Of a DNA stretch of 64,000 bases, positions 1-64,000 are shown one piece after another. The stretch spans positions 2,550 through 66,549 of the forward strand of contig JAFSOR010000021.1 in assembly GCA_017446885.1 (NCBI GenBank), in the 5' to 3' direction. The notes under the pieces were generated by a model. That model saw nothing but the letters and a program-made list of their open reading frames with translations. It was not told the origin of the DNA and did not search any database. Within the stretch, counting starts at the first letter, position 1, and every line of letters starts with the position of its first letter. Source of the stretch: Spirochaetia bacterium (lineage in GTDB: Bacteria > Spirochaetota > Spirochaetia > CADAEX01). The position numbers were made by a program, and so were the translations under genes.

Positions 1-105
1 GGCAATAATTGCATCCTTCTTAAGATCCAGGCGGTACGGGAAATCGGCAGCCGGAAGAAGCGATGCCAAGAATGTCATAAGAATGACAAACAGAAGTTTT
101 CTCAT
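1..105 (-). CDS. Partial CDS (N-terminus only, runs off window start): secreted/signal-peptide protein. Its start overlaps the panE stop by 4 nt (ATGA).
   Basis: Reverse complement of 1-105 reads MRKLLFVILMTFLASLLPAADFPYRLDLKK..., a hydrophobic signal-like N-terminus. ATG at 105..103 overlaps the panE stop at 104..102. Confidence 0.35.
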   Translation of the reverse strand, partial: MRKLLFVILMTFLASLLPAADFPYRLDLKKDAIIA

Positions 106-1061
106 GCGTTGACTATTTTTCTAAGGTATTTCTCTGCCTGCGGAGTAGGTACACCGAACTCCTGCCCATATTTGACAATAACGCCACCCAGGGCATCCAG
201 CTCCATGCGTCCTTTTCTGTTCTCTATATCAAGCTGGAGCGATGTCTTTGCGGCCGGGTCTATATGCTCCCCTATCCTCATGGCATAATCGATGTCGTAG
301 CTGTTCAGCACAACACCCTGCTTTGCCGCTATTGCAACAATCTCGTTCATGATGGCAAGTATGTCGGAATTGAGCTCAGGATCGGCCCAGGCCTCGTGTA
401 TAGTCTTTCCTGTGGCACCGGTAACCAGTGCAAATGGCGATACAAACAGGAACTTGCGCCAGATAGGCTCTGCAGGCTTATCGTTCCAATACAGCTTAAG
501 ACCCATATTCTGGAAGAAGGACTGAATTTCCTGTCCATCATAATCGGGCCGCTGTGGGTCCGGGCCAGAGTAGACCTTGACTATGTCGCCCTGAAGTTTA
601 ACTACGCCGGGGCACTCTATCTTGGAGCTTATGTAGACGCAGGAAGGGAGCACTATTGACTTGGGGACAATCTCCTTGATTCTGTCGTAGACATCGACAC
701 CGTTCATAAGAGGCATGATAACTGTATCGGAATTAATGCGCGGCTCAACCTGGCGGATGGCATCCTCAAGGTCATAGTTCTTGACTGCCAGCAGAAGGAA
801 GTTTATATAAGGAAGCTTAAGCACGCTGTCGGTTACCATCTTAGGAATGCAGACCACAGGTTCCTGCTTCCACAGCTTAAGAGTAAGGCCATTGGCCTTG
901 ATAGCCTCCAGGTGTGCTCCGCGGGCTATGAATGTAAGGTCCCGTTTGTCCCGCCAGTTGGTGGTGATGTTCAGGGCAAACATTCCGCCGAAGTATCCGC
1001 CGACACCGCCAAGTCCCATAACTACAATATTATTGTATGCTGCACTTTTATCCAGATTCAT
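102..1061 (-). CDS. panE: 2-dehydropantoate 2-reductase (ketopantoate reductase)
   Basis: 319 aa. N-terminal Rossmann motif VMGLGGVGGYFGG and overall ApbA/PanE-like sequence. Confidence 0.75.
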   Translation of the reverse strand: MNLDKSAAYNNIVVMGLGGVGGYFGGMFALNITTNWRDKRDLTFIARGAHLEAIKANGLTLKLWKQEPVVCIPKMVTDSVLKLPYINFLLLAVKNYDLEDAIRQVEPRINSDTVIMPLMNGVDVYDRIKEIVPKSIVLPSCVYISSKIECPGVVKLQGDIVKVYSGPDPQRPDYDGQEIQSFFQNMGLKLYWNDKPAEPIWRKFLFVSPFALVTGATGKTIHEAWADPELNSDILAIMNEIVAIAAKQGVVLNSYDIDYAMRIGEHIDPAAKTSLQLDIENRKGRMELDALGGVIVKYGQEFGVPTPQAEKYLRKIVNA

Positions 1062-1384
1062 TTCATGCCTCTCTGCATACTAAGATACAGAAAAATGCGA
1101 TATAAAACAAGCTCCACCAGACCGCCAAAACACAGGCAGAAATAAACAAGCAATCTGCTGCCAGCAATAAGGCACACCCGCTCGGTAGGTGCGCTCCCTT
1201 CGGGCCGCAATACCGACGGGCATGCCTTTTGCTGCCATTCGGTTACTGCTTTCACCTGCCTGGGTTTTGCGGCCAGCTTCCGCCTTGTCGAGGAAGCCCC
1301 TCGCTCAGTGCGAAACAAAGTACGGCATAGTATGGCCTTGTGTCTTTTACTGTTTTAGTGGTATCATCTTAAGCGGAGGGAACT

Positions 1385-2476
1385 ATGTATTTAGAACCTG
1401 GACAGAAGATAAGCACAACAATTATTTCTATCTCCAAGGACAGTGTGTTTTTGGATCTTAGCGCAAAAAGCGAGGGAATTCTTCCCATCTCAGACATACA
1501 GAACGAAGACGGCACACTGACTGCCCACGAAGGAGATTCCATAGAGGTCTATTTCATTGGCACAAAAGATGGAGAGATGGTCTTCACCACCCGTATAAGC
1601 GGTGACAACGCAGACCTTGCACTCCTGGAGAATGCATACAAGCACGGAACTCCTGTAGAAGGACATGTTGAAAAAGAAATCAAGGGCGGCTTTGAGGTCA
1701 CCGTAGGGGCGGCCCGGGCATTCTGTCCTTTCTCGCAGATGGGATACAGAGAGAAAAAAGAGCCCAAAGAATATGTGGGCAAAAGCCTTCCGTTCAGGAT
1801 TGTCGAGTTCAAGGAAGAGGGGCGTAACCTTCTGGTCTCAAACCGTGTAATCAGAGAGGAGGAGCACCAGCTGGAGCTCAAGAAGCTGGAGGGAGAGCTG
1901 GTTCCAGGGGCCAAATTTATGGCAAAAGTGGTGTCTCTCCAGAATTTCGGCGCCTTTGTGGAGGTAAATGGCTTCAAGGCCCTGCTTCCTATTTCCGAAG
2001 TTTCCAGGGAGCGGGTGGCAGACATAGCCGATGTACTTGCTGTGGGAGATGAGTTTGAGGTGCTGGTGCTCAAGGCAGACTGGGATCACGAGCGTATCTC
2101 CGTCAGCCGGAAGGCTCTTCTTGCAGATCCATGGGACAGCGCCGCAGAGAAGTATCCGGAAGGAACCAAGATCACAGGAAAGATAGTAAGAGTATCCAAT
2201 TTTGGTATATTTATTGAGCTTGAGAGTGGCCTAGATGGCCTTGTACATATCTCGGAGCTCGAAAATATAAGGCCTGGAACCAATATACAGAAACTGTATA
2301 AAATAGGTGACAAGATGTCCGTTACAGTAAAAGAGGTCAACCAGGCAGCTAGACGGATATCACTTAAGCCCTCCTCCTCGAAGGAGCAGGACCAGGAGGC
2401 CGCAAAGTATATGCAGGGTCAGAGCGATACAGAGACATATAACCCCTTTGCCCTGTTGTTAAAAAAGAAAAAATAG
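1385..2476 (+). CDS. S1 RNA-binding domain protein (short ribosomal protein S1-like, 4 S1 repeats)
   Basis: 363 aa with repeated S1 motifs (GxV...GxFVxL/V, e.g. NFGAFVEV, NFGIFIEL). Preceded by a plausible RBS. Confidence 0.75.
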   Translation: MYLEPGQKISTTIISISKDSVFLDLSAKSEGILPISDIQNEDGTLTAHEGDSIEVYFIGTKDGEMVFTTRISGDNADLALLENAYKHGTPVEGHVEKEIKGGFEVTVGAARAFCPFSQMGYREKKEPKEYVGKSLPFRIVEFKEEGRNLLVSNRVIREEEHQLELKKLEGELVPGAKFMAKVVSLQNFGAFVEVNGFKALLPISEVSRERVADIADVLAVGDEFEVLVLKADWDHERISVSRKALLADPWDSAAEKYPEGTKITGKIVRVSNFGIFIELESGLDGLVHISELENIRPGTNIQKLYKIGDKMSVTVKEVNQAARRISLKPSSSKEQDQEAAKYMQGQSDTETYNPFALLLKKKK

Positions 2477-2506
2477 TATTTACTATATTATATACAAAAA
2501 TTCATA

Positions 2507-3844
2507 TTGGAGAAAAAGATGAGCGATAACAGAGGTTCATTCACAAGCAGGATCGGCTTTGTATTAGCTGCTGCCGGCTCTGCCGTAGGTTTAGGAAACA
2601 TCTGGAGGTTCCCATATCTGGCTGCCAAGAACGGCGGAGGTATCTTCCTCCTTATTTACATTCTTCTTGTACTTACTGTAGGTATTGCCCTTATGACAGC
2701 TGAGATCACATTAGGCCGCAAGACAGGACTCAGTGTATGCAGCGCATTCAAGGCTCTGGACAAGAAGTGGGCTTTTGTCGGTGTACTGGGGGCTATAGTT
2801 CCAGCCATCATCCTTCCCTACTACTCTGTAATTGGCGGATGGGTCCTCAAGTACTTGGTAGTATACTGTGAAGGCTTTGGAGACACTGCGGCGGCAGACG
2901 GCTTCTTCGGCGGTTTTATCTCCAGCTCTGCCTCTCCTCTTTTCTGGTATGTTATCTTCATCGGTCTGGTGACTGTCATCATAATATACGGTGTGCGCAA
3001 AGGAATTGAGCGGGCCAGCAAGATTCTTATGCCCCTGCTTGTAATACTGACTTTTATCGTAGCAATCTACTCAATTTTCCTGCCAGGTGCTGGAGAAGGC
3101 CTTGTCTACTACCTCAAGCCAGATTTCAGCAATCTTTCCTGGTCTGGAGTACTGGGAGCCATGAGCCAGATGTTCTACTCCCTCTCCCTGGCTATGGGTA
3201 TCATGATCACCTATGGTTCCTATGTTCAGAAGAAAGAGAACATCGAGACTGCAGTCACACATATTGCTCTGTTCGATACAGCAATCGCATTCCTGGCAGG
3301 TCTTATGATAATCCCTGCTGTATTCGCATTCATGGGTCCAGAGGCATTGAATGCAGGTCCTGGTCTTATGTTCATCACACTGCCTAAAGTATTCAAAAGC
3401 ATGACAGCAGGCGGCTTCATAGGAGCAACATTCTTCATCCTGGTATTCTTTGCAGCACTTACATCAGCAATATCCCTTATGGAAGCAGTAGTGGCAAGCT
3501 TCCAGGACGAGTTCAAATTCTCAAGGACAAAGGCTATCATCGCAACCCTGATCATCTGTGTCGTTCTGGGTGTTCCATCATCCATGGGCAACGGAGCATG
3601 GTCAGGCTTCCTTATCATGGGAATGGACTTCCTCTCCTTCTGTGACTACATAAGCAACAACATCATGATGCCTGTTGTAGCAGTGCTCACCTGTGTATTT
3701 GTCGGATATGTGATCAAGCCACAGGCAATCATCGAGGAAGTGGAGCTCTCCAACACATTCAAGAAGAAAAAGCTGTTCGAGCTTTCCATCAAGTTCTTTG
3801 CACCAGTATGTATCTTCATCATCCTGGTATCCCAGTTTGTATAA
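2507..3844 (+). CDS. Sodium-dependent transporter, neurotransmitter:sodium symporter (SNF) family
   Basis: 445 aa multi-TM protein with the NSS hallmark GLGNIWRFPYLAAKNGGG near the N-terminus. Confidence 0.85.
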   Translation: MEKKMSDNRGSFTSRIGFVLAAAGSAVGLGNIWRFPYLAAKNGGGIFLLIYILLVLTVGIALMTAEITLGRKTGLSVCSAFKALDKKWAFVGVLGAIVPAIILPYYSVIGGWVLKYLVVYCEGFGDTAAADGFFGGFISSSASPLFWYVIFIGLVTVIIIYGVRKGIERASKILMPLLVILTFIVAIYSIFLPGAGEGLVYYLKPDFSNLSWSGVLGAMSQMFYSLSLAMGIMITYGSYVQKKENIETAVTHIALFDTAIAFLAGLMIIPAVFAFMGPEALNAGPGLMFITLPKVFKSMTAGGFIGATFFILVFFAALTSAISLMEAVVASFQDEFKFSRTKAIIATLIICVVLGVPSSMGNGAWSGFLIMGMDFLSFCDYISNNIMMPVVAVLTCVFVGYVIKPQAIIEEVELSNTFKKKKLFELSIKFFAPVCIFIILVSQFV

Positions 3845-3860
3845 AAATTAAGGAGCATAT

Positions 3861-5690
3861 ATGACTATCAGCGACATCAAAAATGCAAAAATTAAAGCTT
3901 GGATCGAAGAGATTGAAAAACTGTGCACTCCCGATGCACTCCATATCTGTGACGGCACCAAGGAAGAGTACGACACCCTTATGAAGAAGTGTGTGGACTC
4001 TGGTCTTGCCACTCCTCTCAAGAAGAAACCCAACAGCTTCCTGTTTCGGTCCCTTCCTTCTGATGTAGCCCGGGTAGAGGCACGTACCTTCATCGCTTCC
4101 AGAAAAGAAGAAGATGCGGGTCCTACAAACCACTGGATCGATCCAGTGGAGCTCAAGAAGACCATGACCAAGCTTTATACAGGCTGCATGAAGGGAAGAA
4201 CAATGTATGTGATTCCTTACAGCATGGGTCCTGTTGGCTCTCCTATCTCCAAGAACGGAATCGAAATAACCGACTCTGAATACGTTGTATGCAACATGAT
4301 TATAATGACCCGTGTGGGAAAGAAAGTACTTGATGCAATTGGACCTGATGGCGATTTTGTCCCATGCCTCCACTCTGTAGGAAAGCCCCTTGCCGAAGGC
4401 GAAAGCGACCATGGCATCTGGCCATGTGCCGACATGGAGAACAAGTATATCTCCCAGTTCCCAGAAGAGCACACTATCTGGTCATATGGCTCAGGCTACG
4501 GCGGAAACGCACTTTTAGGCAAGAAGTGCTTTGCACTCCGCATTGCCACAGTTCTGGCGCGGGATGAGGGCTGGCTTGCAGAGCATATGCTTATCCTTAA
4601 GCTTACAAACCCGAAGGGCGAGGTAAAGTATGTTACAGGAGCCTTCCCATCGGCTTGCGGAAAGACCAACCTGGCCATGCTTATTCCTAAGATTCCGGGC
4701 TGGAAGGTGGAGACAATAGGCGACGACATCGCATGGATGAAGTTCGGCTCCGACGGAAGGCTCTATGCCATAAACCCAGAGGCAGGCTTCTTTGGTGTTG
4801 CACCTGGGACATCGGAAAAATCCAACAAGAATGCTCTGGAAGCAGCCAGAGAAAACGCAATATTCACAAACTGCGCCCTTACCGAAGATGGCGACATATG
4901 GTGGGAGGGAATCGGCTACCCTGCCAAGGGCGACCTTATCGACTGGAAAGGGATTAAACGCCCTGCTCTGCCCAAGGATAAATCTCCCAAGGGCGAGGAG
5001 TTTGCACACCCCAATGCACGGTTTACTGCACCGGCAAACCAGTGTCCATGTATTGCACCGGAATGGGAAGACCCCAAGGGAGTGCCGATCTCTGCATTCC
5101 TGTTCGGCGGCCGGCGCCCTTCCACAGTGCCGCTGGTACACCAGGCAAGGGACTGGAACCACGGCGTTTTCCTGGGCTCCATAGTAGGTTCCGAGGTTAC
5201 AGCAGCTGTAATATCTGACCAGGTGGGCCAGGTGCGCCGCGACCCGTTTGCCATGCTGCCATTCTGCGGCTACAACATGGGCGACTACTTCCAGCACTGG
5301 ATTAACATCGGCAAGAAATCCACAGCCGACAAGCTGCCTAAAATCTTCTATGTAAACTGGTTCCGCAAGGACGATGACGGCAACTTTATGTGGCCTGGCT
5401 ACGGCGACAACTCAAGAGTCCTGGCATGGATATTCGACCGCTGCGACGGCAAGGACAATGCTGTGGATACAGCTATAGGCTATATGCCTAAGCCTGGTGC
5501 TATTAACACAGAGGGGCTTTCCGAGCAGGATAAGGCCAATATACCGGCCATAACATCTGTTGACAAGGAAGGCTGGCTTAAGGAAATCAAAGATATCAGG
5601 GAAAACCACTATCCTAAGTTCGGCAAGCATCTGCCTAAGGAACTGGCTGACCAGCTCGATATCTTGGAGAATAACCTTAAGAATATGTGA
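3861..5690 (+). CDS. pckG: Phosphoenolpyruvate carboxykinase (GTP)
   Basis: 609 aa. GTP-PEPCK kinase-1a loop FPSACGKTN and conserved FGGRRP region. Confidence 0.9.
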
Positions 5691-5699
5691 TCAGTAGAA

Positions 5700-6149
5700 T
5701 CACTGAGCTGTAAAAATATCTACAATCTCTTTAGGGGTCTTTGCGTTCAGAAGCAGCTTGCAGAAGTTGCTTGACCGTGTAAGGCGTGCAATCTCGGAAA
5801 GAGCCTCGATATGGGGGCCAGCCTGCTGCGGTGTCGCAATAAGAAGGAAGAACAGCTTGGAAGGCTCACCGTCTAAAGAGTCAAAATCCACACCCTCTGG
5901 CGAAACACCGATAGCAAGAACCAGGTTGTTCACCTTATGAGTCTTGGCGTGCGGAACTGCAATACCTTTCTCAAGGCCTGTGCTTCCCATATTCTCGCGC
6001 AGCATTACAGCACGGAATACGCTTTCTGCATCCTCAATCTTGCCAGCCTTCTTAAGGACATCCACCAGCTCTTTGATTACATCTGGCTTGGTCTTGGCCT
6101 CCAGCGGAATTTTAATTATATCTTCTTCGATCAGATTGACAACTGCCAT
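5700..6149 (-). CDS. ptsN: PTS EIIA (fructose/nitrogen-regulatory PtsN-like) domain protein
   Basis: 149 aa. EIIA-2 family pattern with active-site His context GIAVPHAK. Convergent with pckG with only a 9-nt gap. Confidence 0.65.
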   Translation of the reverse strand: MAVVNLIEEDIIKIPLEAKTKPDVIKELVDVLKKAGKIEDAESVFRAVMLRENMGSTGLEKGIAVPHAKTHKVNNLVLAIGVSPEGVDFDSLDGEPSKLFFLLIATPQQAGPHIEALSEIARLTRSSNFCKLLLNAKTPKEIVDIFTAQ

Positions 6150-6164
6150 CTTTCTCCTCCATTA

Positions 6165-6758
6165 TTATTGCTTCTTTTTAGAAATCTGATAAGTAAACTC
6201 AAACTCTTCTGCCACATTTCCACTGTTGTACAGGAGCGGAAGATGCATTATGCACTCTCCCCTCTGGCGGAAGTTGTTGGTGAACACAATATATCCTTTA
6301 TAGCTTTCACCAGGTCTTACCCTGACTATGTTCCTATACATGGTCTTCTTGGCCAGGCGGATCTGAGCAAGCTTATCTGAGCCTTTTGTGTTTTTCTGGT
6401 CTTCCAGCCTGGTCTCGAAATCAGATACAACTGCGGCTCTGGTTGCCTTTTCGCCAAAATAAAGCTCTGTCTCTCTGGAATCGTACTTAACTGCCATACT
6501 GGTCTTATTCTTTATCTCAACCTCGAACACCAGGGAATAAACAGGTGTAAGAACCCATTCCCTGTCGATATAAAGATTGTCATCTCCACGTCCATGGCGC
6601 TTTGCAAGGTCGCCTTCATCAAGATACTCGCACACTACAGTTATACCGTTTTTCTCCTGAATCTGCTTTTTATCGTTATCGACAACATGGTACTTCTTGG
6701 TGGCAAGACAGCTTGAAAAGCTTAAACATACAATTATAAGAACCAATAATTTTTTCAT
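6165..6758 (-). CDS. Putative lipoprotein
   Basis: 197 aa. N-terminus MKKLLVLIIVCLSFSSCLA has signal peptide plus lipobox-like FSSC. Confidence 0.5.
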   Translation of the reverse strand: MKKLLVLIIVCLSFSSCLATKKYHVVDNDKKQIQEKNGITVVCEYLDEGDLAKRHGRGDDNLYIDREWVLTPVYSLVFEVEIKNKTSMAVKYDSRETELYFGEKATRAAVVSDFETRLEDQKNTKGSDKLAQIRLAKKTMYRNIVRVRPGESYKGYIVFTNNFRQRGECIMHLPLLYNSGNVAEEFEFTYQISKKKQ

Positions 6759-6889
6759 ATTAATAAGTTTATATATTATTGACTATTTTGTAAAGGGAGA
6801 AATTTTTTTAAAAATTTTTAAAATTTTTTTCAAAAAGTTGAAGCAAAATTGATTTTTTTTGTGTAGTACAAGTAAAACTTGTCAGGAGG
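6759..6889. promoter_or_regulatory. AT-rich divergent promoter region between lipoprotein gene (-) and ssb paralog (+)
   Basis: About 130 bp of very low GC with T-runs. Contains TTGACT and TTGAAG -35-like hexamers. Strong RBS AGGAGG precedes the ssb start. Confidence 0.35.
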
Positions 6890-7336
6890 ATGTATATGAC
6901 AAACAATTTAAATTCTGTAATTGTAGAGGGAAATCTTACAAAGGACGCCGAATTTGATTCGACACAGAAAGGGACTGGATTCTGCACTTTCTCAGTGGCT
7001 ACCAACCGGTATTTCAAATCTGGCGAGGAGATTCAGCACGAAGTTTCGTACTTTGATGTTGAGGCTTGGGGCAAACTGGCAGACAGCTGCCGCGGCATGC
7101 TTACAAAAGGCTTTGGCGTGCGTGTTGTGGGGCGGCTTAAGCAGGACAGGTGGAACAGCGACGACGGCAAGGCCAAAAGCCGGGTCAAGATTGTGGCAGA
7201 GCACATAGAGGCAAAGCCTGTGACAGCCACCGAAAAAGAGGTAGCAGCCGATTCCGGTGCAGATGAAACAAAACCCGAGGCAAAGCCGGCACGCCAGAAG
7301 AAGGCGCAGAAGGAGAAAGAGCTTATCATGGCATGA
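6890..7336 (+). CDS. ssb: Single-stranded DNA-binding protein paralog lacking the acidic C-terminal tail (SsbB-like)
   Basis: 148 aa. OB-fold SSB N-terminus (NSVIVEGNLTKDAEF...VSYFDVEAWGKLA...QDRW). C-terminus is K/A/Q-rich (ARQKKAQKEKELIMA) with no DDDIPF-type tip. Confidence 0.75.
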   Translation: MYMTNNLNSVIVEGNLTKDAEFDSTQKGTGFCTFSVATNRYFKSGEEIQHEVSYFDVEAWGKLADSCRGMLTKGFGVRVVGRLKQDRWNSDDGKAKSRVKIVAEHIEAKPVTATEKEVAADSGADETKPEAKPARQKKAQKEKELIMA

Positions 7337-7403
7337 AAAAAGTCACCCCGAGGTGTCACGCTGAACCTGGTTCAGTGTGACGAAGGGGTGACATCATCAA
7401 AAG

Positions 7404-8321
7404 TTATTTTCTGATGGTCGGGTCAATGGTATCGCGCACCCAGTCTCCTAAAAGACACATGCTAAGTGTAGTCAGGAATATGGTCAGACCAGGGATTACC
7501 GCAAGCCACCAGTTGGTCATCATGTAGGCCCGGCCAAAGGAAAGAAGGCTTCCCAATGATGTGTCAGGAGGCTGGATTCCAAGGCCCAGGAAGCTAAGAG
7601 AAGTCTCTGCAAGAATCTTTGCAGGGAAGTTCAGGGTAAGCTCTACAATAAGGATGTTGGATACGTTAGGAAGAATATGCTTTGTGTAGAGCCGCACCGG
7701 GCTTGCTCCCAGCTGCCTTATGGCAACAGCATAGCCGTTGTTCTGGGCCGACAGCGCCATACCTCTGGAAAGGCGGGCATACTTATTCCACCCCTCTATA
7801 CCGAGCAGGAATACAAAGAACACCATGTTGTTTCCAAAGAAGGCGATAACCAGGAGGGCCAGAATCATGAACGGCAGCGAATACTGGAAGTCCACCAGCA
7901 TCATTATAGCCTCGTCCACCCAGCCCCGGAAATGGGCAGCCACAAAGCCCAAGGCTGTACCTACTATAGCTGTGATTATAGTACCGCAGAACGCAACCAG
8001 AAGGCTGGTCCGTATAGACCTGATAAGACGGCTTAAGAAGTCACGCCCCAGGGAATCGGTGCCCAGGAAATGGACAGTATCCTCGCCGCCGAAAATCTTA
8101 GGAATCGAAAGGCGGTGCGACAGATCCTGAGATTCGTAGTCGAATGGTGCAAACTGCTCCCAGAATACAGCAACAATGAACATGAACAGAAGCCATGCCA
8201 TGCACAGCATGATCATAGGAGGCACCTTGCGGAACACCTTCTGGAGCTTGGTCTCCTGTCCGACAACGCCGCTTAAAACTTCAAACTTTACTTTTTCATT
8301 CTTAACATTGTCGCTCATCAT
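7404..8321 (-). CDS. ABC transporter permease, OppC/DppC-like
   Basis: 305 aa multi-TM protein with BPD_transp_1 EAA-loop region. Last gene of the operon. Confidence 0.85.
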   Translation of the reverse strand: MMSDNVKNEKVKFEVLSGVVGQETKLQKVFRKVPPMIMLCMAWLLFMFIVAVFWEQFAPFDYESQDLSHRLSIPKIFGGEDTVHFLGTDSLGRDFLSRLIRSIRTSLLVAFCGTIITAIVGTALGFVAAHFRGWVDEAIMMLVDFQYSLPFMILALLVIAFFGNNMVFFVFLLGIEGWNKYARLSRGMALSAQNNGYAVAIRQLGASPVRLYTKHILPNVSNILIVELTLNFPAKILAETSLSFLGLGIQPPDTSLGSLLSFGRAYMMTNWWLAVIPGLTIFLTTLSMCLLGDWVRDTIDPTIRK

Positions 8322-9250
8322 TTGTCTCCTGCTGTAATTCTGATCCGTGGATCAAGAAGTCCGTAAGTAAAGTCTACCAGAAGGTTTGCAAGAACCATTG
8401 CCAAGCCCATTACTATAACTATTGCCTGCACAACCGGAAGGTCCCGGACTGCAACCGACGAAACCAAAAGCCGGCCTACTCCAGGCCATGCGAATACATT
8501 TTCTATAACCACACTTCCGCCGACCATGTGTCCTATACTTGTTCCTATTACTGTAACGATAGGAATAGCGGCATTAGGCAGTGCGTGCAGGTAGACCATA
8601 CGGTTCCTGTTGGCTCCCTTGGCCTTGGCTGTGATGATATACGGCTTGGAAAGGACATTGAGCATTGCAGACCGTGTGTAGCGGGCATAGGAGCCCATTC
8701 TGGTCATACCTATGGTAATCATAGGCAAGAGCAGGTGCAGCCAGGTGTCACTTCCTGCGCTGGGCAGCCAGTGGAGTTTCATGGAGAATATAAGTATGAA
8801 CATGATACCCAGGAAGAAGTTAGGCATGGAGAAGCCGAATACAGCTGCCCCCATGACAAACCGGTCTCCAAAGGAGTTACGGTGCAAGGCCGCGTATATA
8901 CCTAGCGGCAACCCCACCACAATGGAAAAGATTATAGACATTCCCATAAGCCATACAGATTTTGGAAGCCGCTGGCTTATAACCTCGAACACATCCCGGC
9001 CATCCTTGTACGACTGACCGAAATCGCCGTGGATAAAGTTCTTGCAATATACCCAGAACTGCTCCATAAGCGGCTTGTCCAGTCCCCATATCTGGCGGAA
9101 CTCGATATAGTCTTCTTCGGTGGCATCATCGGGCAGCATGGCCTGAGCCGGGTCGCCAGTTATTCTAAGGACAAAGAATACAAATACAACCAGAAGGAAT
9201 GTAGTTATGAAAGCCCTGAGTGTCTTGACTAAAAAGTATTTAACGTGCAT
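8318..9250 (-). CDS. ABC transporter permease, OppB/DppB-like
   Basis: 310 aa. Typical OppB N-terminus (LRITGDP) and EAA motif region. 4-nt overlaps with neighbours. Confidence 0.85.
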   Translation of the reverse strand: MHVKYFLVKTLRAFITTFLLVVFVFFVLRITGDPAQAMLPDDATEEDYIEFRQIWGLDKPLMEQFWVYCKNFIHGDFGQSYKDGRDVFEVISQRLPKSVWLMGMSIIFSIVVGLPLGIYAALHRNSFGDRFVMGAAVFGFSMPNFFLGIMFILIFSMKLHWLPSAGSDTWLHLLLPMITIGMTRMGSYARYTRSAMLNVLSKPYIITAKAKGANRNRMVYLHALPNAAIPIVTVIGTSIGHMVGGSVVIENVFAWPGVGRLLVSSVAVRDLPVVQAIVIVMGLAMVLANLLVDFTYGLLDPRIRITAGDK

Positions 9251-10232
9251 TTATTCCTTCCTTTCCTGTAACCAGGAAACAGGCAACCTTGTGGCCGCCT
9301 CCCATATCCACCAGTTCGGGCTCCGACTCAAGGCAGCGCGGTGTACATTTTGAGCATCTGGATGCGAACCTGCAGCCCTTGGGCAGGTCTATTGGGTTAG
9401 GTGGATCGCCATGCAGCATTATACGTTTGGCCTGGGCATCGGGTGTCAGCGACGGCACTGCCGAAATAAGGGCCTGGGAATACGGATGGAGAGTGTTCTT
9501 GAAAAGCTCGTCGCTCTCGGCCTCCTCCACTACCCTGCCCAGGTACATTACTATTATTCTGTCGCATACATGCTTTACAATGCGCAGGTCGTGGCTTATG
9601 AACATAAATGTCAGGTTAAGCTCTTTATGAATCCGCTTGAACAGGTTCACAACCTGAGCCTGGATAGATACATCCAGTGCCGATATAGGCTCGTCGCAGA
9701 CTAAAAGTTCGGGCTTGACTATAAGAGCCCTGGCAAGCACTATCCTCTGCCGCTGTCCGCCCGAAAGCTCATGGGGGTAACGGTCGTAGAAAATAGGCTT
9801 AAGGCTTACTGCAGCCAGCATATCCAGAACCATCTGCTTGCGTTCCTTAGGGTCGCCGATATTATGAATCTCCAGCGGCTCCATAATCTGCTTGCCCACA
9901 CACATATAAGGGTCCAGGGCTCCCAGCGGATCCTGGAAAATCATCTGCATGTTCAGACGGAGTGCTCTCCACTCCTTGGGTTTAAGGCCCGACATATCCT
10001 TGCCTTTGAAAAGGACAGTTCCCTTGGTCGGATGCTCCATATCCAGAACAAGCTTGGCGGTAGTCGATTTACCGCAGCCGCTTTCTCCTACGACACCAAA
10101 AAACTCTCCCTTGTAAATATCAAAGGTCACACCGTCAACAGCCTTGAGATACCGCCGCTTTGCAAACAGCTTGTCAGACTTAAGGGCATATCTTTTATAC
10201 AGCCCCTTGGCTTCTACAAGTTTTTCTCTCAT
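9240..10232 (-). CDS. ABC transporter ATP-binding protein, OppF/DppF-like
   Basis: 330 aa. Walker [10 protein letters not shown], signature LSGGQRQR, and Cys-rich oligopeptide-type C-terminal extension. Confidence 0.85.
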   Translation of the reverse strand: MREKLVEAKGLYKRYALKSDKLFAKRRYLKAVDGVTFDIYKGEFFGVVGESGCGKSTTAKLVLDMEHPTKGTVLFKGKDMSGLKPKEWRALRLNMQMIFQDPLGALDPYMCVGKQIMEPLEIHNIGDPKERKQMVLDMLAAVSLKPIFYDRYPHELSGGQRQRIVLARALIVKPELLVCDEPISALDVSIQAQVVNLFKRIHKELNLTFMFISHDLRIVKHVCDRIIVMYLGRVVEEAESDELFKNTLHPYSQALISAVPSLTPDAQAKRIMLHGDPPNPIDLPKGCRFASRCSKCTPRCLESEPELVDMGGGHKVACFLVTGKEGINAR

Positions 10233-11203
10233 TCCTGGCCTCCGTATGTTCCGTGCACCGGATGGAAGCAGGCACAGCGGTGTGTTCCGTTAATAGTTGT
10301 AAGCTTAGGCTGCCCCTTAAGGCATTCGTCTGTCATATATTTGCACCTAGGGCCGAAACAGCAGCCCTGCGGCCGTTTGTCAGGGGCAGGAACCGAACCC
10401 TCTATAGGAATCAGATCCCCTTCCTGTCCGTCCATCTTAGGCAGGGAATTCAAAAGCCCTTCTGTATAAGGATGAGCCGGCTTCTTGAAGATGATATCAA
10501 CTGGGCCTTCCTCTACCACCACACCTGCATACATAACCATTACGCGCTTTACATTCTCTGCAATTACCCCCAGGTCGTGGGTAACCAGGATTGTGGCCAT
10601 ACCCAGTTTCTTATTCAGGTTGCGGAGCAGATCAAGAATCTGTGCCTGCACAGTTACATCCAGCGCAGTGGTAGGCTCGTCTGCCATAAGAAGCTTAGGC
10701 TTGCAGGCCAGTGCCATGGCAATCATGACTCTCTGGCACAGACCGCCCGACAGCTGGTGCGGATAGTACTTAAGCCGTGTCTCTGGGTGTGGAATACCTA
10801 CCTGAGTCAGAAGATCGATAGCTTTCTTATCGGCCTCGGCCTGTGTGCATTTCTCATGAAGATGGATAACCTCGGTAATCTGGTTGCCGATAGTCTTTAC
10901 CGGGTTCATATAAACCACAGGATCCTGGAAGATCATTGTTATATCCTTTCCACGGATCTCCTCCATCTTCGGTGCTGGCAGCTTAAGAAGGTCGGTCCCG
11001 TCATACATTACCTCGCCGGTAACTGTTGCGTTATCGGCAAGGATGCGCAGGATAGCAGAGCAGGTGACGCTTTTTCCGCACCCGCTCTCCCCTACCAGGC
11101 CAAGGGTCTCTCCTTCTTCAAGATCCAAGTCAACTCCATGAAGTATGCGGATTCTACGTCCGTCCACCTCGAAATCAACTTTAAGATTTTTTACATGAAG
11201 CAA
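10229..11203 (-). CDS. ABC transporter ATP-binding protein, OppD/DppD-like
   Basis: 324 aa. Walker [10 protein letters not shown], signature LSGGLCQR, and C-terminal CxxC extension. Confidence 0.85.
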
Positions 11204-11228
11204 TTTAATCCCGCCTTAAAAAATTCTA

Positions 11229-12791
11229 TTATTTTGCTTTTACGTTGTCCGGTCCAAAGTCCATGAACTGGCATCCGTAAGGTGTCCAATCTACATTCTT
11301 CTGCTTTCCGAAGAATACTGCGTTGCTGTAAAGCATAACTGCAGGTGGGTTTGCATCCCAGATCTCAAGCATCTTCTTGAATGCTGCCCGGCGTACTGCT
11401 GGGTCAGTTGAAGATTCCAGGATTCCTCCCTGCTCGTGGAAGTCCGGAGCATTCCAGTTGTTCCACTTGGTTGCGTCGTAGCTTGGCTTATATGTTCTCC
11501 AGAGACCGGAAACTGGGTCTGGGAACAGTCCGTTATGAGATGTGTTTCTCAAGTCGTATGTTCTTATTCCGTTGGCATCCTGTACGTTTACCTGTGCCCA
11601 GTTCTCGCATACCTGGATTTCTACATTGATTCCAATCTTCTTCCACATCTCTATACATGCCTGTGCTGTATCAAGCTCGCCTGTGTAGTAGTCCTTGAGT
11701 ACTCTGTAAACCATTACAGGAGAACCCATCTTTACATATTCAGACTGTGCAAGCTCTTTCTTTGCAAGCTCTACATCGTAGATAGCCTTTGGGTGCTCCT
11801 TGATGTACATGTCGCCGTATACAGGCCACTGGATTCCGTTAGGAACCTCTACCATGCCGTTCCACAGAGTCTTTACCAGAAGCTCTCGGTCGATAGCATA
11901 GGTCATGGCATGTCTTAAATGCAGATCCATGTATGGCTTGTGCATATTGTAGTAGATTGTTCTGGCTGTGGTGATTGCGCCGCCCACGATCTCTACATTC
12001 GGAGTTGCCTCTACTGTAGAGAACATGTCTGGTGGAACATCGGTTATGATATTGAAGTCGCCGGCAGCAAGTCCTGCGATTCTGGCTGCAACCTCAGGAA
12101 CAACCTTGAATGTAATCTTCTTGTAAGCTGGCTTGCCTCCCCAGTAGTCCTCGTTTGCCTCAAGGGTAAGTGATTCTGCATCCAGGAACTCTACAATCTT
12201 GTATGGACCGGTTCCGATAGGCTTGAACTGCCATTCCTTGAAATCGGTGGAGTTGAATCCCTTGCCGCTGATGATTGAGTAGGAAGGAAGAGAAAGAATC
12301 TGCTCAACAGCTGGATCCGGTTTCTTGGTGATGATTCTTACTGTGTAGTCATCAATCTTCTGCACTTCTTTAAAGTTAGGGAAGTTCTTATCCTTTCCCA
12401 TTATGGAGTCTTTGGAGAATGGTCTTCGAGGTCCAAAGAGGGTAAGGACATCGTCTGCTGTGAACTCAGAACCATCGTGGAACTTGGCACCTTTCCTAAG
12501 GTAAAGCTCAAGTGTGGTGTCGTCAATCCGCTTCCATGACTCTGCAAGACCTGGCTCGGTACCAGTATTGTTCTTGTAGTCAATCTTGATAAGGGTGTCA
12601 TACATGTTCATGAACACCTTGTACATTGCTACAGTCTGGTTTGAAATATCACCAGGCTCCATTGTTGCCGGCAGTGCAGGAACTGCAACTACAATCTCTT
12701 CGACAGCCGCAGCTTTCTTTTCGCCGCTTCCGCCTGCAAACAGGCTCAATGCAACAAACAGCATCAAGCAGACCATTAAAAATCTTTTCAT
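11229..12791 (-). CDS. ABC transporter substrate-binding protein, family 5 (paralog 1)
   Basis: 520 aa SBP_bac_5-like. SPase-I type signal peptide (LFAGGSGE), no lipobox Cys. Confidence 0.8.
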   Translation of the reverse strand: MKRFLMVCLMLFVALSLFAGGSGEKKAAAVEEIVVAVPALPATMEPGDISNQTVAMYKVFMNMYDTLIKIDYKNNTGTEPGLAESWKRIDDTTLELYLRKGAKFHDGSEFTADDVLTLFGPRRPFSKDSIMGKDKNFPNFKEVQKIDDYTVRIITKKPDPAVEQILSLPSYSIISGKGFNSTDFKEWQFKPIGTGPYKIVEFLDAESLTLEANEDYWGGKPAYKKITFKVVPEVAARIAGLAAGDFNIITDVPPDMFSTVEATPNVEIVGGAITTARTIYYNMHKPYMDLHLRHAMTYAIDRELLVKTLWNGMVEVPNGIQWPVYGDMYIKEHPKAIYDVELAKKELAQSEYVKMGSPVMVYRVLKDYYTGELDTAQACIEMWKKIGINVEIQVCENWAQVNVQDANGIRTYDLRNTSHNGLFPDPVSGLWRTYKPSYDATKWNNWNAPDFHEQGGILESSTDPAVRRAAFKKMLEIWDANPPAVMLYSNAVFFGKQKNVDWTPYGCQFMDFGPDNVKAK

Positions 12792-12822
12792 TTTCCTCTC
12801 CTTTTTTCTTCAAACTATTTAA

Positions 12823-13689
12823 TTATTTCAAACTTTTCTCCACAAGATCATTCAGCTCGGTAAACATCTTTTTCCAGGCATCCTTTGAATAGTTGGGGCC
12901 GAATGTGAACGGCGGCGCCTCCACACATACATTGCCGGCAAAGCCAGTCTTGTTTATGCGTGGGAAAAGCTCATTCCAGAAGTAGTTTCCCTTTCCAGGC
13001 TGCAGGTGCGAATCCTTATCCCCGGCGTTGTCCTGCATATGGAATGCAATCAGGTGGTCTTTCATGGCCTCGTAGCAGCTTATGGCATCAGGCCCGTGTG
13101 CAACCAGCGAATGGCCTGTGTCAAGACAGAACCCCAGGTTGGGGTGCCTGCTTTCCTCGTAAAGCTTTATCATATGCTCGTTCTTGCACCCCAGCCGGCC
13201 GCCGGAATATGGCAGCATGTTCTCAAGTGCAATCTTAAAGTCGAACTGCTCGCCGAATTTTAAAAGCTCATTAAGTGTCTTGCCGGCCTGGGCGCATATC
13301 CGGTCAAGGCCCTCTATATCCACGTTATAGCCTTTTCTGGTGGTGGGGTGCAGAATTCCTATGGTGCTGCCCACAGCCACTGCCCTCTCTATCCAGAACT
13401 TCATCCTGTCCACCATCTTGCGGCGGTCGGTCTCGTACAGTGTGGCTATATCGTCCAGAACTGGATCTTTGTACGGCAGATGGAAGGTGTCTATGGAAAG
13501 ACCTGCCGATTTGAACTGTTCTCCCATCTTGGCAAGCTGGTCCACAGACTTGCCCGCGAAAATGCCCTCGTCGTCTCCCTCAAGGCCGTAGAAGCCCGAG
13601 TACTTGCAGATATCTATTATCTCTTCAACCGATTTTTTGGCACCTACCATGCCGGAGGTGTTGTAAGCAATGACAAAGCGTAGTTTCAT
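12823..13689 (-). CDS. Sugar phosphate isomerase/epimerase (xylose isomerase-like TIM barrel)
   Basis: 288 aa. AP-endonuclease-2/TIM-barrel family features (conserved His/Asp/Glu metal ligands, ...CLDTGH...). Embedded between the two SBP genes. Confidence 0.7.
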   Translation of the reverse strand: MKLRFVIAYNTSGMVGAKKSVEEIIDICKYSGFYGLEGDDEGIFAGKSVDQLAKMGEQFKSAGLSIDTFHLPYKDPVLDDIATLYETDRRKMVDRMKFWIERAVAVGSTIGILHPTTRKGYNVDIEGLDRICAQAGKTLNELLKFGEQFDFKIALENMLPYSGGRLGCKNEHMIKLYEESRHPNLGFCLDTGHSLVAHGPDAISCYEAMKDHLIAFHMQDNAGDKDSHLQPGKGNYFWNELFPRINKTGFAGNVCVEAPPFTFGPNYSKDAWKKMFTELNDLVEKSLK

Positions 13690-13747
13690 ATAAAAATTAT
13701 ATAATGGTTTCAGCCAGTCCGCAAGGGTTAATAATATCCTGTTTGCA

Positions 13748-13785
13748 CAAAAAAAGGGGGAACAAATAGTATATTGTTCCCCCGG
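13748..13785 (-). terminator. Rho-independent terminator downstream of SBP paralog 2
   Basis: Minus-strand hairpin GGGGGAACAA-N8-TTGTTCCCCC followed by a T7 run. Confidence 0.6.
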
Positions 13786-13807
13786 TTCACAACAACTTAA
13801 GTTTATT

Positions 13808-15373
13808 TCACTTTTTTACGTTTCTAGGACCAAAGTCCATGAAGTAGCAAGGATATGACTTCCACTTGATGTTCTTAGCCTTTCCATAGAACATAGGAGT
13901 GTTGTACAGCATAACTGCCGGTGGGTTCTCGTCCCATTCGATAAGCATAGCCTTCACAGCTGCCTTTCTTTCTGCCGGGTCGATGCTGGTGCTCAGGATC
14001 TCGCCGTACTCAGCAAACTTTCTGGAATCCCAGTTGTAGTACCGTGTTGCGTCGTATGATGGCTTGAATGTTCTCCACAGTCCGCCTACTGGGTCTGGGA
14101 ACAGTGTGTTGTGCATTGTGTTTCTAAGGTCAAGAGTTCTGATCTTGTTGGCATCGGTAGCGTTTACCTGCTGCTGGTTCTCGCATACTTCGATCTTTAC
14201 GTTGATTCCAACCTTCTTCCACATCTCTACACAAGCCTGGGATGTGTCAACCTCTCCTGGGTAGTAGTCTCTCATGATTCTGAATACCAGGTCAGGAGAT
14301 CCCATCTTTACATACTCGGACTGAGCCAGCTCTTTCTTGGCCTCTTCTGGGTCATACTTTGGAGCAGGATGCTCTTTCACATACATGTCGCCGAAGTTCT
14401 CGTACTGGATTCCGTGTGGAACGTCTACCATGTTGTTCCAAAGGTCTCTTACCAGTGCATCGCGGTCGATCGAGTAGCACAGAGCCTTTCTCAGGTGGAT
14501 GTCCATGTATGGCTTATGCATGTTCATATAGATGGTTCTTGCAACTGCGATTGGGCCGCCTACGATCTCGGTGTTAGGATCTGCATTGACTGTAGGATGG
14601 AAGTCGGTAGGAACGTCGCAGATAACCTGGTAGTCGCCAGACTGGAGTCCTGCGATTCTGGCTGCAATCTCTTTTACAACCTTGAATGTAATCTTGTCGA
14701 ATGCTGGCTCGCCGCCCCAGTATTCTGGGTTCTTCTCTACGATAAGGTGGTCTTCTGCATCGAAGTCTACAATCTTATAAGGACCTGTTCCAACAGGCTT
14801 GAACTGCCAGTCAACAAAGTCTGTCTTCTGGAAATCCTCGCCGCTGATGATGGAGTAGCAAGGGAGTGACAGAATCTGAACCATAGTCGGGTCTGGTTTC
14901 TTGGTGATAAACCGTACTGTGTAATCGTCAATCTTCTGGACCTCTTTGAAAGCAGACCAGTTCTTGTCCTTTACACCTACAGCAGGCTTGTCGCCAAAAA
15001 GTCTTTCCTGGCTGAATGTAACCAGAACGTCATCGGCATTGAAGTCTGTTCCGTTGTGGAACTTAACCCCTTTTCTAAGGTAAACTTCGAGTGTCTGGGA
15101 GTCAATCTGTTTCCAGGACTCAGCCAGAGCAGGAACCATACCTGTGTTGTTCTCATAGTCAGTTACGATAAGGTTGTCGTATACGTTCATGAATACGCGG
15201 TACATCGATACCAGAACCTCTTTTCCCGGCTCCATTGTTGCTGGAAGTGCAGGAATAGCTACTGTAATCTCTTTAGGCATTGAAGAGCCATTGGCAGCTT
15301 TCTCTCCGGATCCACCGGCAAATACGCTGACTGTCAAAAGAGCAATCAGACATACCAATAAAAACTTTTTCAA
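13808..15373 (-). CDS. ABC transporter substrate-binding protein, family 5 (paralog 2)
   Basis: 521 aa, clearly paralogous to 11229-12791 along its full length. SPase-I type signal (VFAGGSGE). Confidence 0.8.
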   Translation of the reverse strand: MKKFLLVCLIALLTVSVFAGGSGEKAANGSSMPKEITVAIPALPATMEPGKEVLVSMYRVFMNVYDNLIVTDYENNTGMVPALAESWKQIDSQTLEVYLRKGVKFHNGTDFNADDVLVTFSQERLFGDKPAVGVKDKNWSAFKEVQKIDDYTVRFITKKPDPTMVQILSLPCYSIISGEDFQKTDFVDWQFKPVGTGPYKIVDFDAEDHLIVEKNPEYWGGEPAFDKITFKVVKEIAARIAGLQSGDYQVICDVPTDFHPTVNADPNTEIVGGPIAVARTIYMNMHKPYMDIHLRKALCYSIDRDALVRDLWNNMVDVPHGIQYENFGDMYVKEHPAPKYDPEEAKKELAQSEYVKMGSPDLVFRIMRDYYPGEVDTSQACVEMWKKVGINVKIEVCENQQQVNATDANKIRTLDLRNTMHNTLFPDPVGGLWRTFKPSYDATRYYNWDSRKFAEYGEILSTSIDPAERKAAVKAMLIEWDENPPAVMLYNTPMFYGKAKNIKWKSYPCYFMDFGPRNVKK

Positions 15374-15508
15374 AACTTCCTCCTAATTTTTCTCTCTTCT
15401 TCTATTATAATCATAACTTTCTTGAATTGTGAAGATACAAAAAATATATAATCTTTTTCACATTTCTGAGGTTTTTCCCTATTTCTTTTTACATTAGATA
15501 TAATTATA

Positions 15509-16747
15509 ATGGATTATTGTATCCAAGGAGATAACGATACTATGGAAATTATTCATGAGAGTTTTGACACCCCTGTTATAGAGGAATGCGATGTCCTGGT
15601 TGCAGGCGGTGGAATTGCAGGAATTGCAGCAGCGCTGGCAGCTGCAAGAGCTGGTGCAAAGGTTACATTGATAGAAAAGTCTTGGATCTTGGGCGGTCTT
15701 GCAACATCTGGCCTTATAGCCATTTATCTGCCTATCGATGACGGAATGGGACACCAGGTTTCCTTTGGAATATGCCAGGAGCTTTTTATGCTTTCTATCA
15801 AGCATCTGGTGGAAAGCCGCTACCCCAAGGCATGGCTCGAGAACGGCACATTCGAGGAAAAACGCGACGGCAAGCGGTTCGAGGTTCAGTACAACGCATC
15901 GCTCTTTGCCCTGGAATCGGAAAAGCTCCTTAAACAGAACAATGTACGTATACTCTATGGAACACAGATAAGCGACGTAAAGCGAGGTGCCGACCGTATC
16001 GAGGCAATCATAGTCGAGAACAAGAGCGGCCGTTTTGCAATTAAGTTCAAGAACATAATCGATGCCACTGGCGATGCCGATATAGTCCACTTTGCAAAGA
16101 TGCCGGAAGAGACTTTCAAGGCAGGCAATGTGCTTGCAGCATGGTATTTCTCGATCCTGGACAACTGGCATAAGCTCAACCAGATAGGGGCTGCCGACAT
16201 TCCAGACGAGGAAAAGACAGGAAACGAGAGAAAACCTCTTATAGACAGACGGTTCACCGGCCTGGATGGCTTTGAGCTTTCAGAGATGATGCAGCTGTCC
16301 CACGAGCAGACACTCAAGGATATTGTATTCAAGCGGAAGTCAGACCCCAACCACATCCCTACCCTGATTGCCACCATACCGCAGATACGCATGACACGGC
16401 GCATTGTGGGTGAATACACCTATGATGTAGCTGACGAGCACAAGTATTTCGACGATTCCATAGGAATGTTCAGCAACTGGAAAAAGCGCGGCCCTATCTA
16501 CGAGATGCCGTTCAGGACTCTCTATAATAAAGAGGTCAAGAACCTTCTTACCGCAGGACGCAACGTATCGGTTACCGAGCATATGTGGGATGCCTCCAGG
16601 GTTATCCCGGCCTGTGCTGTAATGGGCGAGGCAGCAGGTATTGCAGCCGCATGCTACGACGACATGCCAGGCATTGATGTTAAGGACCTTCAGAAGAAAC
16701 TTGTAGCAGGTGGAGTTGTGCTCCACGAAAAAGACCTGGATATGTGA
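15509..16747 (+). CDS. FAD-dependent oxidoreductase
   Basis: 412 aa. N-terminal dinucleotide-binding motif [24 protein letters not shown]. Divergently transcribed from the ABC cluster. Confidence 0.7.
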
Positions 16748-16770
16748 ACCAGGATATAACTGGAGATTTT

Positions 16771-18801
16771 ATGACGCTTAAGAATATGCGCAACATAGGC
16801 ATCATGGCTCATATCGATGCCGGAAAGACAACCACTACAGAACGCATCCTCTTCTACACAGGAGAAAGCCACAAGATAGGCGAGGTCGACAACGGCGAAG
16901 CCACCATGGACTGGATGGAGCAGGAACAGGACCGGGGAATAACCATAACCTCGGCCGCCACCACTGTCTACTGGAAAGAGCACCAGATAAACATAATCGA
17001 CACCCCGGGCCATGTGGACTTTACTGCCGAGGTGGAGCGGTCGCTGCGTGTACTGGATGGCGGCGTTGCCATATTCTGCGCTGTGGGCGGGGTCGAGCCC
17101 CAGTCCGAGACAGTCTGGAAACAGGCCCAGAAGTATAAAGTGCCCCGGATTGCGTTCATAAATAAGATGGACCGCATGGGTGCAAACTTCTTTGCAGTGC
17201 TGGATGAGATAAAGGAAAAGCTGGGGGCAAATCCTGTGCCGCTGTTCCTACCTATCGGAGCCGAGAATGATTTCGAGGGAGTCATAGATATCCTGAACCA
17301 GAAAGAGATACGCTTTGACCAGGCCGACAAAGGCTTTACCATGATTACCTCTGACATTGCTTCAGAACGCCAGGAGCTTGCTGCCCAGTGGAGGGACAAC
17401 CTGCTGGACAATATCTCGGCCTTCTCCGACGAGATTACAGAGCTCTACCTTAACGGCGACGAGATTCCGCTTGATATGATTAAAGCCACTATACGCAAGG
17501 CCACACTGGAAGGGAATGTCCTGCCTGTGTTTGTGGGCTCATCGCTCAAGAATACAGGTGTGCAGTGCCTTTTGGACGGTGTTGTGGACTATCTCCCTGC
17601 CCCGGACGAGATGCCTCCTGCAACCGGTGTTCATGCCAAGAAAGGGGACCAGGTTGAAGTACCCTGTAACCCATCGGGCAGGCCGCTTGGACTGGTGTTC
17701 AAGATTCAGAACGACCCTGCTGCTGGTTCACTGTGCTTTATAAGAATGTATTCAGGAAGCATATCAAACGGCACTGCTGTGCTTAACATAAGCAAGAACA
17801 AAAGGGAGCGTATTACAAGGCTCTTCCGCATGCACTCAAACAAGCAGGAGGCCATAGACACCCTCTCAGCAGGCGACATAGGGGCTGTAATAGGCTTCAA
17901 GCTGGCCCAGACCGGCGACACTATCGGAAACGAATCTTTCCAGGTGCTGCTTGAGAACATCGAGTTCCCCGAGCCTGTAATCTCGGTTGCCATAGAGCCC
18001 AAGACCATGTCGGACCGCGACAAGCTTAAGAGCGTGCTTGAAATACTTTCCAAGGAAGACCCAACCTTTGTAGCCAAGGAGAGCGAGGAGACAGGGCAGC
18101 TTATCATATCTGGAATGGGCGAGCTGCATCTTGATATTCTTGTGACCAGAATTGTGAAAGACTTTAAAGTGGCTGCCAATGTGGGTAACCCGCAGGTATC
18201 CTACAAAGAGTCCATAACCCAGGAAATAACTCATGTGGAGAAGTTCGACAAAGTTATAGCCAACAAGGAGAACTTTGCCCAGATCACCCTGCGTGTAAAG
18301 CCTGCAGGCCAGGGCAGCGAGAACAAGTTCACCTACGACGACAAGCTTAAGAAGAAGATTCCTATGGAATTCATCGAGGCAGTCAAGCGCGGCGTAACCG
18401 GCAGCTTTACATCGGGCTCCCTCTTCGGCTACCCTATGGTCGAGGTCGAGGTTGAGCTTGTGGATGCCGAATACAACGAGCTTACAGCCACCGAGTTTGC
18501 CTACGAGGCTGCTGGAGCCATGGGCTTTGATAACGCCTGCCGCCAGGCCTCACCGGTCAAGCTTGAGCCTATAATGAATGTGGATATTGCAACTCCTAAG
18601 GAGTATATCGGCGAAGTAATAAGCAATATGACAGCCCGTGGCGGACTGGTGGAAAGCCTTGAAAGCAGGAACGGCACCGAGCATGTAAAGGCACAGGCTG
18701 CCCTTGCCAAGATGTTCGGCTACTCCACTACTCTGCGGAGCCTTACACAGGGGCGCGGTACATTCAGTCTGTCATTCAGCCATTTTGCTCAGGCCAATTA
18801 A
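16771..18801 (+). CDS. fusA: Elongation factor G family protein (EF-G paralog, not in a str operon context)
   Basis: G1 motif [32 protein letters not shown], and full EF-G domain order. Start chosen at ATG 16771 ([11 protein letters not shown]...) with GGAG RBS. The six-frame ORF from 16744 is probably an extension. Confidence 0.85.
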
Positions 18802-19415
18802 ACCATAGCATCCAGAGTGCCCAGATCCTGGATTATGAAAAGCGGCAGGGTATCTATATCCACAGCCACCTCCACAATGTTTATATCCCGGCTTCTGTAG
18901 TATTCAATAAGCGGGAAAGTCTGGTCGTAGAAGATATTCACCTTACGTTTTACCTCTTCCAGAGAATCGTCTGTCCGGTCGGTCCTGTCGCCGCCAGAGT
19001 TGTACTTGATACGCTCGTATGCAACTTCCGGTGGACAGTTGAGGAAAAGGACAAACTTAATCTTGACAATGTTGTCAAGGGCGTTTGCCTGCCCTATATG
19101 CCGTGGCAGACCATTCAGGATGATGACATCCTCGGGCTGCACATTCTTCTTTTCTATAAATGCACGCAGAAGTTTCTCTGCTATAGGAAAATCCTTGTCC
19201 TCCAAAAGCTCATTGGACTCAAGAAGCCCTTTTACAGTGGCCTTCTCCTCCGGTGTCAGGATTGTTGAATCGTCTTTAACTGCATCTCGCAGCTGCTGGC
19301 CGAAATCGAAGTGATGGTAGGTGTTCCACCACAGCTCCTGGGTCTCCATCTGATTTCCGAATGGAGTCTTTCCTGCTCCTGTGGAGCCTAAAACAAGCAT
19401 TGCCTTATATTTCAT
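18798..19415 (-). CDS. P-loop nucleoside monophosphate kinase-like protein (adenylate kinase family fold)
   Basis: 205 aa. Walker [15 protein letters not shown] resembling the AK DGFPR motif, and Arg/Asp-rich lid-like segment. Confidence 0.45.
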
Positions 19416-19428
19416 CTTTTTACCTCGT

Positions 19429-20226
19429 TTATTTTGTTATCTTATTATACAGTTCCGGGCGCCGGTCTGCAAAGAGGTCTGCCATAGGGGCCACCTTTTT
19501 ATCAAAAGCTTTGGCAGGGTCTATCTCAACACCATAGAAGCCGGTATCGGCCGCACCTGCCTGTGCAATCACATTGCCACGGTTGTCCACTATGCGGCTT
19601 AGGCCGGAGTAAGACAGGCTCCTACCCTTCCTGTCCTCGGTTCCATGCCGGTTTGCCAGAATCCAGAACACGCCGTTCTCAAGGGCACGGCAGCAGGATG
19701 TTATCTGGGCAAAGCCCGGGAGCACCAGGTTTGCAGGATGGCACACTATCTGCACCCCATCAAGTGCCAAAGTGCGGGCAGCCTCGGGGAACATGTGGTC
19801 AAAGCAGATAAGGACTCCTACCTTGACACCTTTTACATCAAATGTCGGAAAGCCTAAGTTGCCAGGCTTAAAGAAAAGCTTTTCCTCGTTGAACAGATGG
19901 TTCTTGCGGTACACCTGCACCTTTCCATCATGAGTTGCAATCAGGGCCGAGTTGTAGAATACACCATCAGCCTTTTCAGGGAACCCCACCACCACTGCGG
20001 TGTCTGTCTCCACGGCTGCTTTCAAGAATGCATCGGACATAGGACCCGGAACTGCGCTTGCAGTCGCTTCCACTTCCTTAGGATCCAGGAAAAGATAACC
20101 AGATGTGGCCAGTTCAGGGAACACAACAAGGTCTGCATCGGCAGATTTTACTGCCTCCACCATGGTATCTATGTTCTTATCTACATTCCCGAACTCCGGG
20201 ACAAACTGATAAAAGCCAATCTTCAT
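19429..20226 (-). CDS. Carbon-nitrogen hydrolase (nitrilase superfamily) protein
   Basis: 265 aa. Typical CN-hydrolase N-terminus (KIGFYQFVPEFGNVDKN) and catalytic Glu/Lys/Cys regions. Confidence 0.8.
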   Translation of the reverse strand: MKIGFYQFVPEFGNVDKNIDTMVEAVKSADADLVVFPELATSGYLFLDPKEVEATASAVPGPMSDAFLKAAVETDTAVVVGFPEKADGVFYNSALIATHDGKVQVYRKNHLFNEEKLFFKPGNLGFPTFDVKGVKVGVLICFDHMFPEAARTLALDGVQIVCHPANLVLPGFAQITSCCRALENGVFWILANRHGTEDRKGRSLSYSGLSRIVDNRGNVIAQAGAADTGFYGVEIDPAKAFDKKVAPMADLFADRRPELYNKITK

Positions 20227-20333
20227 AGTTTAAATATATAAACATAGTCCTGCTTTGGCAAGGTGCAGGGGTGGCTTACTGATGGGGTTTATGTTTATTT
20301 ACTCAAAGGCAGTTATATATTATACTCCGTACT

Positions 20334-21497
20334 ATGAGCACCTACTTAGACTGGGCAGCCACCGCTGTGCCAGACCCGGACATAATAAAAGCCTCTTATG
20401 AATGCGCTATCCAGTGTTTCGGAAACCCGTCGTCTGTGCACCAGACAGGGCAGGAGGCCAGTGCCGTGCTCGATGATTGCCGCAAACGATGTGCCAAGGC
20501 TCTGGGAGTAAAGAAAGAGGAAATCTACTTCACATCCGGCGGCACCGAAAGCGACAACATAGTGCTCCTCTCGCTCCTAAAGCGTCCATCCCGGGGCACC
20601 GTACTGGTTAGCGCCATAGAGCACCCGGCTGTACTTGAGCCTGCTGTAGTGCTTGCAGATGGCGGCTACAAGGTGGCATACTTAAAACCAGGTGCTGACG
20701 GCATCATCAAGCCAAGCACACTGGAAAAATCTCTTACTCCCGACACCAAACTGGTGGCCATAATGGCGGTGAACAACGAGACCGGAGCAGTACAGCCGGT
20801 GCACCAGCTGGCAAAGGCAGTGCAGGACTACGCTGCCAGGTGCGGCCACAAGATACACTTCCACTGCGACGCAGTGCAGGCTGCAGGCAAGGTGGCGCTC
20901 GATTTTGCAGACCCTGCTGTCCACTCCTTTGCCATAAGTGCCCACAAGATACGGGGGCCCCGGGGCATAGGTATTCTGGTGCTTAAAAATGCAATCCTTC
21001 CTATGGTGCGCGGCGGAGGACAGGAAAATGGAATACGGCCCGGCACCGAGAATACCGGCGCTATATACGGCATGACGCTGGCCCTGGAGAAGGCACTGGC
21101 CGGCTTGGAAAAAAACAGTGCCCATGCCTCATCCCTTATGGACAGGCTCCTTACCAGGCTTGGGCAGGAAAAGAATTATCAGATTATTCCAGAATGCAGA
21201 AAACCCGGAGACACAAACTACTCTCCATATATCCTGTCGCTGGCATCGAAACCTATCCCGGCCGAGGTTTTGGCCCGTACACTGGATGACAACGGAATAT
21301 GCGTAGGAACAGGCTCTGCATGCTCAAACCGCAAGAAAGGACAGTCCAAGACCCTTGCTGCAATGGGGGTGAGCGATGATGTATCATTCTCCAGAATCCG
21401 GGTATCAATCGGCAGTACCACAACACAGGATGAAATAGACCAGTTTATAGACCAGTTGGATTTACAGAGCAGGATACTGCGTAAAGCTCTGCACTGA
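20334..21497 (+). CDS. Cysteine desulfurase (aminotransferase class V, NifS/IscS-like)
   Basis: 387 aa. PLP-lysine context SAHKIRGPRGIGIL and class V fold. Immediately upstream of thiI. Confidence 0.85.
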   Translation: MSTYLDWAATAVPDPDIIKASYECAIQCFGNPSSVHQTGQEASAVLDDCRKRCAKALGVKKEEIYFTSGGTESDNIVLLSLLKRPSRGTVLVSAIEHPAVLEPAVVLADGGYKVAYLKPGADGIIKPSTLEKSLTPDTKLVAIMAVNNETGAVQPVHQLAKAVQDYAARCGHKIHFHCDAVQAAGKVALDFADPAVHSFAISAHKIRGPRGIGILVLKNAILPMVRGGGQENGIRPGTENTGAIYGMTLALEKALAGLEKNSAHASSLMDRLLTRLGQEKNYQIIPECRKPGDTNYSPYILSLASKPIPAEVLARTLDDNGICVGTGSACSNRKKGQSKTLAAMGVSDDVSFSRIRVSIGSTTTQDEIDQFIDQLDLQSRILRKALH

Positions 21498-21509
21498 TTA
21501 GAGGTAATT

Positions 21510-22734
21510 ATGGCAAGAATGTATGTTATAAAAATAGGCGAGATTTCCCTTAAGGGAGGAAACCGCAGAATCTTCGAGAAGCGTCTGACCAACAACATCC
21601 ACCGTCAGCTGGGGGATATCCATGTTGTCATAAATGGCCGCTCGGGCCGCTTCTACCTGCACTACGACGGCGAAGACCAGGCCGAAATCGACAAGATAGA
21701 ATACACACTTGCCCATGTTTTCGGCATAGTTGCGTTCTCAAAAACAGTAAAGGTCGAGAAGAATATCGAAGATATAAAGAAGGCCTGCGGCGACATTGCC
21801 GACAAGCTTATGGCAGAGGGCAATTACAAGACTTTCAAAATCAAGGCCATGCGGGCCGACAAGAGTTTCCCGCTCTCCTCATACCAGCTTGACTGCGAGC
21901 TGGGCGGTGTGGTGCTGGATAAGTACCCAGACCTTAAGGTGGACCTTAAGAAACCCGATTTCTCCATAACATGCGAGCTACGTGACAAGGCATATCTGTA
22001 CGGCCCCTGACACACGCGGGTTAGGAGGGCTTCCTACAGGGTGCGCAGGTCGGGGTGTGCTCCTCCTTTCAGGGGGTATCGACTCCCCTGTCGCAGGCTA
22101 CATGATGGCAAAACGGGGCCTTGCACTGGAGGCAATCTACTTCCATACCTACCCCTATACCTCAGACAAATCGCTTAATAAAGTAATACACCTGGCAGAG
22201 ATTCTTTCGCAGTATGTGCCAAGCATAAAGCTCCATGTGGTCAACTACACACCGGTGCAGATTCATATTTCCGAAAAGTGCCACAAGAACGAGTCCACGC
22301 TCCTTTCACGCGCCGCCATGATGAAGATATCGCACTATGTGTGCGGAAAGCGCTCCTGCAATTCGCTGGTGACAGGCGAAAGCTTAAGCCAGGTGGCAAG
22401 CCAGACTGCCGAAAGCCTGCGCTTTACCGGCTCAAGCACCGACTACCCTGTATTCCGCCCGCTCATCGGTATGGACAAGGAAGAGATAACTGCCATAGCT
22501 AAAAAGATTGGCACATACGAGACATCCATACTGCCATACGACGACTGCTGCAGCATGTTTGCCCCCGAGTTCCCCCTTACAAAGCCTGTGTTCGATAAGA
22601 TAAAAGAGTCTTACGACTTCCTTAAGATAGATGAGCTTTTGCCCGAGGCTGTCCGCTCAATAGAGACCTACACCATGGCAGACGGAACCACTATAGAGTC
22701 CAAGGAAAAAGTGCTTTCTGATTTTGAGCTTTGA
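21510..22734 (+). pseudogene. thiI: tRNA 4-thiouridine(8) synthase ThiI, interrupted by a +1 frameshift near 22004-22008
   Basis: ORF 21510-22010 encodes the THUMP/N-terminal part (...KAYLYGP*). ORF 21982-22734 in the +1 frame encodes the PP-loop domain (GGLPTGCAGRGVLLLSGGIDSPVAGY...). Together they make one ~408-aa ThiI. The shift coincides with a C4 homopolymer. Confidence 0.75.
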
Positions 22735-24606
22735 TTACTGGAGCTCGAACTCCAATGTCATGCCTGGCTCCACGGGAGTACCAGGCTCTGGCGACTGCCT
22801 TACTACCCAGCCCTCGCCTTTTATTACCAGATTGAACCTGTCGTCTTTGAAAAGTGGCAGAAGATGTTTCTTGGAAGCACCGGTAAAGTCAGGAACAACA
22901 TCAATTACAGCAAAATTCTTTTCCTGAGAAGCGTTGATTGTGCCGTCAAATCCAAGCACTGTGTCGCCTGTGCGGGCCATTCCCTTGTACGAGATTATGT
23001 CGTTGGCCAGCTTGCCTACAGCAGGAACTGCTATTCCGGCACCTGTGGTTATGCCGCCTTTCATAGGGTGGAAAGCTACATTGTAGATAATGTACTGCGG
23101 GTCTTCGGTCGGGAAAATTGCAATGCACGAGGCTGTGAACTTATCATCGGAATACTTTTTTATCTCATCATCATAAACCTGGGCTGTACCAGTTTTCATG
23201 GACATGCGTACACCGCCTACATTATGACGCCGCGCAGTACCGCGGTCCACCGAGGCCCGCTCCATCATAAGAAGCATGGAATCGGCAACCTTGGGTGATA
23301 CAACCTCCATTATAGGCTGTCTTTCGTTCTCGAACACCACATGCCCGGTGGCATCCACGACCTTTTTAATCACATGTGGCATAAGCATGGTTCCGTGGTT
23401 GGAAATGACAGTGACTGCCTTCATTATCTGCATGGCATTGACCTGCACCTCCTGCCCCATGGCAATAGTAGGCTTTGAGCGGTCTGACCATCTGGAGGTA
23501 GGCCTTATGCTGCCCTTTTCTTCTGGAAGCTCGACACCGGATGCCTCGCCAAAGCCGAACTGCTTGATCATGAAATAGAACTCCTCGGGTGTTACAGATT
23601 CAGATGCCATGCAAGTGCCGGGGTTGCACGAATACTTGATTATATCGCCGGTATCGATATCGCCATGATGCCCTGTGCATTTTATAGGATTGCCCGAGAT
23701 ATTTGTGTAAAAGCCGTTGCAGAAGAACCTGGATTCCGGGGTAATTCCGTTAGGGATATGCATGAACGAGCTTATGCTGAACACTTTGAATACAGAGCCT
23801 GGCTCGTAGGTGTATATGACCGGCTTGTTCCGTTTTATAGGGTCGTCTGCACTGTACTTTGTATAATTGTTCAGATCAAGCTCGGGCATGGAGACATAGG
23901 CCAGAATCTCGCCGGTCTTAGCATCGGCCACCAGGGTTATGACACCGTCGATAGGCTCATACTGCTCCATTATATCCATAGAGGCCTGCTGGGCAAAGTT
24001 CTGGATATTGACATCAATGGTCAGATACACCTGATTGCCATAGACAACGCCCGAAATAGCTTCCTGGTTCCCCACCGGGAAAAGATACCTGTCCATCTGG
24101 CGCTCTATGCCGTCAAGACCTTTGTTGTCATCGCCTGCAAAGCCTATAAGATGCGATGCCAGCTCCTTCTCGGGATACAGCCGCCCATAGTCGTTATCCA
24201 CACGGATACCCGATATCTCACCGCTTTTAATAAGGTCCTGTATTTTCTCGGCAGCCTCGAAAGATACCTTGCGGGCCAGCTGGATAAGGTCGCCCCCTTT
24301 CCTGTTGAATTTTTCTTTTATCTCTTCCTCGGGAATCTCGAGAATCTCGGAAAGCTTTTTAGCCACATAATCTGGATTTTTCAAAGTAGGCCGCCACCCG
24401 AACACCCTGAAAAGCCGTGTCTGGATTGCCAGCACCACACCATTGCGGTCCAGAATAGGTCCCCGCTCCACCCGATAGTTCTTGGTGGCGGCAGAATCAT
24501 CCCTAGGACTTAATACCATAAGGTAAAAATAGCGGCATATGATACCACACAGGAAAATGACTGCGAATGCGAAGATGACTATGGCTTTCTTTGTTTTTTC
24601 CATCAA
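22735..24606 (-). CDS. Penicillin-binding protein (class B transpeptidase) with C-terminal PASTA domain
   Basis: 623 aa. N-terminal TM, dimerisation domain, transpeptidase motifs (STFK-like, SxN, KTG: ...MKTGTAQV...). C-terminal PASTA-like segment (GEGWVVRQSPEPGTPV). Confidence 0.85.
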   Translation of the reverse strand: MMEKTKKAIVIFAFAVIFLCGIICRYFYLMVLSPRDDSAATKNYRVERGPILDRNGVVLAIQTRLFRVFGWRPTLKNPDYVAKKLSEILEIPEEEIKEKFNRKGGDLIQLARKVSFEAAEKIQDLIKSGEISGIRVDNDYGRLYPEKELASHLIGFAGDDNKGLDGIERQMDRYLFPVGNQEAISGVVYGNQVYLTIDVNIQNFAQQASMDIMEQYEPIDGVITLVADAKTGEILAYVSMPELDLNNYTKYSADDPIKRNKPVIYTYEPGSVFKVFSISSFMHIPNGITPESRFFCNGFYTNISGNPIKCTGHHGDIDTGDIIKYSCNPGTCMASESVTPEEFYFMIKQFGFGEASGVELPEEKGSIRPTSRWSDRSKPTIAMGQEVQVNAMQIMKAVTVISNHGTMLMPHVIKKVVDATGHVVFENERQPIMEVVSPKVADSMLLMMERASVDRGTARRHNVGGVRMSMKTGTAQVYDDEIKKYSDDKFTASCIAIFPTEDPQYIIYNVAFHPMKGGITTGAGIAVPAVGKLANDIISYKGMARTGDTVLGFDGTINASQEKNFAVIDVVPDFTGASKKHLLPLFKDDRFNLVIKGEGWVVRQSPEPGTPVEPGMTLEFELQ

Positions 24607-24656
24607 ATATATACTAATTTTTATTTCAATTCTTGTCGATAGAATAATTACCCATT

Positions 24657-25121
24657 ATGAACGAAATATTTAACTACAGTCAGCTGATGGCTGAACCACA
24701 GGTAGAAACCTGCAAGCAGAAAAAAGTCCCAGTACAAATCGACATAGCTCCGGTACTTAAGAAATGCGCCGGCATACTTTTAAGCAAATTTGTACTTAAA
24801 GGGGCTGCCTGCCTTGCATGCGCCCTGCTTATCTACCACTTAGGCACCATTGTACCTAAGAGCGAGAAGCCGGCGAACTTTGACCTGCCTGCCGATTCAA
24901 GCCTTGAGGCCATAATGCTGTCGTCGCTGGTTTCGGACGGTTCTGCGCAGAGCCTGGCTGCCGAAAGCAGCTCCATAGTGGCCTATTCTGTCAAAGCAGG
25001 AGATACACTGGACAAAATATCCAGGCAGTATGAGATTACAACCGAACGCCTGGCTGTCTACAACAACATAGAGGATGCAAGAAAGATATTCCCGGGTATG
25101 GTCCTGAGAATTCCCCACTAA
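24657..25121 (+). CDS. LysM domain-containing membrane protein
   Basis: 154 aa. TM segment plus C-terminal LysM (YSVKAGDTLDKISRQYEITTERLAVYNNI...PGMVLRIP). Confidence 0.6.
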   Translation: MNEIFNYSQLMAEPQVETCKQKKVPVQIDIAPVLKKCAGILLSKFVLKGAACLACALLIYHLGTIVPKSEKPANFDLPADSSLEAIMLSSLVSDGSAQSLAAESSSIVAYSVKAGDTLDKISRQYEITTERLAVYNNIEDARKIFPGMVLRIPH

Positions 25122-27082
25122 GATATCTGAATTTTCCCCTTGGTCAAATTGACCCGGGCACAGCCTCCGTTCTTAAGCTCTCCATTTATCAGCCTAAGGG
25201 CAATCTCGTCCTCAAGCTCTTTCTGGATAAGACGCCGCATTGGGCGGGCTCCGAACTTGGCATCAAAGCCTTTGTCGATAAAATATTTCTTTGCCTTGGC
25301 CGATATAGAGAGTGTTATCCCCTTCTCCTTAAGCCTGTCTGAAAGCTCGCTTATCATAAGTTCAAAGATAGCCTCTATCTCTTTGGGTTTAAGGAGGTCG
25401 AACACAACAACCTCGTCAATCCTGTTAAGGAATTCAGGCCTGAAACTCCGCTTTAGCTCGTTCAGTGCGGCAGACTTTATGGTGCTGCGGCTCTGCGATT
25501 CTTCTTCCCGGCGGAACCCCACCATGGAATCGGATGCAAACTCACGGGTGCCTGCATTGCTGGTCATTATGATAACTGCATTGCGGAACGACACCCTATG
25601 CCCCATGCTGTCCTGAATCTCGCCCTCCTCCAGCATCTGCAGAAGCAGGTTGAACACGTCGGGGTGGGCTTTTTCTATCTCGTCGAACAGGATTACACAG
25701 TAGGGCTTCCGGCGTACTTTCTCGGTAAGCCAGCCACCCTCGCCGTAGCCCACATAGCCCGGCGGCGACCCCACAAGGCGCGATGTAGTGTGTTTTTCCA
25801 TGTAGTCTGACATATCCACCCTTATAAGGGAATCCTCGCTGCCGAAAAGGTACTGGGCAAGCTGTTTTGCAAGGTATGTTTTTCCTACCCCGGTAGGGCC
25901 CAGGAAGATGAACGAGCCCAGCGGCCGCCGGGGCGATGCTATCCCGGCCCTTGAGCGGCGTATTGCGGCCGATACCGCCTTTATAGCGTCGTCCTGCGCG
26001 ATAACATGCTGGTGGAGGTGCTCCTCCATCTTCAAAAGTTTCTCGGTCTCGTTCCTGGAGATTCCAGAAACCGGTATGCCTGTCATGCTGGACAGGGTGC
26101 GGCAGATATCCTCCACATCTATGATATTGCGGCTTAGCTTAAGCGAAGCCCTCCACTCCTGCCCCATCATATCAAGGGTGTACTTAAGCTTGTTTATCTC
26201 GTCCCGCACCCTGGCTGCGTTCTCGTAGGCCTGCACCTGGACAAAATGCTTTTTCTCCTCGGTCAGGCGCTCTATCTTGTCCTCCAGGTTCAGGAGCTCG
26301 GCAGGTTTTTCAACAAATGCTATGCGGCAGTGTGCGCCAGACTCGTCCAAAAGGTCTATAGCCTTGTCCGGCTGCGTGCGGCTGGTTATGTAGCGCGACG
26401 AAAGATCCACTGCAGCCTCAAGTGCCTCGTCGCTGAAGCTTACATTGTGGAAGTTCTCGTAATTGGTCCTAAGCCCCTTAAGTATATCCAGGGTCTGGTC
26501 TCTGTCCGGTTCCTCCACCAGCACAGTCTGGAACCGCCGCTCAAGTGCTGCATCCTTTTCTATGTGCTTGCGGTATTCGTCCATTGTGGTGGCACCTATG
26601 CACTGGAAAGAGCCACGGGCCAGCGCCGGCTTAAGTATGTTGGCTGCATCCACAGCCCCCTCGGAACCGCCTGCCCCTACAATAGTGTGTATCTCGTCTA
26701 TGAACAGGATAACATTCTTTACCGACTCAACCTCTTTGATCAGGTTCTTAAGCCGTTCCTCGAATTCGCCGCGGAACTTGGTCCCTGCAACCAGGGAACC
26801 CATATCTATGCTCATAAGCTTTTTATCTGAAAAAACCTCGGGGGCAGTCCCCTGGGCAATCCTTTGGGCAAAGCCTTCTACAATGGCAGTCTTGCCCACT
26901 CCAGGCTCCCCTATAAGCACCGGGTTGTTCTTGCGGCGGCGGGCCAGTATATGCATAAGGCGGTTTATCTCTATGTCACGGCCCACTATTGGGTCCAGCT
27001 GCCCCGAAGATGCCATAAGCACCAGGTCTCTGGCAAAGCTGTCCAGCATAGGGGTTTTGCTCTTTACTGCTTCTTTAATCAA
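25118..27082 (-). CDS. clpC: ClpC-like AAA+ ATPase with D1 and D2 modules but no N-terminal Clp-repeat domain
   Basis: 654 aa. Begins ~14 aa before the D1 LDxFxRDL motif. D1 Walker [11 protein letters not shown]2 Walker A GPTGVGKT, short coiled-coil M-region. Start overlaps the mcsB stop. Confidence 0.85.
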
Positions 27083-28091
27083 TCGAAGCCTCCTTTATAC
27101 CCAGCTTCTTGCGCAGGGCAGATGCACGCAATATATCCACATCAATATCATCTTTATCAAAGGGTCCCACCATGGCATCGGCAAGCACATGATACTTCTG
27201 CATATCGATGAAAAAAGAATCAAGGTCTGTGCTTATACCCTTAAGAACACCTGTGACCACACCCAGCTTGATATCGGCAATAAGCTCAAGGGCATCCCAG
27301 ATAGTTAGTTTTCTGCAGTACTGGATGACACCGTATGAGCGCATGACACGGTCCTCGATATCAAGGCGGCGAACTTCCATGATATGGCTTCGCGCCTCAC
27401 GCTCCATATCCACGACATGGGTATAGATATCGTTCATGCGGATAAGCACATCCATGGCATTGGTACCGCTTGCCATCTGGTTCTCGATAAGGAATATGCA
27501 GCCCTTGGGAGTTGAGTCCAGGGTGTCTACATACCCTTTGACCTGCACACCGGATGAGTCTGCTGTCTTGAAAAACTGCTCAAGTTTTCCGTCCAGGGCC
27601 AGCCCAGGCAGGAACATAGTAGCATACACGTGTATTCCAGTACCGCAGTCGTCCACTGCCGATGTTAGATAACCGTATTTAGGATGATTCTGGAACTCAA
27701 ACACAGTGCGTAGTCTTTTTTCCACATCGGAACAGCTGTTGTAGGCCGAAAAAATATCAAGACCGGGGACAAAGCATTTTATGCGTATGTGGTCATCTTC
27801 GTTAAAGATGACAAAAGGCTTTACACCGGGGGCAGTGGCCACATATTTACCAGAGCTTACTATCGACTCGGGATTGATTATATTCTTCTCCACCATAAGC
27901 TGGCGCTTTGCAAAAGAAAGCTCATCCAGGGCCCTGAATATGAAATCTGGAAGCTTGTCCATAGCCTCGCCCTGCTGAAGATTAAGGGCACCTACCTCGG
28001 TTCCTGTAAGGCGGGAAAAGTATTTCCAGTCCTTTATGTTACGGGCCAGCCGCACATAAGAGTGGAGAACCACATCGGTACACAGATCCAT
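27075..28091 (-). CDS. mcsB: Protein-arginine kinase McsB (ATP:guanido phosphotransferase)
   Basis: 338 aa. Phosphagen-kinase signature [10 protein letters not shown] (the NEEDH[LI]R class) and overall McsB-like layout. Gene order mcsA-mcsB-clpC. Confidence 0.8.
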
Positions 28092-28092
28092 G

Positions 28093-28584
28093 TTATTCCA
28101 CCAGCGCCTTTATTTTGTCGCGGATTACGGCAGCCGACTCGTAATCTTCGATAGATACTGCCTGCTCAAGCTTTTTCTCCAGGGCTTTCTTATATTCTGC
28201 CTGCGAGATTACCTCGCGCACAGGACCCCTTGCCCTGCCCCCTTTCTGCCGGTTTGCAGAAGGACTGCGGAAATAGCCTGAAAGGTATTCATCAAAATAG
28301 TCGTAGCACTGGCTGCATCCTACAGTCCCGTGCTTCTTGACTTCGGCCAATGTGGTGTTGCAGTTGTGGCATACCACGTTCATATCGTTGGGGTTCAGCC
28401 CTTTCTTAAAGCTCTTGAGTTTTTCTAAAAGAGCAGGAATATGGATAGAGTTCTCCTGTCCTATCTGGAACCCGTTCTTGACTGCACAGCTTTCGCACAG
28501 GTTCAGGGACATATCGTTCTTTCCATCCATAATCTGCCGTATATGCATAATGGCATTGTCGTTGCCGCAGATATCACAGATCAA
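28093..28584 (-). CDS. mcsA: McsA-like activator (zinc-finger + UVR motif protein)
   Basis: 163 aa. Two CxxC...CxxC pairs (CDICG...CESC, CHNCN...CSQC) and a C-terminal UVR-type motif (AAVIRDKIKAL). Confidence 0.7.
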   Translation of the reverse strand: MICDICGNDNAIMHIRQIMDGKNDMSLNLCESCAVKNGFQIGQENSIHIPALLEKLKSFKKGLNPNDMNVVCHNCNTTLAEVKKHGTVGCSQCYDYFDEYLSGYFRSPSANRQKGGRARGPVREVISQAEYKKALEKKLEQAVSIEDYESAAVIRDKIKALVE

Positions 28585-29651
28585 AACGCACCTCGCATTG
28601 TAAAATTCCGGTCGGTAAGGGTAAAAGAATCCTTAAGCCCGGAAGAAATATAAACTTCCTTATCCTTGGTTATGAATACAGCCTCTACTCCGCTTGTCCT
28701 CTCCACCAGTGCCATACCTTTCTCAAGCCCCAGGGCAAAAACTGCGGTGGAAAGGGCATCTCCGACCGCCGATTCCCCGGACAGGATAGATACACCAGCC
28801 AGGCTGTTATCCACAGGATAGCCGGTCCTTACATCAAAAATATGATGATACCGCTTTCCATCCTGTTCAAAAAACCGCTCGTAGATGCCCGATGTAACCA
28901 TAGAGCCATTTTCCATGGTCACCACCCCTATGGCAGAGCCCCGGCCGCCAAAGGGATCCTGAAGCCCTATGCGGAAACTGCTGCCATCGGGTTTTTTACC
29001 AAATGCCAGTATGTTGCCGCCCAGGTCTATTATGCCCCCCTTGGAGTCGCTTGAAATCAGAAAATCGCACACCTGGTCGGCAATATACCCTTTGGCTATG
29101 CCACCCAAGTCCACCGCAAGCTCCTTTTGGGGCAGGAAAGCAGTGCTATTTTCTGCATCCAGCACCAGGGCGCGGTAATCCACCAAGGCCACCGCATGCT
29201 TAAGATGTTCGGCATCGGGCACGGCAGCATGGTCTGTACCTATGCCCCACAGCTCCACAACAGGGTCTATGGTAACATCAAACATCCCTTCTGATAAAAT
29301 ACTAAATTTCTGGGCCATAGTCAAAAGTTCGAAAACAGCTTTGGACACAGCCACAGGAGAAACACCTGCGCTGCGGTTAAGGGCAGAGATTTCGCTTGTG
29401 GGGATATTTTTGCTTATTTTGTTTTCCAGTTCGGAAATAAGGGAAAAAGAGGCCGGCAGCAGAGCCTTTTCTTTGTTATCAAACAGGGATACAGAGCATA
29501 CTGTCCCTAATGCCAGCTCTGTCTGCCGGACAGGTTTGGGTTTTCCGGTGCAGCCGCACACTAGCACAGCTGCAAAAAGTATTAAAACTGCACTTTTAAA
29601 AAACCGTAGTTTAGAACTCATCTCCAGAAATTGTAACCAATGCATTCTCAC
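28581..29651 (-). CDS. apbE: FAD:protein FMN transferase (ApbE family) lipoprotein
   Basis: 356 aa. Signal peptide with lipobox-like VLVCGC. ApbE motifs incl. DLGGIAKGY and conserved C-terminal region. Confidence 0.8.
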   Translation of the reverse strand: MRMHWLQFLEMSSKLRFFKSAVLILFAAVLVCGCTGKPKPVRQTELALGTVCSVSLFDNKEKALLPASFSLISELENKISKNIPTSEISALNRSAGVSPVAVSKAVFELLTMAQKFSILSEGMFDVTIDPVVELWGIGTDHAAVPDAEHLKHAVALVDYRALVLDAENSTAFLPQKELAVDLGGIAKGYIADQVCDFLISSDSKGGIIDLGGNILAFGKKPDGSSFRIGLQDPFGGRGSAIGVVTMENGSMVTSGIYERFFEQDGKRYHHIFDVRTGYPVDNSLAGVSILSGESAVGDALSTAVFALGLEKGMALVERTSGVEAVFITKDKEVYISSGLKDSFTLTDRNFTMRGAF

Positions 29652-30033
29652 GGGCTATCTTAAGGCCCTGCTCCACATTGGCAACCTTGAAGATGACAAT
29701 GGATTTGCCATCTTTCTGCTCCAGAGTGACATACAGGTATTCGATGTTTACACCGTTATCCTTGAACAGCTTCATGATTTTATACAGTCCGCCCGGCTCG
29801 TCTGCAACCTCTATGCCCAGAACTCTGGTGACCCGGGTGGTGAACTCGTTTGCCTCCAGCACCTCACGTGCCTTCTCATAGTTATTGGCAATAATCCTAA
29901 GTATTCCAAAGTCGGCGGTGTCGGCAATAGTCATGGCCCGCAGATTTATTCCAGCCTCGGCAAGCACCTTGGTCACCTCGGCAATACGACCCGATTTGTT
30001 CTCAAGAAAAACTGAAATCTGATTTATTGTCAT
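29611..30033 (-). CDS. ACT domain-containing protein (tandem ACT)
   Basis: 140 aa. Two ACT-like repeats (ISVFLENKSGRIAEVTKVLAEAGINL...). Commonly paired with PaaK-like ligases. Confidence 0.6.
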   Translation of the reverse strand: MTINQISVFLENKSGRIAEVTKVLAEAGINLRAMTIADTADFGILRIIANNYEKAREVLEANEFTTRVTRVLGIEVADEPGGLYKIMKLFKDNGVNIEYLYVTLEQKDGKSIVIFKVANVEQGLKIARENALVTISGDEF

Positions 30034-30044
30034 ACCACTCCTCC

Positions 30045-31346
30045 TTAAATTACTCTATTGTCGATAACTCTCTTGGCCTTGCCCTCTGATCTTTGAATCG
30101 ACATAGGCTCTACCAATCTTATCTTAGCATAAATTCCAAGTTTTGACTTTACTGAATTGTAAATTTTATTCTTAAGCGATTCCAGGTCCTTGGTCTCGTC
30201 TGAGAATGTGCTCTCGTCCATCTCCACCTTGATCTCCATCTCGTCCAGATGATTCTCGCCACGGGTAAGGATAATCTGGTAGTTGGGGGTAAGTCCCTTG
30301 ATCTGTATAAGAAGCTGCTCCACCTGTGATGGGAATACATTTACACCCTTGATGATAAGCATATCGTCCACACGGCCGAACAGTCTGTGCATCTTAATGG
30401 TGGTTCTGCCGCAGGCACATTCCTCGCGGTACAGGTAGGTTATATCACGTGTCCTGTAGCGGATAAGAGGAGTTCCTTCCTTTCTGAGTGTGGTAATAAC
30501 CAGCTCGCCTTTCTCGCCGTATGGGAGCACCTCGCCAGTCGCAGGGTTGATGATTTCGGGATAGAACAGGTCCTCGTTGACATGCAGACCGCTCTGAACC
30601 TCGCACTCGCTGGAAACACCAGGGCCTGTAATCTCGGTAAGTCCGTAGATGTCATAAGCCTTTATACCAAGCTTTTTCTCTATCTCTTTGCGCATGTTGT
30701 CGCTCCAAGGCTCTGCCCCCAGACAGCCTATGCGCATCTTTAACTGCTCGCGTGGAATGCCCATCTTGGCAAGCACCTCGGAAATATAGAGTGCGTAGGA
30801 TGGGGTACAGGTCATTACTGTGGAGCCGAAGTCCCGCATAAAGTTGATCTGCCGCTCGGTGTTGCCCGAAGAGATAGGAAGCACTGTCATACCTATCTTG
30901 TGTCCGCCGTAGTGGGCACCAAGACCGCCTGTGAACAGACCGTATCCATAGCCGTTCTGCAGTACATCCTCAGGGCCTGCACCTGCCATGGAAAGGGTTC
31001 TTGCCATGCCCTCGCCCCACATGTCGATATCTTTTCTGGTGTAGGCATCCACTACCGGAATACCTGTGGTGCCCGACGATGTGTGGATTTCCACAATATC
31101 CTTAAGAGGCACTGCCAAAAGGCCATATGGGTAGATGTCCCGCAGGTCTGTCTTGGTAGTAAAAGGCAGATACTTTATATCTTCCAGGGACTTTACATCC
31201 TCGGGCTTAACTTTCAGCTCATCAAAGCGCTGCTTATAAAATGGTACTTTCTCGTATACTGTTTTTGCCAATTTCTGAAGATCAGCAAGCTGCTGTTTCT
31301 CCCTTACTTCCTGTTTCGCCTGTTCGGCTTCTGGATTCCAAATCAT
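30045..31346 (-). CDS. Phenylacetate-CoA ligase family (PaaK-like) adenylate-forming enzyme
   Basis: 433 aa. PaaK/F390-synthetase family pattern (TSGTTG...P-loop-like, YGLTE, conserved C-terminal domain). Confidence 0.8.
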   Translation of the reverse strand: MIWNPEAEQAKQEVREKQQLADLQKLAKTVYEKVPFYKQRFDELKVKPEDVKSLEDIKYLPFTTKTDLRDIYPYGLLAVPLKDIVEIHTSSGTTGIPVVDAYTRKDIDMWGEGMARTLSMAGAGPEDVLQNGYGYGLFTGGLGAHYGGHKIGMTVLPISSGNTERQINFMRDFGSTVMTCTPSYALYISEVLAKMGIPREQLKMRIGCLGAEPWSDNMRKEIEKKLGIKAYDIYGLTEITGPGVSSECEVQSGLHVNEDLFYPEIINPATGEVLPYGEKGELVITTLRKEGTPLIRYRTRDITYLYREECACGRTTIKMHRLFGRVDDMLIIKGVNVFPSQVEQLLIQIKGLTPNYQIILTRGENHLDEMEIKVEMDESTFSDETKDLESLKNKIYNSVKSKLGIYAKIRLVEPMSIQRSEGKAKRVIDNRVI

Positions 31347-31452
31347 ATTGAACCTCCTGATTCTTAGAAAACCCTACTTTCTTAAACTGAAAAAAAAAAG
31401 ATATATAACAAAAAATTATTGAAAAATTCCGCCGGAATGTTATAGTTAGTTT

Positions 31453-32229
31453 ATGGCTGTACTGAGCAAACGGAATATCGTAATCACCAGTTTCAATATT
31501 TTCTCGGCTGTATTCATCCTGTTCTTCATAGGGCTTTTGGCCTATCTTTCCAAAGACCTGCCACAGACTTTCAGCGAGATGCTTATAAACCCAAACGTCC
31601 TTATACCATGCATAACTGTTTTGTTCTCGGTGTTCTCTGTATTCTTTATACGCAAGTTCTTTCTGCAGAACACACGGGCCGAGATATTCTTCTTTCTTAT
31701 ATTCCTGCTTACCCTTAACTTTGACGGAATCAGACCTATAATCTATATACTTGAGCAGCTGGACAAGCCCGAATCCTATGTGCTTATCCTTACCCGCATT
31801 GCATACTTTGGCAAAATTCTTGGTGTGTTTGTCCTGTTGTGCTTTGCCCTTATGACCATAAACACCGACTATAAGCCTTTTACTACATTGCTTTCTGCCG
31901 TGCTGCTTCTGGCCCTGTTTGTGGCTGTGCTACTGCCTTTTAACCCCACCAAAGGAAGCAACGCCCTGTTTATCCCCGGCCTGGATTATTTCTACACTGC
32001 CCTTACCATAATCAAAATTCTTACAGTCCTGACTCTGGTATTCAACTATGTCCAGAACCGGAACTGGGAATACCTTAACCTTGCTGTAAGCATGATATTC
32101 ATCCTTACCGGAAGCCACACACTTTTCTATACTGCATCTCCTTTCGGCGCAGTATTAGGCATGGCGCTCCTGACCACCGGCACCGTGTTCATATCGTACC
32201 GCATCCACAAGCTCTACCTGTGGAACTGA
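31453..32229 (+). CDS. Multi-pass membrane protein, function unknown
   Basis: 258 aa with ~7 hydrophobic segments. No recognisable motif. Confidence 0.45.
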   Translation: MAVLSKRNIVITSFNIFSAVFILFFIGLLAYLSKDLPQTFSEMLINPNVLIPCITVLFSVFSVFFIRKFFLQNTRAEIFFFLIFLLTLNFDGIRPIIYILEQLDKPESYVLILTRIAYFGKILGVFVLLCFALMTINTDYKPFTTLLSAVLLLALFVAVLLPFNPTKGSNALFIPGLDYFYTALTIIKILTVLTLVFNYVQNRNWEYLNLAVSMIFILTGSHTLFYTASPFGAVLGMALLTTGTVFISYRIHKLYLWN

Positions 32230-32268
32230 CGTCTTGTTAAATAATTCTATTTCTTATATTATATTCTT

Positions 32269-32775
32269 TTGGAGATAACTATGAGTCTGGATGTTGTAAC
32301 AATAGGAAACGAAGTCCTGCGCGAGAAAGCCAAACCTGTGGAGACCTTTGACCAGGACCTGGAGGATACTGTCCGCCAGATGTTTGTCATTATGAGGGAA
32401 AAGAAAGGAGTAGGCCTTGCCGCTCCTCAGATAGGCATATCCAGACGCTTTTTTGTAACCGAGGCAGCGGACGACAAGCCCAGAGTTTTCGTTAATCCAG
32501 AAATCATAGAGACATCGCAGGAAACTGTAAAAGGCGAGGAAGGCTGCCTTAGCCTGCCTGGGGTATGGGCCAATGTGGTGCGCCCCTATTCTGTCAAAGT
32601 ACAGGCACAGGATACTACAGGCAAGATTTTCCACCTTAATGCCGAAGGCTGGCTTGCCCGCATTATACTGCACGAGAACGACCATCTGAACGGCCTTCTG
32701 TTTGTGGACAGGCTGCCGCAGAATATCAAGAACAAAGTAATAAGCAAATACGAGAAGCTGAGCCATAAGAAATGA
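32269..32775 (+). CDS. def: Peptide deformylase
   Basis: 168 aa with the three PDF motifs GVGLAAPQIG, EGCLS, HENDHLNG. Confidence 0.9.
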   Translation: MEITMSLDVVTIGNEVLREKAKPVETFDQDLEDTVRQMFVIMREKKGVGLAAPQIGISRRFFVTEAADDKPRVFVNPEIIETSQETVKGEEGCLSLPGVWANVVRPYSVKVQAQDTTGKIFHLNAEGWLARIILHENDHLNGLLFVDRLPQNIKNKVISKYEKLSHKK

Positions 32776-33716
32776 AAATACTTTTTGCAGGAACCCCGGC
32801 CATTGCAGTGCCTGTACTCAAGACACTGTCCGACAACCACCAGGTCTCGGGCGTCCTTACCAACCCCGACCGTCCTGCAGGAAGAAAGAATATACTTACC
32901 CCTTCGCCTGTCAAGGTGTGTGCCCTGGAGCGGGCAATTCCTGTATTCCAGCCCGAGAAGCTGGACGAAAGATTTATAGATTTTATTAAGGAAGAAGGCT
33001 TTGACACCCTTATAACCTTTGCATTCGGAAAGATTTTTAAAAAAGATTTCCTTGATATTTTCTCAAACGGAGCCTTCAATATACATCCATCGCTCCTGCC
33101 CCGCTGGAGAGGTCCGGCACCAATCAATGCCGCAATCCTGGCAGGCGACACAGTAAGCGGAATTACATTCCAGAAGATGGCACTTAAGATGGACACCGGC
33201 GACATAGCCCTGCAGCTGCCGTTCCCCCTTGAGGGAAACGAGACCGCCCCAGACCTGACAGAGTTTGTGGCACTTAAAAGCGCAGCCCTGATTCCCGGCT
33301 TTATAAAGGCGCTGGAAGCCGACTCCTTGAACTACACACCGCAGAACGAAGCCAGGGCCACATACTGTCCTATGCTTAAGAAAGAAGACAGCATTATAAA
33401 CTGGAAAGAGAGCGCTTTATCCATAGAGCGCCAGGTGCGGGCATACCAGCCCTGGCCAGGCAGCTGCACCACCTTCGCAGGCAAGACCATTGCAATAACA
33501 CAGGCATCGCTGTACACCGGAGACGAGTTTAAATCGGGCGAATGCGGCACAGTGCTGGGTGTGGACAGACATCAGGGCATAATAGTAGCTACAGGCAGAG
33601 GCTGCCTGGCCATACAATATCTTAAGCCTCAGGCTAAGAACGAAATGGATTTCAAGTCATTCTTAAACGGAGCCAGAAATGTCATAGGCACCGTGCTTGG
33701 AGAGAAAAATGAATAG
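32772..33716 (+). CDS. fmt: Methionyl-tRNA formyltransferase
   Basis: 314 aa. Formyl-transferase N-domain (ILFAGTPAIAVP..., HPSLLPRWRGPAPI) and C-terminal domain. 4-nt overlap with def. Confidence 0.9.
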   Translation: MKILFAGTPAIAVPVLKTLSDNHQVSGVLTNPDRPAGRKNILTPSPVKVCALERAIPVFQPEKLDERFIDFIKEEGFDTLITFAFGKIFKKDFLDIFSNGAFNIHPSLLPRWRGPAPINAAILAGDTVSGITFQKMALKMDTGDIALQLPFPLEGNETAPDLTEFVALKSAALIPGFIKALEADSLNYTPQNEARATYCPMLKKEDSIINWKESALSIERQVRAYQPWPGSCTTFAGKTIAITQASLYTGDEFKSGECGTVLGVDRHQGIIVATGRGCLAIQYLKPQAKNEMDFKSFLNGARNVIGTVLGEKNE

Positions 33717-34680
33717 TTCTGGGAAAATAACTGTATTCACCCTTATGGGAATGATCATACTTTTAGGAGCATCGGCACTGGCCGGATTCTTCCTTATGTT
33801 CCGCGGCTCCGAGATAACTGTTGTGCCCGATGTTAAAAGCATGCAGCTGGAAGAGGCTCTTCTGGCAATCCAGGATAAAGGGCTTACATCCAAGATTCAG
33901 CTGCGTTATTCGCAGGACCCGGGCGACAAGGGCAAGGTGCTGGACCAGGAACCATCCCCGGGCTCTATACGCCGCGCCGGAAAAGCTGTGACACTAAGCG
34001 TAAGCCGCGGTGCAGTAATCGACAAGATAGGCGACTACACAGGCTGGAACCTGCAGGACCTAAAGACCCACTTCATGACACTGTTCTCTACATATGGAAC
34101 TTTCATAACCATAAAAGAGCCTGTAATAACTGTATACAGCAAGGAGCCACGGGGCACCATAATACAGCAGAAACCGCTGCCAGGCACACCGGTCACCAGC
34201 TACACCCAGCTTGAGCTTATAGTAAGCCAGGGGCCTGAGGATGCTGTCATAACAGTGCCTGTATTCAAGGGAATGAACTTCCAGGAGGCGCTGCTCCAGG
34301 TTACAAACATGAATATACCATTTGCTTTCAGTTTCAGGGACCTGCAGGGAGCCGAAAAACCTGGCACTGTAGTTGCACAGACACCGGAAGCAGAATCCGA
34401 GGTCAGACGCGGCACCATGATACAGCTTCAGATAGTGCCCCCTGCAAAAGAGGCCGGAAAAGTGTTCGGACTTTTGGAGCGTTCATTGCCCGATTATCCA
34501 GTTCCAATTGTCTTGAAATATCAGATCATAGACCCTGCCGGAAACAGGACCGATATATTCTCCACCAGGACCAAAGGTGGCGTAATTGCTATACCTTACT
34601 TTGTGGAGGAAGATTCTATCCTTATACTGCTGGCCGATGATAAAGAGATTGTCAACTTTACTGTGAAAAAGGAGAATTAA
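33697..34680 (+). CDS. Membrane-anchored PASTA-repeat protein (no kinase or transpeptidase domain)
   Basis: 327 aa. N-terminal TM then >=3 PASTA-like repeats (VPDVKSMQLEEALLAIQDKGL..., VPVFKGMNFQEALLQV...). Confidence 0.65.
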   Translation: MERKMNSSGKITVFTLMGMIILLGASALAGFFLMFRGSEITVVPDVKSMQLEEALLAIQDKGLTSKIQLRYSQDPGDKGKVLDQEPSPGSIRRAGKAVTLSVSRGAVIDKIGDYTGWNLQDLKTHFMTLFSTYGTFITIKEPVITVYSKEPRGTIIQQKPLPGTPVTSYTQLELIVSQGPEDAVITVPVFKGMNFQEALLQVTNMNIPFAFSFRDLQGAEKPGTVVAQTPEAESEVRRGTMIQLQIVPPAKEAGKVFGLLERSLPDYPVPIVLKYQIIDPAGNRTDIFSTRTKGGVIAIPYFVEEDSILILLADDKEIVNFTVKKEN

Positions 34681-34681
34681 A

Positions 34682-35512
34682 ATGGCAGATTGCAACCACG
34701 ATTGCTCAAACTGCAGCAGCAACTGCGGGGAACGGACAGAAAAACAGAGCTTTATAGAAAAGCCCCATGAGCTTACACATATCAAGAAGATTATCGGAGT
34801 AGTCAGTGGCAAAGGGGGCGTAGGAAAATCCCTTATAACCTCTATCCTGGCTGTGATGATGAATAACAGAGGATACAAGACTGCGATTCTGGATGCAGAT
34901 ATAACCGGCCCATCAATTCCTAAGGCTTTTGGAATAGCAGAGCACCCCAAGCAGGATGGAGATGCATTCCTTCCTGTAAAGAGCAAGACTGGAATAAGCG
35001 TTATGTCTGTCAACCTGCTTCTGGACAACCCTGCAGATCCAGTCATCTGGCGGGGCCCTGTAATTGCAGGTGCTGTAAAGCAGTTCTGGACCGATGTAAT
35101 CTGGGGCGATATTGACTATATGTTCATCGACATGCCTCCAGGAACCGGCGATGTAGCACTTACTGTATTCCAGAGCATTCCTATAGACGGAGTGGTAATT
35201 GTAACATCTCCTCAGGAGCTTGTAAGCATGATTGTTGAGAAAGCTGTCAACATGGCCAAGACTATGGATATTCCTATACTGGGTCTGGTAGAGAACATGA
35301 GCTATGTAAAGTGCCCCGACTGCGGCAAGGAGATTAAGATATTCGGCGAAAGTCACATGGAAGAAGTTGCTGCAAAGTTCGGAGTCTCGGTAACCGACAG
35401 GCTTCCTATGGCACCGGTAATTGCAACTGCATGCGACCATGGAATGGCCGAATTCCTTGAGGGCAAGTACCTGCCTGCCAATATCGAGGCTATAGAGAAA
35501 ATGCTTAAGTAA
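34682..35512 (+). CDS. apbC: Mrp/NBP35 (ApbC) family iron-sulfur cluster carrier ATPase
   Basis: 276 aa. N-terminal Cys-rich segment, deviant Walker A GKGGVGKS, ParA/MinD fold, CPxC motif (CPDCGK). Confidence 0.85.
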   Translation: MADCNHDCSNCSSNCGERTEKQSFIEKPHELTHIKKIIGVVSGKGGVGKSLITSILAVMMNNRGYKTAILDADITGPSIPKAFGIAEHPKQDGDAFLPVKSKTGISVMSVNLLLDNPADPVIWRGPVIAGAVKQFWTDVIWGDIDYMFIDMPPGTGDVALTVFQSIPIDGVVIVTSPQELVSMIVEKAVNMAKTMDIPILGLVENMSYVKCPDCGKEIKIFGESHMEEVAAKFGVSVTDRLPMAPVIATACDHGMAEFLEGKYLPANIEAIEKMLK

Positions 35513-35533
35513 GCACTCAGTGTGAAGACACAA

Positions 35534-35566
35534 AAAAAGCTCCTTGAAAAAGGAGCTTTTTTTATC
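35534..35566 (+). terminator. Rho-independent terminator after apbC; marks the last clear chromosomal feature before the prophage
   Basis: AAAAGCTCCTT-GAAAA-AGGAGCTTTTT hairpin followed by a T-run. Confidence 0.7.
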
Positions 35567-35709
35567 CAATTTAGCAGGGGTAGGACTCGTCTATATCTTT
35601 ATCAGCTATTTATTTATGTTATAAATATTTGTTTTATTATAACTCGCAAATAGCACGCAAACTTATTTTAATTGGCAGGCGACCTTGTATCAATTTATTG
35701 TTGGATCAG

Positions 35710-35886
35710 ATGGGAGAAGATATATCTACTTACAGAAAGCCCTTCTGCGGCTGCCTGCTGTGGCTCAGAAGGCTCTTAAGGCAGAGCTGGGACTTGCCTG
35801 ATAACATTGCGGCACTCAAGGAGCTTGCGAGGAAGGCAGGAAAGCCAGTAAGCCGCTATGTGCTTGACCTGACGCCGGGGGAATAA
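35710..35886 (+). CDS. Small hypothetical protein at prophage left end (possible terminal/moron gene)
   Basis: ORF MGEDISTYRKPFCGCLLWLRR...IAALKELARKAGKPVSRYVLDLTPGE. The six-frame track extends it to 35629. No strong RBS. Opposite orientation to the rest of the phage. Confidence 0.25.
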   Translation: MGEDISTYRKPFCGCLLWLRRLLRQSWDLPDNIAALKELARKAGKPVSRYVLDLTPGE

Positions 35887-36007
35887 AATCAGCTGCTTAC
35901 AATAACAAACGCTGTCCCGGCAAGTCCTGCCTGCGATGTCAGGTTCTCTGTCGTCCCTGTTGAGATAGCATATCCACCATATCCAGGACACCCTGCACAA
36001 CTATAAT

Positions 36008-37270
36008 TCAACTCGCCACAATAATACGGGCATAACCGCGGTTACCAGTTTTCACGGAGAAAGTGTAATCCGACGAGCGTCTGACAGCATATCCGCCCGG
36101 TCCTCCCTGTCCATAACCTGCCGGGGCATTTGCATATCCGTTTGTATTCCTCGATATTGTAGTCAAGCCTGACGGGGTAGTCAAACTATAGATCTGCCCG
36201 CCATATTGGGTGAATGAGACCTTTGTATAGGAAAGATAATCATCGTTATTCTCATCCGAGTCTCTGTATACTCGAGTTACATTTGCAACTTTAAGAGCAG
36301 ATATTATGTTCCAACTGCTGCCGCTATTTGAGGATATTCTGATATAAAGAGGATAGCGGGTGTTTTTGTTCGGATGACTGTTCATATAGTATTGAAACCG
36401 CATAGTGCCACGGCTGGAATATCCGCTAACAATTTTGGTGGTGTTTTTATACCAGCACTGCTGGACTATTCCTGGACGGGTTGTATAATCAATGATTTTT
36501 CTCTCCATATCAGAATCAACATCATATATATTATACCTGCGGTTGACTTGAGCACCCGATGAACCGGCAGAACCTGTTATAAGTCGACTGCCCGACTTGT
36601 TTATATAACTTGCTGCCGCAGCACCGCCTGCGTATAAACGGATAGTTTCCCCTCCTGATACATTAGCAGTAACGGGAACCAAGTTCGTATCTATAGTGTT
36701 GTTGTAACTGAATGTCCCATAACTTCCAGAAGCATATATGCCGACCTCACAGTAATCATCGCCAACTGCTTTCGTTGCATAATCGCTAGCCCCACCGCCA
36801 CCACGGCAGTCTGCATACATGCGTTTGATGAATTTTGGCAGGATGACATCAATATACTTGTTGGATGTATCGTATGCAATGACCTTAGTTCCGACAAGAG
36901 TCCACTTTGCATATAACGTCATATCTTCATTTACAATGTCGGTGTCCAAGTTGAAAGGCTGAGTCAGTGCCGAATCTTTATACCAATTTGTTTTGAGCAC
37001 CTGTATTGAATAAGTTATATTAGACAGTGTATAGCTGGCAGTTGCTACAATGACATTGGCAGAACCTATTACACCACCTCTCTGGACTTCTATTGTCTGT
37101 GGCATTGATACAGATGACCAGCTGTTCCCAGATATGTTATAATATGCTGTGTTCTGGCTGAAAGTGACCACTGCCTTCGGCGGCCACACCTTCCGGCCGT
37201 TGATATATAAATCTTTGACAGGTCTGCCGTTGAGGAACAGTGTTTTTACATTGGAGAAATCAACTGCCAT
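36008..37270 (-). CDS. Phage tail fibre-like protein
   Basis: 420 aa, Gly/Ser/Thr/Tyr-rich (...GGGGASDYATKAVGDDY..., ...GYGQGGPGGYAV...). Last gene of the tail module. Start overlaps the J-like gene stop. Confidence 0.45.
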   Translation of the reverse strand: MAVDFSNVKTLFLNGRPVKDLYINGRKVWPPKAVVTFSQNTAYYNISGNSWSSVSMPQTIEVQRGGVIGSANVIVATASYTLSNITYSIQVLKTNWYKDSALTQPFNLDTDIVNEDMTLYAKWTLVGTKVIAYDTSNKYIDVILPKFIKRMYADCRGGGGASDYATKAVGDDYCEVGIYASGSYGTFSYNNTIDTNLVPVTANVSGGETIRLYAGGAAAASYINKSGSRLITGSAGSSGAQVNRRYNIYDVDSDMERKIIDYTTRPGIVQQCWYKNTTKIVSGYSSRGTMRFQYYMNSHPNKNTRYPLYIRISSNSGSSWNIISALKVANVTRVYRDSDENNDDYLSYTKVSFTQYGGQIYSLTTPSGLTTISRNTNGYANAPAGYGQGGPGGYAVRRSSDYTFSVKTGNRGYARIIVAS

Positions 37271-40200
37271 TGTTTGCCACCCCCGCTATAGTGAAAGAGA
37301 AAGATTGGTTGTTATCATCATAAGTGCCGGATAATACAATCTGCTCATCTGCCTTTTTGCACCAGAACGCATTGCTGATGACTTTCTCCGAATATTTGGC
37401 ATTGACAATGAACTGGTCACTTTCCGGTAGAATACCGTTACCATACGGCAGCTTGTACTGCACCATCTGAAGCATCTTTGAATCAGGTATATCAGTGTTG
37501 TCGACTGTGAACTCCTCCACTGCACCATCAAGGATAAAGTCGAGGTTGTCATTGTCGCTCTCCAGCCCATACCCTGCCAGGGACTCAGATCCACTCTTGA
37601 AAACATCCAGTTCACCGCCTACAAGTGCAGGCCGAACGATGTACCAGCTGACTGTATTGCCTGTGGCTGTAATACGGCAATATAGCCAATCAACTGTGCT
37701 TGTCTCTATTGTGACCTTTCCGAATCGTATGCGGCTGCCTCTGAACCAGAAGGCATAGTGTTTCTCGGCCACAAGGGATTGGTTTACACCTGGAAAGTAA
37801 TATCCAGAGCTGCTGACAGTGAAAACTTTATCAGTCCTGTCATCAGGCAAGAACAGGTTGGAAGACACGCCAACTCCAAGTGTTACAGCAGTGCCATCAG
37901 AATAATACTTCTTGACATTTTTATTGCTGTCTGTCCCCAGTATATAATCGCCGGTCTCGTCTGCGAAAACACCGCCTTTGCCTACAGGTGCAAAATCAAT
38001 CTGGAATACAGTTAAATCATCACTCTTGACAACATAACGACGGCTTGACCCCAAAATAGTAACATAACCGATACCCTGAGAGTCTTCCCAGGAATATATA
38101 GCATTGTCCATAAATGAACTGAAATCAGAGTTTGTAATCTCTCTATATGTCATGTCAGGCAAGTGATAAACCCGCAGTGTTCCGCTTGCATTCAGGGCGA
38201 AGAAATATTCTCCCCTTGCCGCTCCAACTTTTATAGTAAATCCATCTGGGATGGTATATGTAGTCATCTCGTATCTTGAGCCACGGTAGAAATTATGTTT
38301 TGTTATCATTATTTGGGAATCTGTAGCAGGCTCGTATACTGTTGAACCACCACGCCACATGATTGCATAGACCACCCCATCAGAGAAGCCTGCACTGCGG
38401 CCGATACCACCCCAGATATGCCCCTCAACAGAGTCGTAATATACATACCGCATAAAGTACACATTTAAGGCAGAAGAATAAACAACGCTTGTGAACACCC
38501 AGTTCCATATTGAACCATACTTCCATGCTCTTGCACCTGTGAACCCCTCGGAAGTGATATATGTTATAGCTTCATACTCGGTTATCACATCAGTTTCGAT
38601 GTTGACAACACAAGGAATTATCTGGTTGTTGACAATCTTGTACCCAGCTGCCTCGTTTCCATGTACCGCACTTATATTTATATTGCTGTTGCTCCAGAAT
38701 GCCGCAACATTATAATTGATCTGTTTTGTAGTCACTCCGGCTTTTTTAAGTACACCCTGAAAATAACCACGTAATCCACCCTGTACATCCAGCACTGGGG
38801 AGGAAATGGCACCGCAGGCACCGCTTTCAATGACCAGGTTCTCTGTGTTGCTGCCGTCGGTGTCGCTTATATTCACGTCAAGGTGGTATATCTTTGTCGT
38901 GCTTGCAGGTGGCTCCAGCCTATAAGTTGCAAATGAATCTGGGGTGTTGGTCAGCATTACACTGCCATCATTGGTGAAACGGATAAATCCCTTGTCTACC
39001 CAGTTTGAACCGTCCTTGGCCTGGGCAGTTATTCCAGAATAGTCCAGATAGTTGCGGAAATTCTTTGCAGCGTTATACAGAGACATTGCACCGTTAAGCA
39101 ATGTCTCTCTTGTCTTGATTACAAAAGATTTCAGCTTGAGCCACAGATGCCCATGCACATAGTGCATATATTCAGCATCGTCATCATCAGTTCCGATTTC
39201 CTCGCCGCCAGCTGTCTTCTGGGATTCCAGCCCTATGTCGTTGCCTACACGGAATTCTGGTTCGTTGGTATCCATTCCCTTCCAGTAGTTGTCGGAGGTT
39301 TCGGCATCGCCCTGCACCTGCGAGAACGTGCCAGCAATCGCCGTCAGATTCTCGGCGTAGATATTCTTGGCGGTGAGTGCATCCGGGTGCTGGCTGCCGT
39401 CTCCCAATCGGGCAAGAACCACATCCCTCGCCCCGGTTGCCCTTGCGGTCATCTGCCCGGTCTCGGTTGGATTTCCCACCACGCCTGTGGTCTCGTTCAC
39501 CGGCACTATGCGGAAGTAGTAGATTGTATCGCTTGGTGCGGCTGGTGTCCTGGACTGTCCTTCCAGCGGCACGGTCTGAGAGTAGTCCGCTGTAGCAAGC
39601 ACATAATCGGGGACTGGTGCCGGGTCTGTGTCCACCTTGTAGTTGGTCTCCGCTCCATACGGGTCGGCGGTGACAGACAGGTCAGGCTTGTACCAGATGC
39701 GCTCCATTGTATCGGTGGCAACGTCATCATAGCGGCTTATCTGTATCCTGTAGCGTATAATGCCGTATATCTCACGCTGTCCGGTTGGCTGCTCAAGATG
39801 CAGGTGCAGGCTGCGTTTATTGGTGCGCTCTGTGATTACCGGAGTCCCGACAATCCATGTTCCGTAGCTGGCGGTGTCTGGCGCAACGGCTGTACTTTCC
39901 TCCGATTCACCGCCGTATATATTGATTGCCATTGCTGTAACCCTGTATGTTTGGATAACATCGGCCTCCGGGTAGCCGTCAATCTCTCTGTCGAAATAAT
40001 AGACACCCTTTATTCCATTGGCAACTACTGATTCCTCTGTATTATTTGGTCTCTTGATTGTGAACACAACATTCTGAATATCATTCCGCAACCCTTCATT
40101 ATTAACTGCACACGAAAGCTCGAAACCTCTTTCTGTTGCCACTGCTCTGACACCTGTCGGTGTATCTGGTATTTCAGGGCTGGATGATATTATGTTATCC

Positions 40201-42905
40201 AGTGCCTCGTCCAGTTCCTCCCTTGTCACATATCCCGGAGGAATCTCCGCCGATGAATCAGATGGTTTCTGTGTGATATTGGACTTATATTCGGGAATTG
40301 TTCCTGAATCATAAATTGCCTCGTCATAATTGACCAGATCCAGAGTAAAGCCTCTGTCGCTTCTCTTAATCTGGCTTATCAAATAAGGTGTTGCAATCCG
40401 GGTAAACTCGCCGTCACTATCAAGCTCTCCGAAACTTAGCACATTGCCTTCTTCCGGCTTCAGTTCATCTGTTTCAAGACTTTCAGAAATTACTATAAGT
40501 TTATCGGTATATCCGTCACCCTCAACCTTGAGTGACAGGGGTTTTGTGCCGTCCTGTGCAGTGCAGCTGATTATCACGCCGTATTCTTTCCCGGCTTCAA
40601 ATGTCACTTTGCCGTTCAGGTATATCCTTGCCAGACGGCCGCCAATATATCCCAGCTCGTTGATTACTGCATGACCTGTGCCAATTTTCAGGCTGTCGTC
40701 CTGAAGAAGCACTTTAGAATAAGGTGTAAGGAAAACGCCCTCGTTGCCCACCTCTATAGTGGTTGTCTTGGGTCGCAGTGCTTCTATTGCCATGAGACGG
40801 CGGGCATATTTGACAACGTGCTCATGTGTGGTGATTCCAGTTGCGTCAATATCTTTGATAAGGCTGTCATTGGTAAGCGGCAGTGCCTCGCCGTTCACCT
40901 CACGCATCACTATATACGTATCTTCCTGCCATAGCTCGTTGGCAGAGTTTATATATTTTATACGAAGCCCGTCAGTACGCCGTCCGAATGTCTTCTTATT
41001 CTGAATACTGATGATGTTCTGCGGATTGTACACATTGACTGCATTTTCCTGTGCCTTGTCTATGGCAATGGAGCGTCGGCCATATATATCAGTGTAGAAA
41101 CAGGCCCCTGTTGCCTCCATAATGTAATTGATTAAGTCATCTTTCTTAAGCTCGGTGGTAAGTGCATAATCGAAATAGAAGTTATTCTGCTCGCAGTACT
41201 CATAGAATACTCCGTAACTGTCAAGGTCGATTTCAGAATCCAGCCGACGGCTTGCAGGGTGTCGGTCACTGGTTTCTATCTCTAAAGCCCATGCGGCAGG
41301 GTTGCGTGTCGCAGTCTTGGTATTACTCCATTGCGTGCCGTTCCATGTCCGGGCGGTGCCTGTCGTTATAGTGTTTATTTTCTTCAGCTTATCCTTGTTG
41401 TTGTCAGATGCTTTAAGTCTTATACCCAACAGGGTACAGAAAGCCTGTTCCCTGCTCTCTATGACACTGCATGACACCAGGCCTGCCGTACCATCGTCCA
41501 GAGTTCCAGCTGGCGAGGATGATTTAGCAGGGTCGAAGCACACACTCTGATAATACAGGCAGTAACATTCATTGTGACATTTGCTGTCGGTAGATCCGTT
41601 GTTCCTAAGCCTTATATAGATAGCGGTCTGATTGTTGTTATACAGCGTCCTATAATCGGACAGACTGAAATCTTTATGCGCCACATAGCGTAGTTCTTTG
41701 TTTGGCTTGTTCCTGGTGAACACATTGGTGCTTACCCGGGAAGATGTGGTCTGCGTATAAGAAGCTGTTATAGAGTATTCAGCTCCTCTGCCATCGTCGT
41801 AATCCCCGATATATTTAACATCTATAGTAAGGCTCTGCCCTGAAATTCTTACATCAGTACCAGATTTAAAACTCCATATTTCCGGGTGTTCCTTAACATA
41901 TTTTACAGATTTATGTTGCCTGTTGCCATATGTATATTTACCCTCATATTTGGTGGTTGCTGTCTGTAATACACCTGCAAATGTGAAATCAATCCATGAA
42001 ATACCACCATCAAGTGAATATTGCGGTGTTATTGTCACGCTGGTGCTTTTCTTCTTGTTGCTGTCATCAATCTCATAAAGACCATATGGAAATGTGATTG
42101 CAATATCAACGTTCTTAGCATAAGGGTCGAGTGTGTATGTCAGATAATCTTTTGTTCCTCCGGAAACCACACTGTCCTTTGGTATCTCCTCTTGGCAGTC
42201 ATGGGAATCCACCTTGTAATTCAATGCAGGCAGAGATGAAAGAGGGTTGCCGTCCTGTGCTATCTCTATGCTTCCACCGTCTGCAAAAATCCCCGGATCA
42301 ATAGCACTTGCCCCTTCCTGCGGTGCTGTTCCTGTGTACTTTTTGATTACCACATCATCGATGGCGATCTGATGGAACACCTGCTTGTTGAACCCGCAGG
42401 CAAGTATATTGTTGGTAAACTGATTGACTCCGTCAGCACCTGAAATTTCATAGAACGGTGAACAGAGAAGATAAGGGGTGAAGAAACTTTTTCCCACGAT
42501 ATATGGCAGCTGTTTGCCTGTTGCATATTCATTTGACGCACCACGGAGGAACGGACGGTTGTCAATCTCGCTTTTATTTGCTGCATTCTTCAGTTTCTCT
42601 AAGTCTTTCTTTGCCTTTTCTGCCGCAAGTTTCGCCTTATAGCTTGCGACACCGGCAGCAATGGCAGTAATACCTGCCACAACCGCAAGAACAATAGCGG
42701 TGGCGGTCCATCCGGGGACAAGCCTTATAGTTACGGTCTCGCCATCCTGCAATATGTGGTCATCTTTGACGGTCTTTCCGTCTATATGGATTATCGCATT
42801 GCTTAGATCTAAATCCGGCAGTGCTTCTTTGATTGTCTGTCCTGCCTGCACTTCAACAGGAGTGTTCCTGCCTGCAAGTTCCCTGAATAAATTCGCTTTC
42901 ATCAA
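37260..42905 (-). CDS. Phage tail tip / host-specificity protein (J-like, 1881 aa) with N-terminal gpI-like ubiquitin-fold domain and TM segment
   Basis: N-terminal ~65 aa ThiS/MoaD-like beta-grasp pattern (PVEVQAGQTIKEALPDLDL...IHIDGKTVKDDHILQDGETVTIRLV), then hydrophobic helix ATAIVLAVVAGITAIAAGV, a K/A-rich coiled coil, and a ~1750-aa beta-rich body. Sits after the K-like gene as lambda I-J does after K. Confidence 0.65.
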   Translation of the reverse strand: MMKANLFRELAGRNTPVEVQAGQTIKEALPDLDLSNAIIHIDGKTVKDDHILQDGETVTIRLVPGWTATAIVLAVVAGITAIAAGVASYKAKLAAEKAKKDLEKLKNAANKSEIDNRPFLRGASNEYATGKQLPYIVGKSFFTPYLLCSPFYEISGADGVNQFTNNILACGFNKQVFHQIAIDDVVIKKYTGTAPQEGASAIDPGIFADGGSIEIAQDGNPLSSLPALNYKVDSHDCQEEIPKDSVVSGGTKDYLTYTLDPYAKNVDIAITFPYGLYEIDDSNKKKSTSVTITPQYSLDGGISWIDFTFAGVLQTATTKYEGKYTYGNRQHKSVKYVKEHPEIWSFKSGTDVRISGQSLTIDVKYIGDYDDGRGAEYSITASYTQTTSSRVSTNVFTRNKPNKELRYVAHKDFSLSDYRTLYNNNQTAIYIRLRNNGSTDSKCHNECYCLYYQSVCFDPAKSSSPAGTLDDGTAGLVSCSVIESREQAFCTLLGIRLKASDNNKDKLKKINTITTGTARTWNGTQWSNTKTATRNPAAWALEIETSDRHPASRRLDSEIDLDSYGVFYEYCEQNNFYFDYALTTELKKDDLINYIMEATGACFYTDIYGRRSIAIDKAQENAVNVYNPQNIISIQNKKTFGRRTDGLRIKYINSANELWQEDTYIVMREVNGEALPLTNDSLIKDIDATGITTHEHVVKYARRLMAIEALRPKTTTIEVGNEGVFLTPYSKVLLQDDSLKIGTGHAVINELGYIGGRLARIYLNGKVTFEAGKEYGVIISCTAQDGTKPLSLKVEGDGYTDKLIVISESLETDELKPEEGNVLSFGELDSDGEFTRIATPYLISQIKRSDRGFTLDLVNYDEAIYDSGTIPEYKSNITQKPSDSSAEIPPGYVTREELDEALDNIISSSPEIPDTPTGVRAVATERGFELSCAVNNEGLRNDIQNVVFTIKRPNNTEESVVANGIKGVYYFDREIDGYPEADVIQTYRVTAMAINIYGGESEESTAVAPDTASYGTWIVGTPVITERTNKRSLHLHLEQPTGQREIYGIIRYRIQISRYDDVATDTMERIWYKPDLSVTADPYGAETNYKVDTDPAPVPDYVLATADYSQTVPLEGQSRTPAAPSDTIYYFRIVPVNETTGVVGNPTETGQMTARATGARDVVLARLGDGSQHPDALTAKNIYAENLTAIAGTFSQVQGDAETSDNYWKGMDTNEPEFRVGNDIGLESQKTAGGEEIGTDDDDAEYMHYVHGHLWLKLKSFVIKTRETLLNGAMSLYNAAKNFRNYLDYSGITAQAKDGSNWVDKGFIRFTNDGSVMLTNTPDSFATYRLEPPASTTKIYHLDVNISDTDGSNTENLVIESGACGAISSPVLDVQGGLRGYFQGVLKKAGVTTKQINYNVAAFWSNSNINISAVHGNEAAGYKIVNNQIIPCVVNIETDVITEYEAITYITSEGFTGARAWKYGSIWNWVFTSVVYSSALNVYFMRYVYYDSVEGHIWGGIGRSAGFSDGVVYAIMWRGGSTVYEPATDSQIMITKHNFYRGSRYEMTTYTIPDGFTIKVGAARGEYFFALNASGTLRVYHLPDMTYREITNSDFSSFMDNAIYSWEDSQGIGYVTILGSSRRYVVKSDDLTVFQIDFAPVGKGGVFADETGDYILGTDSNKNVKKYYSDGTAVTLGVGVSSNLFLPDDRTDKVFTVSSSGYYFPGVNQSLVAEKHYAFWFRGSRIRFGKVTIETSTVDWLYCRITATGNTVSWYIVRPALVGGELDVFKSGSESLAGYGLESDNDNLDFILDGAVEEFTVDNTDIPDSKMLQMVQYKLPYGNGILPESDQFIVNAKYSEKVISNAFWCKKADEQIVLSGTYDDNNQSFSFTIAGVANNGS

Positions 42906-43263
42906 TTACCTCGTAAAATGCTATAGGCCGCATCACAGCAAGGGGAGAAAGCCTTACACCTTTATCAAAGGTGGCGTGCAGTACATTCTGCCTGTCGGTC
43001 ATGTAACCGATATGAAGGCTTCTTCTGTATGCCGTGCAGACAATGCACCCCGGTTCTGGTCTGCGTATCTGCCTGACATTCATTCCCCTGCTTATATAGT
43101 CATTTATAAGATCCGCCGGTAATGATTCCAATCCTCTGCGTAAATCTATAAGGTTCCTGCCTGACCGCCTGCAGCACTCAAGCACAAGGCCGTAACAGTC
43201 CATTCCGCTTTTGTCCCTGCCGAACTGCCGGAATGGTATTCCTATCAGGTCATCATATTTCAA
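42853..43263 (-). CDS. NlpC/P60 family peptidase, tail assembly protein K-like (lacks JAB domain)
   Basis: 136 aa. Catalytic Cys context GMDCYGLV and downstream His (HIGYM...). Position equivalent to lambda gpK. Confidence 0.65.
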   Translation of the reverse strand: MKYDDLIGIPFRQFGRDKSGMDCYGLVLECCRRSGRNLIDLRRGLESLPADLINDYISRGMNVRQIRRPEPGCIVCTAYRRSLHIGYMTDRQNVLHATFDKGVRLSPLAVMRPIAFYEVIDESEFIQGTCRQEHSC

Positions 43264-43694
43264 GTGTTGCCCCGGTTATTGTTGGATGTGAACTTGAACG
43301 CTGCAAAGGTCATCTCGCCTCTGTCATCCTTGTCCAGCTTAAGCTCCAGCTTTGCGCCGTCCCAAGTTGCATCGCCGTATTTATGCTTCCACTGTCCGAT
43401 TTCCTCAACTTCCTCGCCGTTGAAAATACCGACAACCTCGGCTTTCAGATAGTAGTTGTTCTCCAGCAGGTCAATTATCTCATCATGCTCCACAATCTCA
43501 ATGCTAAGCTGTGCCTCTCCGCTGTCTCCTGGGAAATAAGTGAAATTGCTTGATGCATATGTATCGCCATCATAGACCATATCCAGATTATCATTTATAA
43601 GATGTATATGCAGTGTCTCGTCAGGACTGTAAAGATGAACAAGGAACGGCAGGTTGTAACCGCCGCCTTCTGCCAGAAATTTATGAATGTTCAT
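43260..43694 (-). CDS. Minor tail protein (gpL-position)
   Basis: 144 aa, no motif recognised. Synteny between the M-like and K-like genes. 4-nt overlaps. Confidence 0.35.
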   Translation of the reverse strand: MNIHKFLAEGGGYNLPFLVHLYSPDETLHIHLINDNLDMVYDGDTYASSNFTYFPGDSGEAQLSIEIVEHDEIIDLLENNYYLKAEVVGIFNGEEVEEIGQWKHKYGDATWDGAKLELKLDKDDRGEMTFAAFKFTSNNNRGNT

Positions 43695-44050
43695 ATTTCC
43701 TCCAGTGTAAGGCTTATTTCCTTTGTCTTTTGTCCATTCCAGCCCTCAATCTTCACCCTGTAGAGAGTGTAGCCTGTATGTGTCACTATATCTGTAAGGT
43801 ATACCGGAATAGTGCCTGATTTGATTGTATTCTCATACCAATACAGAAGCCATTCAAACTCTGTCCTGCCGTCTATTTTGATGCTGTCGTTGCATCTTAG
43901 ATTGAGTGAATGGGTTCTTTTAGGCGTGGAGTTTTTCAGGTATTCAATGCTCCTGCCGCTTTTGAACTCCACGGATTCTGTATTTTCCTTATATCCTCCG
44001 TCCTGTCCGTAGAACTTGGTGTTGACGTGTCCGTTCCAGTACTGTGCCAT
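43691..44050 (-). CDS. Minor tail protein (gpM-position)
   Basis: 119 aa, immediately after the tape measure. Synteny only. Confidence 0.35.
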   Translation of the reverse strand: MAQYWNGHVNTKFYGQDGGYKENTESVEFKSGRSIEYLKNSTPKRTHSLNLRCNDSIKIDGRTEFEWLLYWYENTIKSGTIPVYLTDIVTHTGYTLYRVKIEGWNGQKTKEISLTLEEI

Positions 44051-44059
44051 AGAATCCTC

Positions 44060-46843
44060 CTATATGCCCCAATAGTCACCTGACATTTCCTGCTCTGCCA
44101 CTGCAAGGGACTTTCCGTATCTGCCTTTCTTAAGGCTCTCGTTCACACGTGCATCAATCATTATTTCTATCTTGTCCTTTGACAGCCGGGGCTTTGCAGT
44201 AACTATGTTGGATGCAGAATTATTGATGACAATATTGGTGCCTCCGCCGCCGTTAGATCCACTGTTGATGAAATCCCACAGTGCTTTCTGCTGTCCCATG
44301 TTCATGACCATCTCCCTGCTGTTGAGGTTTGCGGCTATGTTGTCACCATGCAGGGAAGACCCGCCCACGATACCTCCTGTAGAGAATGATGGAGGGGTAG
44401 GCTTGCTTGCTATGATTGATGCAACCTGCACCGCACCTGCAGCACCTACAAGTGCACCTGTAATAAGGCCTGCAATGCCGCCCTCTGCTATTGCCTTTGT
44501 CACTCCCTGTGCAATGTTTGCGGTTGCCTGTAATATAGACGCTCCCCACTGCCAAAGTTCAATTCTGTACTGCTGCTGTGCCGCATCCTTCTTTATCTTT
44601 GTGACCTTCTTGTTGTATTCTTCCTCGCTGATTTCTCCGTCCTGGTATTTTTCTTCAAGGGCTGCGATTTCCGCTGCACTCTGGTTCTGGACTGTCTGTA
44701 TCATCAGGTCGCTTGCATCTTTCATAAGGCTTACTGCATCATCTGTGTAGCCTTTCATCTCTGTAGCAATGTCGGAGAACAGCTGTCTGCGGTTCTTGAT
44801 GTATGCTTCGTCAAGCTGCTCCATCGCATCAAGCTTTTCTTGTTCACTTAGAACCTCGCTGTCGTTTATCGCCTTTCGCATGTCGGCTATCTGTTGATTC
44901 TTGTCTATATATCTGTCCCAGTATGTCTCTTGCTTTTCTGCCACGGCATCAAGATTGCTGATAATCTCATCCCTTGCAGACTCTTCTTTGTCGACACGCT
45001 CTTTTATTGCCCTTTCTACAGCATCTGTTTCCTTTTGGAGCAGCTCGTTGTATTTGACATTGTATTCCTCCTGTAGCTTCAGCTTCTGCTCTTGGAGAAT
45101 GTTCTCATCGGCCATCTTCTCTTCATAGAGTGCAGCCAGCGCCTGCCGCTGGTCTCTGATGCGCTCTACCTCGTTCCGTTTATCTGTGACATCTATGGCG
45201 TCGAGGGCGTCTTTCAGTGATTCCGCATTCCTTGCTGAAATGATGGCTTTCCGCTTTTCATCGAACTCTTGCTCTATCCTAAGCTTTTCATTCTCTTCCA
45301 GATATTTGTTGTCAACAATAGCTTTGTATTCGGCATCCAGCATTTCAAGAACTGCGTCATACTGGTTCTTTACAATGCATTGTGCATCCTCGGATGCATT
45401 CTGGAGTTCTGCCTCAAAATCCTTTATCTTCTCTGTCAGTTCACTTTTGCCTGTTCCCGCTACTGCAGTCTTGCCCCAGCTGGCAATGTCAGCACGTGCA
45501 TTCACTTCATGCTCATAATTTCCACTGTTGCCGATGAAAGCCGGGTCGCTCATCATCTTTACATATGCGGCAAATGCCGTGTTGTACATCTCCTGCGCCT
45601 CGGCTTCTTCGCTTATCTCCTCGCCGTTGGCACGTCTTGCCGCTATCTCTGCCTGCTTCTGCCTTATGGTCTCATCATACTGTGCCCGGAGTGTATCACG
45701 CTGGTTTATCTGTGATTCCTGTAAGGCTATGGCCTCCTGTTCTTTCTTGATTCTTTCTTCTTCCGCTATTGCAGCCTGATTGGCATCTTCCTCTGCTTTC
45801 TTTGCATTATCCCTTAAGGAAGTCCATTTGACATTGTTCCTGATATATTCTTCATACTGCTTGTTGAGGTTTTCAAGATTCCGTGTGTATGTCTCCTGGT
45901 CTATCTTGCCTTTATGCAGAAATTTGTTCTGTTGTTCTATTTTTTTGTTGTATTCTTCAAGATAATAACTGTTTGCTTCAATCAGTGCGTCATATTGGCC
46001 TGCGGTGACATTGCCGTCTTCCAGTCCCTTTAAAGCCTTTTGCAGTTCTCTGTGTTTTTTAAGTGCGGTTGCAGTCTCGGAAACCAACCTTGCAAGGGAG
46101 GTATACCAAGGGTTGAGTGTCTGCTGGATTGAGGCACCTATCTCTTCCTTTACATCACCGATGGCATTTTTAAGTTTCTCGTGTCCTTTAAGCTCATCCG
46201 CAAGCCGCTTTGCGTTGCCTTCATACTGCTTGGCTACAAAATCAATAGCCTTGCCGTTTTTCAGTTCCTCTGCGGTAAGGTTCTTCAATGCCGGGACTGT
46301 CATTCCTAACCGTCCGATCTGGCCGGAGTATGAAAGGTTGAGTGCCCTTACAGCCTCGTCCAAGGAGACAGTGCCTTCCGCTGCAAGGTCAAGAGAAGCC
46401 GACATTATCTTCATTATCTGCTCCTCTGTCCTGCCGGAGTTTGCAAGATGTGACATGAACGGAATCAACTGCTCGTCACCTACAGCTGCCAAACCTTGCA
46501 GTGACGAGGCGTAATCTTCCAGTCTTTTTACAGAAGTACTGTCAAGGTAGGGGTTGTTCTTGGCCGCTGTCTCCAGCCTGATTTCCGCCGAACGCTGGGT
46601 TTCGTATGCAGCTGAAAGCTCGTTGATATATGCGATTGTAGATTTGATTCCGTCCTTAATTCGATTAAAAAGTTGTAAAGCATTGTTAAGAGGTACCGCA
46701 CTGCTTAACATTTTACCGAAGTCGATTTTTTTAGCTTCTTTTCCCAGATTCTGTAAATTTTGTTTTATTTTATTCAGATCTCGCTGAATATCATTGCTTC
46801 CATCAATTTTAGCAAGGAATTTTACTTGTCCGTCATCTGCCAT
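44060..46843 (-). CDS. Tail tape measure protein
   Basis: 927 aa, long E/K/Q/A-rich coiled coils. C-terminal Gly-rich hydrophobic segment (GGIAGLITGALVGAAGAVQVASIIA). Located between chaperone and tip genes. Confidence 0.85.
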   Translation of the reverse strand: MADDGQVKFLAKIDGSNDIQRDLNKIKQNLQNLGKEAKKIDFGKMLSSAVPLNNALQLFNRIKDGIKSTIAYINELSAAYETQRSAEIRLETAAKNNPYLDSTSVKRLEDYASSLQGLAAVGDEQLIPFMSHLANSGRTEEQIMKIMSASLDLAAEGTVSLDEAVRALNLSYSGQIGRLGMTVPALKNLTAEELKNGKAIDFVAKQYEGNAKRLADELKGHEKLKNAIGDVKEEIGASIQQTLNPWYTSLARLVSETATALKKHRELQKALKGLEDGNVTAGQYDALIEANSYYLEEYNKKIEQQNKFLHKGKIDQETYTRNLENLNKQYEEYIRNNVKWTSLRDNAKKAEEDANQAAIAEEERIKKEQEAIALQESQINQRDTLRAQYDETIRQKQAEIAARRANGEEISEEAEAQEMYNTAFAAYVKMMSDPAFIGNSGNYEHEVNARADIASWGKTAVAGTGKSELTEKIKDFEAELQNASEDAQCIVKNQYDAVLEMLDAEYKAIVDNKYLEENEKLRIEQEFDEKRKAIISARNAESLKDALDAIDVTDKRNEVERIRDQRQALAALYEEKMADENILQEQKLKLQEEYNVKYNELLQKETDAVERAIKERVDKEESARDEIISNLDAVAEKQETYWDRYIDKNQQIADMRKAINDSEVLSEQEKLDAMEQLDEAYIKNRRQLFSDIATEMKGYTDDAVSLMKDASDLMIQTVQNQSAAEIAALEEKYQDGEISEEEYNKKVTKIKKDAAQQQYRIELWQWGASILQATANIAQGVTKAIAEGGIAGLITGALVGAAGAVQVASIIASKPTPPSFSTGGIVGGSSLHGDNIAANLNSREMVMNMGQQKALWDFINSGSNGGGGTNIVINNSASNIVTAKPRLSKDKIEIMIDARVNESLKKGRYGKSLAVAEQEMSGDYWGI

Positions 46844-46900
46844 ATCATGCTCCTTGACATTGTTTATAATGTCCTGTTATATTTAAAACGAGGTTGATAA

Positions 46901-47026
46901 ATGGGAATTTTTATAATCCTGTTGATATTCATTTTCTCACTCGGTCCACTTGTTGCATTTTTAGTGTGGGGCTATAAATGCTGGTCAAAAGAGTATGATA
47001 AAATAATTAGTTATATAAAAAAATAA
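46901..47026 (+). CDS. Candidate small hydrophobic peptide (41 aa) on opposite strand between tape measure and chaperone genes
   Basis: ATG 46901 preceded by AGGT. Encodes MGIFIILLIFIFSLGPLVAFLVWGYKCWSKEYDKIISYIKK (one TM helix + basic tail). Lies in a locally AT-rich 190-bp gap. Confidence 0.25.
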   Translation: MGIFIILLIFIFSLGPLVAFLVWGYKCWSKEYDKIISYIKK

Positions 47027-47034
47027 ATGTATCA

Positions 47035-47682
47035 TTAACCCTTTCCACCGTTCAACCAGTTCTCAAATTCCGCCAGTGCCTCATCATCTCCAGAATCATC
47101 GGCAGGCAGTTCCCACGCCGCACGCAGTTTCTCCATATGCCGTGTGTACCTGTCAGGTTTCCTGCCGTCACTCTCCCATAGCCTATATCCAATAATCTCA
47201 TTCAGCTTTGTGTCATGCAGTCCCCGGAAAAGCGACTGGAACTTGTACCAGTGCATATCGCTTTCCACTAAATCTATACCGTACTGCTCAAGGAACGCTG
47301 CAAAGATGTAGTCTGCATCTATGGCATAATCCACCGTCTTTTCATCACCAGAGGAACCTCTGGGTAGTTCCTGCGGTGGATTGCAGAAAGCGGTAAGTGC
47401 CTTGAACCCTGCAATCCTGTCAACAGGAATGTTATCCTGGTCACTGTACATGAAGTCAAAGTCGGCAAGCGTCGCATCTTTATCAGATGACAGCTCCAGA
47501 AACCTGATCCAGTATTTAAATGATGTGTGTACATAATATAAAATGCCTTCCACCTCAACGGCAGAAGGCAGTACAGCTTTCTTCAAGTCAATCACGGCAT
47601 CACTCCGCAGGGGTGAAAGTACCGTCGCTGAATGTGCCTGCAATGAATGTAGGAACTCCAGCACCTGAAAGGGTGATTGCAC
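47035..47682 (-). CDS. Phage protein at tail-assembly-chaperone position
   Basis: 215 aa, acidic C-terminus. Sits between major tail and tape measure genes. Overlaps the major tail gene by ~80 nt, so the true start may be internal. Confidence 0.35.
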   Translation of the reverse strand: MQSPFQVLEFLHSLQAHSATVLSPLRSDAVIDLKKAVLPSAVEVEGILYYVHTSFKYWIRFLELSSDKDATLADFDFMYSDQDNIPVDRIAGFKALTAFCNPPQELPRGSSGDEKTVDYAIDADYIFAAFLEQYGIDLVESDMHWYKFQSLFRGLHDTKLNEIIGYRLWESDGRKPDRYTRHMEKLRAAWELPADDSGDDEALAEFENWLNGGKG

Positions 47683-48136
47683 CCTCTGTGATTTCGTTGA
47701 AGTTCAGGTCAAAGTCAATGTTCTCATTCACAGTGTCCATCTGGTTGATAGCTACCACTGCATCAATAAGCCAGCCTTTGTATACAATTACAGGGTCTTC
47801 TCCTACAGTCGGTGTATAGCTTGCGGTTTCCTTGATGAATGCGATAAGCACAGGTCTGTGTGCATCATCTCCGGTAGCCCTGTTATACAGCATGTCAAAG
47901 ATTGTCTGGTAGTCAGGTTCTCCCTTGAACATGGTAAGGCTCTGTGCGAGTGACGGCTGGTAGCTGTCAATCTCGGTTTCCGGCTGCTCGCTGGAAATGA
48001 AATCATAGGTCTTTGTCTGCGGATTCATCGAAAGTGTGAATGCAGTTGACTTCTTTATCTGTGTCCAGTTCGGATTTTCTCCCTTTGCCCCTATGAATGG
48101 AACAACTTTTGTTTTCTTGATTGGATCTCTGCTCAT
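47600..48136 (-). CDS. Major tail protein
   Basis: 178 aa, beta-rich, Thr/Gly-rich. Position between head-tail joining genes and chaperone/TMP. Confidence 0.55.
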   Translation of the reverse strand: MSRDPIKKTKVVPFIGAKGENPNWTQIKKSTAFTLSMNPQTKTYDFISSEQPETEIDSYQPSLAQSLTMFKGEPDYQTIFDMLYNRATGDDAHRPVLIAFIKETASYTPTVGEDPVIVYKGWLIDAVVAINQMDTVNENIDFDLNFNEITEGAITLSGAGVPTFIAGTFSDGTFTPAE

Positions 48137-48526
48137 TTATTCCTCCAAATAAGTGCATCTGATTGAGGCAGAATAGGTTGTATAACCTTTGGCATCCACT
48201 TCTATGAACTGTGGCAGGGTCACAGCCTCACAGTCCATCTTTATGCCGTCGTCACCTGTGATTTCAGCACCGTCAATGGTGTCTGTCATATCGGCTGCAT
48301 ATCTCCGGGCATTCTCTGCATTCTGACAGCGTACGAAAAATGTAAGCTGCCATGATACCTGACGTGACCCGTCAATGAACCTGCGTTCTGCAGCCGGATT
48401 AGGATCGTGGCGCAGACATGCACCGTCTGAATCTTCGTCCGGTATTATGTCCGCATACACAGTGAATGGAAGCTCCATAGCTGTTTCAAGCCATGTGCAT
48501 ATTGTGTCAGCCACATTTGATTTCAT
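48137..48526 (-). CDS. Tail completion / head-tail joining protein
   Basis: 129 aa. Synteny. Confidence 0.35.
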   Translation of the reverse strand: MKSNVADTICTWLETAMELPFTVYADIIPDEDSDGACLRHDPNPAAERRFIDGSRQVSWQLTFFVRCQNAENARRYAADMTDTIDGAEITGDDGIKMDCEAVTLPQFIEVDAKGYTTYSASIRCTYLEE

Positions 48527-48872
48527 TCTCTACAAGCTCCTTCCACTGCTTCCCTTTCCTTGCCTTGGCAGCCTCGAACCACTTGGGACAGGCATTAGGG
48601 TTATTCTGCTTTGAATGGTCAAAATGAAGCCCATAATACTGCCTCTTGGCGTAAGGGGTGCGGTATACTATCTCGCCGGAACCAGGGACTGTATATATCT
48701 GTGCAGATTTCTGCAGTACCCCGGTCTTGAGCGGTACATAATAGTTGCAGTCCTTGACAACCTGCATATCCAGCTTCACCTGTGCACGGTGCACGGCTTC
48801 GGAAAGCCTGCCGGCACTTTTCCTGACATCAAAGTCTATCTTCATGTCAAAGCTGATTCCGCCATCATTCAA
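48507..48872 (-). CDS. HK97 gp10-like tail component
   Basis: 121 aa. Pattern ...AVHRAQVKLDMQVVKDCNYYVPLKTGVLQKS... resembles the HK97 gp10 family motif (VPxDTGxLxxS). Confidence 0.5.
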   Translation of the reverse strand: MNDGGISFDMKIDFDVRKSAGRLSEAVHRAQVKLDMQVVKDCNYYVPLKTGVLQKSAQIYTVPGSGEIVYRTPYAKRQYYGLHFDHSKQNNPNACPKWFEAAKARKGKQWKELVENEIKCG

Positions 48873-49236
48873 GGATCACCTCCCAGTGGTGTACCGTATC
48901 ATCTCCCTGGGTGTAATATGGCACCACTTCCCTTACAGCAAATTCTTTCCTGCCGAACCTCACAATATCAAGTTCTTCAGGCAGTGTATAAACACTGTTC
49001 ACCCTGTCGATGAACAGTGTCACAGCATCTGCCTTTGTCTCGCCTGTGGATGTCCTTAAAGTCCGGGAGACAGGAAATACACGCACATGCTCAAGCTGGT
49101 GCTCTGTATATGCTGCATTCCTGTCACGGTCAATACTGGACTTATGCAGAAGCACGGCATTGTGCATAAGCATTTTGACAGGTATAGGCCTGCTCACCGC
49201 ACACCTCCCAGAACATTGCAGAAGAGTGACAGCCAT
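48865..49236 (-). CDS. Head closure / head-tail adaptor protein
   Basis: 123 aa. Synteny downstream of the capsid gene. Confidence 0.35.
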   Translation of the reverse strand: MAVTLLQCSGRCAVSRPIPVKMLMHNAVLLHKSSIDRDRNAAYTEHQLEHVRVFPVSRTLRTSTGETKADAVTLFIDRVNSVYTLPEELDIVRFGRKEFAVREVVPYYTQGDDTVHHWEVILE

Positions 49237-49571
49237 TTGTATTTCTGTTCCTCTGTGCTCTTGGTGTTCTGCTCGACATATTTCTCATATGCTTTGTTAT
49301 TGGTGCTGTAGCTGTAGCCACCAATGCTTTCGGAAGCATCGGGGGCATCCTCTCCGCTTGCGATCTGTGACGCCTGATAATCAACCTCTATCATCATGCA
49401 GACAGCACTGTCTATGCCGTTTTCTTCCTTCTCCTCAACCAGATTATCATCAACAAGCCGCTTCATATACAGCCTGTTCTCCAGTTCATACTTCCTGAAA
49501 GTTTCTTCGTCGGGGATTACGGAACGCCCCAGCGTGTTACTGTAGAAATTATAGCTTACATTCTCGAACAT
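49194..49571 (-). CDS. Head-tail connector protein
   Basis: 125 aa acidic protein immediately after the major capsid gene. Synteny. Confidence 0.35.
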   Translation of the reverse strand: MFENVSYNFYSNTLGRSVIPDEETFRKYELENRLYMKRLVDDNLVEEKEENGIDSAVCMMIEVDYQASQIASGEDAPDASESIGGYSYSTNNKAYEKYVEQNTKSTEEQKYKWLSLFCNVLGGVR

Positions 49572-49676
49572 TCCGCTTTTCCTCCGTCAATTTTTCTTTC
49601 CGTCTTTCCCTGCATCATTGCCTGCAGGCTTCTCTTTCTTTGCCTTCTTTGGCACATAACCTACAACATGCATACA

Positions 49677-50564
49677 TTACGCCTTATGATGCAGGTAGAT
49701 ACCCGCAGTCTTGTTCTCATAGACATCAGCAAGTCCATATTCACGGAAGTTGAAGATCCAAGCATCTGCATCGCTGTTGTCATCCGGGGAGATAGCCTTG
49801 TTCACACCGTGCTTAGTGTACTGCATGACTGCGGACTTCTCGGCAATAAGGAAGTTGATGTCCTTACCGGCTTCATCCTGTGCACCTGCAGACACGTGCT
49901 TTCTATAACCTCCATCCTCCTCTCCGGCGGTGGTGCCGTCCAGAAGGTCGATTGCAGTGTAGAACCGTACCTGTGGAACTTCCACAATACCAGCGAACTT
50001 AGCAAGAATCTCTGTGCTCTTGTTGGTGTCCACGCCCCTTACTGCGGTCATAAGGGTTGGTGTAATAAACAGATACCTCTTGTCGACTGGAACTTCTGCC
50101 TCATCCATTGCGGCACTTGCAGCACGAAGGGCGTCAAGCACGTCTGTGCCTGTAGAAAGTGTACCTGATACCTTTGTCCCAGCAGCACCAGCATATTTTG
50201 CAAAACGGAAGGCATCCTGCTCTGGTGCAACCTTAACCCTGATGAACTCGGAGGAAAGCTTGCCGAAAGCAAGACCGGCGGTCTCCTCGTTGTCCATGGA
50301 ATCTACAGTGAACTTTCTTCCACGGTCATAGTTGAATGCCACAGTCTCATATGTCATATTGACATTACCTTTCACGTAACCGCTGTTCCTGTCATAGTCT
50401 CCCAGCCCGTCCATGCTGAGCTTAGGGATGACTATCTCGTTGGTGTTTGCTCCTGCTCTTGCGAGTGTTGCATCACTTTCGAGAACAGCTGTCTTTGACT
50501 CCAGCTTATAGACCTCATCAAGGAGATCTATGTACTTCTTGAATTTAGCAATCTGATTTGCCAT
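49677..50564 (-). CDS. Major capsid protein
   Basis: 295 aa. Position after scaffold gene. Sequence typical of major capsid proteins of SPP1-like phages of Gram-positive bacteria (...VAFNYDRGRKFTVDSMDNEETAGLAFG...). Confidence 0.75.
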   Translation of the reverse strand: MANQIAKFKKYIDLLDEVYKLESKTAVLESDATLARAGANTNEIVIPKLSMDGLGDYDRNSGYVKGNVNMTYETVAFNYDRGRKFTVDSMDNEETAGLAFGKLSSEFIRVKVAPEQDAFRFAKYAGAAGTKVSGTLSTGTDVLDALRAASAAMDEAEVPVDKRYLFITPTLMTAVRGVDTNKSTEILAKFAGIVEVPQVRFYTAIDLLDGTTAGEEDGGYRKHVSAGAQDEAGKDINFLIAEKSAVMQYTKHGVNKAISPDDNSDADAWIFNFREYGLADVYENKTAGIYLHHKA

Positions 50565-50567
50565 CTT

Positions 50568-51113
50568 TTACTCCTTTTTTGGTGGCAGGCCCATAATGGC
50601 TCTTGCCTGTGCATCATCGTCGGCATTACCACCTTTGCCGCCTTTCATTGGAGATACCACTGGCGGGGTAGGTGCTGTTTCATCCTTAAGGATGTCCGAC
50701 TTGTCTTTTACCAGCTCGTCAAAGAGATCCTTGATTGCCTTTCCTGCATTCTTTTCATCAGCCAGCATATCCGCAAGCTGCTTCTTGATTGCATCCTTGG
50801 TTATGCTGTTGACAAACTTCTTGTCATAAAGAAAATCTCCGACCTTTGCCGAACGCTCCATTTCAGCGATTTTCGCCAAATTTTCCTTCTGTGAGTTTTC
50901 GTACTGCTCCTTCCACTTCTTGACATCTTCCTTTGCCTGGTCGTAGTCTTTGAATTTCTCAATGGTCTTGTTGGCTTCCTCAAGCTGCTTCTTGAGGTCA
51001 TCCCTGTCGGCGTATTTAGCCTTGGTTGCCTCAATGTCCTTGCCATTCTCGGCCATGATCTTGTCAACTACATCCTTTTCAAGTTTCAGGTTCTCCAAAA
51101 ATTCACGTGTCAT
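50568..51113 (-). CDS. Scaffolding protein
   Basis: 181 aa highly charged helical protein (K/E/D-rich). Directly upstream of the capsid gene. Confidence 0.65.
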   Translation of the reverse strand: MTREFLENLKLEKDVVDKIMAENGKDIEATKAKYADRDDLKKQLEEANKTIEKFKDYDQAKEDVKKWKEQYENSQKENLAKIAEMERSAKVGDFLYDKKFVNSITKDAIKKQLADMLADEKNAGKAIKDLFDELVKDKSDILKDETAPTPPVVSPMKGGKGGNADDDAQARAIMGLPPKKE

Positions 51114-51212
51114 TTATTCTCCTTACGCATCTTTTACGGCCTGCCAGCCGATTGGATAGCCGGTGATTACGCACACTAGCAATGCTCTACTTATATAGTC
51201 ATTTCCTGATTT

Positions 51213-51648
51213 TCACCTGAGCATATACCACGCACCGGCAAAACCACCGGCGGCGCCAAGTACAGCCCCGATGCACCAGGCTTTAACTTTTCCCACACGG
51301 GCTTCTTTTTTCTGCTCTTTCCAGAATGTCGAGAGCCTGGTCAAGCTGTTCTGAAGCTCTCTTGTTTCTGTCTGCGATTTCTCCAGCTGCAACCTGGCAT
51401 TCTCCAGCTCGCTTTTCTGCCCGTTCAACTGACTCCGCAGCTTTTCTATCTGCTTCTCCTGTTCGTCCAGCTCTTTCTTTGCTGTCTGCAATGACATCTT
51501 CAGCGCTGTCGCCTCTGTATCCGTAAGAACTACGTCGGCCCAGCATATAGGCGGACACACAGAACAGAGCACCAGCCATATAAGAAGCATGGTCTTTGAT
51601 CCATTTCCAAAACTTTTTGACAACATTCATGTATTCTCCCTTATGCAC
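51213..51648 (-). CDS. Double-coded region: two near-completely overlapping minus-strand ORFs (137 aa coiled-coil + C-terminal TM; 121/115 aa N-terminal TM + charged tail)
   Basis: Frame A 51213-51626: signal-like N-terminus MLLIWLVLCSVC, heptad-like coiled coil, C-terminal TM AWCIGAVLGAAGGFAGAWYML. Frame B 51283-51630/51648: N-terminal TM ASYMAGALFCVSAYML plus R/A/E-rich tail. Its internal ATG at 51630 forms an ATGA overlap with the holin-like gene stop and has an AAGGGAGAA RBS. Confidence 0.3.
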
Positions 51649-51815
51649 TTGCCCAGTATCATGCCAGCACCCGTATAAAGCATGGTCTCCCAGCCCGGCT
51701 TGCCGATGAAGAAGCCGATTACTGCAACGGCCAGAAGCATAGCCCCGGTAACCTTTGCTCCGTCCAAGTCAAAGTCTTTGTCACCCAGTGTTGAAGTAAG
51801 CAAGTTATGCTTCAT
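51627..51815 (-). CDS. Holin-like small membrane protein
   Basis: 62 aa with two hydrophobic segments (GAMLLAVAVIGFFIG; MLYTGAGMILG) and charged C-terminus. Immediately downstream of the CHAP gene. Confidence 0.45.
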   Translation of the reverse strand: MKHNLLTSTLGDKDFDLDGAKVTGAMLLAVAVIGFFIGKPGWETMLYTGAGMILGKCIRENT

Positions 51816-52222
51816 TTCCGCCTCCGGAGCAGTCCCAGACAGTTGTGCTTGTCACGCAGGGCAAGTTTGGCCCCGTCCTGCCTGCAGCCGTCCTGCTCGA
51901 ATACAAGCATCTTGTCAGCATTCACCCAGCAAAGGAATATTGCCACATGTCCATAACGGTTGGTCGCTGTCCTGTCCCATACTGCAACATCTCCATATCT
52001 GGCAGTTATGGTGTTCTCTGTTGTGAAATATTTCTGCTCCAGCGGCATCTTAGAGTAGTTGATATACAAATCCCGTGCACCTTCCACCGCTCCTGTATGC
52101 TCCCTGATCTCCAGAACCTCTTTGACATACTGCCTGAAAAGGTCAACGCACTGGGCACCGAAGGCACCGTCAAAATCTACTTTCTTACCCAGATACTTGT
52201 TTATAAACTCAATGAAATTCAT
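51812..52222 (-). CDS. CHAP domain peptidase (endolysin candidate)
   Basis: 136 aa. Catalytic Cys context FGAQCVDLFRQY and His context GHVAIF, typical of CHAP amidase/peptidase domains. Confidence 0.7.
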   Translation of the reverse strand: MNFIEFINKYLGKKVDFDGAFGAQCVDLFRQYVKEVLEIREHTGAVEGARDLYINYSKMPLEQKYFTTENTITARYGDVAVWDRTATNRYGHVAIFLCWVNADKMLVFEQDGCRQDGAKLALRDKHNCLGLLRRRK

Positions 52223-52491
52223 TCATCTTCCTCCAAGTCTGTAATACGGTGGTTGGCAACCTTTGCCTTCTCCTCCAGGACTGCTGTCCGCTGCTCCAGC
52301 TTGTAGGTTCTTTCAATCACGCTGTTATGCTTGTCCACACGGTCCGAAAGCGTCTCTATCTCCTGCTTGATAAGTGCCAGCTTGACAGCCATCTCCTCCG
52401 CAGCCCGCCTGTTCTGGTATGTGTTTGTGATAACCACCGCAAGCACAGTGAAAGCCCCGGTAATCAATGCTCCGATAATTGATGTATCCAT
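52219..52491 (-). CDS. Small membrane-anchored coiled-coil protein (holin/antiholin-like)
   Basis: 90 aa. N-terminal TM IIGALITGAFTVLAVVI then coiled coil. Precedes CHAP with a 4-nt overlap. Confidence 0.4.
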   Translation of the reverse strand: MDTSIIGALITGAFTVLAVVITNTYQNRRAAEEMAVKLALIKQEIETLSDRVDKHNSVIERTYKLEQRTAVLEEKAKVANHRITDLEEDE

Positions 52492-52505
52492 GTGCAGCCC
52501 CTATA

Positions 52506-52958
52506 TCAAGTTCTGTTCCAGCTGGTGCCGTACTTGTCGATGATAATCTTGAAGTCCTCCAGGTCATGAGGGCGGATATAATATTTCTCGCTGCCGTCAT
52601 CCTCATATTCAATGCCTACATGCAAGAGCTCGTGGAACAGCAGAATCCGGATCTGATCTTCTGTAAAATATTTGATATTTGGGAGAAACAGTGTAATTGT
52701 GAAGTCATAGTTTATTGCCCATTGATTCTTGGTCTGGACTTTCTCGCACTGTCCGTTTACGATAATGTCCTTGCCTTTCTTTTTGGCAAAACCGCTTTCA
52801 AGGTATGCAATCCTTGCAGACGAATTTCTGATATATGCCAGTTCCGGCTCGGTCGCTATAAGATTTTCTGCAATCTTCTTATACTGTTCATTGATTTTGC
52901 GTGAATCCATATCTGTACTCCTTACAGATATAGTCATTTGAGGAATTTTGAGGGACAA
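52506..52958 (-). CDS. Putative phage zinc metallopeptidase (HExxH)
   Basis: 150 aa with LLFHELLHVG motif (HExxH). Small phage-associated metallopeptidase-like family. Confidence 0.45.
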   Translation of the reverse strand: MSLKIPQMTISVRSTDMDSRKINEQYKKIAENLIATEPELAYIRNSSARIAYLESGFAKKKGKDIIVNGQCEKVQTKNQWAINYDFTITLFLPNIKYFTEDQIRILLFHELLHVGIEYEDDGSEKYYIRPHDLEDFKIIIDKYGTSWNRT

Positions 52959-52997
52959 AAAACCGCCAGACGGCGGTTCGTTAAAATAATAGATTAA

Positions 52998-53441
52998 TTA
53001 TTGTTCTGGGTTTGCTTGGCTCTTCTGTATTCTTTCTTTACGATTGCTGTTCATGCCATAAATAAAAGCGCCTATCATAGTAGCAGCTGCGCCGATGATA
53101 ACTCCAAATCCTCCGGCATCTTTTCCGTTGAACACCAAAGCAAAGCCCCCAATAATACATAACAGACACAAACAACAGGCAATAATTTGGCCATTTCGGG
53201 CTCTTTTTATTCCAGAGAAAATAACAGCCTTCTCAAGTTCCATACGATGTGCAACTTGTTTTTCATATGAGCTCAATAAACGCTCTGTAATTCCAGAATG
53301 TAAATGTTCCAGACGTTCAAGTTCATCCGCTGGAGGAAGAATACCATGGCGCTCGCTTAAACTGATTTCCATGGCATCTCCTTTACCTGGGACATGCAGA
53401 GACCGTTGTGTTATTTTTTTGGTTTTAGGCATTAGCGACAA
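52998..53441 (-). CDS. DUF2335-like phage-associated membrane protein
   Basis: 147 aa. ILPPADELERLEHLHSGITERLL...HRMELEK resembles the DUF2335 signature. Two C-terminal TM segments. Confidence 0.45.
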   Translation of the reverse strand: MSLMPKTKKITQRSLHVPGKGDAMEISLSERHGILPPADELERLEHLHSGITERLLSSYEKQVAHRMELEKAVIFSGIKRARNGQIIACCLCLLCIIGGFALVFNGKDAGGFGVIIGAAATMIGAFIYGMNSNRKERIQKSQANPEQ

Positions 53442-53619
53442 CCTGGTTAAAAGCTACTTTTGCATCTTCTTTAAGTGCTTGCGCATCAGCTCTAAGTGCC
53501 CTTTCGTCTGCCTTTGCTTCGTTAGAGGATGTATTATATTCATTAGAAATACCAAATAAATCAATAACACTCATAATCCCATCGACATATGTTGGGTTTG
53601 CAAATAAATATGTGGACAT
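53425..53619 (-). CDS. Small hypothetical protein
   Basis: 64 aa ORF with Ala/Lys/Glu-rich helical C-terminus. Start at the edge of the AT-rich block. Confidence 0.3.
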   Translation of the reverse strand: MSTYLFANPTYVDGIMSVIDLFGISNEYNTSSNEAKADERALRADAQALKEDAKVAFNQVVANA

Positions 53620-53788
53620 TTTTCTCCTCTGAAGATAATTTACCTTTTTTCTTTCTTAATTGTCAACCTATGCTAAACCAACGCTTGCAAATATTTAAAG
53701 AAACGCTTATTTATCTGACTCGTCATCGGGAAAGAAATGATCAATGATTTTGAAATCATCATCTATTTTAATCATGAACTTTTTATCT

Positions 53789-54028
53789 TTAGTATTTATA
53801 TTTATATGAATAAAACTTAGACCAATGACATTTTATTTTCTGCCCTAAATCGTTAATAAGAATAAAATTTAAAGTATAATCTTCAAATCCTAAAATAACA
53901 TATTCCTTCCCTGGAGTTAAATTAAATTTATCCTTATCGATGTCGCTGGAAAATGTAGCCTTTACAATAGCGGCAATATCAATTAAGCGGTCTAGTCTGA
54001 ATTTCATAGTTTCTAATCTCCTTCTCAA
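53789..54028 (-). CDS. Small hypothetical protein in AT-rich cassette (likely starts at internal ATG 54007)
   Basis: Internal ATG preceded by GAAGGAGA RBS gives MKFRLDRLIDIAAIVKATF... (72 aa). AT-rich, atypical composition relative to the phage. Confidence 0.35.
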   Translation of the reverse strand: MRRRLETMKFRLDRLIDIAAIVKATFSSDIDKDKFNLTPGKEYVILGFEDYTLNFILINDLGQKIKCHWSKFYSYKYKY

Positions 54029-54214
54029 TTAAACTCATTACTGCTCTTGCAACTCGTCTAGGACTTTCGCTGCTAAAATACTCACTTACAGCTTCTGCAA
54101 AAAATTCTTGAGCATTTTTTGTCGCATATTCACTTAATTCGTTTTTTATTATTTCACGATTTGAAATAAATTTAAAATCTGTTTTAAGTATTGGAATACA
54201 TCATAATCTCCTCT
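54029..54214 (-). pseudogene. Small frameshifted ORF in AT-rich cassette
   Basis: Strong AGGAG-N5-ATGATG start gives MMYSNT* (stop after 6 codons). The +1 frame continues ...KTDFKFISNREIIKNELSEYATKNAQEFFAEAVSEYFSSESPRRVARAVMSLIEKEIRNYEIQTRPLN. Shift lies in an A-run. Confidence 0.3.
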
Positions 54215-54236
54215 GGTGTTTATTCCGTTTTGTGGG

Positions 54237-54656
54237 TCATAAATCGATAATATATTTTTTTATTAGACAATCCGCAAAAACACTTTCATAACTAAAAATA
54301 ATTGCAAGTTCATTATCCTCTTCCCTTAATATTGAAACATATTCATCAAAATCTGTTATTGTTGGCAGAACTTTGAAAAGTTTTTCTGCCATTTCCTTTT
54401 CAAACCCTGCAAAAAAGAATGGAGGTGGATATTTATCAATATTTCCAGCGATTGAGTTTCTAATAGGAATATATATATTGTCCAGTTTTTCAATTTCCTT
54501 TTCAAGTACTGTTCCTTTTAGGCTTTCTTGCAAGCGGCGTCTGGCTTTATTATATTCTGCCCAATTATGGAAAAACTTATATAAATCTGTGCCTTTCCAT
54601 TGCGAATCTACCAGTTTTTTCTTTTCTTCTGTCATTTCTTTACTCCACAATTTCAC
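54237..54656 (-). CDS. Hypothetical protein immediately downstream of the ADPRT domain (candidate cognate immunity/antidote protein)
   Basis: 139 aa, AT-rich. Start overlaps the stop of the gp7-ADPRT gene. No motif recognised. Confidence 0.4.
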   Translation of the reverse strand: MKLWSKEMTEEKKKLVDSQWKGTDLYKFFHNWAEYNKARRRLQESLKGTVLEKEIEKLDNIYIPIRNSIAGNIDKYPPPFFFAGFEKEMAEKLFKVLPTITDFDEYVSILREEDNELAIIFSYESVFADCLIKKYIIDL

Positions 54657-56442
54657 ATTCTAAAATAACCCTTTGCGGCCAAGATGTTACATTTTCAACC
54701 CTTGAATCAAGTATTTTTAATTTTGTATTAAGACCAAAGATTATTTCACTTTCTCTTATGTTTGTCGTTTTATATGCATGAGTTCCTTCGGGAACCCTAA
54801 TATTAAGTTTAACATTGCGATTTGTAAAAACATTTTTTTCCGCGACGCCTGACGTACTCATAAACCCCTTTTCTATGAAGATTCTACCTTTATCTATTTT
54901 ACCTGGCAACTTTGTAAAAGCGTTCTGCCACTTTAATTTATTATCATCTTGCGGCCATTCAACTCCTGCAATATAAGGTAAAGCATCAGCATCTACATTT
55001 CTTGTTACAATTATGTTTTCATTTATATTATTTCTCTTTATGATATTTTGTAAAGTTTCAACAACTTTTTTTTGACTGTCACTCAATTCTTCTTTCATTC
55101 GTAGACATTCATTAATATGCTTTGCATTTGTAGACGCTATATAACCACCCATACCAAATTTTCCATAAACAATTGAATGTTCTTCTTTAGTTATAGGATG
55201 TTTTATTTCTTTAAATTCTTCTTTGGTTAGTGTTTTATATTCAATTTTTGGTTTTTCTGGCTCAATAATCTTTGTTTTCTCAATTATAGAAGTCGCCGAG
55301 GGTTTTGCGGTTGGTGGTTTCAGGAATCTCGGCTGTATATCATTGCCCACATGCTCCCGGGTGCTGTCACGCTCTATGCCTGTCTGTTTGGTGAAATCCC
55401 TTGCCTTTGCCTGCCATTCTCCGATTTTCTGCCTTGCTTTGGTGTTGTCGAGTCCTGCGGCATCCTGTGTAAGTGCAACACGCTTGTAGAGTCTGATATT
55501 CCGCTCTATGCTACGTAATGCCTGCTCGCCCTCATACCGGGTGAAGGTTTTCCCGTTATAGGTGACTTTCTCACTGGCCATCTGGTCAAGCTCTTTCTCT
55601 GTATATTCTTTCTCCATGCCCTCAAAATATGGGTAGAATGAGTGCCGGCAGTTTATGCCGCATATTCCGGTAGGACTTCCAAGTCCGCACACACTGAAAG
55701 GGCGGTAGTTTGGATTCTTCCCACTTCTGGAGAATATCTGTCCCTGCCATTCCTCATGTTCAGGCCTTGCACCCAGATGCGCCGATGTCTCCACAAGGTC
55801 ACATTCTACAGCATCGCAGTTGTTCAGTGTCATCTGTGCGGCTGTCTGGTTTATGCCAGTCAGTATGTTCATTCTTACGGCGGATTCAATACTTCGCCGT
55901 ACAGGCTTTCCGTTCTCGTACTGAACGGTAGTGACTCCGGCATCTGCCAGATCGTCAACGGCGGTCTTGATTGCTGCATCATATGTGAAAGCCCCGCTTC
56001 TGACCTTGGAGACGGCTCTGTTTGCTTCCCGGACAAAAGCCTCCTGACTTGTCGCCGCTGTGGTAAGAGTAAGCCGGGAAAGGTCGCTGTAGCACTTCTG
56101 GACAGTCGCCAGTATCTCCTGTGCGGTAGGTGTGCTTACAGTCCGCCCAAGTGCATCAAGGAATATCTTGTTGTCGTTCTGGGTGTTCTTATCCAGTGCT
56201 TCCTGTACTACTGCCTTGACTGCTGCGGCAACATTCTTGTCATATCTCCGGATTTTCTTCTCAATATCTGCCTTAAGGCTCCCGGATTCCGCCAGTATCT
56301 GCGCCTGCCACCTGTCCATATCAGACGCCTTTCCGAGTCTGGCTATACGTCTTGCCATGTCACGCAGTATGTCGGTCTCGAGCTGTGAGTAAATATCTAC
56401 AAGTTCATCTGACAACCCAGCAAGATAACGGGGTGGAAGCAT
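54640..56442 (-). CDS. Phage minor head protein (SPP1 gp7 / Mu F-like) with C-terminal ADP-ribosyltransferase toxin domain
   Basis: 600 aa. The N-terminal 400 aa resemble gp7-family head morphogenesis proteins. A Pro/Lys-rich linker follows. The C-terminal ~200 aa carry R-S-E class ADPRT motifs: YGKFGMGGYIASTNAKHINECLR, VTRNV (Arg), FMSTSGV (STS), ESEIIF (ExE). Confidence 0.8.
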   Translation of the reverse strand: MLPPRYLAGLSDELVDIYSQLETDILRDMARRIARLGKASDMDRWQAQILAESGSLKADIEKKIRRYDKNVAAAVKAVVQEALDKNTQNDNKIFLDALGRTVSTPTAQEILATVQKCYSDLSRLTLTTAATSQEAFVREANRAVSKVRSGAFTYDAAIKTAVDDLADAGVTTVQYENGKPVRRSIESAVRMNILTGINQTAAQMTLNNCDAVECDLVETSAHLGARPEHEEWQGQIFSRSGKNPNYRPFSVCGLGSPTGICGINCRHSFYPYFEGMEKEYTEKELDQMASEKVTYNGKTFTRYEGEQALRSIERNIRLYKRVALTQDAAGLDNTKARQKIGEWQAKARDFTKQTGIERDSTREHVGNDIQPRFLKPPTAKPSATSIIEKTKIIEPEKPKIEYKTLTKEEFKEIKHPITKEEHSIVYGKFGMGGYIASTNAKHINECLRMKEELSDSQKKVVETLQNIIKRNNINENIIVTRNVDADALPYIAGVEWPQDDNKLKWQNAFTKLPGKIDKGRIFIEKGFMSTSGVAEKNVFTNRNVKLNIRVPEGTHAYKTTNIRESEIIFGLNTKLKILDSRVENVTSWPQRVILECEIVE

Positions 56443-56458
56443 TCAAGCAATCCTCTGT

Positions 56459-57853
56459 TCAGAAATTGAACGGTGACGCTGCCACAGGCTCTTCCGGCAC
56501 ATTCGCCTTTGCCTGCTCCTCGTCCTCTCCGAAGAAATCTTTTCTGTATTCCCACTTGTTCTTCACACCCTGGCTTACTTCCTGCAGTGCCATCTGTTTA
56601 GCCGCTGTCATGTCCTTACGCGTTGTGTCATCGTTCCAGATTATGCGTATATCGCTGTTCCCACTTCCAAGGCGGTATGCTGCCGCCATGTGTGCGAATA
56701 CCGATGCACATGCATGGTATTTTGCTTCAATCTCATCTTCAATCTTGTCAACGATTGCGTACAGTTCCTGCCTGCCGCCGGTGTACTGCGTCGCTGTCTG
56801 TATCTGGCTTTCCATGTCGCTGATTGTGCCTTTCCCGATATTACAGGTAAGCTCAATGCGCCTGAAAATCTGTTGCAGCATCTCATTCTGCTGTGTAGTC
56901 CTTAATGCAGGGGAGTGTTCAACAATCTTCTTGCCATCTGTGCTACCGTCACCCTCAACTTTGACAATCAGCTTGTTAAGCTTAGGTGTCAGCTCCGACT
57001 TGGTGACAGATCCGTCACGTCTCTGCCGTCTCTGGAACATATCCCTGTCCGCGAAGACAATAAGCTCTCCAGCTTCCTGCTCCCACTTCATGCGTGCATA
57101 CTGTTCATCTGCATCTCTGATAAGGTCTTCTGCACCAGCTATAATAGCCACAGGTACTTTTGATCCGTCAATCTTATTGACAGAATGATTCCTGAACTCA
57201 ATTATCATAGGCTGCTTGACACCATGCCATTCATAAGCATGAGTTAGTTCTGCGGTATGTCTGCAATCAGCAAGAGAAGCCTTTGACAGGACACCGCCAT
57301 TGTATCTGTAAAGCTCACATTCAACTGAATGAGTCCCGGCCGTGTAGCGGTGACGTTCTGCAAGCAGGAACTTCTTGTTGCCATCATCTATCTGCTTTAG
57401 CAGTAATGCCTCTGTGAGTGTTCCGTCAAAGTCATAGCTTACAGGCAGGTAGTTGCCGAGTGGAAGTAACTCATACTGCAACTTGCCGTTGCTGTATACA
57501 GGACGTAAAAGACAGCTTCCGAGCAATGTTATATAATCAACCACGGCGTCAACATTTTTGTTCAAATGCTCCATGACAGATTTTATAGCTTCATTGTCAA
57601 CTTCAATTCCAATCTCACGAGATACCATTGTATCAAGCCGTCCTGCAATCTGGGCAAGAACACCGCATGACGGTACCTTGTCATTCCATGGTGCGACTCC
57701 TGCCATCATGTCATTCCAAAGACTTATTGCCCTGTACATCTCGGTTGAAATGTTTGTTTCTACACCTGTTATCTGTTCGATGGTGTAGTTGCGGAATAGA
57801 TTCAGAATATTCATGAAGAAACTCCTTAATCTCTCAAACATAATTGTCTCCAT
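56459..57853 (-). CDS. Portal protein (SPP1 gp6-like)
   Basis: 464 aa, between TerL and minor head protein. Portal-like sequence. Confidence 0.8.
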   Translation of the reverse strand: METIMFERLRSFFMNILNLFRNYTIEQITGVETNISTEMYRAISLWNDMMAGVAPWNDKVPSCGVLAQIAGRLDTMVSREIGIEVDNEAIKSVMEHLNKNVDAVVDYITLLGSCLLRPVYSNGKLQYELLPLGNYLPVSYDFDGTLTEALLLKQIDDGNKKFLLAERHRYTAGTHSVECELYRYNGGVLSKASLADCRHTAELTHAYEWHGVKQPMIIEFRNHSVNKIDGSKVPVAIIAGAEDLIRDADEQYARMKWEQEAGELIVFADRDMFQRRQRRDGSVTKSELTPKLNKLIVKVEGDGSTDGKKIVEHSPALRTTQQNEMLQQIFRRIELTCNIGKGTISDMESQIQTATQYTGGRQELYAIVDKIEDEIEAKYHACASVFAHMAAAYRLGSGNSDIRIIWNDDTTRKDMTAAKQMALQEVSQGVKNKWEYRKDFFGEDEEQAKANVPEEPVAASPFNF

Positions 57854-57864
57854 CTATATAGTCA

Positions 57865-59115
57865 TTATTGGCCCCGACGCCGCCATACTTCCTCCAGGGC
57901 ATAACGTACAGCAGCCATCGAATGGTCAGGCTGCCCCTGCGGGTATCCGGTCAGGATCTCTCCAGTCCTCTTGTCCATCTCATATTCATAAAGAGAAAAC
58001 TCATCCGCGGCGTTTGGACAGCGTTCCGGATCTACCACTATCTTGTTCAGCTGCTGCAGCCACTTGAAGCCGGCATCCAGGGAGCCGGGTCCCTTAATTG
58101 CCCCGCGGATATTCCAACCCCACGTGTGGAAATCTGCCACGCTCTTGTTCTCTGCAGAGTCGGCAGTAATCCTGGATGACAGATCAAGCTTCTCTTTCCC
58201 CATGTGATTCTTCAGCTTCTCCGAAGCCTCCCAGTTGCCGTGCTTGTACAGGGTCAGCTCTGAGAATATATAGAGAGTCCTAGTCTTCATGTCATAGCTC
58301 ATGGCGTTGTACCTGAACGGATCCGGATAATAACCCCAGTCTATGCCATGATATAGCCATTCGAAGCTGGTAATCTCTTCGTCAGTTATCGGCCGGAGCT
58401 CGATATTCTCGAAGATATTAAGACCCGTTCCTGTAGGCTCGCCCAGAAAGATATTCCTGTATGCCCTCGGGTTGCGGCGTCTCATCTCCTCGGCCTCGTG
58501 CAGGAAGGCTTCTCCCAGCCATTCCCTTGGCACGCTCCTATAGTCAGACACATGGACATACTCGTCTGAATCAGGATGTCTGAGCCTGTCATTGCACCAG
58601 TTCCTGGCAGAGCTGGGAGGGTTGAAGGATTGGAAAACAAAGAATCGGCTTCCACCTCGCATAGTGGAGAGCTTGACAGTCTCCACATCGTTGGCCGTGA
58701 ACTCTGTAAGCTCCTCGAACCAGGTTATGGCAGTGTACCCTATAAGAGTCTTTATTGATTTAAGCCTGAGTGGATCGTTGGAACCGCGGAAAAAGATTGT
58801 CTGTCCGGTCGGTCTGAATGTGGCCTGGAGTGGTGACAGCGTGAAGTTCCACAGATGTGATACACCCAGTTTCTCAACAGCCCATCTTATCTGAGTATAA
58901 ACAGAATCCCTCAGGGTTTTGTCCACCTTACGCAGGCATACGGCGTTAAATTCCCTGTTCTGCATCATGAGGATGATTATTGCCAGGCTTATGAATGAGC
59001 TCTTGCAGCTTCCACGGCCTCCTGCTTCGGTGAACTTGGTATATTCTCCAGAAAGCACCTTTCGGAAGGTCTCCTTGAATGACTGCGGGAAAAGTGTACT
59101 TGTATGGATCTCCAT
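57865..59115 (-). CDS. terL: Terminase large subunit
   Basis: 416 aa. Walker A-like AGGRGSCKS near the N-terminus. C-terminal nuclease region with acidic motifs. PBSX/Terminase_3-like. Confidence 0.85.
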   Translation of the reverse strand: MEIHTSTLFPQSFKETFRKVLSGEYTKFTEAGGRGSCKSSFISLAIIILMMQNREFNAVCLRKVDKTLRDSVYTQIRWAVEKLGVSHLWNFTLSPLQATFRPTGQTIFFRGSNDPLRLKSIKTLIGYTAITWFEELTEFTANDVETVKLSTMRGGSRFFVFQSFNPPSSARNWCNDRLRHPDSDEYVHVSDYRSVPREWLGEAFLHEAEEMRRRNPRAYRNIFLGEPTGTGLNIFENIELRPITDEEITSFEWLYHGIDWGYYPDPFRYNAMSYDMKTRTLYIFSELTLYKHGNWEASEKLKNHMGKEKLDLSSRITADSAENKSVADFHTWGWNIRGAIKGPGSLDAGFKWLQQLNKIVVDPERCPNAADEFSLYEYEMDKRTGEILTGYPQGQPDHSMAAVRYALEEVWRRRGQ

Positions 59116-59173
59116 ACAAATATAGTTGAAACGTTAAAAAAGCCCTGCATTCCTGGGGGAACAATTTAGTTTT

Positions 59174-59578
59174 TCAGTCAATTATGATGTGGATTGTATT
59201 GTCAGGCTGGTCTGTAGTTTCAGGCTTCTTCTCAGGCGGCTTGTCAATGCCGTGTATCTTTGCCAATAGCTCTGTTGCCCGCTGTCGGGTGAAATTGTCA
59301 TCAATCTGGCCAGTGACCCGTCCTTGGTAAATAATAGGACTTTTGGCATTGAGGCGCTTATCCAGCTCCATCATCAGCCGGTCAGCACCCAGATTGTAGA
59401 TCTTCAGTCTATCCTGGTCGTTCAGCTTTGCCCTGGCTTTGGCAAAGAACTTGCAGGCGGCGGTGATTGCTGTCCTCTTGCTCGCCCGGGGATGGGTCAA
59501 CCGGTAAGCCTGGATGTCAGACTTGCCCTGGATTGTGAGTATGATCGCTTCCTGTTCTACCGCCGTCAAGTTTTCCAT
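59174..59578 (-). CDS. terS: Terminase small subunit
   Basis: 134 aa, immediately upstream of terL. N-terminal HTH-like segment. Confidence 0.55.
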   Translation of the reverse strand: MENLTAVEQEAIILTIQGKSDIQAYRLTHPRASKRTAITAACKFFAKARAKLNDQDRLKIYNLGADRLMMELDKRLNAKSPIIYQGRVTGQIDDNFTRQRATELLAKIHGIDKPPEKKPETTDQPDNTIHIIID

Positions 59579-59682
59579 ATTCCTTTATTGTACTATAAAA
59601 ATACTATAAACATAGTTACTTCAACTGTTCGGAAATTCCGAACAACTCAACCTGTCAGTTTTTTCGACAGGTTGTATTTCTC

Positions 59683-60015
59683 TTATTCGTCAACCTCCAC
59701 CTCCCTTATTTCTGAGAGCTGTATGGCATAGACTTGCCCATCTATCGCCAGATCGGTGTCCTTGCCCGATTGTAGTACATATATCTGCTTTATTCTGGCA
59801 GTCATGTGCCTCTTGGTATACCCCAGACGCAAGATGCAACGGAGATTACAAGACTCGCCTTTTTTAAGTTTTTCTATAAAGGCCTCGTCCTTTATCATCC
59901 CGTTAAAACCATTCAGCCGCTTAGTCCAATACGGCTTGACCTCCCTGTATTCTATCGTCTTTTCTCCAGAACGTATCTTCTCGTACCATTTCTTTGATAG
60001 GTTGAATGTCAGCAT
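59683..60015 (-). CDS. ASCH/PUA-like small domain protein
   Basis: 110 aa. Pattern ...KKWYEKIRSGEKTIEYREVKPYW... resembles ASCH/DUF3850-type beta-barrel proteins. Overlaps the MTase gene end. Confidence 0.3.
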   Translation of the reverse strand: MLTFNLSKKWYEKIRSGEKTIEYREVKPYWTKRLNGFNGMIKDEAFIEKLKKGESCNLRCILRLGYTKRHMTARIKQIYVLQSGKDTDLAIDGQVYAIQLSEIREVEVDE

Positions 60016-61373
60016 CTTCCACCACCCTCCAGAATCTTGCCGAACATAGCCCTTGCAAACCCCGGCGGAACGGCGTTGCCTATCTGCTTTACCACTTCAA
60101 CCTTAGTACCTGTGAACTTGTAATCAGCAGGGAAACCTGTAGCCGCTGCCAGCTCGGACGGCTGGAGCATACGGAAACCGATGTCGAATACACAAGGGAC
60201 GGTCACCCCGAACCTGTCCTTAGTGGTAACTGTAGGCAATGGCTCTTTAACGCTTCTCGCCTTGCCGTTGCCGTAGTATTCGGTTACAAACGGAGTAAGC
60301 GGGCTTACGAGACAATGCTCTTGTTTAGTGCAGATGGTCGAAAGCGGCTCTGTAAGACTTCGGCTTCTGTCTTTCGCCGATGTCTGCCCTATGGCCATAC
60401 AGAACGGAGCAACAAGCCCATAGCGGTTTGATGTGTCCAAGGTCGGCACCGGGTCAGTGACAGGGTGAACACGTCCATCGCCTCCGTTATACCTTGCGAG
60501 GAAAGGAACTATCAAGGAATGATGCGCCCCTGTCGTCGATATGGTGGAGAGAGGTTTGTCTATGCTTGCAACCTTGCTTGTGCCCCGCAGTATAGCTAAG
60601 AAAGGCTCTGCTTGGTTGCCCCAGTACTTCTTTATACCGTATTCGATACGTCGTAATGTCGCAGGTGCCAGCGGTTTTGACCGCTCTGAAATCGGCACGC
60701 AGGGGATAGACCAGTCAATGATCTCGGCGGCCGCCCTCCACTTCGGGAGGTGGAAAACATTGTCCTCCTCCGTGTTGGTGAACTCCGGCCACAGAATCCG
60801 CTTCCTGCCTTTAACCGCTTGGATGAACAGCCGCCTTCTGGTTGTAGCCTCCCCGTAGTCGGCGGCGCAGAGAACCTTCCAGTCCACAGAGTACCCGAGA
60901 CTCCGCAGCCCCTGTATGAACGCACGGAAGGTCTTGCCCTTCTCCCGCTCAATCGGCCTGCCGTACTCGTCCAGGGCTCCCCAGGTGGTGAACTCAGGCA
61001 CGTTCTCGATGATTACCCGCTCCACATAGAGCTCTCCCAGCCATTTCAATATCTCCCATGCGGTCGCACGGCTCTGGTCGCTCCTCGGTCTTCCGCCCCT
61101 TGCGTTGCTGTGGTGGGTGCACTCCGGGGAAGCCCAGAGCAGGTCAAGCTTACCGCCTGGCACCACCTTGGTCGGATCAAGGTGCTCAACACTCTCTTGT
61201 ATATGCTCTGCAGCAGGATAATTAGCAGCATGTGTCTCTATTGCCCTGTCCCAATGGTTTATTGCCAAGAGCTCCACATCATAACCTGCAGTATTGGCAG
61301 CCTGTATCAGCCCGGTGGATTCACCGCCACCGCCGCAGAACATATCAACAATCTGCAATTTCCGGGTTATCAT
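60009..61373 (-). CDS. DNA (cytosine-5)-methyltransferase, orphan (no cognate restriction enzyme nearby)
   Basis: 454 aa. Motif I VDMFCGGGG, motif VI ENVPEF. Motif IV variant WASPECTHHS instead of the canonical PCQ. Confidence 0.8.
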   Translation of the reverse strand: MITRKLQIVDMFCGGGGESTGLIQAANTAGYDVELLAINHWDRAIETHAANYPAAEHIQESVEHLDPTKVVPGGKLDLLWASPECTHHSNARGGRPRSDQSRATAWEILKWLGELYVERVIIENVPEFTTWGALDEYGRPIEREKGKTFRAFIQGLRSLGYSVDWKVLCAADYGEATTRRRLFIQAVKGRKRILWPEFTNTEEDNVFHLPKWRAAAEIIDWSIPCVPISERSKPLAPATLRRIEYGIKKYWGNQAEPFLAILRGTSKVASIDKPLSTISTTGAHHSLIVPFLARYNGGDGRVHPVTDPVPTLDTSNRYGLVAPFCMAIGQTSAKDRSRSLTEPLSTICTKQEHCLVSPLTPFVTEYYGNGKARSVKEPLPTVTTKDRFGVTVPCVFDIGFRMLQPSELAAATGFPADYKFTGTKVEVVKQIGNAVPPGFARAMFGKILEGGGRC

Positions 61374-61948
61374 TTCTTGCCTCCTCTGATCTCTACCCTG
61401 GTCAAAATATCATCTGCAATTCCCGGCAGAAACTCCCGTACAACTGCCGATTTAGCCTGTTCTGTGCTCATTCCATCCACAATGACCCTGTGTCCTTTCT
61501 CCTCAAGATGTTGCTCCTGCATTTGCTTTATAAGCTCATCCGGAACAGGGATTTCCTTCTCCTCTGACAACGGTCTGTGATAAAGTGCATGGACAACCCC
61601 TCCCTTCAGTGCCGAGATGAATGACCTTTTGACATACCAGCCCTTGCGGAAACGCCGCAGAACATAAATAACAGCATCTGATGCCCTGTCCTGCATGGTC
61701 ATGCTGTCCAGATAAAACCGTTTCTTACGCATCTGTGCCTGTATCATCCTCATAGCAACCTCTCCAGAGAGTTGCCATAGAGAACTCCAGGCCTCAGGAT
61801 CCTGCTTCTCCAGCCAGTCCGCCTGATAATTGAGCAGGCGTTCATTGTCATTATGGGGGCAATCATATCTCTTAAGCCGGCGTACAGGTTTTCTCTCGCC
61901 GAAATCAAACTCAAGCTGTCCATCATCGGTATACAATTCTCCCTCCAT
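61370..61948 (-). CDS. Hypothetical phage protein
   Basis: 192 aa. 4-nt overlap with the MTase gene. No confident motif. Confidence 0.4.
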   Translation of the reverse strand: MEGELYTDDGQLEFDFGERKPVRRLKRYDCPHNDNERLLNYQADWLEKQDPEAWSSLWQLSGEVAMRMIQAQMRKKRFYLDSMTMQDRASDAVIYVLRRFRKGWYVKRSFISALKGGVVHALYHRPLSEEKEIPVPDELIKQMQEQHLEEKGHRVIVDGMSTEQAKSAVVREFLPGIADDILTRVEIRGGKK

Positions 61949-62432
61949 GGCCCTCTGTCCTAAGGCCGTTCCTGTGCATAAAATTACTGAGTTGGCTTGG
62001 CCTAAGCCCTAATATTCCCTGCGCTTCCACACGGGTAAGACCTACAAGCCTCTGTGCAAATCCGCTGTCATACCGGTTATGCTTACGATGCTTAGGCAGA
62101 ACTATCCGCCTTTGTGACACCGGACTGCTTTTGCCTGCCCACCGCTGGACAAGAACACTCCTAAGCTCCCCCAGTTTCCTGAAGGCCTCCGCCGCAGACT
62201 TGCTGTCTGTCACCCATGCAATCTCCTCGGTTTTCGCCTTTCTGAATACCTCCTGTACCCATTCTGGAGCTGGAAGATCATACTCATAATCGCCGCGCAG
62301 ATAGTGCAGAGCATCTTCGTTCCTGCTCTTACGGAATCCATACTTAGAAGCTTTGCCTATAAGGTCTGCTAAAGGAGAAAGCACAGTTGCATGGAAAATT
62401 AAATCCATAAGGCCTTCGTTAGAACCGCTCAT
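61923..62432 (-). CDS. Hypothetical phage protein
   Basis: 169 aa, basic. Overlaps neighbours. Confidence 0.4.
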   Translation of the reverse strand: MSGSNEGLMDLIFHATVLSPLADLIGKASKYGFRKSRNEDALHYLRGDYEYDLPAPEWVQEVFRKAKTEEIAWVTDSKSAAEAFRKLGELRSVLVQRWAGKSSPVSQRRIVLPKHRKHNRYDSGFAQRLVGLTRVEAQGILGLRPSQLSNFMHRNGLRTEGHGGRIVYR

Positions 62433-63058
62433 TGGCTGAACCTCTTAATTATTGGTGTTACCGCCGCAGGATCAACTATCTGTTCAGTGACAATCTCGCC
62501 TTGTGGATTCTTTGAGAAGATAAGACCACAGGGGATACAAAGACTGCGGTCATAATGCCTGGTCAAAGGTTTCAGGCACTTAGGACAGACATCCAGGCCC
62601 ACACCGGCTTTTTTCTCTTTGGCTTCAGCTTTCTCTTTTTCTTGTGTTGATCTCGAATAAAACCTTTTAGGGGTTTTATTCGAATCAACATATTCTGATT
62701 CTGTTTCTGTTTTTGTCAAAGATTGAGCATGTTCTGTATCAGATGTTACAAGTTCGTTTTCGGTATTCGTTTTGACTATTCGTTTTTGATATTCGTTTTC
62801 GGTATTCGTTTCATCATTCGTTTTTCTTGCGTTATGGTTCCCGATCTGTCCGCCGCGGTGTCTCCTGGCTCCCAGGGATGTCTTTATCACGTTGAACATA
62901 GAGAGCGCTGCATTGGTCAGTTCCTCCGGCTCTGTCCCGAAGCAGGCGTAATCCAGAAGGGCACATGCAAGCTTCTGCCGCTCCCTCTTGGAGATGGCCT
63001 TCATGTCTGTAACGGCCTGCCATTTATCATAGTATATGGTGGAATACAATGCTGCCAT
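62429..63058 (-). CDS. Putative phage replication initiator / replisome organizer with C-terminal zinc ribbon; contains internal iterons
   Basis: 209 aa. Central low-complexity segment (NTENEYQKRIVKTNTENELV...) encoded by the 13-bp tandem repeats. C-terminal CPKC...CIPCG zinc ribbon. Located next to ssb as in lactococcal-type phage replication modules. Confidence 0.4.
   Translation of the reverse strand: MAALYSTIYYDKWQAVTDMKAISKRERQKLACALLDYACFGTEPEELTNAALSMFNVIKTSLGARRHRGGQIGNHNARKTNDETNTENEYQKRIVKTNTENELVTSDTEHAQSLTKTETESEYVDSNKTPKRFYSRSTQEKEKAEAKEKKAGVGLDVCPKCLKPLTRHYDRSLCIPCGLIFSKNPQGEIVTEQIVDPAAVTPIIKRFSQ
62751..62830. repeat. Six tandem direct repeats with exact 13-bp periodicity (core TTCGTTTT; minus-strand AAAACGAA), candidate origin iterons
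   Basis: Core occurrences at 62753, 62766, 62779, 62792, 62805, 62818. The period is not a multiple of 3, so the repeat is not maintained at the protein level. Confidence 0.65.
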
Positions 63059-63069
63059 CAGTCCCTCCT

Positions 63070-63495
63070 TTAGAACGGAATCCCGTCATCGTCGAACCTG
63101 TCGGGCTCCGGCACATTCACAGGCTTTGCTGTCTTCTGAGACTCAGCGCCGCCTTTCCTCTCTTTCTCTCTCAGGCGCCTCACCTCGTCCAGTATCAGCT
63201 TGAGCGTGCTCCTGGACTTACCTTCCCGGTCTGTCCACCTGTCCTGCCTGAGACTGCCCTGCACGATGACGGCGGTGCCCTTCTGCATCTCCCGGGCCAA
63301 GTCCTCCGCCTGTTTTCCGAAGTATGAGGCATCGAAGTATGAGACCTCCTCCTTCCATTCGCCTGAGGACTTGTCCTTCCAGCTCTTGTTCACAGCAAGA
63401 GAAAACGACACCACCGCTGTGCCCTGCGGCGTATACTTGAGCGCCGCATCCTGTGTGAGCCGGCCTGTGAGCAGAACGTTGTTCATGTCATTCAT
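63070..63495 (-). CDS. ssb: Phage single-stranded DNA-binding protein
   Basis: 141 aa. OB-fold SSB N-terminus (VLLTGRLTQDAALKYTPQGTAVVSFSLAVN...) and canonical acidic tail ending DDDGIPF. Confidence 0.85.
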   Translation of the reverse strand: MNDMNNVLLTGRLTQDAALKYTPQGTAVVSFSLAVNKSWKDKSSGEWKEEVSYFDASYFGKQAEDLAREMQKGTAVIVQGSLRQDRWTDREGKSRSTLKLILDEVRRLREKERKGGAESQKTAKPVNVPEPDRFDDDGIPF

Positions 63496-64000
63496 TTTTC
63501 GTACAACTCCTTTGAGTCATCATCAAATCCCAGCGGCGGCGCAGGCTCTCCCACGGTTGTCCGTCCCTCTTTCTCCAGCTTCTCATACTCTGCACGCTGC
63601 TCAGGTGTCGCCCACTTGAAGCGTCCAGCCTTGTCCAGGGCTTCCTTCTGCTTCTTTGCTGCGACGAGTGCCCAGAACGCCTTGCTGTACCAGTCGTTGG
63701 CCGACTCCTGTCCGTCGACCATCTTGAGTTCCTTCCTTATCTCCTCAAGCTTCTCCTTGTCCATGAAGTCCTTGTACTCCGCAATCTCAGGGAGAATCTT
63801 GTTGATGTTGGCCATAAGGTCAGAAGCCACGCCTGGAATCCTCACCCCTTTGCTCTCCTGTTGCGGTGCAGGTGCCTCATGCTCAGGCTCTCCCTGCGGT
63901 ACCCAGTCTCCCTTTGTCTCCGGCTCTGGAGGTGTCACATCTCGTATGGTGGTCATCTCCTCTGGCAGCTCATCCTGCGTGTATGGCATACCTCCCATAT
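63492..64000 (-). CDS. Partial CDS (C-terminal part; N-terminus beyond window); possibly the C-terminus of an ssDNA-annealing/recombination protein
   Basis: ORF open to the window edge. Acidic/Pro-rich N-portion and K/E-rich helical C-terminus. Position upstream of ssb suggests a Sak/RecT/ERF-type gene, but there is no motif support. Confidence 0.3.
   Translation of the reverse strand, partial: MGGMPYTQDELPEEMTTIRDVTPPEPETKGDWVPQGEPEHEAPAPQQESKGVRIPGVASDLMANINKILPEIAEYKDFMDKEKLEEIRKELKMVDGQESANDWYSKAFWALVAAKKQKEALDKAGRFKWATPEQRAEYEKLEKEGRTTVGEPAPPLGFDDDSKELYEK

What the first reader, a model, noticed from the sequence alone, without database searches (positions are those of the whole stretch)
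53640..54656. AT-rich small-gene cassette downstream of the ADPRT domain: candidate immunity gene plus orphan/degraded small ORFs
A 139-aa gene starts inside the last codons of the ADPRT gene, the classic toxin-immunity coupling. It is followed by a ~75-aa ORF broken by a frameshift in an A-run (strong AGGAG-N5-ATGATG start, then stop after 6 codons, continuing in +1). A 72-aa ORF with its own RBS comes next. All lie in the same anomalously AT-rich block (~1.7 kb) as the toxin domain. This resembles polymorphic-toxin loci with cognate and orphan immunity genes, here embedded inside a phage head-gene cluster.
Basis: inference. Interest (0 to 1): 0.55.

Follow-up and report, generated by a model that had tools for sequence, protein, structure and literature searches.

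The report
Phage capsid toxin, antidote, displaced remnant
A prophage of a rumen spirochaete has an ADP-ribosylating toxin domain fused to a capsid protein, a probable antidote gene right behind it, and then the leftover tail of an older, displaced toxin with its own small gene; this is a known kind of swappable "polymorphic toxin" locus, not a broken gene.

Summary
All genes lie on the minus strand. The 600-aa gene (54640..56442) is a MuF-type minor capsid protein (PF06152) next to the portal gene. It carries a C3-like ADP-ribosyltransferase at its C-terminus with R481, S529-T530-S531 and E564-x-E566 intact. The next gene is real but is 132 aa, not 139. It starts at ATG 54635, 4 nt after the toxin stop, with GGAG inside the toxin's last codons. 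Its only relative among 1.84 billion representative proteins (55% identical) also follows a homologous ADPRT tail (63% identical), so the pair co-varies.

The "frameshifted ~75-aa ORF" is not a broken gene. A 539-nt module is 99% identical in other contigs and ends exactly at 54179. What follows is the start-less last ~66 codons of a zinc-metallopeptidase toxin domain (EFFAEAVSE present, HExxH absent). This domain type ends MuF proteins of other phages. It overlaps the 72-aa ORF, an ORFan and candidate orphan immunity gene. Related Treponema phages carry many alternative C-terminal domains, each with its own small partner gene.

Verdict: a MuF polymorphic toxin locus with a displaced toxin remnant. 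It is a new member of a known kind. Immunity function is inferred, not shown.

The parts
54640..56442 (-). MuF-type minor capsid protein 2 fused to a C-terminal ADP-ribosyltransferase (600 aa): the toxin gene
   Evidence: Pfam Phage_min_cap2 aa 2-351 (E 4e-90) and ADPrib_exo_Tox aa 408-594 (E 1e-17). phrog_581 minor head protein. The portal gene (phrog_533, E 8.5e-78) lies directly upstream at 56459..57853.
55345..55362 (-). Conserved hinge motif TREHVG (aa 361-366). The C-terminal domains of relatives diverge after it. GC drops about 45 nt downstream, at about 55300.
   Evidence: Relatives read TRE[HY][VI]G or AREY[VI]G and then have unrelated C-termini. GC profile and coordinates.
54661..55221 (-). 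C3-like ADPRT domain with catalytic R481 (VTRNV), S529-T530-S531 and E564-S565-E566
   Evidence: phmmer against PDB: best hit C3larvin 4tr5 (E 3.6e-5), with the R, STS and (Q/E)xE positions aligned. Residue numbers. The nearest phage relatives are Streptococcus prophage minor capsid proteins, 33% identical.
54179..54717 (-). 539-nt module shared at 99% with other contigs. It comprises the last 25 ADPRT codons, the 132-aa gene and a 58-nt 3' flank. Homology stops exactly at 54179.
   Evidence: blastn against L010/L011/L024/L085. Of the 5 differences, 1 is in the 399-nt gene, 1 (synonymous) is in the ADPRT tail and 3 are in the 58-nt flank.
54237..54635 (-). 132-aa gene, the candidate cognate immunity (antidote) protein. 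The alternative GTG start at 54656 gives the 139-aa ORF.
   Evidence: GGAG at 54643..54646, 7 nt before the ATG and 4 nt after the toxin stop. One relative, P0002, at 55% identity and E 1e-39, sits behind a homologous ADPRT tail. No hit in Pfam, PHROG, NCBIfam or PADLOC. AF2 gives seven helices, pLDDT 76.6, with no PDB fold match.
54184..54214 (-). AGAGGAG plus the mini-ORF ATGATGTATTCCAATACTTAA. This is part of the module's 3' flank, not a gene start.
   Evidence: The same mini-ORF with the same stop is present in L010, where the SD reads AAAGGAA (2 of the 5 differences). There it is followed by a different toxin tail in a different frame.
53979..54178 (-). Start-less 3' remnant (about 66 codons plus TGA) of a displaced zincin (MtfA/anthrax-LF-like) toxin domain. 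It contains EFFAEAVSE and lacks HExxH.
   Evidence: phrog_324 'head morphogenesis' positions 563-610 of 624 (E 1.3e-5) and phrog_21401 positions 513-563 of 566 (E 6.9e-5). Peptidase_M90 positions 188-230 of 243 and ATLF positions 150-178 of 193. tblastn to the last ~55 aa of Clostridium phage phiCT19406A gp34, which reads HEMGH...EFLAEAVSE. No start codon.
53789..54007 (-). 72-aa ORF overlapping the remnant's last 29 nt, the candidate orphan immunity gene of the displaced zincin domain
   Evidence: AAGGAG at 54018..54023. Called as a gene in 8 contigs. ORFan: it finds only itself among 5.8 billion clusters. Its position mirrors the small genes that overlap zincin C-termini in L007, L065 and phiCT19406A. 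Coding status is unproven.
53620..53788 (-). AT-rich non-coding spacer ending the block, with a sigma-70-like promoter (TTGACA-18-TAAATT, 53666..53637) ahead of the next gene pair
52998..53619 (-). 64-aa gene (53425..53619) overlapping a DUF2335 membrane-protein gene (52998..53432). These are the next accessory genes of the variable region and are not part of the toxin modules.
   Evidence: Pfam DUF2335 (E 5e-10) and phrog_3996. Gene calls.

Best explanation
This is a MuF-family polymorphic toxin locus in a prophage of an uncultured rumen Treponema-like spirochaete.

Shown. The minor capsid (MuF2) protein next to the portal gene carries a C3-like ADP-ribosyltransferase with an intact catalytic triad. 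It is followed at 4 nt by a 132-aa all-helical protein, and this pair recurs and co-varies in a second lineage. The C-terminal domain plus partner gene is an AT-rich foreign module, bounded at about 55300 and exactly at 54179. Immediately behind it lie the last ~66 codons of a zincin toxin domain without a start codon, overlapped by a 72-aa ORF.

Inferred. The ADPRT is packed into the capsid through its MuF domain and released into the next host with the DNA. The 132-aa protein is translated together with it and binds and blocks it in the producing or lysogenic cell, acting as an immunity protein. An earlier MuF-zincin toxin was overwritten when the ADPRT/132 module recombined in. This left a silent toxin tail and its former immunity gene (the 72-aa ORF) as an orphan module, as in CDI and Rhs loci.
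For: - Domain architecture and portal adjacency.
- Catalytic R481, STS 529-531 and E564xE566 aligned to C3larvin.
- Sharp GC step at about 55300, with GC 0.27-0.31 across the CT, the 132-aa gene, the remnant and the 72-aa ORF.
- SD and ATG geometry and the gene calls.
- The only relative of the 132-aa protein (P0002, 55%) lies directly behind a 63%-identical ADPRT tail in L022.
- Fewer substitutions in the 132-aa gene (1 in 399 nt) than in its 3' flank (3 in 58 nt), Fisher p = 0.007.
- The remnant matches only the extreme C-terminal ends of head-morphogenesis, pilot and zincin profiles and proteins.
- MuF2-zincin plus an overlapping ~75-aa gene exists in Treponema phages L007 and L065.
- The same module 3' end (…CTTAAAACAG) is joined in L010 to a different displaced unit: the last 30 codons of a papain-like CT (20/30 identical to L006) plus its 73-aa partner (59% identical to L006's). 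That tail is in another frame.
- Relatives's genome loci and one search's 21 viral-contig loci show at least 6 CT types, each with its own small, often ATGA-overlapping partner; there are also short toxin-less forms.
- Streptococcus phage Javan206 has the same layout, a MuF-ADPRT followed by a 69-aa gene after 4 nt.
- Literature: MuF2 = PF06152; 14% of MuF toxins are ADPRTs and 20% are metallopeptidases; 89% are followed by an ORF of <150 aa (PMC5576092). MuF toxin immunity has been shown experimentally for Apk2-Tis1/Aph1 (PMC10083569).
Against: - No experiment supports toxicity or neutralisation.
- The 132-aa protein has no known immunity domain or fold, and its family has only two members.
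- All copies of this phage are about 100% identical over the 3.2 kb compared, so there is no within-lineage evolutionary signal.
- The zincin assignment rests on weak similarity (E 1e-5 to 4e-3, about 33% identity) and no close intact parent was found.
- The 72-aa ORF is an ORFan whose length alone is not significant.
- Some capsid-delivered ADPRTs, such as T4 Alt, act without an immunity partner.
- The identical 3' boundary of the module in two contexts is not explained by ordinary illegitimate recombination.
Confidence: 0.6

Rival explanations
1. The 132-aa protein is a partner of the ADPRT but not an inhibitor. It could be a chaperone or packaging adaptor that keeps the toxin domain soluble or loads it into the procapsid. 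It could also be a co-injected accessory factor.
For: It is an all-helical small protein with a long helical hairpin and a faint WXG100-like hit (E 0.084). Its co-variation with the ADPRT fits any physically interacting partner.
Against: It lies downstream of the toxin and is translationally coupled, which is the usual place of immunity genes (PMC5576092). Each CT type in the family has its own unrelated small partner, as expected for specific inhibitors. The partner genes of two CT types recur in repeat-bounded segments that hold only short tails of the toxin genes. However, those segments are not understood.
Confidence: 0.2
2. There was no in-situ displacement. The whole AT-rich block (ADPRT, 132-aa gene, zincin tail, 72-aa ORF) was imported in one event from a donor that already carried the orphan module. 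Alternatively, the ADPRT is a host-takeover effector (like T4 Alt) and the small ORFs are unrelated morons.
For: GC is uniformly low from 53620 to 55300. No relative with an intact MuF2-zincin of this lineage was found. The region between the MuF gene and the PhageMetallopep gene is a general cargo site.
Against: In L010 the same ADPRT/132 module, with the same last nucleotide, is joined to a different displaced tail plus partner. The module and the vestige behind it are therefore separable units. The ADPRT-132 pairing recurs in L022.
Confidence: 0.15
3. One reading: a ~75-aa gene starting at AGGAG-ATGATG is broken by a frameshift in the A-run (or read by programmed +1 slippage) and represents a degraded immunity gene.
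For: A good SD-like AGAGGAG lies 3 nt before ATGATG, with an open +1 frame of 73 codons behind it.
Against: The ATGATG…TAA mini-ORF, with its stop, is conserved in L010/L011/L024/L085 but is followed there by unrelated sequence in frame +2. Its SD is mutated to AAAGGAA. The downstream frame matches only the C-terminal end of large zincin or head-morphogenesis proteins. The sequence is identical in at least 6 independent assemblies, which argues against a sequencing error.
Confidence: 0.03

Closest known systems
MuF polymorphic toxins of temperate phages (Jamet et al. 2017, PMC5576092), including the MuF-ADPRTs EFV toxin and Bxa
   Same: An N-terminal MuF2 (PF06152) domain encoded right after the portal gene, a C-terminal ADPRT toxin domain, a small ORF of <150 aa immediately downstream, and a prophage context.
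   Different: The host is a spirochaete, whereas MuF toxins and MuF2 were reported almost only from Firmicutes and Actinobacteria. The partner protein belongs to a new two-member family. The locus also holds a displaced toxin tail plus a second small ORF, and the word 'orphan' does not occur in the main text of that paper.
Orphan CT/immunity modules downstream of cdiA-cdiI and rhs loci (CDI/Rhs systems; my knowledge, cited as ref. 3 in PMC5576092)
   Same: A 5'-truncated, start-less toxin C-terminus followed by an intact small ORF, sitting directly behind the active toxin-immunity pair. It is generated by replacement of the C-terminal module after a conserved hinge.
   Different: The delivery domain is a phage capsid protein, not a secretion-system substrate. 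The hinge is TRE[HY][VI]G rather than VENN or PxxxxDPxGL. Only one orphan unit is present, and expression of the orphan ORF is untested.
Apk2-Tis1/Aph1 of Bacteroides caccae prophage (PMC10083569)
   Same: A MuF-fused toxin with downstream immunity genes. It is the experimental precedent that such downstream ORFs neutralise the MuF toxin.
   Different: That toxin is a (p)ppApp synthetase. Its immunity proteins are a Tis1-like binder and a hydrolase, neither related to the 132-aa protein.
C3-like ADP-ribosyltransferases (C3larvin 4tr5, C3 exoenzymes) and phage T4 Alt
   Same: The R-S-E catalytic architecture. T4 Alt is the precedent for a capsid-packaged ADPRT injected with the DNA (my knowledge; T4 is cited in PMC5576092).
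   Different: The sequence is only about 20-30% identical and has ExE rather than the QxE of C3. The domain is fused to MuF, not free. Alt has no known immunity partner.
Zincin domains of the MtfA (Peptidase_M90) / anthrax lethal factor (ATLF) type at the C-terminus of head-morphogenesis proteins (phrog_324, Clostridium phage phiCT19406A gp34)
   Same: The remnant aligns to the last helices, including the E-F-[FL]-A-E motif that supplies the third zinc ligand. That role of the motif is from my knowledge of LF and MtfA.
   Different: The HExxH helix and everything upstream are missing and there is no start codon. It cannot be an active peptidase.

Membership tests
MuF polymorphic toxin (PMC5576092) | N-terminal MuF domain (PF04233, PF06152, MuF3 or MuF4) | tested here: met
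   PF06152 aa 2-351, E 4e-90, 302.8 bits against a cut-off of 26.3.
MuF polymorphic toxin (PMC5576092) | Gene immediately downstream of the portal gene in the head/packaging module | tested here: met
   Portal (phrog_533, E 8.5e-78) at 56459..57853 and terminase at 57865..59115, with scaffold and major head genes downstream.
MuF polymorphic toxin (PMC5576092) | C-terminal extension with a toxin domain also found in other toxin families | tested here: met
   PF03496 ADPrib_exo_Tox aa 408-594, E 1e-17. C3larvin alignment with R, STS and ExE.
MuF polymorphic toxin (PMC5576092) | Small ORF (<150 aa) immediately downstream, the putative immunity gene | tested here: met
   132-aa gene 4 nt after the stop.
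MuF polymorphic toxin (PMC5576092) | Encoded by a temperate phage or prophage | tested here: inconclusive
   The phage module lies next to chromosomal genes in the window: the PEPCK-like gene at 3861..5690 is homologous to L055. No integrase or attachment site was sought.
MuF polymorphic toxin (PMC5576092) | Toxicity of the C-terminal domain and its neutralisation by the downstream protein | not testable with these tools
   Needs co-expression and binding experiments.
Orphan toxin-CT/immunity module (CDI/Rhs type) | 5'-truncated toxin C-terminus without a start codon or delivery domain, homologous to the ends of full-length toxins | tested here: met
   No start codon. It matches only the C-terminal ends of profiles and proteins. 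The similarity is weak (best E 1.3e-5).
Orphan toxin-CT/immunity module (CDI/Rhs type) | Intact small ORF following or overlapping the truncated CT, located directly behind the active toxin-immunity pair | tested here: met
   The 72-aa ORF overlaps the remnant by 29 nt and starts 229 nt after the 132-aa gene. That it encodes a protein is not shown.
Orphan toxin-CT/immunity module (CDI/Rhs type) | The orphan immunity gene protects against the corresponding full-length toxin | not testable with these tools
   No intact parent toxin was identified, and an experiment would be needed.
Zincin metallopeptidase (M90 / ATLF-like), for the remnant | HExxH zinc-binding helix plus a downstream Glu ligand | tested here: not met
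   Only EFFAEAVSE is present. There is no HExxH in the 73-codon frame. It is therefore a vestige, not a member with activity.
C3-like / R-S-E ADP-ribosyltransferase | Catalytic Arg, Ser-Thr-Ser and (Q/E)-x-E motifs in order | tested here: met
   R481, S529-T530-S531 and E564-S565-E566.
Integron attC site / CRISPR repeat (for the palindromic repeats that bound copies of the 132-aa gene in L010 and L021; outside the window) | attC: 57-141 bp with R''(RYYYAAC)…R'(GTTRRRY) and an intI nearby. CRISPR: identical repeats at regular ~60-70 nt period next to cas genes. | tested here: inconclusive
   The repeat has a 26-nt perfect palindromic core with variable outer 5-mers and a spacing of 213-1491 nt. 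It is unlike the 63-68-bp T. denticola attC sites and no intI was seen. Two copies lie 12 nt behind type II cas2-cas1 in L042, but no cas9 and no regular array is present. The repeat is absent from the window.

The most novel reading that the evidence does not exclude
The ADPRT/132 unit would be a discrete mobile cassette with a fixed 3' end (…CTTAAAAC-AG), not a by-product of sloppy recombination. In related Treponema chromosomes, gene-sized pieces of these phages are stored between palindromic repeats, two copies of which abut a type II cas1-cas2 pair. Three of the seven inter-repeat segments bounded by the eight repeats of the L010 array carry MuF-toxin partner genes. Both known members of the 132-aa family have such a copy. 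These arrays would then be an integron-like or CRISPR-derived 'bank' that captures phage antidote genes, giving the bacterium immunity to capsid-delivered toxins.
Probability: 0.1. Interest if true: 0.8.

Novelty: new member of a known kind. Interest (0 to 1): 0.4.

Why it matters
The locus extends MuF polymorphic toxins to spirochaete phages of the rumen. It provides a new, testable ADPRT-partner pair from a two-member protein family. It also shows, with a nucleotide-exact junction, that phage MuF toxin loci swap C-terminal domains and leave orphan toxin-tail/immunity vestiges. This behaviour is well documented for CDI and Rhs systems, and the founding MuF paper does not use the term 'orphan'. 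For annotation, it warns that 'frameshifted small ORFs' behind toxin genes can be displaced toxin ends. The role of capsid-delivered toxins in phage biology is still open, and a matched toxin/antidote pair from a phage found in at least six independent assemblies is useful material for studying it.

Tried and rejected
- **Searches for relatives of the three downstream ORFs.** The 132-aa protein found only its own 99% cluster in the word-indexed search and one distant relative by full HMMER. The 73-aa remnant found no candidate. The 72-aa ORF found only itself, and a viral-contig scan found none. tblastn of all queries against the Treponema and IMG/VR loci fetched found nothing beyond L010/L011 and the L002/L077 ADPRT.
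- **Family libraries.** Pfam, PHROG, NCBIfam and PADLOC gave nothing for the 132-, 72- and 64-aa proteins.
- **Other scans.** Megablast of the 5.5-kb region against isolated phages gave no match. Rfam found nothing and no terminator was found.
- **Orphan-immunity argument, withdrawn.** I first read L010 and L021 as 'orphan immunity genes retained by selection'. I withdrew that argument for two reasons. The copies are about 99% identical to phage DNA, so they are too young to show selection. Their segments are bounded by an unexplained palindromic repeat that also bounds arbitrary chromosomal fragments.
- **Repeat heptamer.** I tested whether the end heptamer (K)TAAAAC is enriched in the window. 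It is not: 9 found against 13.6 expected.
- **attC comparison.** Comparison with T. denticola attC sites showed no resemblance in length or sequence.
Full report
**Setting.** All genes of the finding are on the minus strand. They lie inside a phage head/packaging module: terminase large subunit (57865..59115), portal (56459..57853, phrog_533, E 8.5e-78), a 600-aa gene (54640..56442), and further down the scaffold (50568..51113) and major head protein (49677..50564). The left 35 kb of the window looks chromosomal. The same phage occurs at about 100% identity over 3.2 kb in at least six independent assemblies. These include a 'Spirochaetia bacterium' rumen MAG, GCA_017458505.1. The N-terminal domain's relatives are Treponema prophages and IMG/VR contigs.

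**The toxin gene.** The 600-aa protein is Phage_min_cap2 (PF06152, aa 2-351, E 4e-90) fused to ADPrib_exo_Tox (aa 408-594, E 1e-17). PF06152 is the 'MuF2' domain of the MuF polymorphic toxins described by Jamet et al. (PMC5576092). The closest solved structure to the C-terminal domain is C3larvin (E 3.6e-5). The alignment places R481 (VTRNV), S529-T530-S531 and E564-S565-E566 on the catalytic R, STS and (Q/E)xE positions. GC falls from 0.53 to 0.33 within 60 nt at about nt 55300 (aa ~381). That point is 15 residues after a hinge motif, TREHVG (aa 361-366). The hinge is conserved in relatives, and their C-termini become unrelated after it.

**The 139-aa ORF is a 132-aa gene.** The GTG ORF exists, but the likely start is ATG 54635. 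GGAG (54646..54643) lies 7 nt upstream inside the toxin's last codons, and the ATG is 4 nt after the TAA. Gene callers chose 132 aa in all contigs. The homologue P0002 begins MTETKK right after TAATAA. An ORF this long arises by chance in 0.3% of simulations.

The protein has no Pfam, PHROG, NCBIfam or PADLOC match. AlphaFold2 with a three-sequence alignment gives a seven-helix protein (pLDDT 76.6, pTM 0.70) with no PDB fold match. A full HMMER pass over 1.84 billion representatives found one relative, P0002 (55% identical, E 1e-39).

In contig L022, P0002 lies directly behind an ADPRT C-terminus homologous to the window's (61/97 identical), including STS and RESEIIFGL. Between the window and the 99%-identical copy in L010, the 399-nt gene has one (conservative) change and the 58-nt flank behind it has three (Fisher p = 0.007).

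**The 'frameshifted ORF' is a recombination junction.** A 539-nt stretch (54717..54179) is 99% identical in L010, L011, L024 and L085. It comprises the last 25 ADPRT codons, the 132-aa gene and 58 nt that include AGAGGAG-ATGATGTATTCCAATACTTAA-AACAG. The identity ends exactly at 54179.

In those contigs the same mini-ORF has the same stop and an SD mutated to AAAGGAA. It is followed by the last 30 codons of a papain-like toxin domain (20/30 identical to the L006 C-terminus) and that domain's 73-aa partner (59% identical to L006's). That tail is in frame +2 relative to the ATG, whereas in the window the downstream frame is +1. The mini-ORF is therefore the 3' flank of the ADPRT/132 module, not the start of what follows.

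**What follows in the window.** The sequence 54178..53979 is 66 codons plus TGA and has no start codon. It matches only the extreme C-terminal ends of larger proteins:
- phrog_324 'head morphogenesis', positions 563-610 of 624 (E 1.3e-5);
- phrog_21401, positions 513-563 of 566 (E 6.9e-5);
- Peptidase_M90, positions 188-230 of 243, and ATLF, positions 150-178 of 193;
- by tblastn, the last ~55 residues of Clostridium phage phiCT19406A gp34 and of Streptococcus phage IPP26's Mu-F-like protein.

gp34 reads …HEMGH…EFLAEAVSE…. The remnant has EFFAEAVSE but no HExxH. Treponema phages L007 and L065 carry MuF2-zincin proteins ending …EFFAETFA…, each overlapped (ATGA) by a ~75-aa gene. The remnant is therefore the silent tail of a displaced MuF-zincin toxin.

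**The 72-aa ORF.** It starts 29 nt before the remnant's stop, which is the usual position of an immunity gene. It has AAGGAG 10 nt upstream and is called in every contig. It is an ORFan, and its length alone is unremarkable in this AT-rich DNA (11% of simulations). I read it as the orphan partner of the displaced zincin domain, with moderate confidence.

**Family context.** One search's genome loci and one search's 21 IMG/VR loci show the MuF2 N-domain joined after the hinge to several alternative C-termini:
- two kinds of ADPRT;
- two kinds of cysteine protease;
- zincin;
- an REase-like domain;
- other domains;
- or nothing at all (short forms).

Nearly every toxin type has its own small downstream gene, often overlapping the toxin stop. 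Streptococcus phage Javan206, whose minor capsid protein is among the nearest isolated-phage relatives of the ADPRT domain (33% identity), has a 69-aa gene 4 nt after the MuF-ADPRT stop. This is the signature of a polymorphic toxin system.

**Mechanism.** The architecture, the pair co-variation and the junction are shown. The following steps are inferred. The MuF domain takes the ADPRT into the capsid via the portal, by analogy with SPP1 gp7, and the ADPRT enters the next host with the DNA. This is the hypothesis of PMC5576092, and T4 Alt is the precedent. The 132-aa protein, co-translated with the toxin, blocks it in the producer. The precedent is Apk2-Tis1/Aph1 (PMC10083569). An ADPRT/132 module from a low-GC pool replaced most of a resident zincin domain and left an orphan unit behind.

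**Unexplained side finding.** The copies of the 132-aa gene outside phage context sit between palindromic repeats:
- In L010/L011/L024/L085 the repeat has the core ACGACCTTCCGATTTCGG[A/C]AGGTCGT, with 8 copies spaced 213-1491 nt.
- In L021 a diverged version of the repeat flanks P0002 tightly.

The repeat is absent from the window. Other inter-repeat segments include:
- further pieces 95-99% identical to this prophage;
- a second papain-toxin partner gene;
- fragments of chromosomal genes (esterase; methylase; rplF next to PAP2; a truncated binding protein next to PEPCK).

Two copies lie 12 nt behind type II cas2-cas1 in L042, with no cas9 beside them. The array order is identical in four assemblies, one of them MEGAHIT k141.

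I cannot tell whether these are CRISPR-derived, integron-like or REP-like elements, or junctions of rearrangement. I therefore do not use those copies as evidence of selection on 'orphan immunity genes'. I use them only for the junction, which lies inside one contiguous segment.

**Verdict.** The locus is a MuF polymorphic toxin-immunity locus with a displaced toxin remnant. It is a new member of a known kind and of moderate interest.

Noticed in passing
L010 1-4491, L011, L024 5637-9880, L085, L021 110-637, L042 122-383, L028 124-1161, L055 4137-4172 (all outside the window): A palindromic repeat (CCTAAACGACCTTCCGATTTCGG[A/C]AGGTCGTAAAAC, with variable outer 5-mers) bounds 0.18-1.5-kb segments. 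The segments are pieces of this prophage family (95-99% identical to window 54179-54717, 52855-52979 and 46816-47187) and of chromosomal genes. Two copies sit 12 nt behind type II cas2-cas1 with no cas9 beside them. The nature of the repeat (CRISPR-derived, integron-like, REP-like or rearrangement scar) is unresolved.
   Followed up: partly
L010 160-1044 and 2154-2438; L021 147-600: Three of the seven inter-repeat segments bounded by the eight repeats of the L010 array carry MuF-toxin partner genes (132 aa, 73 aa, 74 aa). Both known members of the 132-aa family have a copy in such a segment. This looks like enrichment for antidote genes.
   Followed up: partly
window 46901-47026 (+): A 41-aa hydrophobic ORF on the opposite strand lies between the Gp15-like chaperone gene and the tape-measure gene, in an AT-rich patch. 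The same piece is one of the repeat-bounded segments in L010/L024/L085.
   Followed up: partly
window 51213-52958 (-): Lysis and accessory genes sit inside the head module, between the MuF gene and the scaffold gene: PhageMetallopep, a 90-aa phrog_1863 protein, a CHAP endolysin and small membrane ORFs. A comparable set of lysis and small membrane genes occupies this position in Treponema prophages L002 and L004.
   Followed up: no
window 53637-53666 (-) and 52998-53619 (-): A near-consensus sigma-70-like promoter (TTGACA-18-TAAATT) plus AGAGGAG lies ahead of a 64-aa gene. That gene overlaps a DUF2335 membrane-protein gene by 8 nt. This looks like an independently transcribed accessory pair.
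   Followed up: no
L065 ~5000-5010, L068 ~5190, L007 ~7150-7210: Several relatives have the MuF2 gene interrupted at or just after the TRE[HY][VI]G hinge. L065 has a stop codon in place of the hinge Gly, with the zincin domain continuing in frame. L068 has a stop 37 aa later. L007 has a frameshift in the zincin domain. This could be decay, or regulated read-through that makes short and long forms.
   Followed up: no
window 54181-54187 (-) versus the repeat ends in L010: The ADPRT/132 module ends with TTAAAAC-AG in both contexts where it is found. The heptamer resembles the conserved GTAAAAC end of the palindromic repeat. The motif is not enriched in the window (9 found against 13.6 expected), so this may be coincidence.
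   Followed up: partly

Follow-up and report, generated by a model that had tools for sequence, protein, structure and literature searches.

A probable MuF polymorphic toxin with an exchangeable ADP-ribosyltransferase domain in a spirochaete prophage

Our analysis of a prophage in a Spirochaetia (Treponema-like) genome revealed a head-protein gene that probably encodes a polymorphic MuF toxin of a temperate phage, with an exchangeable ADP-ribosyltransferase (ART) effector; its injection, its target and the immunity role of the small gene that follows it are what we infer from related systems and from the gene arrangement. In this class, the gene lies just past the portal gene of temperate phages; the protein begins with a MuF domain and ends in a variable toxin domain, and a small ORF of <150 aa comes directly afterwards. 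The sequence features that define the class were all found at the present locus: a MuF domain, adjacency to the portal gene, a toxin domain, C-terminal polymorphism and a small ORF of <150 aa.

Results

A MuF2 head protein next to the portal gene

The protein of 600 aa is encoded by an ORF at 54640..56442 on the minus strand of the 64-kb window (the whole stretch of DNA that was analysed), and it matches exactly MBQ7746508.1 in the protein collection. All features described below are on the minus strand too. Pfam reports as its N-terminal domain PF06152 (Phage_min_cap2, or 'MuF2'), which matches aa 2-351 and covers positions 1-365 of the 366 in the profile (E=4.1e-90), and PF04233 (Phage_Mu_F, the SPP1 gp7 family) has no match in the protein. 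The two families belong to one superfamily (CDD cl10072; Jamet et al., 2017, PMC5576092), and the protein thus carries, through PF06152, one of the domains that make up the MuF superfamily (PF04233, PF06152, MuF3 or MuF4). The original prediction of an SPP1 gp7-like head protein was therefore correct at the level of the superfamily but not of the family, which is MuF2. This conserved domain (55345..56442; aa 1-366, GC 0.51) is the head-associated module of the protein.

The genes are ordered as in a head morphogenesis region. The terminase large subunit (57865..59115; PF04466 at E=2e-37, and PF17288) is followed by the portal gene (56459..57853; TIGR01542 A118_put_portal at E=1e-15, below the cut-off), immediately upstream of the MuF toxin gene, and the scaffold and capsid genes lie further downstream. 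Lysis genes (XhlA-like and CHAP) are found in the same gene block, and no tRNA genes were found in the 64-kb window.

A C-terminal domain of the R-S-E class of ADP-ribosyltransferases

The C-terminal domain (54661..55221; aa 408-594, GC 0.32) matches PF03496 (ADPrib_exo_Tox) with E=1.1e-17 and 64.5 bits, against a cut-off of 23.4, and is of the R-S-E class with an ExE ARTT motif. The original prediction had proposed three catalytic motifs preceded by a segment resembling an NAD pocket, and these were indeed located in the stated order: R481 of VTRNV (55000..55002), which falls in the alignment column of the YRG/YRL Arg in C3larvin and C3stau2; S529-T530-S531 of FMSTSGV (54850..54858), which begins 48 aa past R481 and aligns with the STS/STQ of C3-type chains; and E564-S565-E566 of ESEIIF (54745..54753), which begins 35 aa past the STS motif and aligns with the QxE of C3larvin, C3stau2 and Plx2A. 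The pocket-like segment, N-terminal to R481, is GGYIASTNAKHINECLR and contains Y434, N444 and R448.

Homologues of the ART domain were gathered by an exhaustive HMMER search, which yielded 372 representatives at E<=1e-3; the conservation counts rest on 61 homologues. R481, S529, E566, Y434 and N444 are invariant (61/61), while E564 is kept in 60/61 and S531 in 59/61, a conservation far above chance. PF03496 was scored in 49 of the 61 homologues, PF04233 in 36 and PF06152 in 12, and the ART subfamily is mostly MuF-borne (48/61). A word-index protein search with the ART domain returned no match, although MBQ7746508.1 is in the same collection, and there was no match in a blastn search of the region against phage records, nor in PADLOC and NCBIfam for the toxin or the small ORFs downstream.

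The AlphaFold (AF2) model of the domain is of high confidence (pLDDT 95.6, pTM 0.90), and its top Foldseek matches are C3cer, VIP2, Plx2A, Certhrax, CDTa, C2-I and iota Ia, with E~1e-11 for C3cer, VIP2, Plx2A, iota and CDTa (TM 0.6-0.77), and with probability 1.00 and TM in the same range for C3, VIP2, iota, CDTa and C2-I. In a profile search of the PDB, C3stau2 was matched at 1.4e-18. The checks that had been suggested for the ART call, namely a profile search of aa ~400-600, a structure prediction and an alignment of the catalytic columns, gave PF03496, an ART fold and R/STS/ExE residues that align with the C3-type R/STS/(Q/E)xE columns, and the call has the support of the Pfam profile, of sequence and profile searches of the PDB and of a high-confidence model matching the C3/VIP2/iota structures. 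The effector is, as judged from sequence and model, a single-domain R-S-E ART of the C3/VIP2/Alt type, with a predicted intact NAD pocket (Y434, N444, R448, R481 and STS) and an ExE ARTT loop.

The ART domain itself and 60/61 of the homologues carry ExE instead of QxE. Together with Bxa, a characterised MuF-ART, this motif suggests that the enzyme would ADP-ribosylate arginines of bacterial proteins. Counting against arginine specificity, the nearest solved relatives by sequence are QxE C3 enzymes, which are asparagine-specific.

Exchange of C-termini at the linker

The two modules are joined by a Pro/Lys/Thr-rich linker (55222..55344; aa 367-407, NDIQPRFLKPPTAKPSATSIIEKTKIIEPEKPKIEYKTLTK), which holds the recombination breakpoint and the GC change point. 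GC is 0.514 at 55345-56442 versus 0.316 at 54640-55344 (chi-square 67, p=2.5e-16), GC3 is 0.54 in the N-terminal part versus 0.21 in the C-terminal part, and maximum likelihood places the change at 55292. The low-GC island (~53150-55450) is the only one in the 64-kb window. Nucleotide homology to related loci L002-L012 ends at 55344-55383, mostly at 55344-55367, which coincides with the GC break.

In ten related prophage loci, mostly from Treponema, the N-terminal module is 59-72% identical at the protein level and the C-termini are unrelated. The alignment of the junction shows that the relatives are conserved through ..REYVGTxxGKQPxxxKP and divergent beyond it. Their C-termini hold a glutamine deamidase, a zinc metallopeptidase (HExxH), a CdiA_C-like domain, another ART, or nothing. 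Differing C-terminal domains are found in L003/L005, L004/L008, L007 of Treponema sp. Marseille-Q4130, L010 (Gln_amidase, E=1e-10) and L011 of T. pectinovorum, where the toxin gene, for a metallopeptidase of the HExxH...EFFAE type, is frameshifted, and L006 is a short homologue that ends at the junction, without an extension. The AT-rich cassette with the ART has, by these comparisons, replaced earlier toxin cassettes through recombination at the linker.

A sharp AT-rich shift at the linker (~55330) had been taken in the original prediction as a mark of a recent domain swap. The shift is confirmed, with GC falling from 0.51 to 0.32 at about 55300-55345 (p=2e-16), and the ten relatives with unrelated C-termini and the two displaced toxin tails downstream support swapping more strongly than the original prediction could foresee. 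GC is also 0.34-0.43 in the C-termini of the relatives, except for the shortened C-terminus of L002 (0.52); being common to the whole cassette pool, low GC says less about recency than does the 99%-identical cassette from other contigs, described below.

A candidate cognate immunity gene

The toxin gene is followed by an ORF of 132 aa (54237..54635) according to the public gene call; the mechanical ORF starts at GTG 54656 and is of 139 aa. Its Shine-Dalgarno sequence (GGAG, 54646-54643) lies within the last codons of the toxin gene, whose stop codon (TAA, 54642-54640) falls between it and the ATG, 4 nt past the stop. By this arrangement the ORF is predicted to be translationally coupled to the toxin gene. 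Neither Pfam, PHROG, NCBIfam nor PADLOC gave a match for it, and its single-sequence AF2 model is poor (pLDDT 54.7). Its sole homologue is a 99% identical copy on contigs of JGI 3300007961 and 3300011008, two independent metagenomes, where it stands in an unrelated context, joined to the last 26 codons only of the toxin gene. There it is also joined to a glutamine-deamidase tail and to the 73-aa partner of that toxin, and it belongs to an array in which a 35-nt palindrome recurs between small ORFs. The 64-kb window has no copy of this palindrome, and an Rfam scan of the palindrome arrays gave sub-threshold noise only. Scans of IMG/VR with the ART domain, the 132/139-aa ORF and a 72-aa ORF further downstream revealed no relatives.

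Based on the gene arrangement and the orphan copy, we regard the 132-aa ORF as a candidate cognate immunity protein. The original prediction did not include a downstream immunity candidate. Two other possibilities were tried and rejected. A Bxa-type locus with an ARH1-family immunity enzyme was discarded, as neither ADP-ribosylhydrolase (ARH1-family) nor macro-domain matches were obtained for any ORF from 52506 to 54656, and an immunity family shared by both ART toxins was discarded, as the 139-aa ORF and the 90-aa ORF found 3′ of the L007 ART toxin have no similarity.

Remnants of displaced toxins

Two short stretches further downstream resemble the 3′ ends of other toxin genes. The first (54179..54259; KNILSIYDPQNGINTRGDYDVFQYLKQ) corresponds by tblastn and nucleotide alignment to the last ~27 codons of a displaced glutamine-deamidase-type (PF15644) toxin; it matches the tail of the L010 toxin (tblastn E=4.6e-5) and also L014/L015. 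It overlaps the final codons of the 132-aa ORF and provides its stop codon. The search for the partner gene of the deamidase in the window was negative, as the 79-aa and 64-aa ORFs are unrelated to the 74-aa immunity-like family of L010/L014.

The second (53979..54176; ..LSEYATKNAQEFFAEAVSEYF..) seems to be the last ~65 codons of a displaced zinc-metallopeptidase toxin that has lost its HExxH part. It has weak Pfam matches to the C-terminal part of the ATLF and Peptidase_M90 profiles (E~2e-3, below the cut-off), and by tblastn (E 0.02-0.1) it matches the very C-terminal end of two long proteins, one of Clostridium phage phiCT19406A and one of Streptococcus phage IPP26, which are encoded in the head module next to the portal gene. 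Both of these proteins contain HExxH...EF[LV]AEA; PF04233 was found in that of IPP26, and no Pfam match in that of phiCT19406A. A word search with this remnant gave no match, and a PDB sequence search with it was uninformative. A degenerate pattern for AQEFFAEAVSEYF was not matched in metagenome scans, nor was a similar pattern matched in viral contigs. The putative identity of the second remnant rests on weak E-values and on positional concordance.

An ORF of 72 aa (53789..54007) by the public gene call, or of 79 aa from TTG 54028 as a mechanical ORF, starts within the end of the reading frame of the second remnant and is preceded by a Shine-Dalgarno sequence (AAGGAG, 54023-54018). No homologues of it were found in Pfam, PHROG, NCBIfam, or the metagenome and IMG/VR scans; its position alone makes it a candidate orphan immunity gene left with the second remnant. 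Taken together, the two tails appear to reflect a serial displacement of toxins at this locus.

Comparison with known systems

The MuF polymorphic toxins were described as a class by Zhang et al. (2012, PMC3482391), whose survey counts Spirochaetes among the lineages that have them, and by Jamet et al. (2017, PMC5576092), who catalogued 191 MuF toxins; ARTs account for 14%, and in 89% an ORF of <150 aa comes next. The original prediction was unaware of this described class. In difference from the toxins of that catalogue, the present locus keeps the 3′ tails of two toxins that were displaced, along with what is probably an orphan immunity gene, a fossil record that is not mentioned by Jamet et al. 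(2017, PMC5576092), where the words 'orphan', 'recombination' and 'Treponema' are absent. Fusions of MuF with Alt/VIP2 domains were reported by Iyer et al. (2022, PMC9503650).

Another close system is Bxa of the Bacteroides stercoris prophage PhiBxa, an arginine-specific MuF-ART that poisons bacteria and is countered by immunity genes beside it (Alexei et al., 2024, PMC11699363). In both, MuF is fused to a C-terminal ART, the gene belongs to the head morphogenesis region and small ORFs lie next to it; the arginine specificity of Bxa fits the ExE motif found here, and relatives of the Bxa N-terminal domain carry glutamine deamidases, as do relatives of the present locus. They differ in the phylum of the host and in the gene of an ARH1-type hydrolase (BAH), which is found at the Bxa locus but not near the present gene, whose candidate immunity protein matches no known family. 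Identical in two-domain architecture are minor capsid proteins of Streptococcus prophages (Javan444, Javan206 and phiGBSVK-F1), which combine PF06152 and PF03496 in about 596 aa and are encoded between portal and scaffold with small ORFs next to them; they are ~25% identical to our protein overall and 33% in the ART domain, and are annotated merely as 'minor capsid protein'.

C3bot, C3stau2, C3larvin, VIP2, iota Ia, CDTa and C2-I (PF03496) share with the present domain the ART fold and the R / S-T-S / x-x-E layout of the active site. However, C3 exoenzymes carry QxE and modify an asparagine of Rho, and membership in this Rho-modifying group was rejected on account of the ExE found here. In the A components of binary toxins the ART fold is duplicated, with an adaptor domain, and a B component is required; here one ART domain is carried by a phage head protein, and a binary actin-ADP-ribosylating toxin (VIP2/iota/CDT/C2) was rejected, as the single ART domain is preceded by MuF and the scan of the neighbouring ORFs revealed nothing resembling a B component.

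Outside these families, displaced toxin C-termini and immunity genes pile up downstream also in CDI and Rhs systems, where stand-alone immunity copies are found elsewhere (a concept cited in PMC11699363); unlike there, the scaffold here is a phage capsid protein rather than a secretion system, and the remnants are just 27 and 65 codons long. T4 Alt is likewise an ART of the phage head that is delivered with the DNA (PMC9503650), a functional analogy to the injected effector of the original prediction. Alt differs in being a separate protein, without a MuF fusion, of a virulent myovirus. We know of no immunity gene for T4 Alt.

Discussion

In the reading that we consider probable, the Pro/Lys-rich linker joins the MuF2 head module to an exchangeable C-terminal effector. 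By what is assumed for the MuF family, a few copies of the MuF-ART would be built into the capsid via the MuF domain, and would then either pass into the next host together with the DNA or be freed at lysis; packaging and injection of MuF toxins are still presented as hypothesis in PMC5576092, PMC11699363 and PMC12226406. The ART would move ADP-ribose from NAD+ to arginines of bacterial proteins, as the ExE motif and Bxa suggest, and the 132-aa protein may inhibit the ART domain by binding to it inside the cell that makes the toxin.

An unlikely alternative is a non-lethal takeover as by T4 Alt, in which the injected ART would reprogram a specific host protein, such as RNA polymerase, and the small ORFs would be unrelated morons rather than immunity genes. 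Iyer et al. (2022, PMC9503650) read the head-associated Alt/VIP2-family ARTs fused to MuF in this way, a phage would gain little by killing a cell that it has newly entered, and the 132-aa ORF has no match to a known immunity family. Yet relatives carry outright toxins on the same scaffold (glutamine deamidase, CdiA-like and metallopeptidase), the tight coupling of the toxin gene to the small ORF and the separate survival of that ORF with a stub of the toxin tail are hallmarks of toxin/immunity pairs, and Bxa, the sole MuF-ART tested, is promiscuous and lethal in bacteria (PMC11699363).

We think it improbable that the effector is freed at lysis to act outside the lysogen, on neighbouring microbes or on cells of an animal host, with the MuF fusion incidental to its delivery. 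Such a route would agree with the link of Bxa to epithelial-cell effects and gut colonisation (PMC11699363), with the lysis genes of the same gene block, and with the C3/VIP2 relatives, which are exotoxins of eukaryotic cells. Against it, Pfam showed no signal peptide, translocation or B-component domain in the 600-aa protein, where one ART domain is attached to a structural protein of the head; the immunity gene and its orphan copies imply a target in the bacterial cytoplasm; and the MuF association of 48/61 members of the ART clade implies that the fusion matters.

NADase side activity is common among R-S-E ARTs, and the clade also includes enzymes that act on DNA or RNA, such as pierisin/ScARP and T4 ModB in its RNAylation. 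The domain could accordingly be mainly an NAD+ glycohydrolase or a modifier of nucleic acids, with a role in counter-defence or in protecting the genome rather than in protein toxicity; binding of MuF proteins to the ends of phage DNA is reported (PMC12226406). We give this little credence, as its neighbours by sequence and fold are all protein-modifying enzymes, the ExE ARTT loop is a signature of protein-arginine modification, and no data point to a nucleic-acid substrate. It is barely credible that the ART has lost its activity and is decaying in a defective prophage, as the mosaicism of the prophage, the toxin remnants and the frameshift in L011 might hint: its reading frame is unbroken, its catalytic residues are conserved throughout, its predicted fold is of high confidence, the MuF domain is full-length, and the prophage has intact genes for terminase, portal, scaffold, capsid and tape measure.

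With the MuF polymorphic toxin as our preferred reading, the locus is a well-preserved new example of a class described in 2012, 2017, 2022 and 2024 (Bxa), and not a new kind of system; knowledge of the class is unchanged by it. It provides a cleanly delimited MuF-ART toxin from a prophage of the spirochaetes, in which such toxins have received little study, and an unusually legible history of recombination, with a sharp breakpoint at the linker, two displaced tails, cognate and orphan immunity candidates, and a near-identical stand-alone cassette elsewhere. This legibility makes it a convenient test case for the packaging and injection of MuF toxins and for the purpose of their immunity genes. 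A more tentative thought, which we would not yet favour, is that immunity genes against phage-borne MuF toxins may circulate alone as small cassettes. If MuF toxins are injected, the palindrome-punctuated arrays would amount to an accumulated defence against effectors that phages bring in, and the toxin tails stacked in the prophage would be the phage's share in this arms race.

An ADP-ribosyltransferase domain in the prophage minor head protein

The minor head protein is encoded by a single long ORF of 600 amino acids on the minus strand (54640..56442). Pfam searches divided it into Phage_min_cap2 (PF06152, aa 2-351, profile positions 1-365/366, E=4.1e-90) and ADPrib_exo_Tox (PF03496, aa 408-594, E=1.1e-17, 64.5 bits with the curated cut-off at 23.4 bits), which bears out the original prediction of a C-terminal ADP-ribosyltransferase (ART) domain. 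Consistent with this, PHROGs reported phrog_581 ('minor head protein') along aa 1-559 (E=4e-105) and also phrog_3895 (ADP-ribosyltransferase exoenzyme). The public identical copy (MBQ7746508.1 / MBR0318917.1) is labelled 'hypothetical protein [Spirochaetia bacterium]'.

HMMER, run exhaustively with aa 372-600 against 1.84 billion cluster representatives, yielded 372 matches at E<=1e-3, 114 at E<=1e-10 and 19 at E<=1e-30, mostly C-terminal in proteins of 500-650 aa, and the best full-length matches were 43-48% identical. A word-indexed search of the protein collection, queried with the ART domain, gave zero matches, though the exact 600-aa protein represents its own cluster there; negatives of this search call for caution with AT-rich, low-complexity-leaning queries. 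The 61 aligned homologues all retain Y434, N444, R481, S529 and E566; S531 is conserved in 59/61, E564 in 60/61 and R448 in 59/61, and translation confirmed the window coordinates of the motif residues. In PDB sequence searches these residues align with the motif columns of C3larvin, and a family-profile search recovered the same columns, Arg, Ser-Thr-Ser and (Q/E)-x-E, in C3stau2 (1ojq, E=1.4e-18), Plx2A, C3cer and C3bot, and further in Certhrax, Vis, SpvB and the T6SS effector Tre1. The R, STS and ExE residues do, then, occupy ART catalytic positions as originally predicted, and the fold is that of an ART rather than a non-catalytic one: aa 400-600, modelled in AlphaFold2 with 28 homologues as input (mean pLDDT 95.6, pTM 0.90), matched C3cer, VIP2, Plx2A, C3bot1, Certhrax, CDTa, C2-I and iota Ia in a Foldseek search of the PDB (E ~1e-11, probability 1.00, TM 0.6-0.77). 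In this ART class, Glu or Gln as the first ARTT residue goes with an arginine or an asparagine acceptor, respectively. As the ARTT loop of the 600-aa protein starts with Glu, not Gln, its sequence points to arginine, not asparagine, as the acceptor.

The gene order is terminase, portal, MuF toxin, cargo island, XhlA-like and CHAP lysis genes, scaffold, capsid and tape-measure. The terminase large subunit (57865..59115) and the portal (56459..57853) lie on the minus strand, the portal between terminase and toxin. In the cargo island, downstream of the toxin locus, small ORFs are accompanied by genes for a DUF2335 membrane protein (52998..53441) and for a 'putative phage metallopeptidase' of family PF18894 (52506..52958); in the further cargo span 52506-53619, a 64-aa ORF is preceded by a good sigma-70-like site (TTGACA-18-TAAATT, 53666..53637). 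The XhlA-like (52219..52491) and CHAP-domain (51812..52222) genes are thus encoded inside the head module, between cargo island and scaffold; at this position the related Treponema locus L007 carries one holin-like ORF and another that, judged by eye, resembles an N-acetylmuramoyl-L-alanine amidase. Further prophage genes are a C-5 cytosine DNA methylase (PF00145, 60009-61373) and, downstream of the tape-measure gene, a 1881-aa ORF (37260-42905).

A constant MuF scaffold with exchanged C-termini

The AT-rich stretch beginning at the linker had been taken as a sign of recent domain swapping. The break itself is real: GC is 0.514 in the MuF module (55345-56442, minus strand) and 0.316 in linker plus ART (54640-55344, minus strand; chi-square 67, p=2.5e-16), GC3 is 0.54 vs 0.21, the maximum-likelihood change point falls at 55292, and ~53150-55450 is the sole low-GC island of the entire 64 kb window. 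Its recency, however, is not proven by GC alone. With aa 1-370 as query and a single genome scanned for each species, 12 loci were recovered, most from Treponema (T. socranskii, T. pectinovorum, Treponema sp. Marseille-Q4130 and several MAGs), and the 11/12 with substantial matches are 59-72% identical to the query. Nucleotide similarity stops at 55344-55383 in ten loci (L002-L012 except L008, whose nearest nucleotide match ends at 55367), and the proteins are conserved through ..REYVGTxxGKQPxxxKP and diverge completely afterwards. The C-terminal GC of the relatives (0.34-0.43, except for the truncated L002, 0.52) is likewise below that of their own N-terminal parts (mostly ~0.5), so low GC is a property of the cassette pool and alone no proof of a recent event.

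Beyond the junction the relatives carry a papain-fold glutamine deamidase (L010; PF15644, E=1e-10), an HExxH metallopeptidase (L011), a domain with a weak CdiA_C match (L004, L008), a Cys/His domain with no family assigned (L003, L005) or a different ART, 30.5% identical to that of the window (L007; PF03496, E=3e-12), while the L006 protein ends at the junction. In Treponema pectinovorum ATCC 33768 the MuF-metallopeptidase gene (L011, 6900-7500) has an N-terminal truncation and a frameshift between HEYGH and EFFAE, and is therefore probably in decay; another partial copy (L012) lies on the main chromosome contig.

Candidate immunity genes and displaced toxin tails

The toxin stop codon TAA (54642-54640) lies between a GGAG Shine-Dalgarno sequence (54646-54643) and the ATG (54635) of a 132-aa ORF on the minus strand (end 54237), a candidate immunity gene whose start is the same in public gene calls. 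It had no match in Pfam, PHROGs, NCBIfam or PADLOC, and among 5.8 billion proteins it has a sole homologue, 99% identical, which comes from two JGI metagenomes. The identity of these contigs (L014, L015) to the window is confined to 54179-54717, namely the 132-aa ORF, the last 26 ART codons and the 58 nt after the ORF; the sequence ahead of this span is unrelated and has a 35-nt palindrome at its end. The gene thus survives without its toxin, with a toxin stub, in the pattern of an orphan immunity cassette. In one public assembly of the same prophage (L019, NCBI JAFTAL010000089.1) the contig ends at window 54633, exactly at the toxin/immunity junction, which may reflect strain heterogeneity there.

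Two toxin tails follow on the minus strand. Remnant 1, KNILSIYDPQNGINTRGDYDVFQYLKQ (54259-54179), comes directly after the 132-aa ORF, overlapping its last codons in another frame and providing its stop codon, and matches, in protein as well as nucleotide sequence, the C-terminal tail of the glutamine-deamidase toxin of L010. Remnant 2, ..LSEYATKNAQEFFAEAVSEYFSSESPRRVARAVMSLIEKEIRNYE.. (54176 to 53979, second frame), matched the Pfam profiles ATLF and Peptidase_M90 weakly and below threshold, in their C-terminal parts, and gave weak tblastn matches (E 0.02-0.1) to the extreme C-termini of long head-module proteins of Clostridium phage phiCT19406A and Streptococcus phage IPP26. These proteins are encoded downstream of the portal region and have HExxH ~70 residues upstream of EF[LV]AEA; that of IPP26 carries PF04233 (Phage_Mu_F) and that of phiCT19406A has no Pfam match. 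T. pectinovorum L011 has HEYGH, plus SKEFFAETF in a shifted frame. A 72-aa ORF (54007-53789, minus strand) starts inside the end of remnant 2 with AAGGAG ahead and had no detectable homologues in metagenome and IMG/VR scans; by position it is a candidate leftover partner of the displaced metallopeptidase. The two downstream tails, together with this ORF, indicate a locus in which the toxin cassette was replaced at least two times in succession on a constant MuF scaffold.

The metagenome contigs (L014 1-4491, L015 1-1614; JGI 3300007961, 3300011008) are small-ORF arrays divided by the 35-nt palindrome CCTAAACGACCTTCCGATTTCGGAAGGTCGTAAAAC, with 8 copies in 4.5 kb, and are candidate integron-like or REP-like arrays; the palindrome is absent within the window and has no Rfam match. 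Among their cassettes are the 99% identical version of the 132-aa ORF and two paralogues of the 74-aa ORF located after the L010 glutamine-deamidase toxin, and the arrays also hold a putative methyltransferase fragment and a 321-aa ORF, caspase-like by eye. Window segment 46816-47187, which separates the start of the tape-measure gene from the tail gene before it, encodes on the opposite strand a 41-aa membrane-peptide ORF (46901..47026, + strand). Over its 372 nt the segment shares 98.7% identity with L014 3960-4331, there between two palindrome copies, which suggests a mobile mini-cassette. A stretch of 125 nt in the cargo downstream of the toxin locus (52855-52979) matches L014 3805-3930 at 95% identity.

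Comparison with known MuF toxins

MuF-fused polymorphic toxins were described, with spirochaetes among the lineages and phage-head packaging predicted, by Zhang et al. 2012 (PMC3482391), and systematised by Jamet et al. 2017 (PMC5576092), where PF06152 is 'MuF2', ARTs make up 14% of 191 MuF toxins and an ORF <150 aa follows 89% of them. MuF fusion is frequent among Alt/VIP2-family ARTs (Iyer et al. 2022, PMC9503650). Bxa, a characterised MuF-ART of Bacteroides stercoris, is specific for arginine and toxic to bacteria; two adjacent immunity proteins neutralise it, and its N-terminal domain is joined to glutamine deamidases in relatives (PMC11699363). PF04233 occurs in 36/61 and PF06152 in 12/61 of our ART-domain homologues, and Streptococcus phage Javan444 has a PF06152+PF03496 architecture identical to that of the window protein. 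Given these descriptions and the shared architecture, the window locus belongs to the already described class of MuF polymorphic toxins. Its packaging, injection, target and immunity function are what we infer, and MuF toxin delivery is still treated as a hypothesis in the literature (PMC12226406). The 2017 survey (PMC5576092) contains no discussion of stacked displaced toxin tails. What the locus adds to the known class is a spirochaete host, a legible stack of displaced toxin tails and a stand-alone candidate immunity cassette.

Follow-up and report, generated by a model that had tools for sequence, protein, structure and literature searches.

The principle that a replication origin can lie inside the gene of its initiator is well known. 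In bacteriophage lambda, ori-lambda is found inside O and comprises four 18-bp iterons with a 38-bp AT-rich stretch (PMC3349717). Stx phages likewise have an in-gene origin, with six iterons against the four of lambda, and the length of the protein changes accordingly (PMC3349717, PMC7466680). The origin also lies inside the initiator gene in SPP1 (G38P/oriL; PMC6316719) and in TP901-1 (ORF13) and Tuc2009 (Rep2009) (PMC8965321); for ORF20 of 80alpha an in-gene origin was proposed from homology to G38P, but not shown (PMC5499656). Gram-positive phage modules with an initiator but without a loader are on record as well (PMC6316719, PMC8965321, PMC5499656).

Here we describe a segment of a prophage, from a Spirochaetia metagenome-assembled genome, that is probably an iteron-type origin inside its own initiator gene. 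The window (the whole stretch of DNA that was analysed) is 64,000 nucleotides long, and its right end is the prophage. To our knowledge, no replication origin of a spirochaete phage has been described. The clade to which the encoded protein belongs is undescribed and very rare, and occurs in spirochaete prophages; comparison of its members shows a repeat array that is cognate to the protein and selected as DNA, along with neighbouring DNA elements that are conserved too.

A repeat array within a prophage early gene

The gene order of the prophage was read in L001, a longer copy of the same contig: integrase, M78 peptidase/DUF4411, CI-like repressor, small ORFs, RecT, SSB and the gene that hosts the array, followed by unknowns of 169 aa and 188/192 aa, a C5 cytosine methylase, terminase, portal and head genes. 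The preliminary description had placed the host gene next to ssb and a probable annealing-protein gene, and both neighbours were confirmed, the former by its match to PF00436 and the latter because RecT (PF03837) is whole in L001. The complete protein has 333 aa in the identical contigs L001-L003, and the ORF at 63492..63998 of the window is its C-terminal part. The recT-ssb-host gene module was found in every long contig. The features discussed below are as follows.

63492..64000, minus strand: 3' part of recT (single-strand annealing protein), truncated by the window end
63070..63495, minus strand: SSB gene, directly upstream of the host gene and in the same operon (PF00436, E 3.1e-31; phrog_44)
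62429..63058, minus strand: host gene, 209 aa, proposed origin-binding initiator (from the ORF, profile searches and an AlphaFold2 model)
62822..62863, minus strand: codons of the arm motif, RHRGGQIGNHNARK, candidate specificity determinant, lying just 5' of the iterons as the gene is transcribed
62752..62824, minus (coding) strand: iteron array, six copies of RAAACGAAY (from pattern matches, Tandem Repeats Finder and the DNA of relatives)
62738..62751, minus strand: block A, TTGTAACATCTGAT on the coding strand, immediately 3' of the last iteron
62693..62725, minus strand: block B, CAATCTTTGACAAAAACAGAAACAGA, conserved, candidate unwinding region, low in GC and A-rich on the coding strand
62645..62690, no strand assigned: inverted repeat or hairpin, with an interrupted stem of 18-19 bp and a 7-nt loop
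62627..62649, minus strand: block C, CAACACAAGAAAAAGAGAAAGCT, which overlaps the hairpin at its 3' foot
61370..62432, minus strand: two co-transcribed genes (169 aa and 192 aa) with no function assigned and no family match

The six same-strand repeats that had been claimed are present. On the + strand the unit is (A/G)TTCGTTT(T/C), starting at 62752, 62765, 62778, 62791, 62804 and 62816; four copies are exact (ATTCGTTTT at 62765, 62778, 62791 and 62816) and two have one mismatch (GTTCGTTTT at 62752 and ATTCGTTTC at 62804). On the coding (minus) strand of the gene the iteron reads AAAACGAAT, and the conserved unit is the 9-mer RAAACGAAY, an asymmetric core with random flanks rather than a dyad-symmetric unit of 18-19 bp of the lambda O type. 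Some details of the preliminary description need amending. Its "perfectly phased" array with exact 13-bp spacing has intervals of 13, 13, 13, 13 and 12; its last 8-mer starts at 62817, not 62818; and the core that it gave for all six copies occurs in five, the fifth copy being the variant TTCGTTTC. Its argument that a period indivisible by 3 implies maintenance at the DNA level holds up well: the six iterons are spread over all three frames (0, 0, 1, 2, 0, 1), encoding the peptides KTN / ETN / (E)NE / KRI.

Tandem Repeats Finder reports the array with a period of 13, 4.5 copies and a score of 83. Iteron matches with at most one mismatch are about as frequent in the 64-kb window (16 on both strands) as in shuffled sequence (14.4 expected), and six of these 16 fall within 73 bp on a single strand. 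About 0.008 matches are expected per 72 nt, giving a probability of the order of 1e-12 for five more beside a seed; the clustering is far beyond chance. The array has one of the features that define an iteron-type theta origin, namely at least three regularly spaced repeats in the same orientation that are conserved as DNA. A search of 62400-63100 for DnaA boxes at one mismatch or fewer found none, and for this reason we set aside a DnaA-dependent origin.

An AT-rich stretch beside the repeats, suggested earlier as something to look for, is indeed present, and lies inside the gene. GC content is 0.32-0.36 across 62600-62850, against about 0.5-0.6 on both sides; the segment is the GC minimum of the profiled 60-64 kb and shows strong strand asymmetry. 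The accompanying dip in duplex stability is moderate (60-bp minimum of -72.5 kcal/mol, about 1.8 sd from the window mean of -83.0, sd 5.7), being the lowest of the early operon, whereas many intergenic regions of the window are weaker. GC skew does not inflect at the site, a result that carries no information in a prophage. Within the low-GC stretch, block B has short-period ACAGAA repeats (TTCTGT four times on the + strand, 62693-62716), and distant relatives have a different short-period repeat at this position (ACTACAA, 7 nt). Block B also contains a promoter-like TTGACA-16-CAGAAT on the minus strand (62719-62692), which we left out of our model because its -10 element is not kept in the relatives L007 and L008.

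Next to block B is the inverted repeat, with perfect inner arms of 12 nt (62653-62664 and 62672-62683). Folded as single-stranded DNA, it gives -16.4 kcal/mol for the minus strand and -17.0 for the + strand, with z of about -8. The sequence changes in five relatives while complementarity is kept: 94.4% of cells are paired (38-58% in slid controls), 11 of the 18 pairs are compensatory, and one-sided changes number zero among 90 pair cells. An Rfam search of the segment gave no match. Because intermediates of the G-U type are absent and both strands fold equally, a DNA palindrome or cruciform fits these data better than an RNA helix does. The CCCC...GGGG hairpins seen in L009, L010 and L309 were not counted as covariation, since they coincide with the Pro/Gly codons of PPxxPxG. 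The preliminary description had not mentioned the inverted repeat. Taken in order, iterons, low-GC stretch and inverted repeat form an origin-like anatomy.

Selection on the segment as DNA

We read nine relatives as DNA, five from the protein search (36-68% identity) and four from a profile of the N-terminal domain, and the AAAACGAAT core was retained in all of them. The seven intact relatives of the AAAACGAAT type keep it down to 36% protein identity, with four to nine copies. Copy number varies across loci (6, 6, 6, 8, 9, 8, 4 and 3), as does spacing (9-14 nt), and all three frames are used. Core positions 2-7 are nevertheless identical in 55-56 of 56 units (nine loci, whose proteins are 36-100% identical), against near-random flanks and spacers.

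Codon positions give the same picture. Among four close relatives, 72% of third positions are invariant within the array and 76% in the 59 nt that follow it, against 27% in the N-terminal domain and 0% in the zinc ribbon. In the same relatives block A is invariant at every codon position except for one T/A site, and block C is near-invariant at every codon position in these four and in the more distant L313; outside the iterons, the blocks CAATCTTTGACARAAACAGA and CAACACAAGARAAAGAGAAAGCT are kept at all codon positions. The alignments thus show the iterons, the two flanking blocks and the complementarity of the inverted repeat to be conserved as DNA rather than as protein.

In three lineages the gene is interrupted within the linker. 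In two independent assemblies, L306 and L307, both near-identical to L007, three iterons (38 nt) have been lost and the gene is frameshifted; L308 has lost one 7-nt unit of a second repeat, again with a frame shift; and L309 has an in-frame TAG within the linker. Prophage decay or errors of assembly may account for these variants. Since the unit lengths are not multiples of 3, a change in the repeats of this segment disrupts the gene. Related phages that lack the repeats while keeping the protein segment, which had been named in advance as contrary evidence, were encountered at none of 12 distinct loci, and where repeats were lost (L306/L307) the gene is broken.

Scanning viral and genome contigs with protein patterns turned up no relative of the window protein. 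About 300 loci with three copies of AAACGAAT, from viral, genome and metagenome collections, were dropped, since none of them encodes a relative of the protein.

The host protein and the covariation of its arm with the iterons

An AlphaFold2 model from a six-sequence alignment predicts that the 209-aa protein has a three-helix N-terminal domain (aa 1-63, pLDDT about 80), a disordered linker (aa 66-154, pLDDT below 50) and, at the C-terminus, a beta-rich zinc ribbon (aa 156-194) followed by a helix to aa 208. A C-terminal zinc ribbon had been proposed from the sequence, and the CxxC...CxxC pattern, the model and zinc-ribbon profile matches agree on it. The codons of this predicted linker contain the iterons as well as the low-GC DNA and the inverted repeat. 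The linker starts with a Gly-rich basic arm (aa 66-79), of which residues G69, G70, Q71, G73, N74, N76 and A77 are invariant in the six aligned proteins.

Family searches place the N-terminal domain near DUF6291 (PF19808). The three-helix domains of the six first-found members match profile positions ~3-60 of 79 with E of 1e-5 to 3e-2; the window protein scores 25.3 bits and its relatives 14.8-25.5 bits, consistent yet all under the Pfam gathering cut-off of 27.2, and precomputed domain tables grade PF19808 as weak or faint for these proteins. The family adds no functional information, and a search for DUF6291 in the literature library that we used found no mention of it. The window protein also matches phrog_15768 (E 4.7e-07), whose function is not annotated. 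It has no significant similarity to any characterised initiator in Pfam, PHROG, NCBIfam or PDB sequences; the NCBIfam search gave no match at all, the only matches in the PDB-sequence profile search were generic zinc ribbons, tblastn against GenBank phages found nothing, and Foldseek against the PDB was uninformative (best E 0.7).

Longer relatives provide a link to replication. P0006 and the product of L309 match phrog_270 and phrog_9474, annotated "replication initiation protein", with E of 1e-21 to 1e-27, and also phrog_9327 and phrog_1701; annotations include "primosomal protein" and "DnaD-like helicase loader". P0005, P0006 and the L309 product have a middle domain in common with annotated initiators. 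The domains inserted in P0006 and the L309 product are found in phage proteins annotated as initiator, primosomal protein or DnaD, which sometimes adjoin DnaB-like or DnaC-like genes. The window protein lacks this initiator-linked insert. Its assignment as a putative replication initiator is thus supported only indirectly, through the N-terminal domain, arm, iterons, zinc ribbon and genomic position that it has in common with these longer relatives. In Dulem virus 33, a gene with a DUF6291-like N-terminal domain follows ssb, and its linker has a different 10-bp repeat in three copies and a hairpin; the arrangement therefore recurs outside the clade of the window protein.

When 1.84 billion representative proteins were searched exhaustively by HMMER for the N-domain profile, only 13 matched, all of them metagenomic. 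We compared the DNA of three distant members (L313, L314 and L315) with that of the AAAACGAAT loci.

Seven AAAACGAAT loci: arm GGQ[IP]GN; repeat AAAACGAAT; 4-9 copies, spacing 9-14 nt
L313 (protein P0020): arm RGAPVGN; repeat AAAACAAWTC; 7 copies, spacing mostly 11-12 nt
L314 (protein P0015): arm RGAPDGN; repeat AAAACAATTC, of the AAAACAAWTC type; 5 copies, spacing 11-13 nt
L315 (protein P0021): arm GGAPLNN; repeat AACAACY; 8 copies, spacing mostly 10-13 nt

The repeats of the three distant loci sit at the equivalent position of the array, with at most one copy elsewhere in each locus. P0015 is a mosaic: its helical domain is 78% identical to that of P0006, of the AAAACGAAT type, and 36% identical to that of P0020, and it nevertheless has the arm and iterons of the P0020 type. 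Arm and iterons therefore switched together, independently of the helical domain. A single recombination could have moved both, since the arm codons abut the array. The covariation of repeat and protein, set out in the preliminary description as a check in related prophages, is thus borne out: across a small set of 12 distinct loci, with one mosaic protein (P0015), three iteron types pair with three arm motifs, and these comparisons show that the iteron sequence changes together with the Gly-rich arm motif of the encoded protein. The peptide footprints of P0016 (NEYA five times), P0017 and P0018 (NNSE/NNSR), judged from the peptides alone, suggest the same pattern, and they predict AAACGAAT at a 12-nt period and repeats resembling AAAACAATTC.

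The genes downstream vary more. The 169-aa gene overlaps the host gene by 4 nt, and the 169-aa/192-aa pair is kept in five lineages; it is missing downstream in L010 and L308, where unrelated genes follow and the iterons are the same, leaving the host protein as the sole constant partner of the array. Neither protein of the pair has a match in Pfam, PHROG, NCBIfam or PDB sequences. The model of the 169-aa protein is helical with a C-terminal winged-helix-like unit (pLDDT 66) and is not loader-like; Foldseek with this model returned nothing (best E 0.86). Searches of the early region with Pfam, PHROG and NCBIfam identified no helicase, primase, loader or polymerase, and a novel helicase loader may be among the downstream genes.

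A putative origin, its alternatives and the known systems

We consider it likely that the segment 62627-62824, in the part of the host gene that encodes the disordered linker, is a theta-type replication origin of the prophage. Upon induction the early operon (recT, ssb and the host gene) would be expressed, and the host protein would use its three-helix domain and its GGQIGN arm to bind the six iterons that its gene contains. The resulting oligomer, spaced at 12-13 bp, would distort the DNA and open the adjacent low-GC, strand-asymmetric stretch (about 62690-62750), and the 18-bp inverted repeat might extrude, or fold upon strand separation. The zinc ribbon, host factors or both would then recruit the helicase and primase of the host, and a later mode that depends on recombination (sigma) would be supported by RecT and SSB. 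We give a modest chance to a bolder version, in which the protein represents an undescribed class of minimal initiators (three-helix domain, iteron-reading Gly arm, linker and zinc ribbon) that operate without a phage helicase or loader: the strictly Watson-Crick, covarying palindrome would act as an extruded hairpin, and its recognition by the zinc ribbon or a primosome protein of the host would load the host helicase. A unit of 12-13 bp is not a multiple of 3, so that such gain or loss turns the initiator gene off, as seen in L306/L307; if this version is true, the structure of the origin would be coupled to expression of the initiator.

A possible objection is that selection on the DNA and covariation of arm and iterons show a cognate pairing of protein and DNA, and do not by themselves show an origin. 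The repeats might bind the gene's own product for a regulatory purpose (autorepression, a roadblock to transcription of the downstream, late-leading genes or copy control), with the origin elsewhere or replication driven by recombination. The promoter-like TTGACA-16-CAGAAT inside the segment would suit this view, as would RecT and SSB directly upstream and the fact that no helicase or loader is identifiable. However, operators normally lie at promoters and not in the middle of the coding sequence of the regulator, the -10 of the promoter-like site is not kept in L007 and L008, and a low-GC stretch with a conserved palindrome is the usual layout of an origin. Longer relatives moreover contain initiator-type domains, and in an unsystematic look at the early region of L001 we noticed no other repeat-rich candidate origin. 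We therefore give a regulatory role in place of an origin only a small chance. It is more doubtful still that the array is bound by a different protein, be it the 169-aa neighbour, a small terminase at a pac site or a host factor. The 169-aa protein has a predicted winged-helix-like end and is translationally coupled to the host gene, but the same iterons occur in L010 and L308 with unrelated downstream genes, and iteron type follows a motif within the host protein. A headful phage normally has its pac site in or beside terS, and the array lies about 3 kb from that gene; for a host factor, the region 62400-63100 offers no DnaA box at one mismatch or fewer.

The remaining alternatives do without a protein that reads the repeats. 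A strongly covarying helix in a transcribed region could be an mRNA hairpin, or the repeats an RNA-level element, controlling translation, processing or termination in the operon. We hold this to be very improbable: Rfam has no match, none of the 90 pair cells is one-sided, both strands fold equally as DNA, no U-tract follows the stem, and the iterons form no structure. Least probable of all is a tandem repeat arising by neutral slippage, or a low-complexity protein linker, whose DNA has no function. Changes in copy number accompanied by frameshifts do occur in relatives (-38 nt in L306/L307, -7 nt in L308), and the encoded segment is predicted to be disordered. Slippage, however, homogenises a unit in its entirety, and in these arrays it is the cores that are invariant, with spacers that differ inside one array as well as from one array to the next; the peptide is not kept as a repeat, three frames being used; and third positions are 72-76% conserved against 0-27% elsewhere in the gene. 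The conservation of the core, the use of frames, the third codon positions and the conserved blocks together exclude a protein repeat and a neutral slippage repeat, and we regard this explanation as largely refuted.

The reading as an in-gene origin, if correct, gives a concrete and testable pair of origin and initiator for a Spirochaetia prophage and assigns a likely function to an uncharacterised clade related to DUF6291. The advance is incremental, since the principle of the in-gene origin is already known. The three iteron types, three arm motifs and one mosaic protein form a natural specificity series, which could reveal how a very small initiator reads DNA and starts replication without a loader of its own. 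Such an origin could also seed plasmid vectors for Treponema-like bacteria, which are poorly tractable.

Among known systems, iteron plasmids (TrfA of RK2, RepA of pSC101) resemble the window locus in having repeats in the same orientation, an initiator encoded in cis and an AT-rich neighbour. Plasmid iterons are typically 17-22 bp long, repeat at about 22 bp (two helical turns) and lie outside the rep gene, usually with DnaA boxes; the window array, in contrast, is short-spaced, inside the gene and without DnaA boxes at one mismatch or fewer. The replisome organizers of Gram-positive phages (SPP1, TP901-1, Tuc2009 and 80alpha) are similar in that their genes too are grouped with those of SSB and a single-strand annealing protein, but the window protein matches none of the replisome-organizer or DnaD families. 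Organizers of the G38P and Rep2009 kind bind direct repeats within their own gene; in the host gene of the window, direct repeats are present and covary with the protein, whose binding to them is putative.

Lambda O with ori-lambda offers a further parallel, as there too repeats and an AT-rich stretch lie mid-gene, in a segment between domains; for the window this likeness is seen in the sequence. The proteins differ, since no Pfam, NCBIfam or PDB-sequence match connects the window protein with O-type proteins (Phage_rep_O), and the C-terminal zinc ribbon is a feature of the window protein. The lambda iterons are imperfect palindromes of 18-19 bp, whereas the window has an asymmetric 9-mer at 12-13 bp, a period at which, unlike in lambda, a change of one unit breaks the frame. 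Lambda encodes its loader P directly downstream, and the window locus has no recognisable P-like loader. The arrangement thus appears to work like the published in-gene origins, yet its protein is not a member of their families; the locus is set apart from them by the absence of an adjacent loader, by its zinc ribbon, by its 9-bp core repeated at 12-13 bp and by its covarying palindrome.

Elements beside the iteron array

Two sequence elements accompany the six iterons that lie in the codons for the predicted disordered linker of the initiator-like gene:
62645-62690, inverted repeat of 18-19 bp, downstream of the iterons
62692-62719, minus strand, promoter-like site TTGACA-16-CAGAAT (10/12 match)

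The arms of the inverted repeat covary among relatives, with 11 of 18 pairs showing compensatory change and no one-sided changes at all; we treat the repeat as a component of the proposed origin. The promoter-like site sits between the iteron array and the inverted repeat. Its TTGACA is kept in close relatives while its −10 element is not. The site may have a part in activating the origin through transcription, or it may have arisen by chance.

The final unit of every AAAACGAAT array is the variant AAAACGAAC (62752-62760 in the window), which in these arrays is then followed by T(T)GTA(A/C). The same element, AAAACGAAC-TGTACA, also closes the array of a different type, AAAACAATTC, in the compared contig L314 (L314:5300-5330), and so may mark the array boundary as an element in its own right.

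Interrupted copies and neighbouring genes

As assembled, the initiator-like gene is broken within its repeat-bearing linker in three related lineages, the first represented by two independent assemblies:
L306:1655-2290 and L307:1161-1800, three iterons gone through a 38-nt loss
L308:408-1160, one 7-nt ACTACAA unit missing
L309:941-1740, TAG in frame within the linker

These interruptions may be genuine variants, signs of decay or artefacts of assembly.

Two further prophage loci are of note:
61370-62432, minus strand, genes for two conserved proteins of 169 aa and 192 aa, directly after the initiator-like gene
54640-56442, minus strand, head protein of 600 aa

The 169-aa/192-aa gene pair lies downstream of the initiator-like gene in five lineages, and the 169-aa gene overlaps the latter by 4 nt. 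Neither protein found a match in any library searched; the 169-aa protein is modelled as helical, with a C-terminus predicted to resemble a winged helix. The head protein is, judging by its domain matches, of MuF type with a toxin-like C-terminus: residues 2-351 match Phage_min_cap2 (SPP1 gp7/MuF-like; E 4e-90), and residues 408-594 match the ADP-ribosyltransferase exoenzyme domain (PF03496; E 1e-17).

Comparison with repeats and genes elsewhere

Arrays of AAACGAAT (at least 3 units at 10-14 nt spacing) were found in about 300 unrelated contigs (L011-L305) spanning many phyla as well as giant-virus bins, several of them with two or three arrays side by side; none of these contigs has a relative of the window protein at its arrays. 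DnaA-box-like 9-mers (TTATCCACA, up to 2 mismatches) are commoner across the whole window than in shuffled sequence (269 vs 193 ± 16); an exact match occurs twice, at 24194 and at 28807, both times in its non-prophage part.

The Dulem virus 33 genome (PP511792.1) offers a comparison at one locus:
L311:2217-2899, annotated CDS pair of 31 aa and 196 aa

From its sequence this pair appears to be a single gene with a GTG start near 2220. The merged gene lies directly 3' of ssb, and its product would have an N-domain like DUF6291 (an uncharacterised Pfam family), a GAKGGRPPKN arm, a linker and a C-domain of the type found in P0005, a longer relative of the window protein; the linker DNA carries three copies of AAATCAAAAC and a CTCCCC...GGGGAG hairpin.
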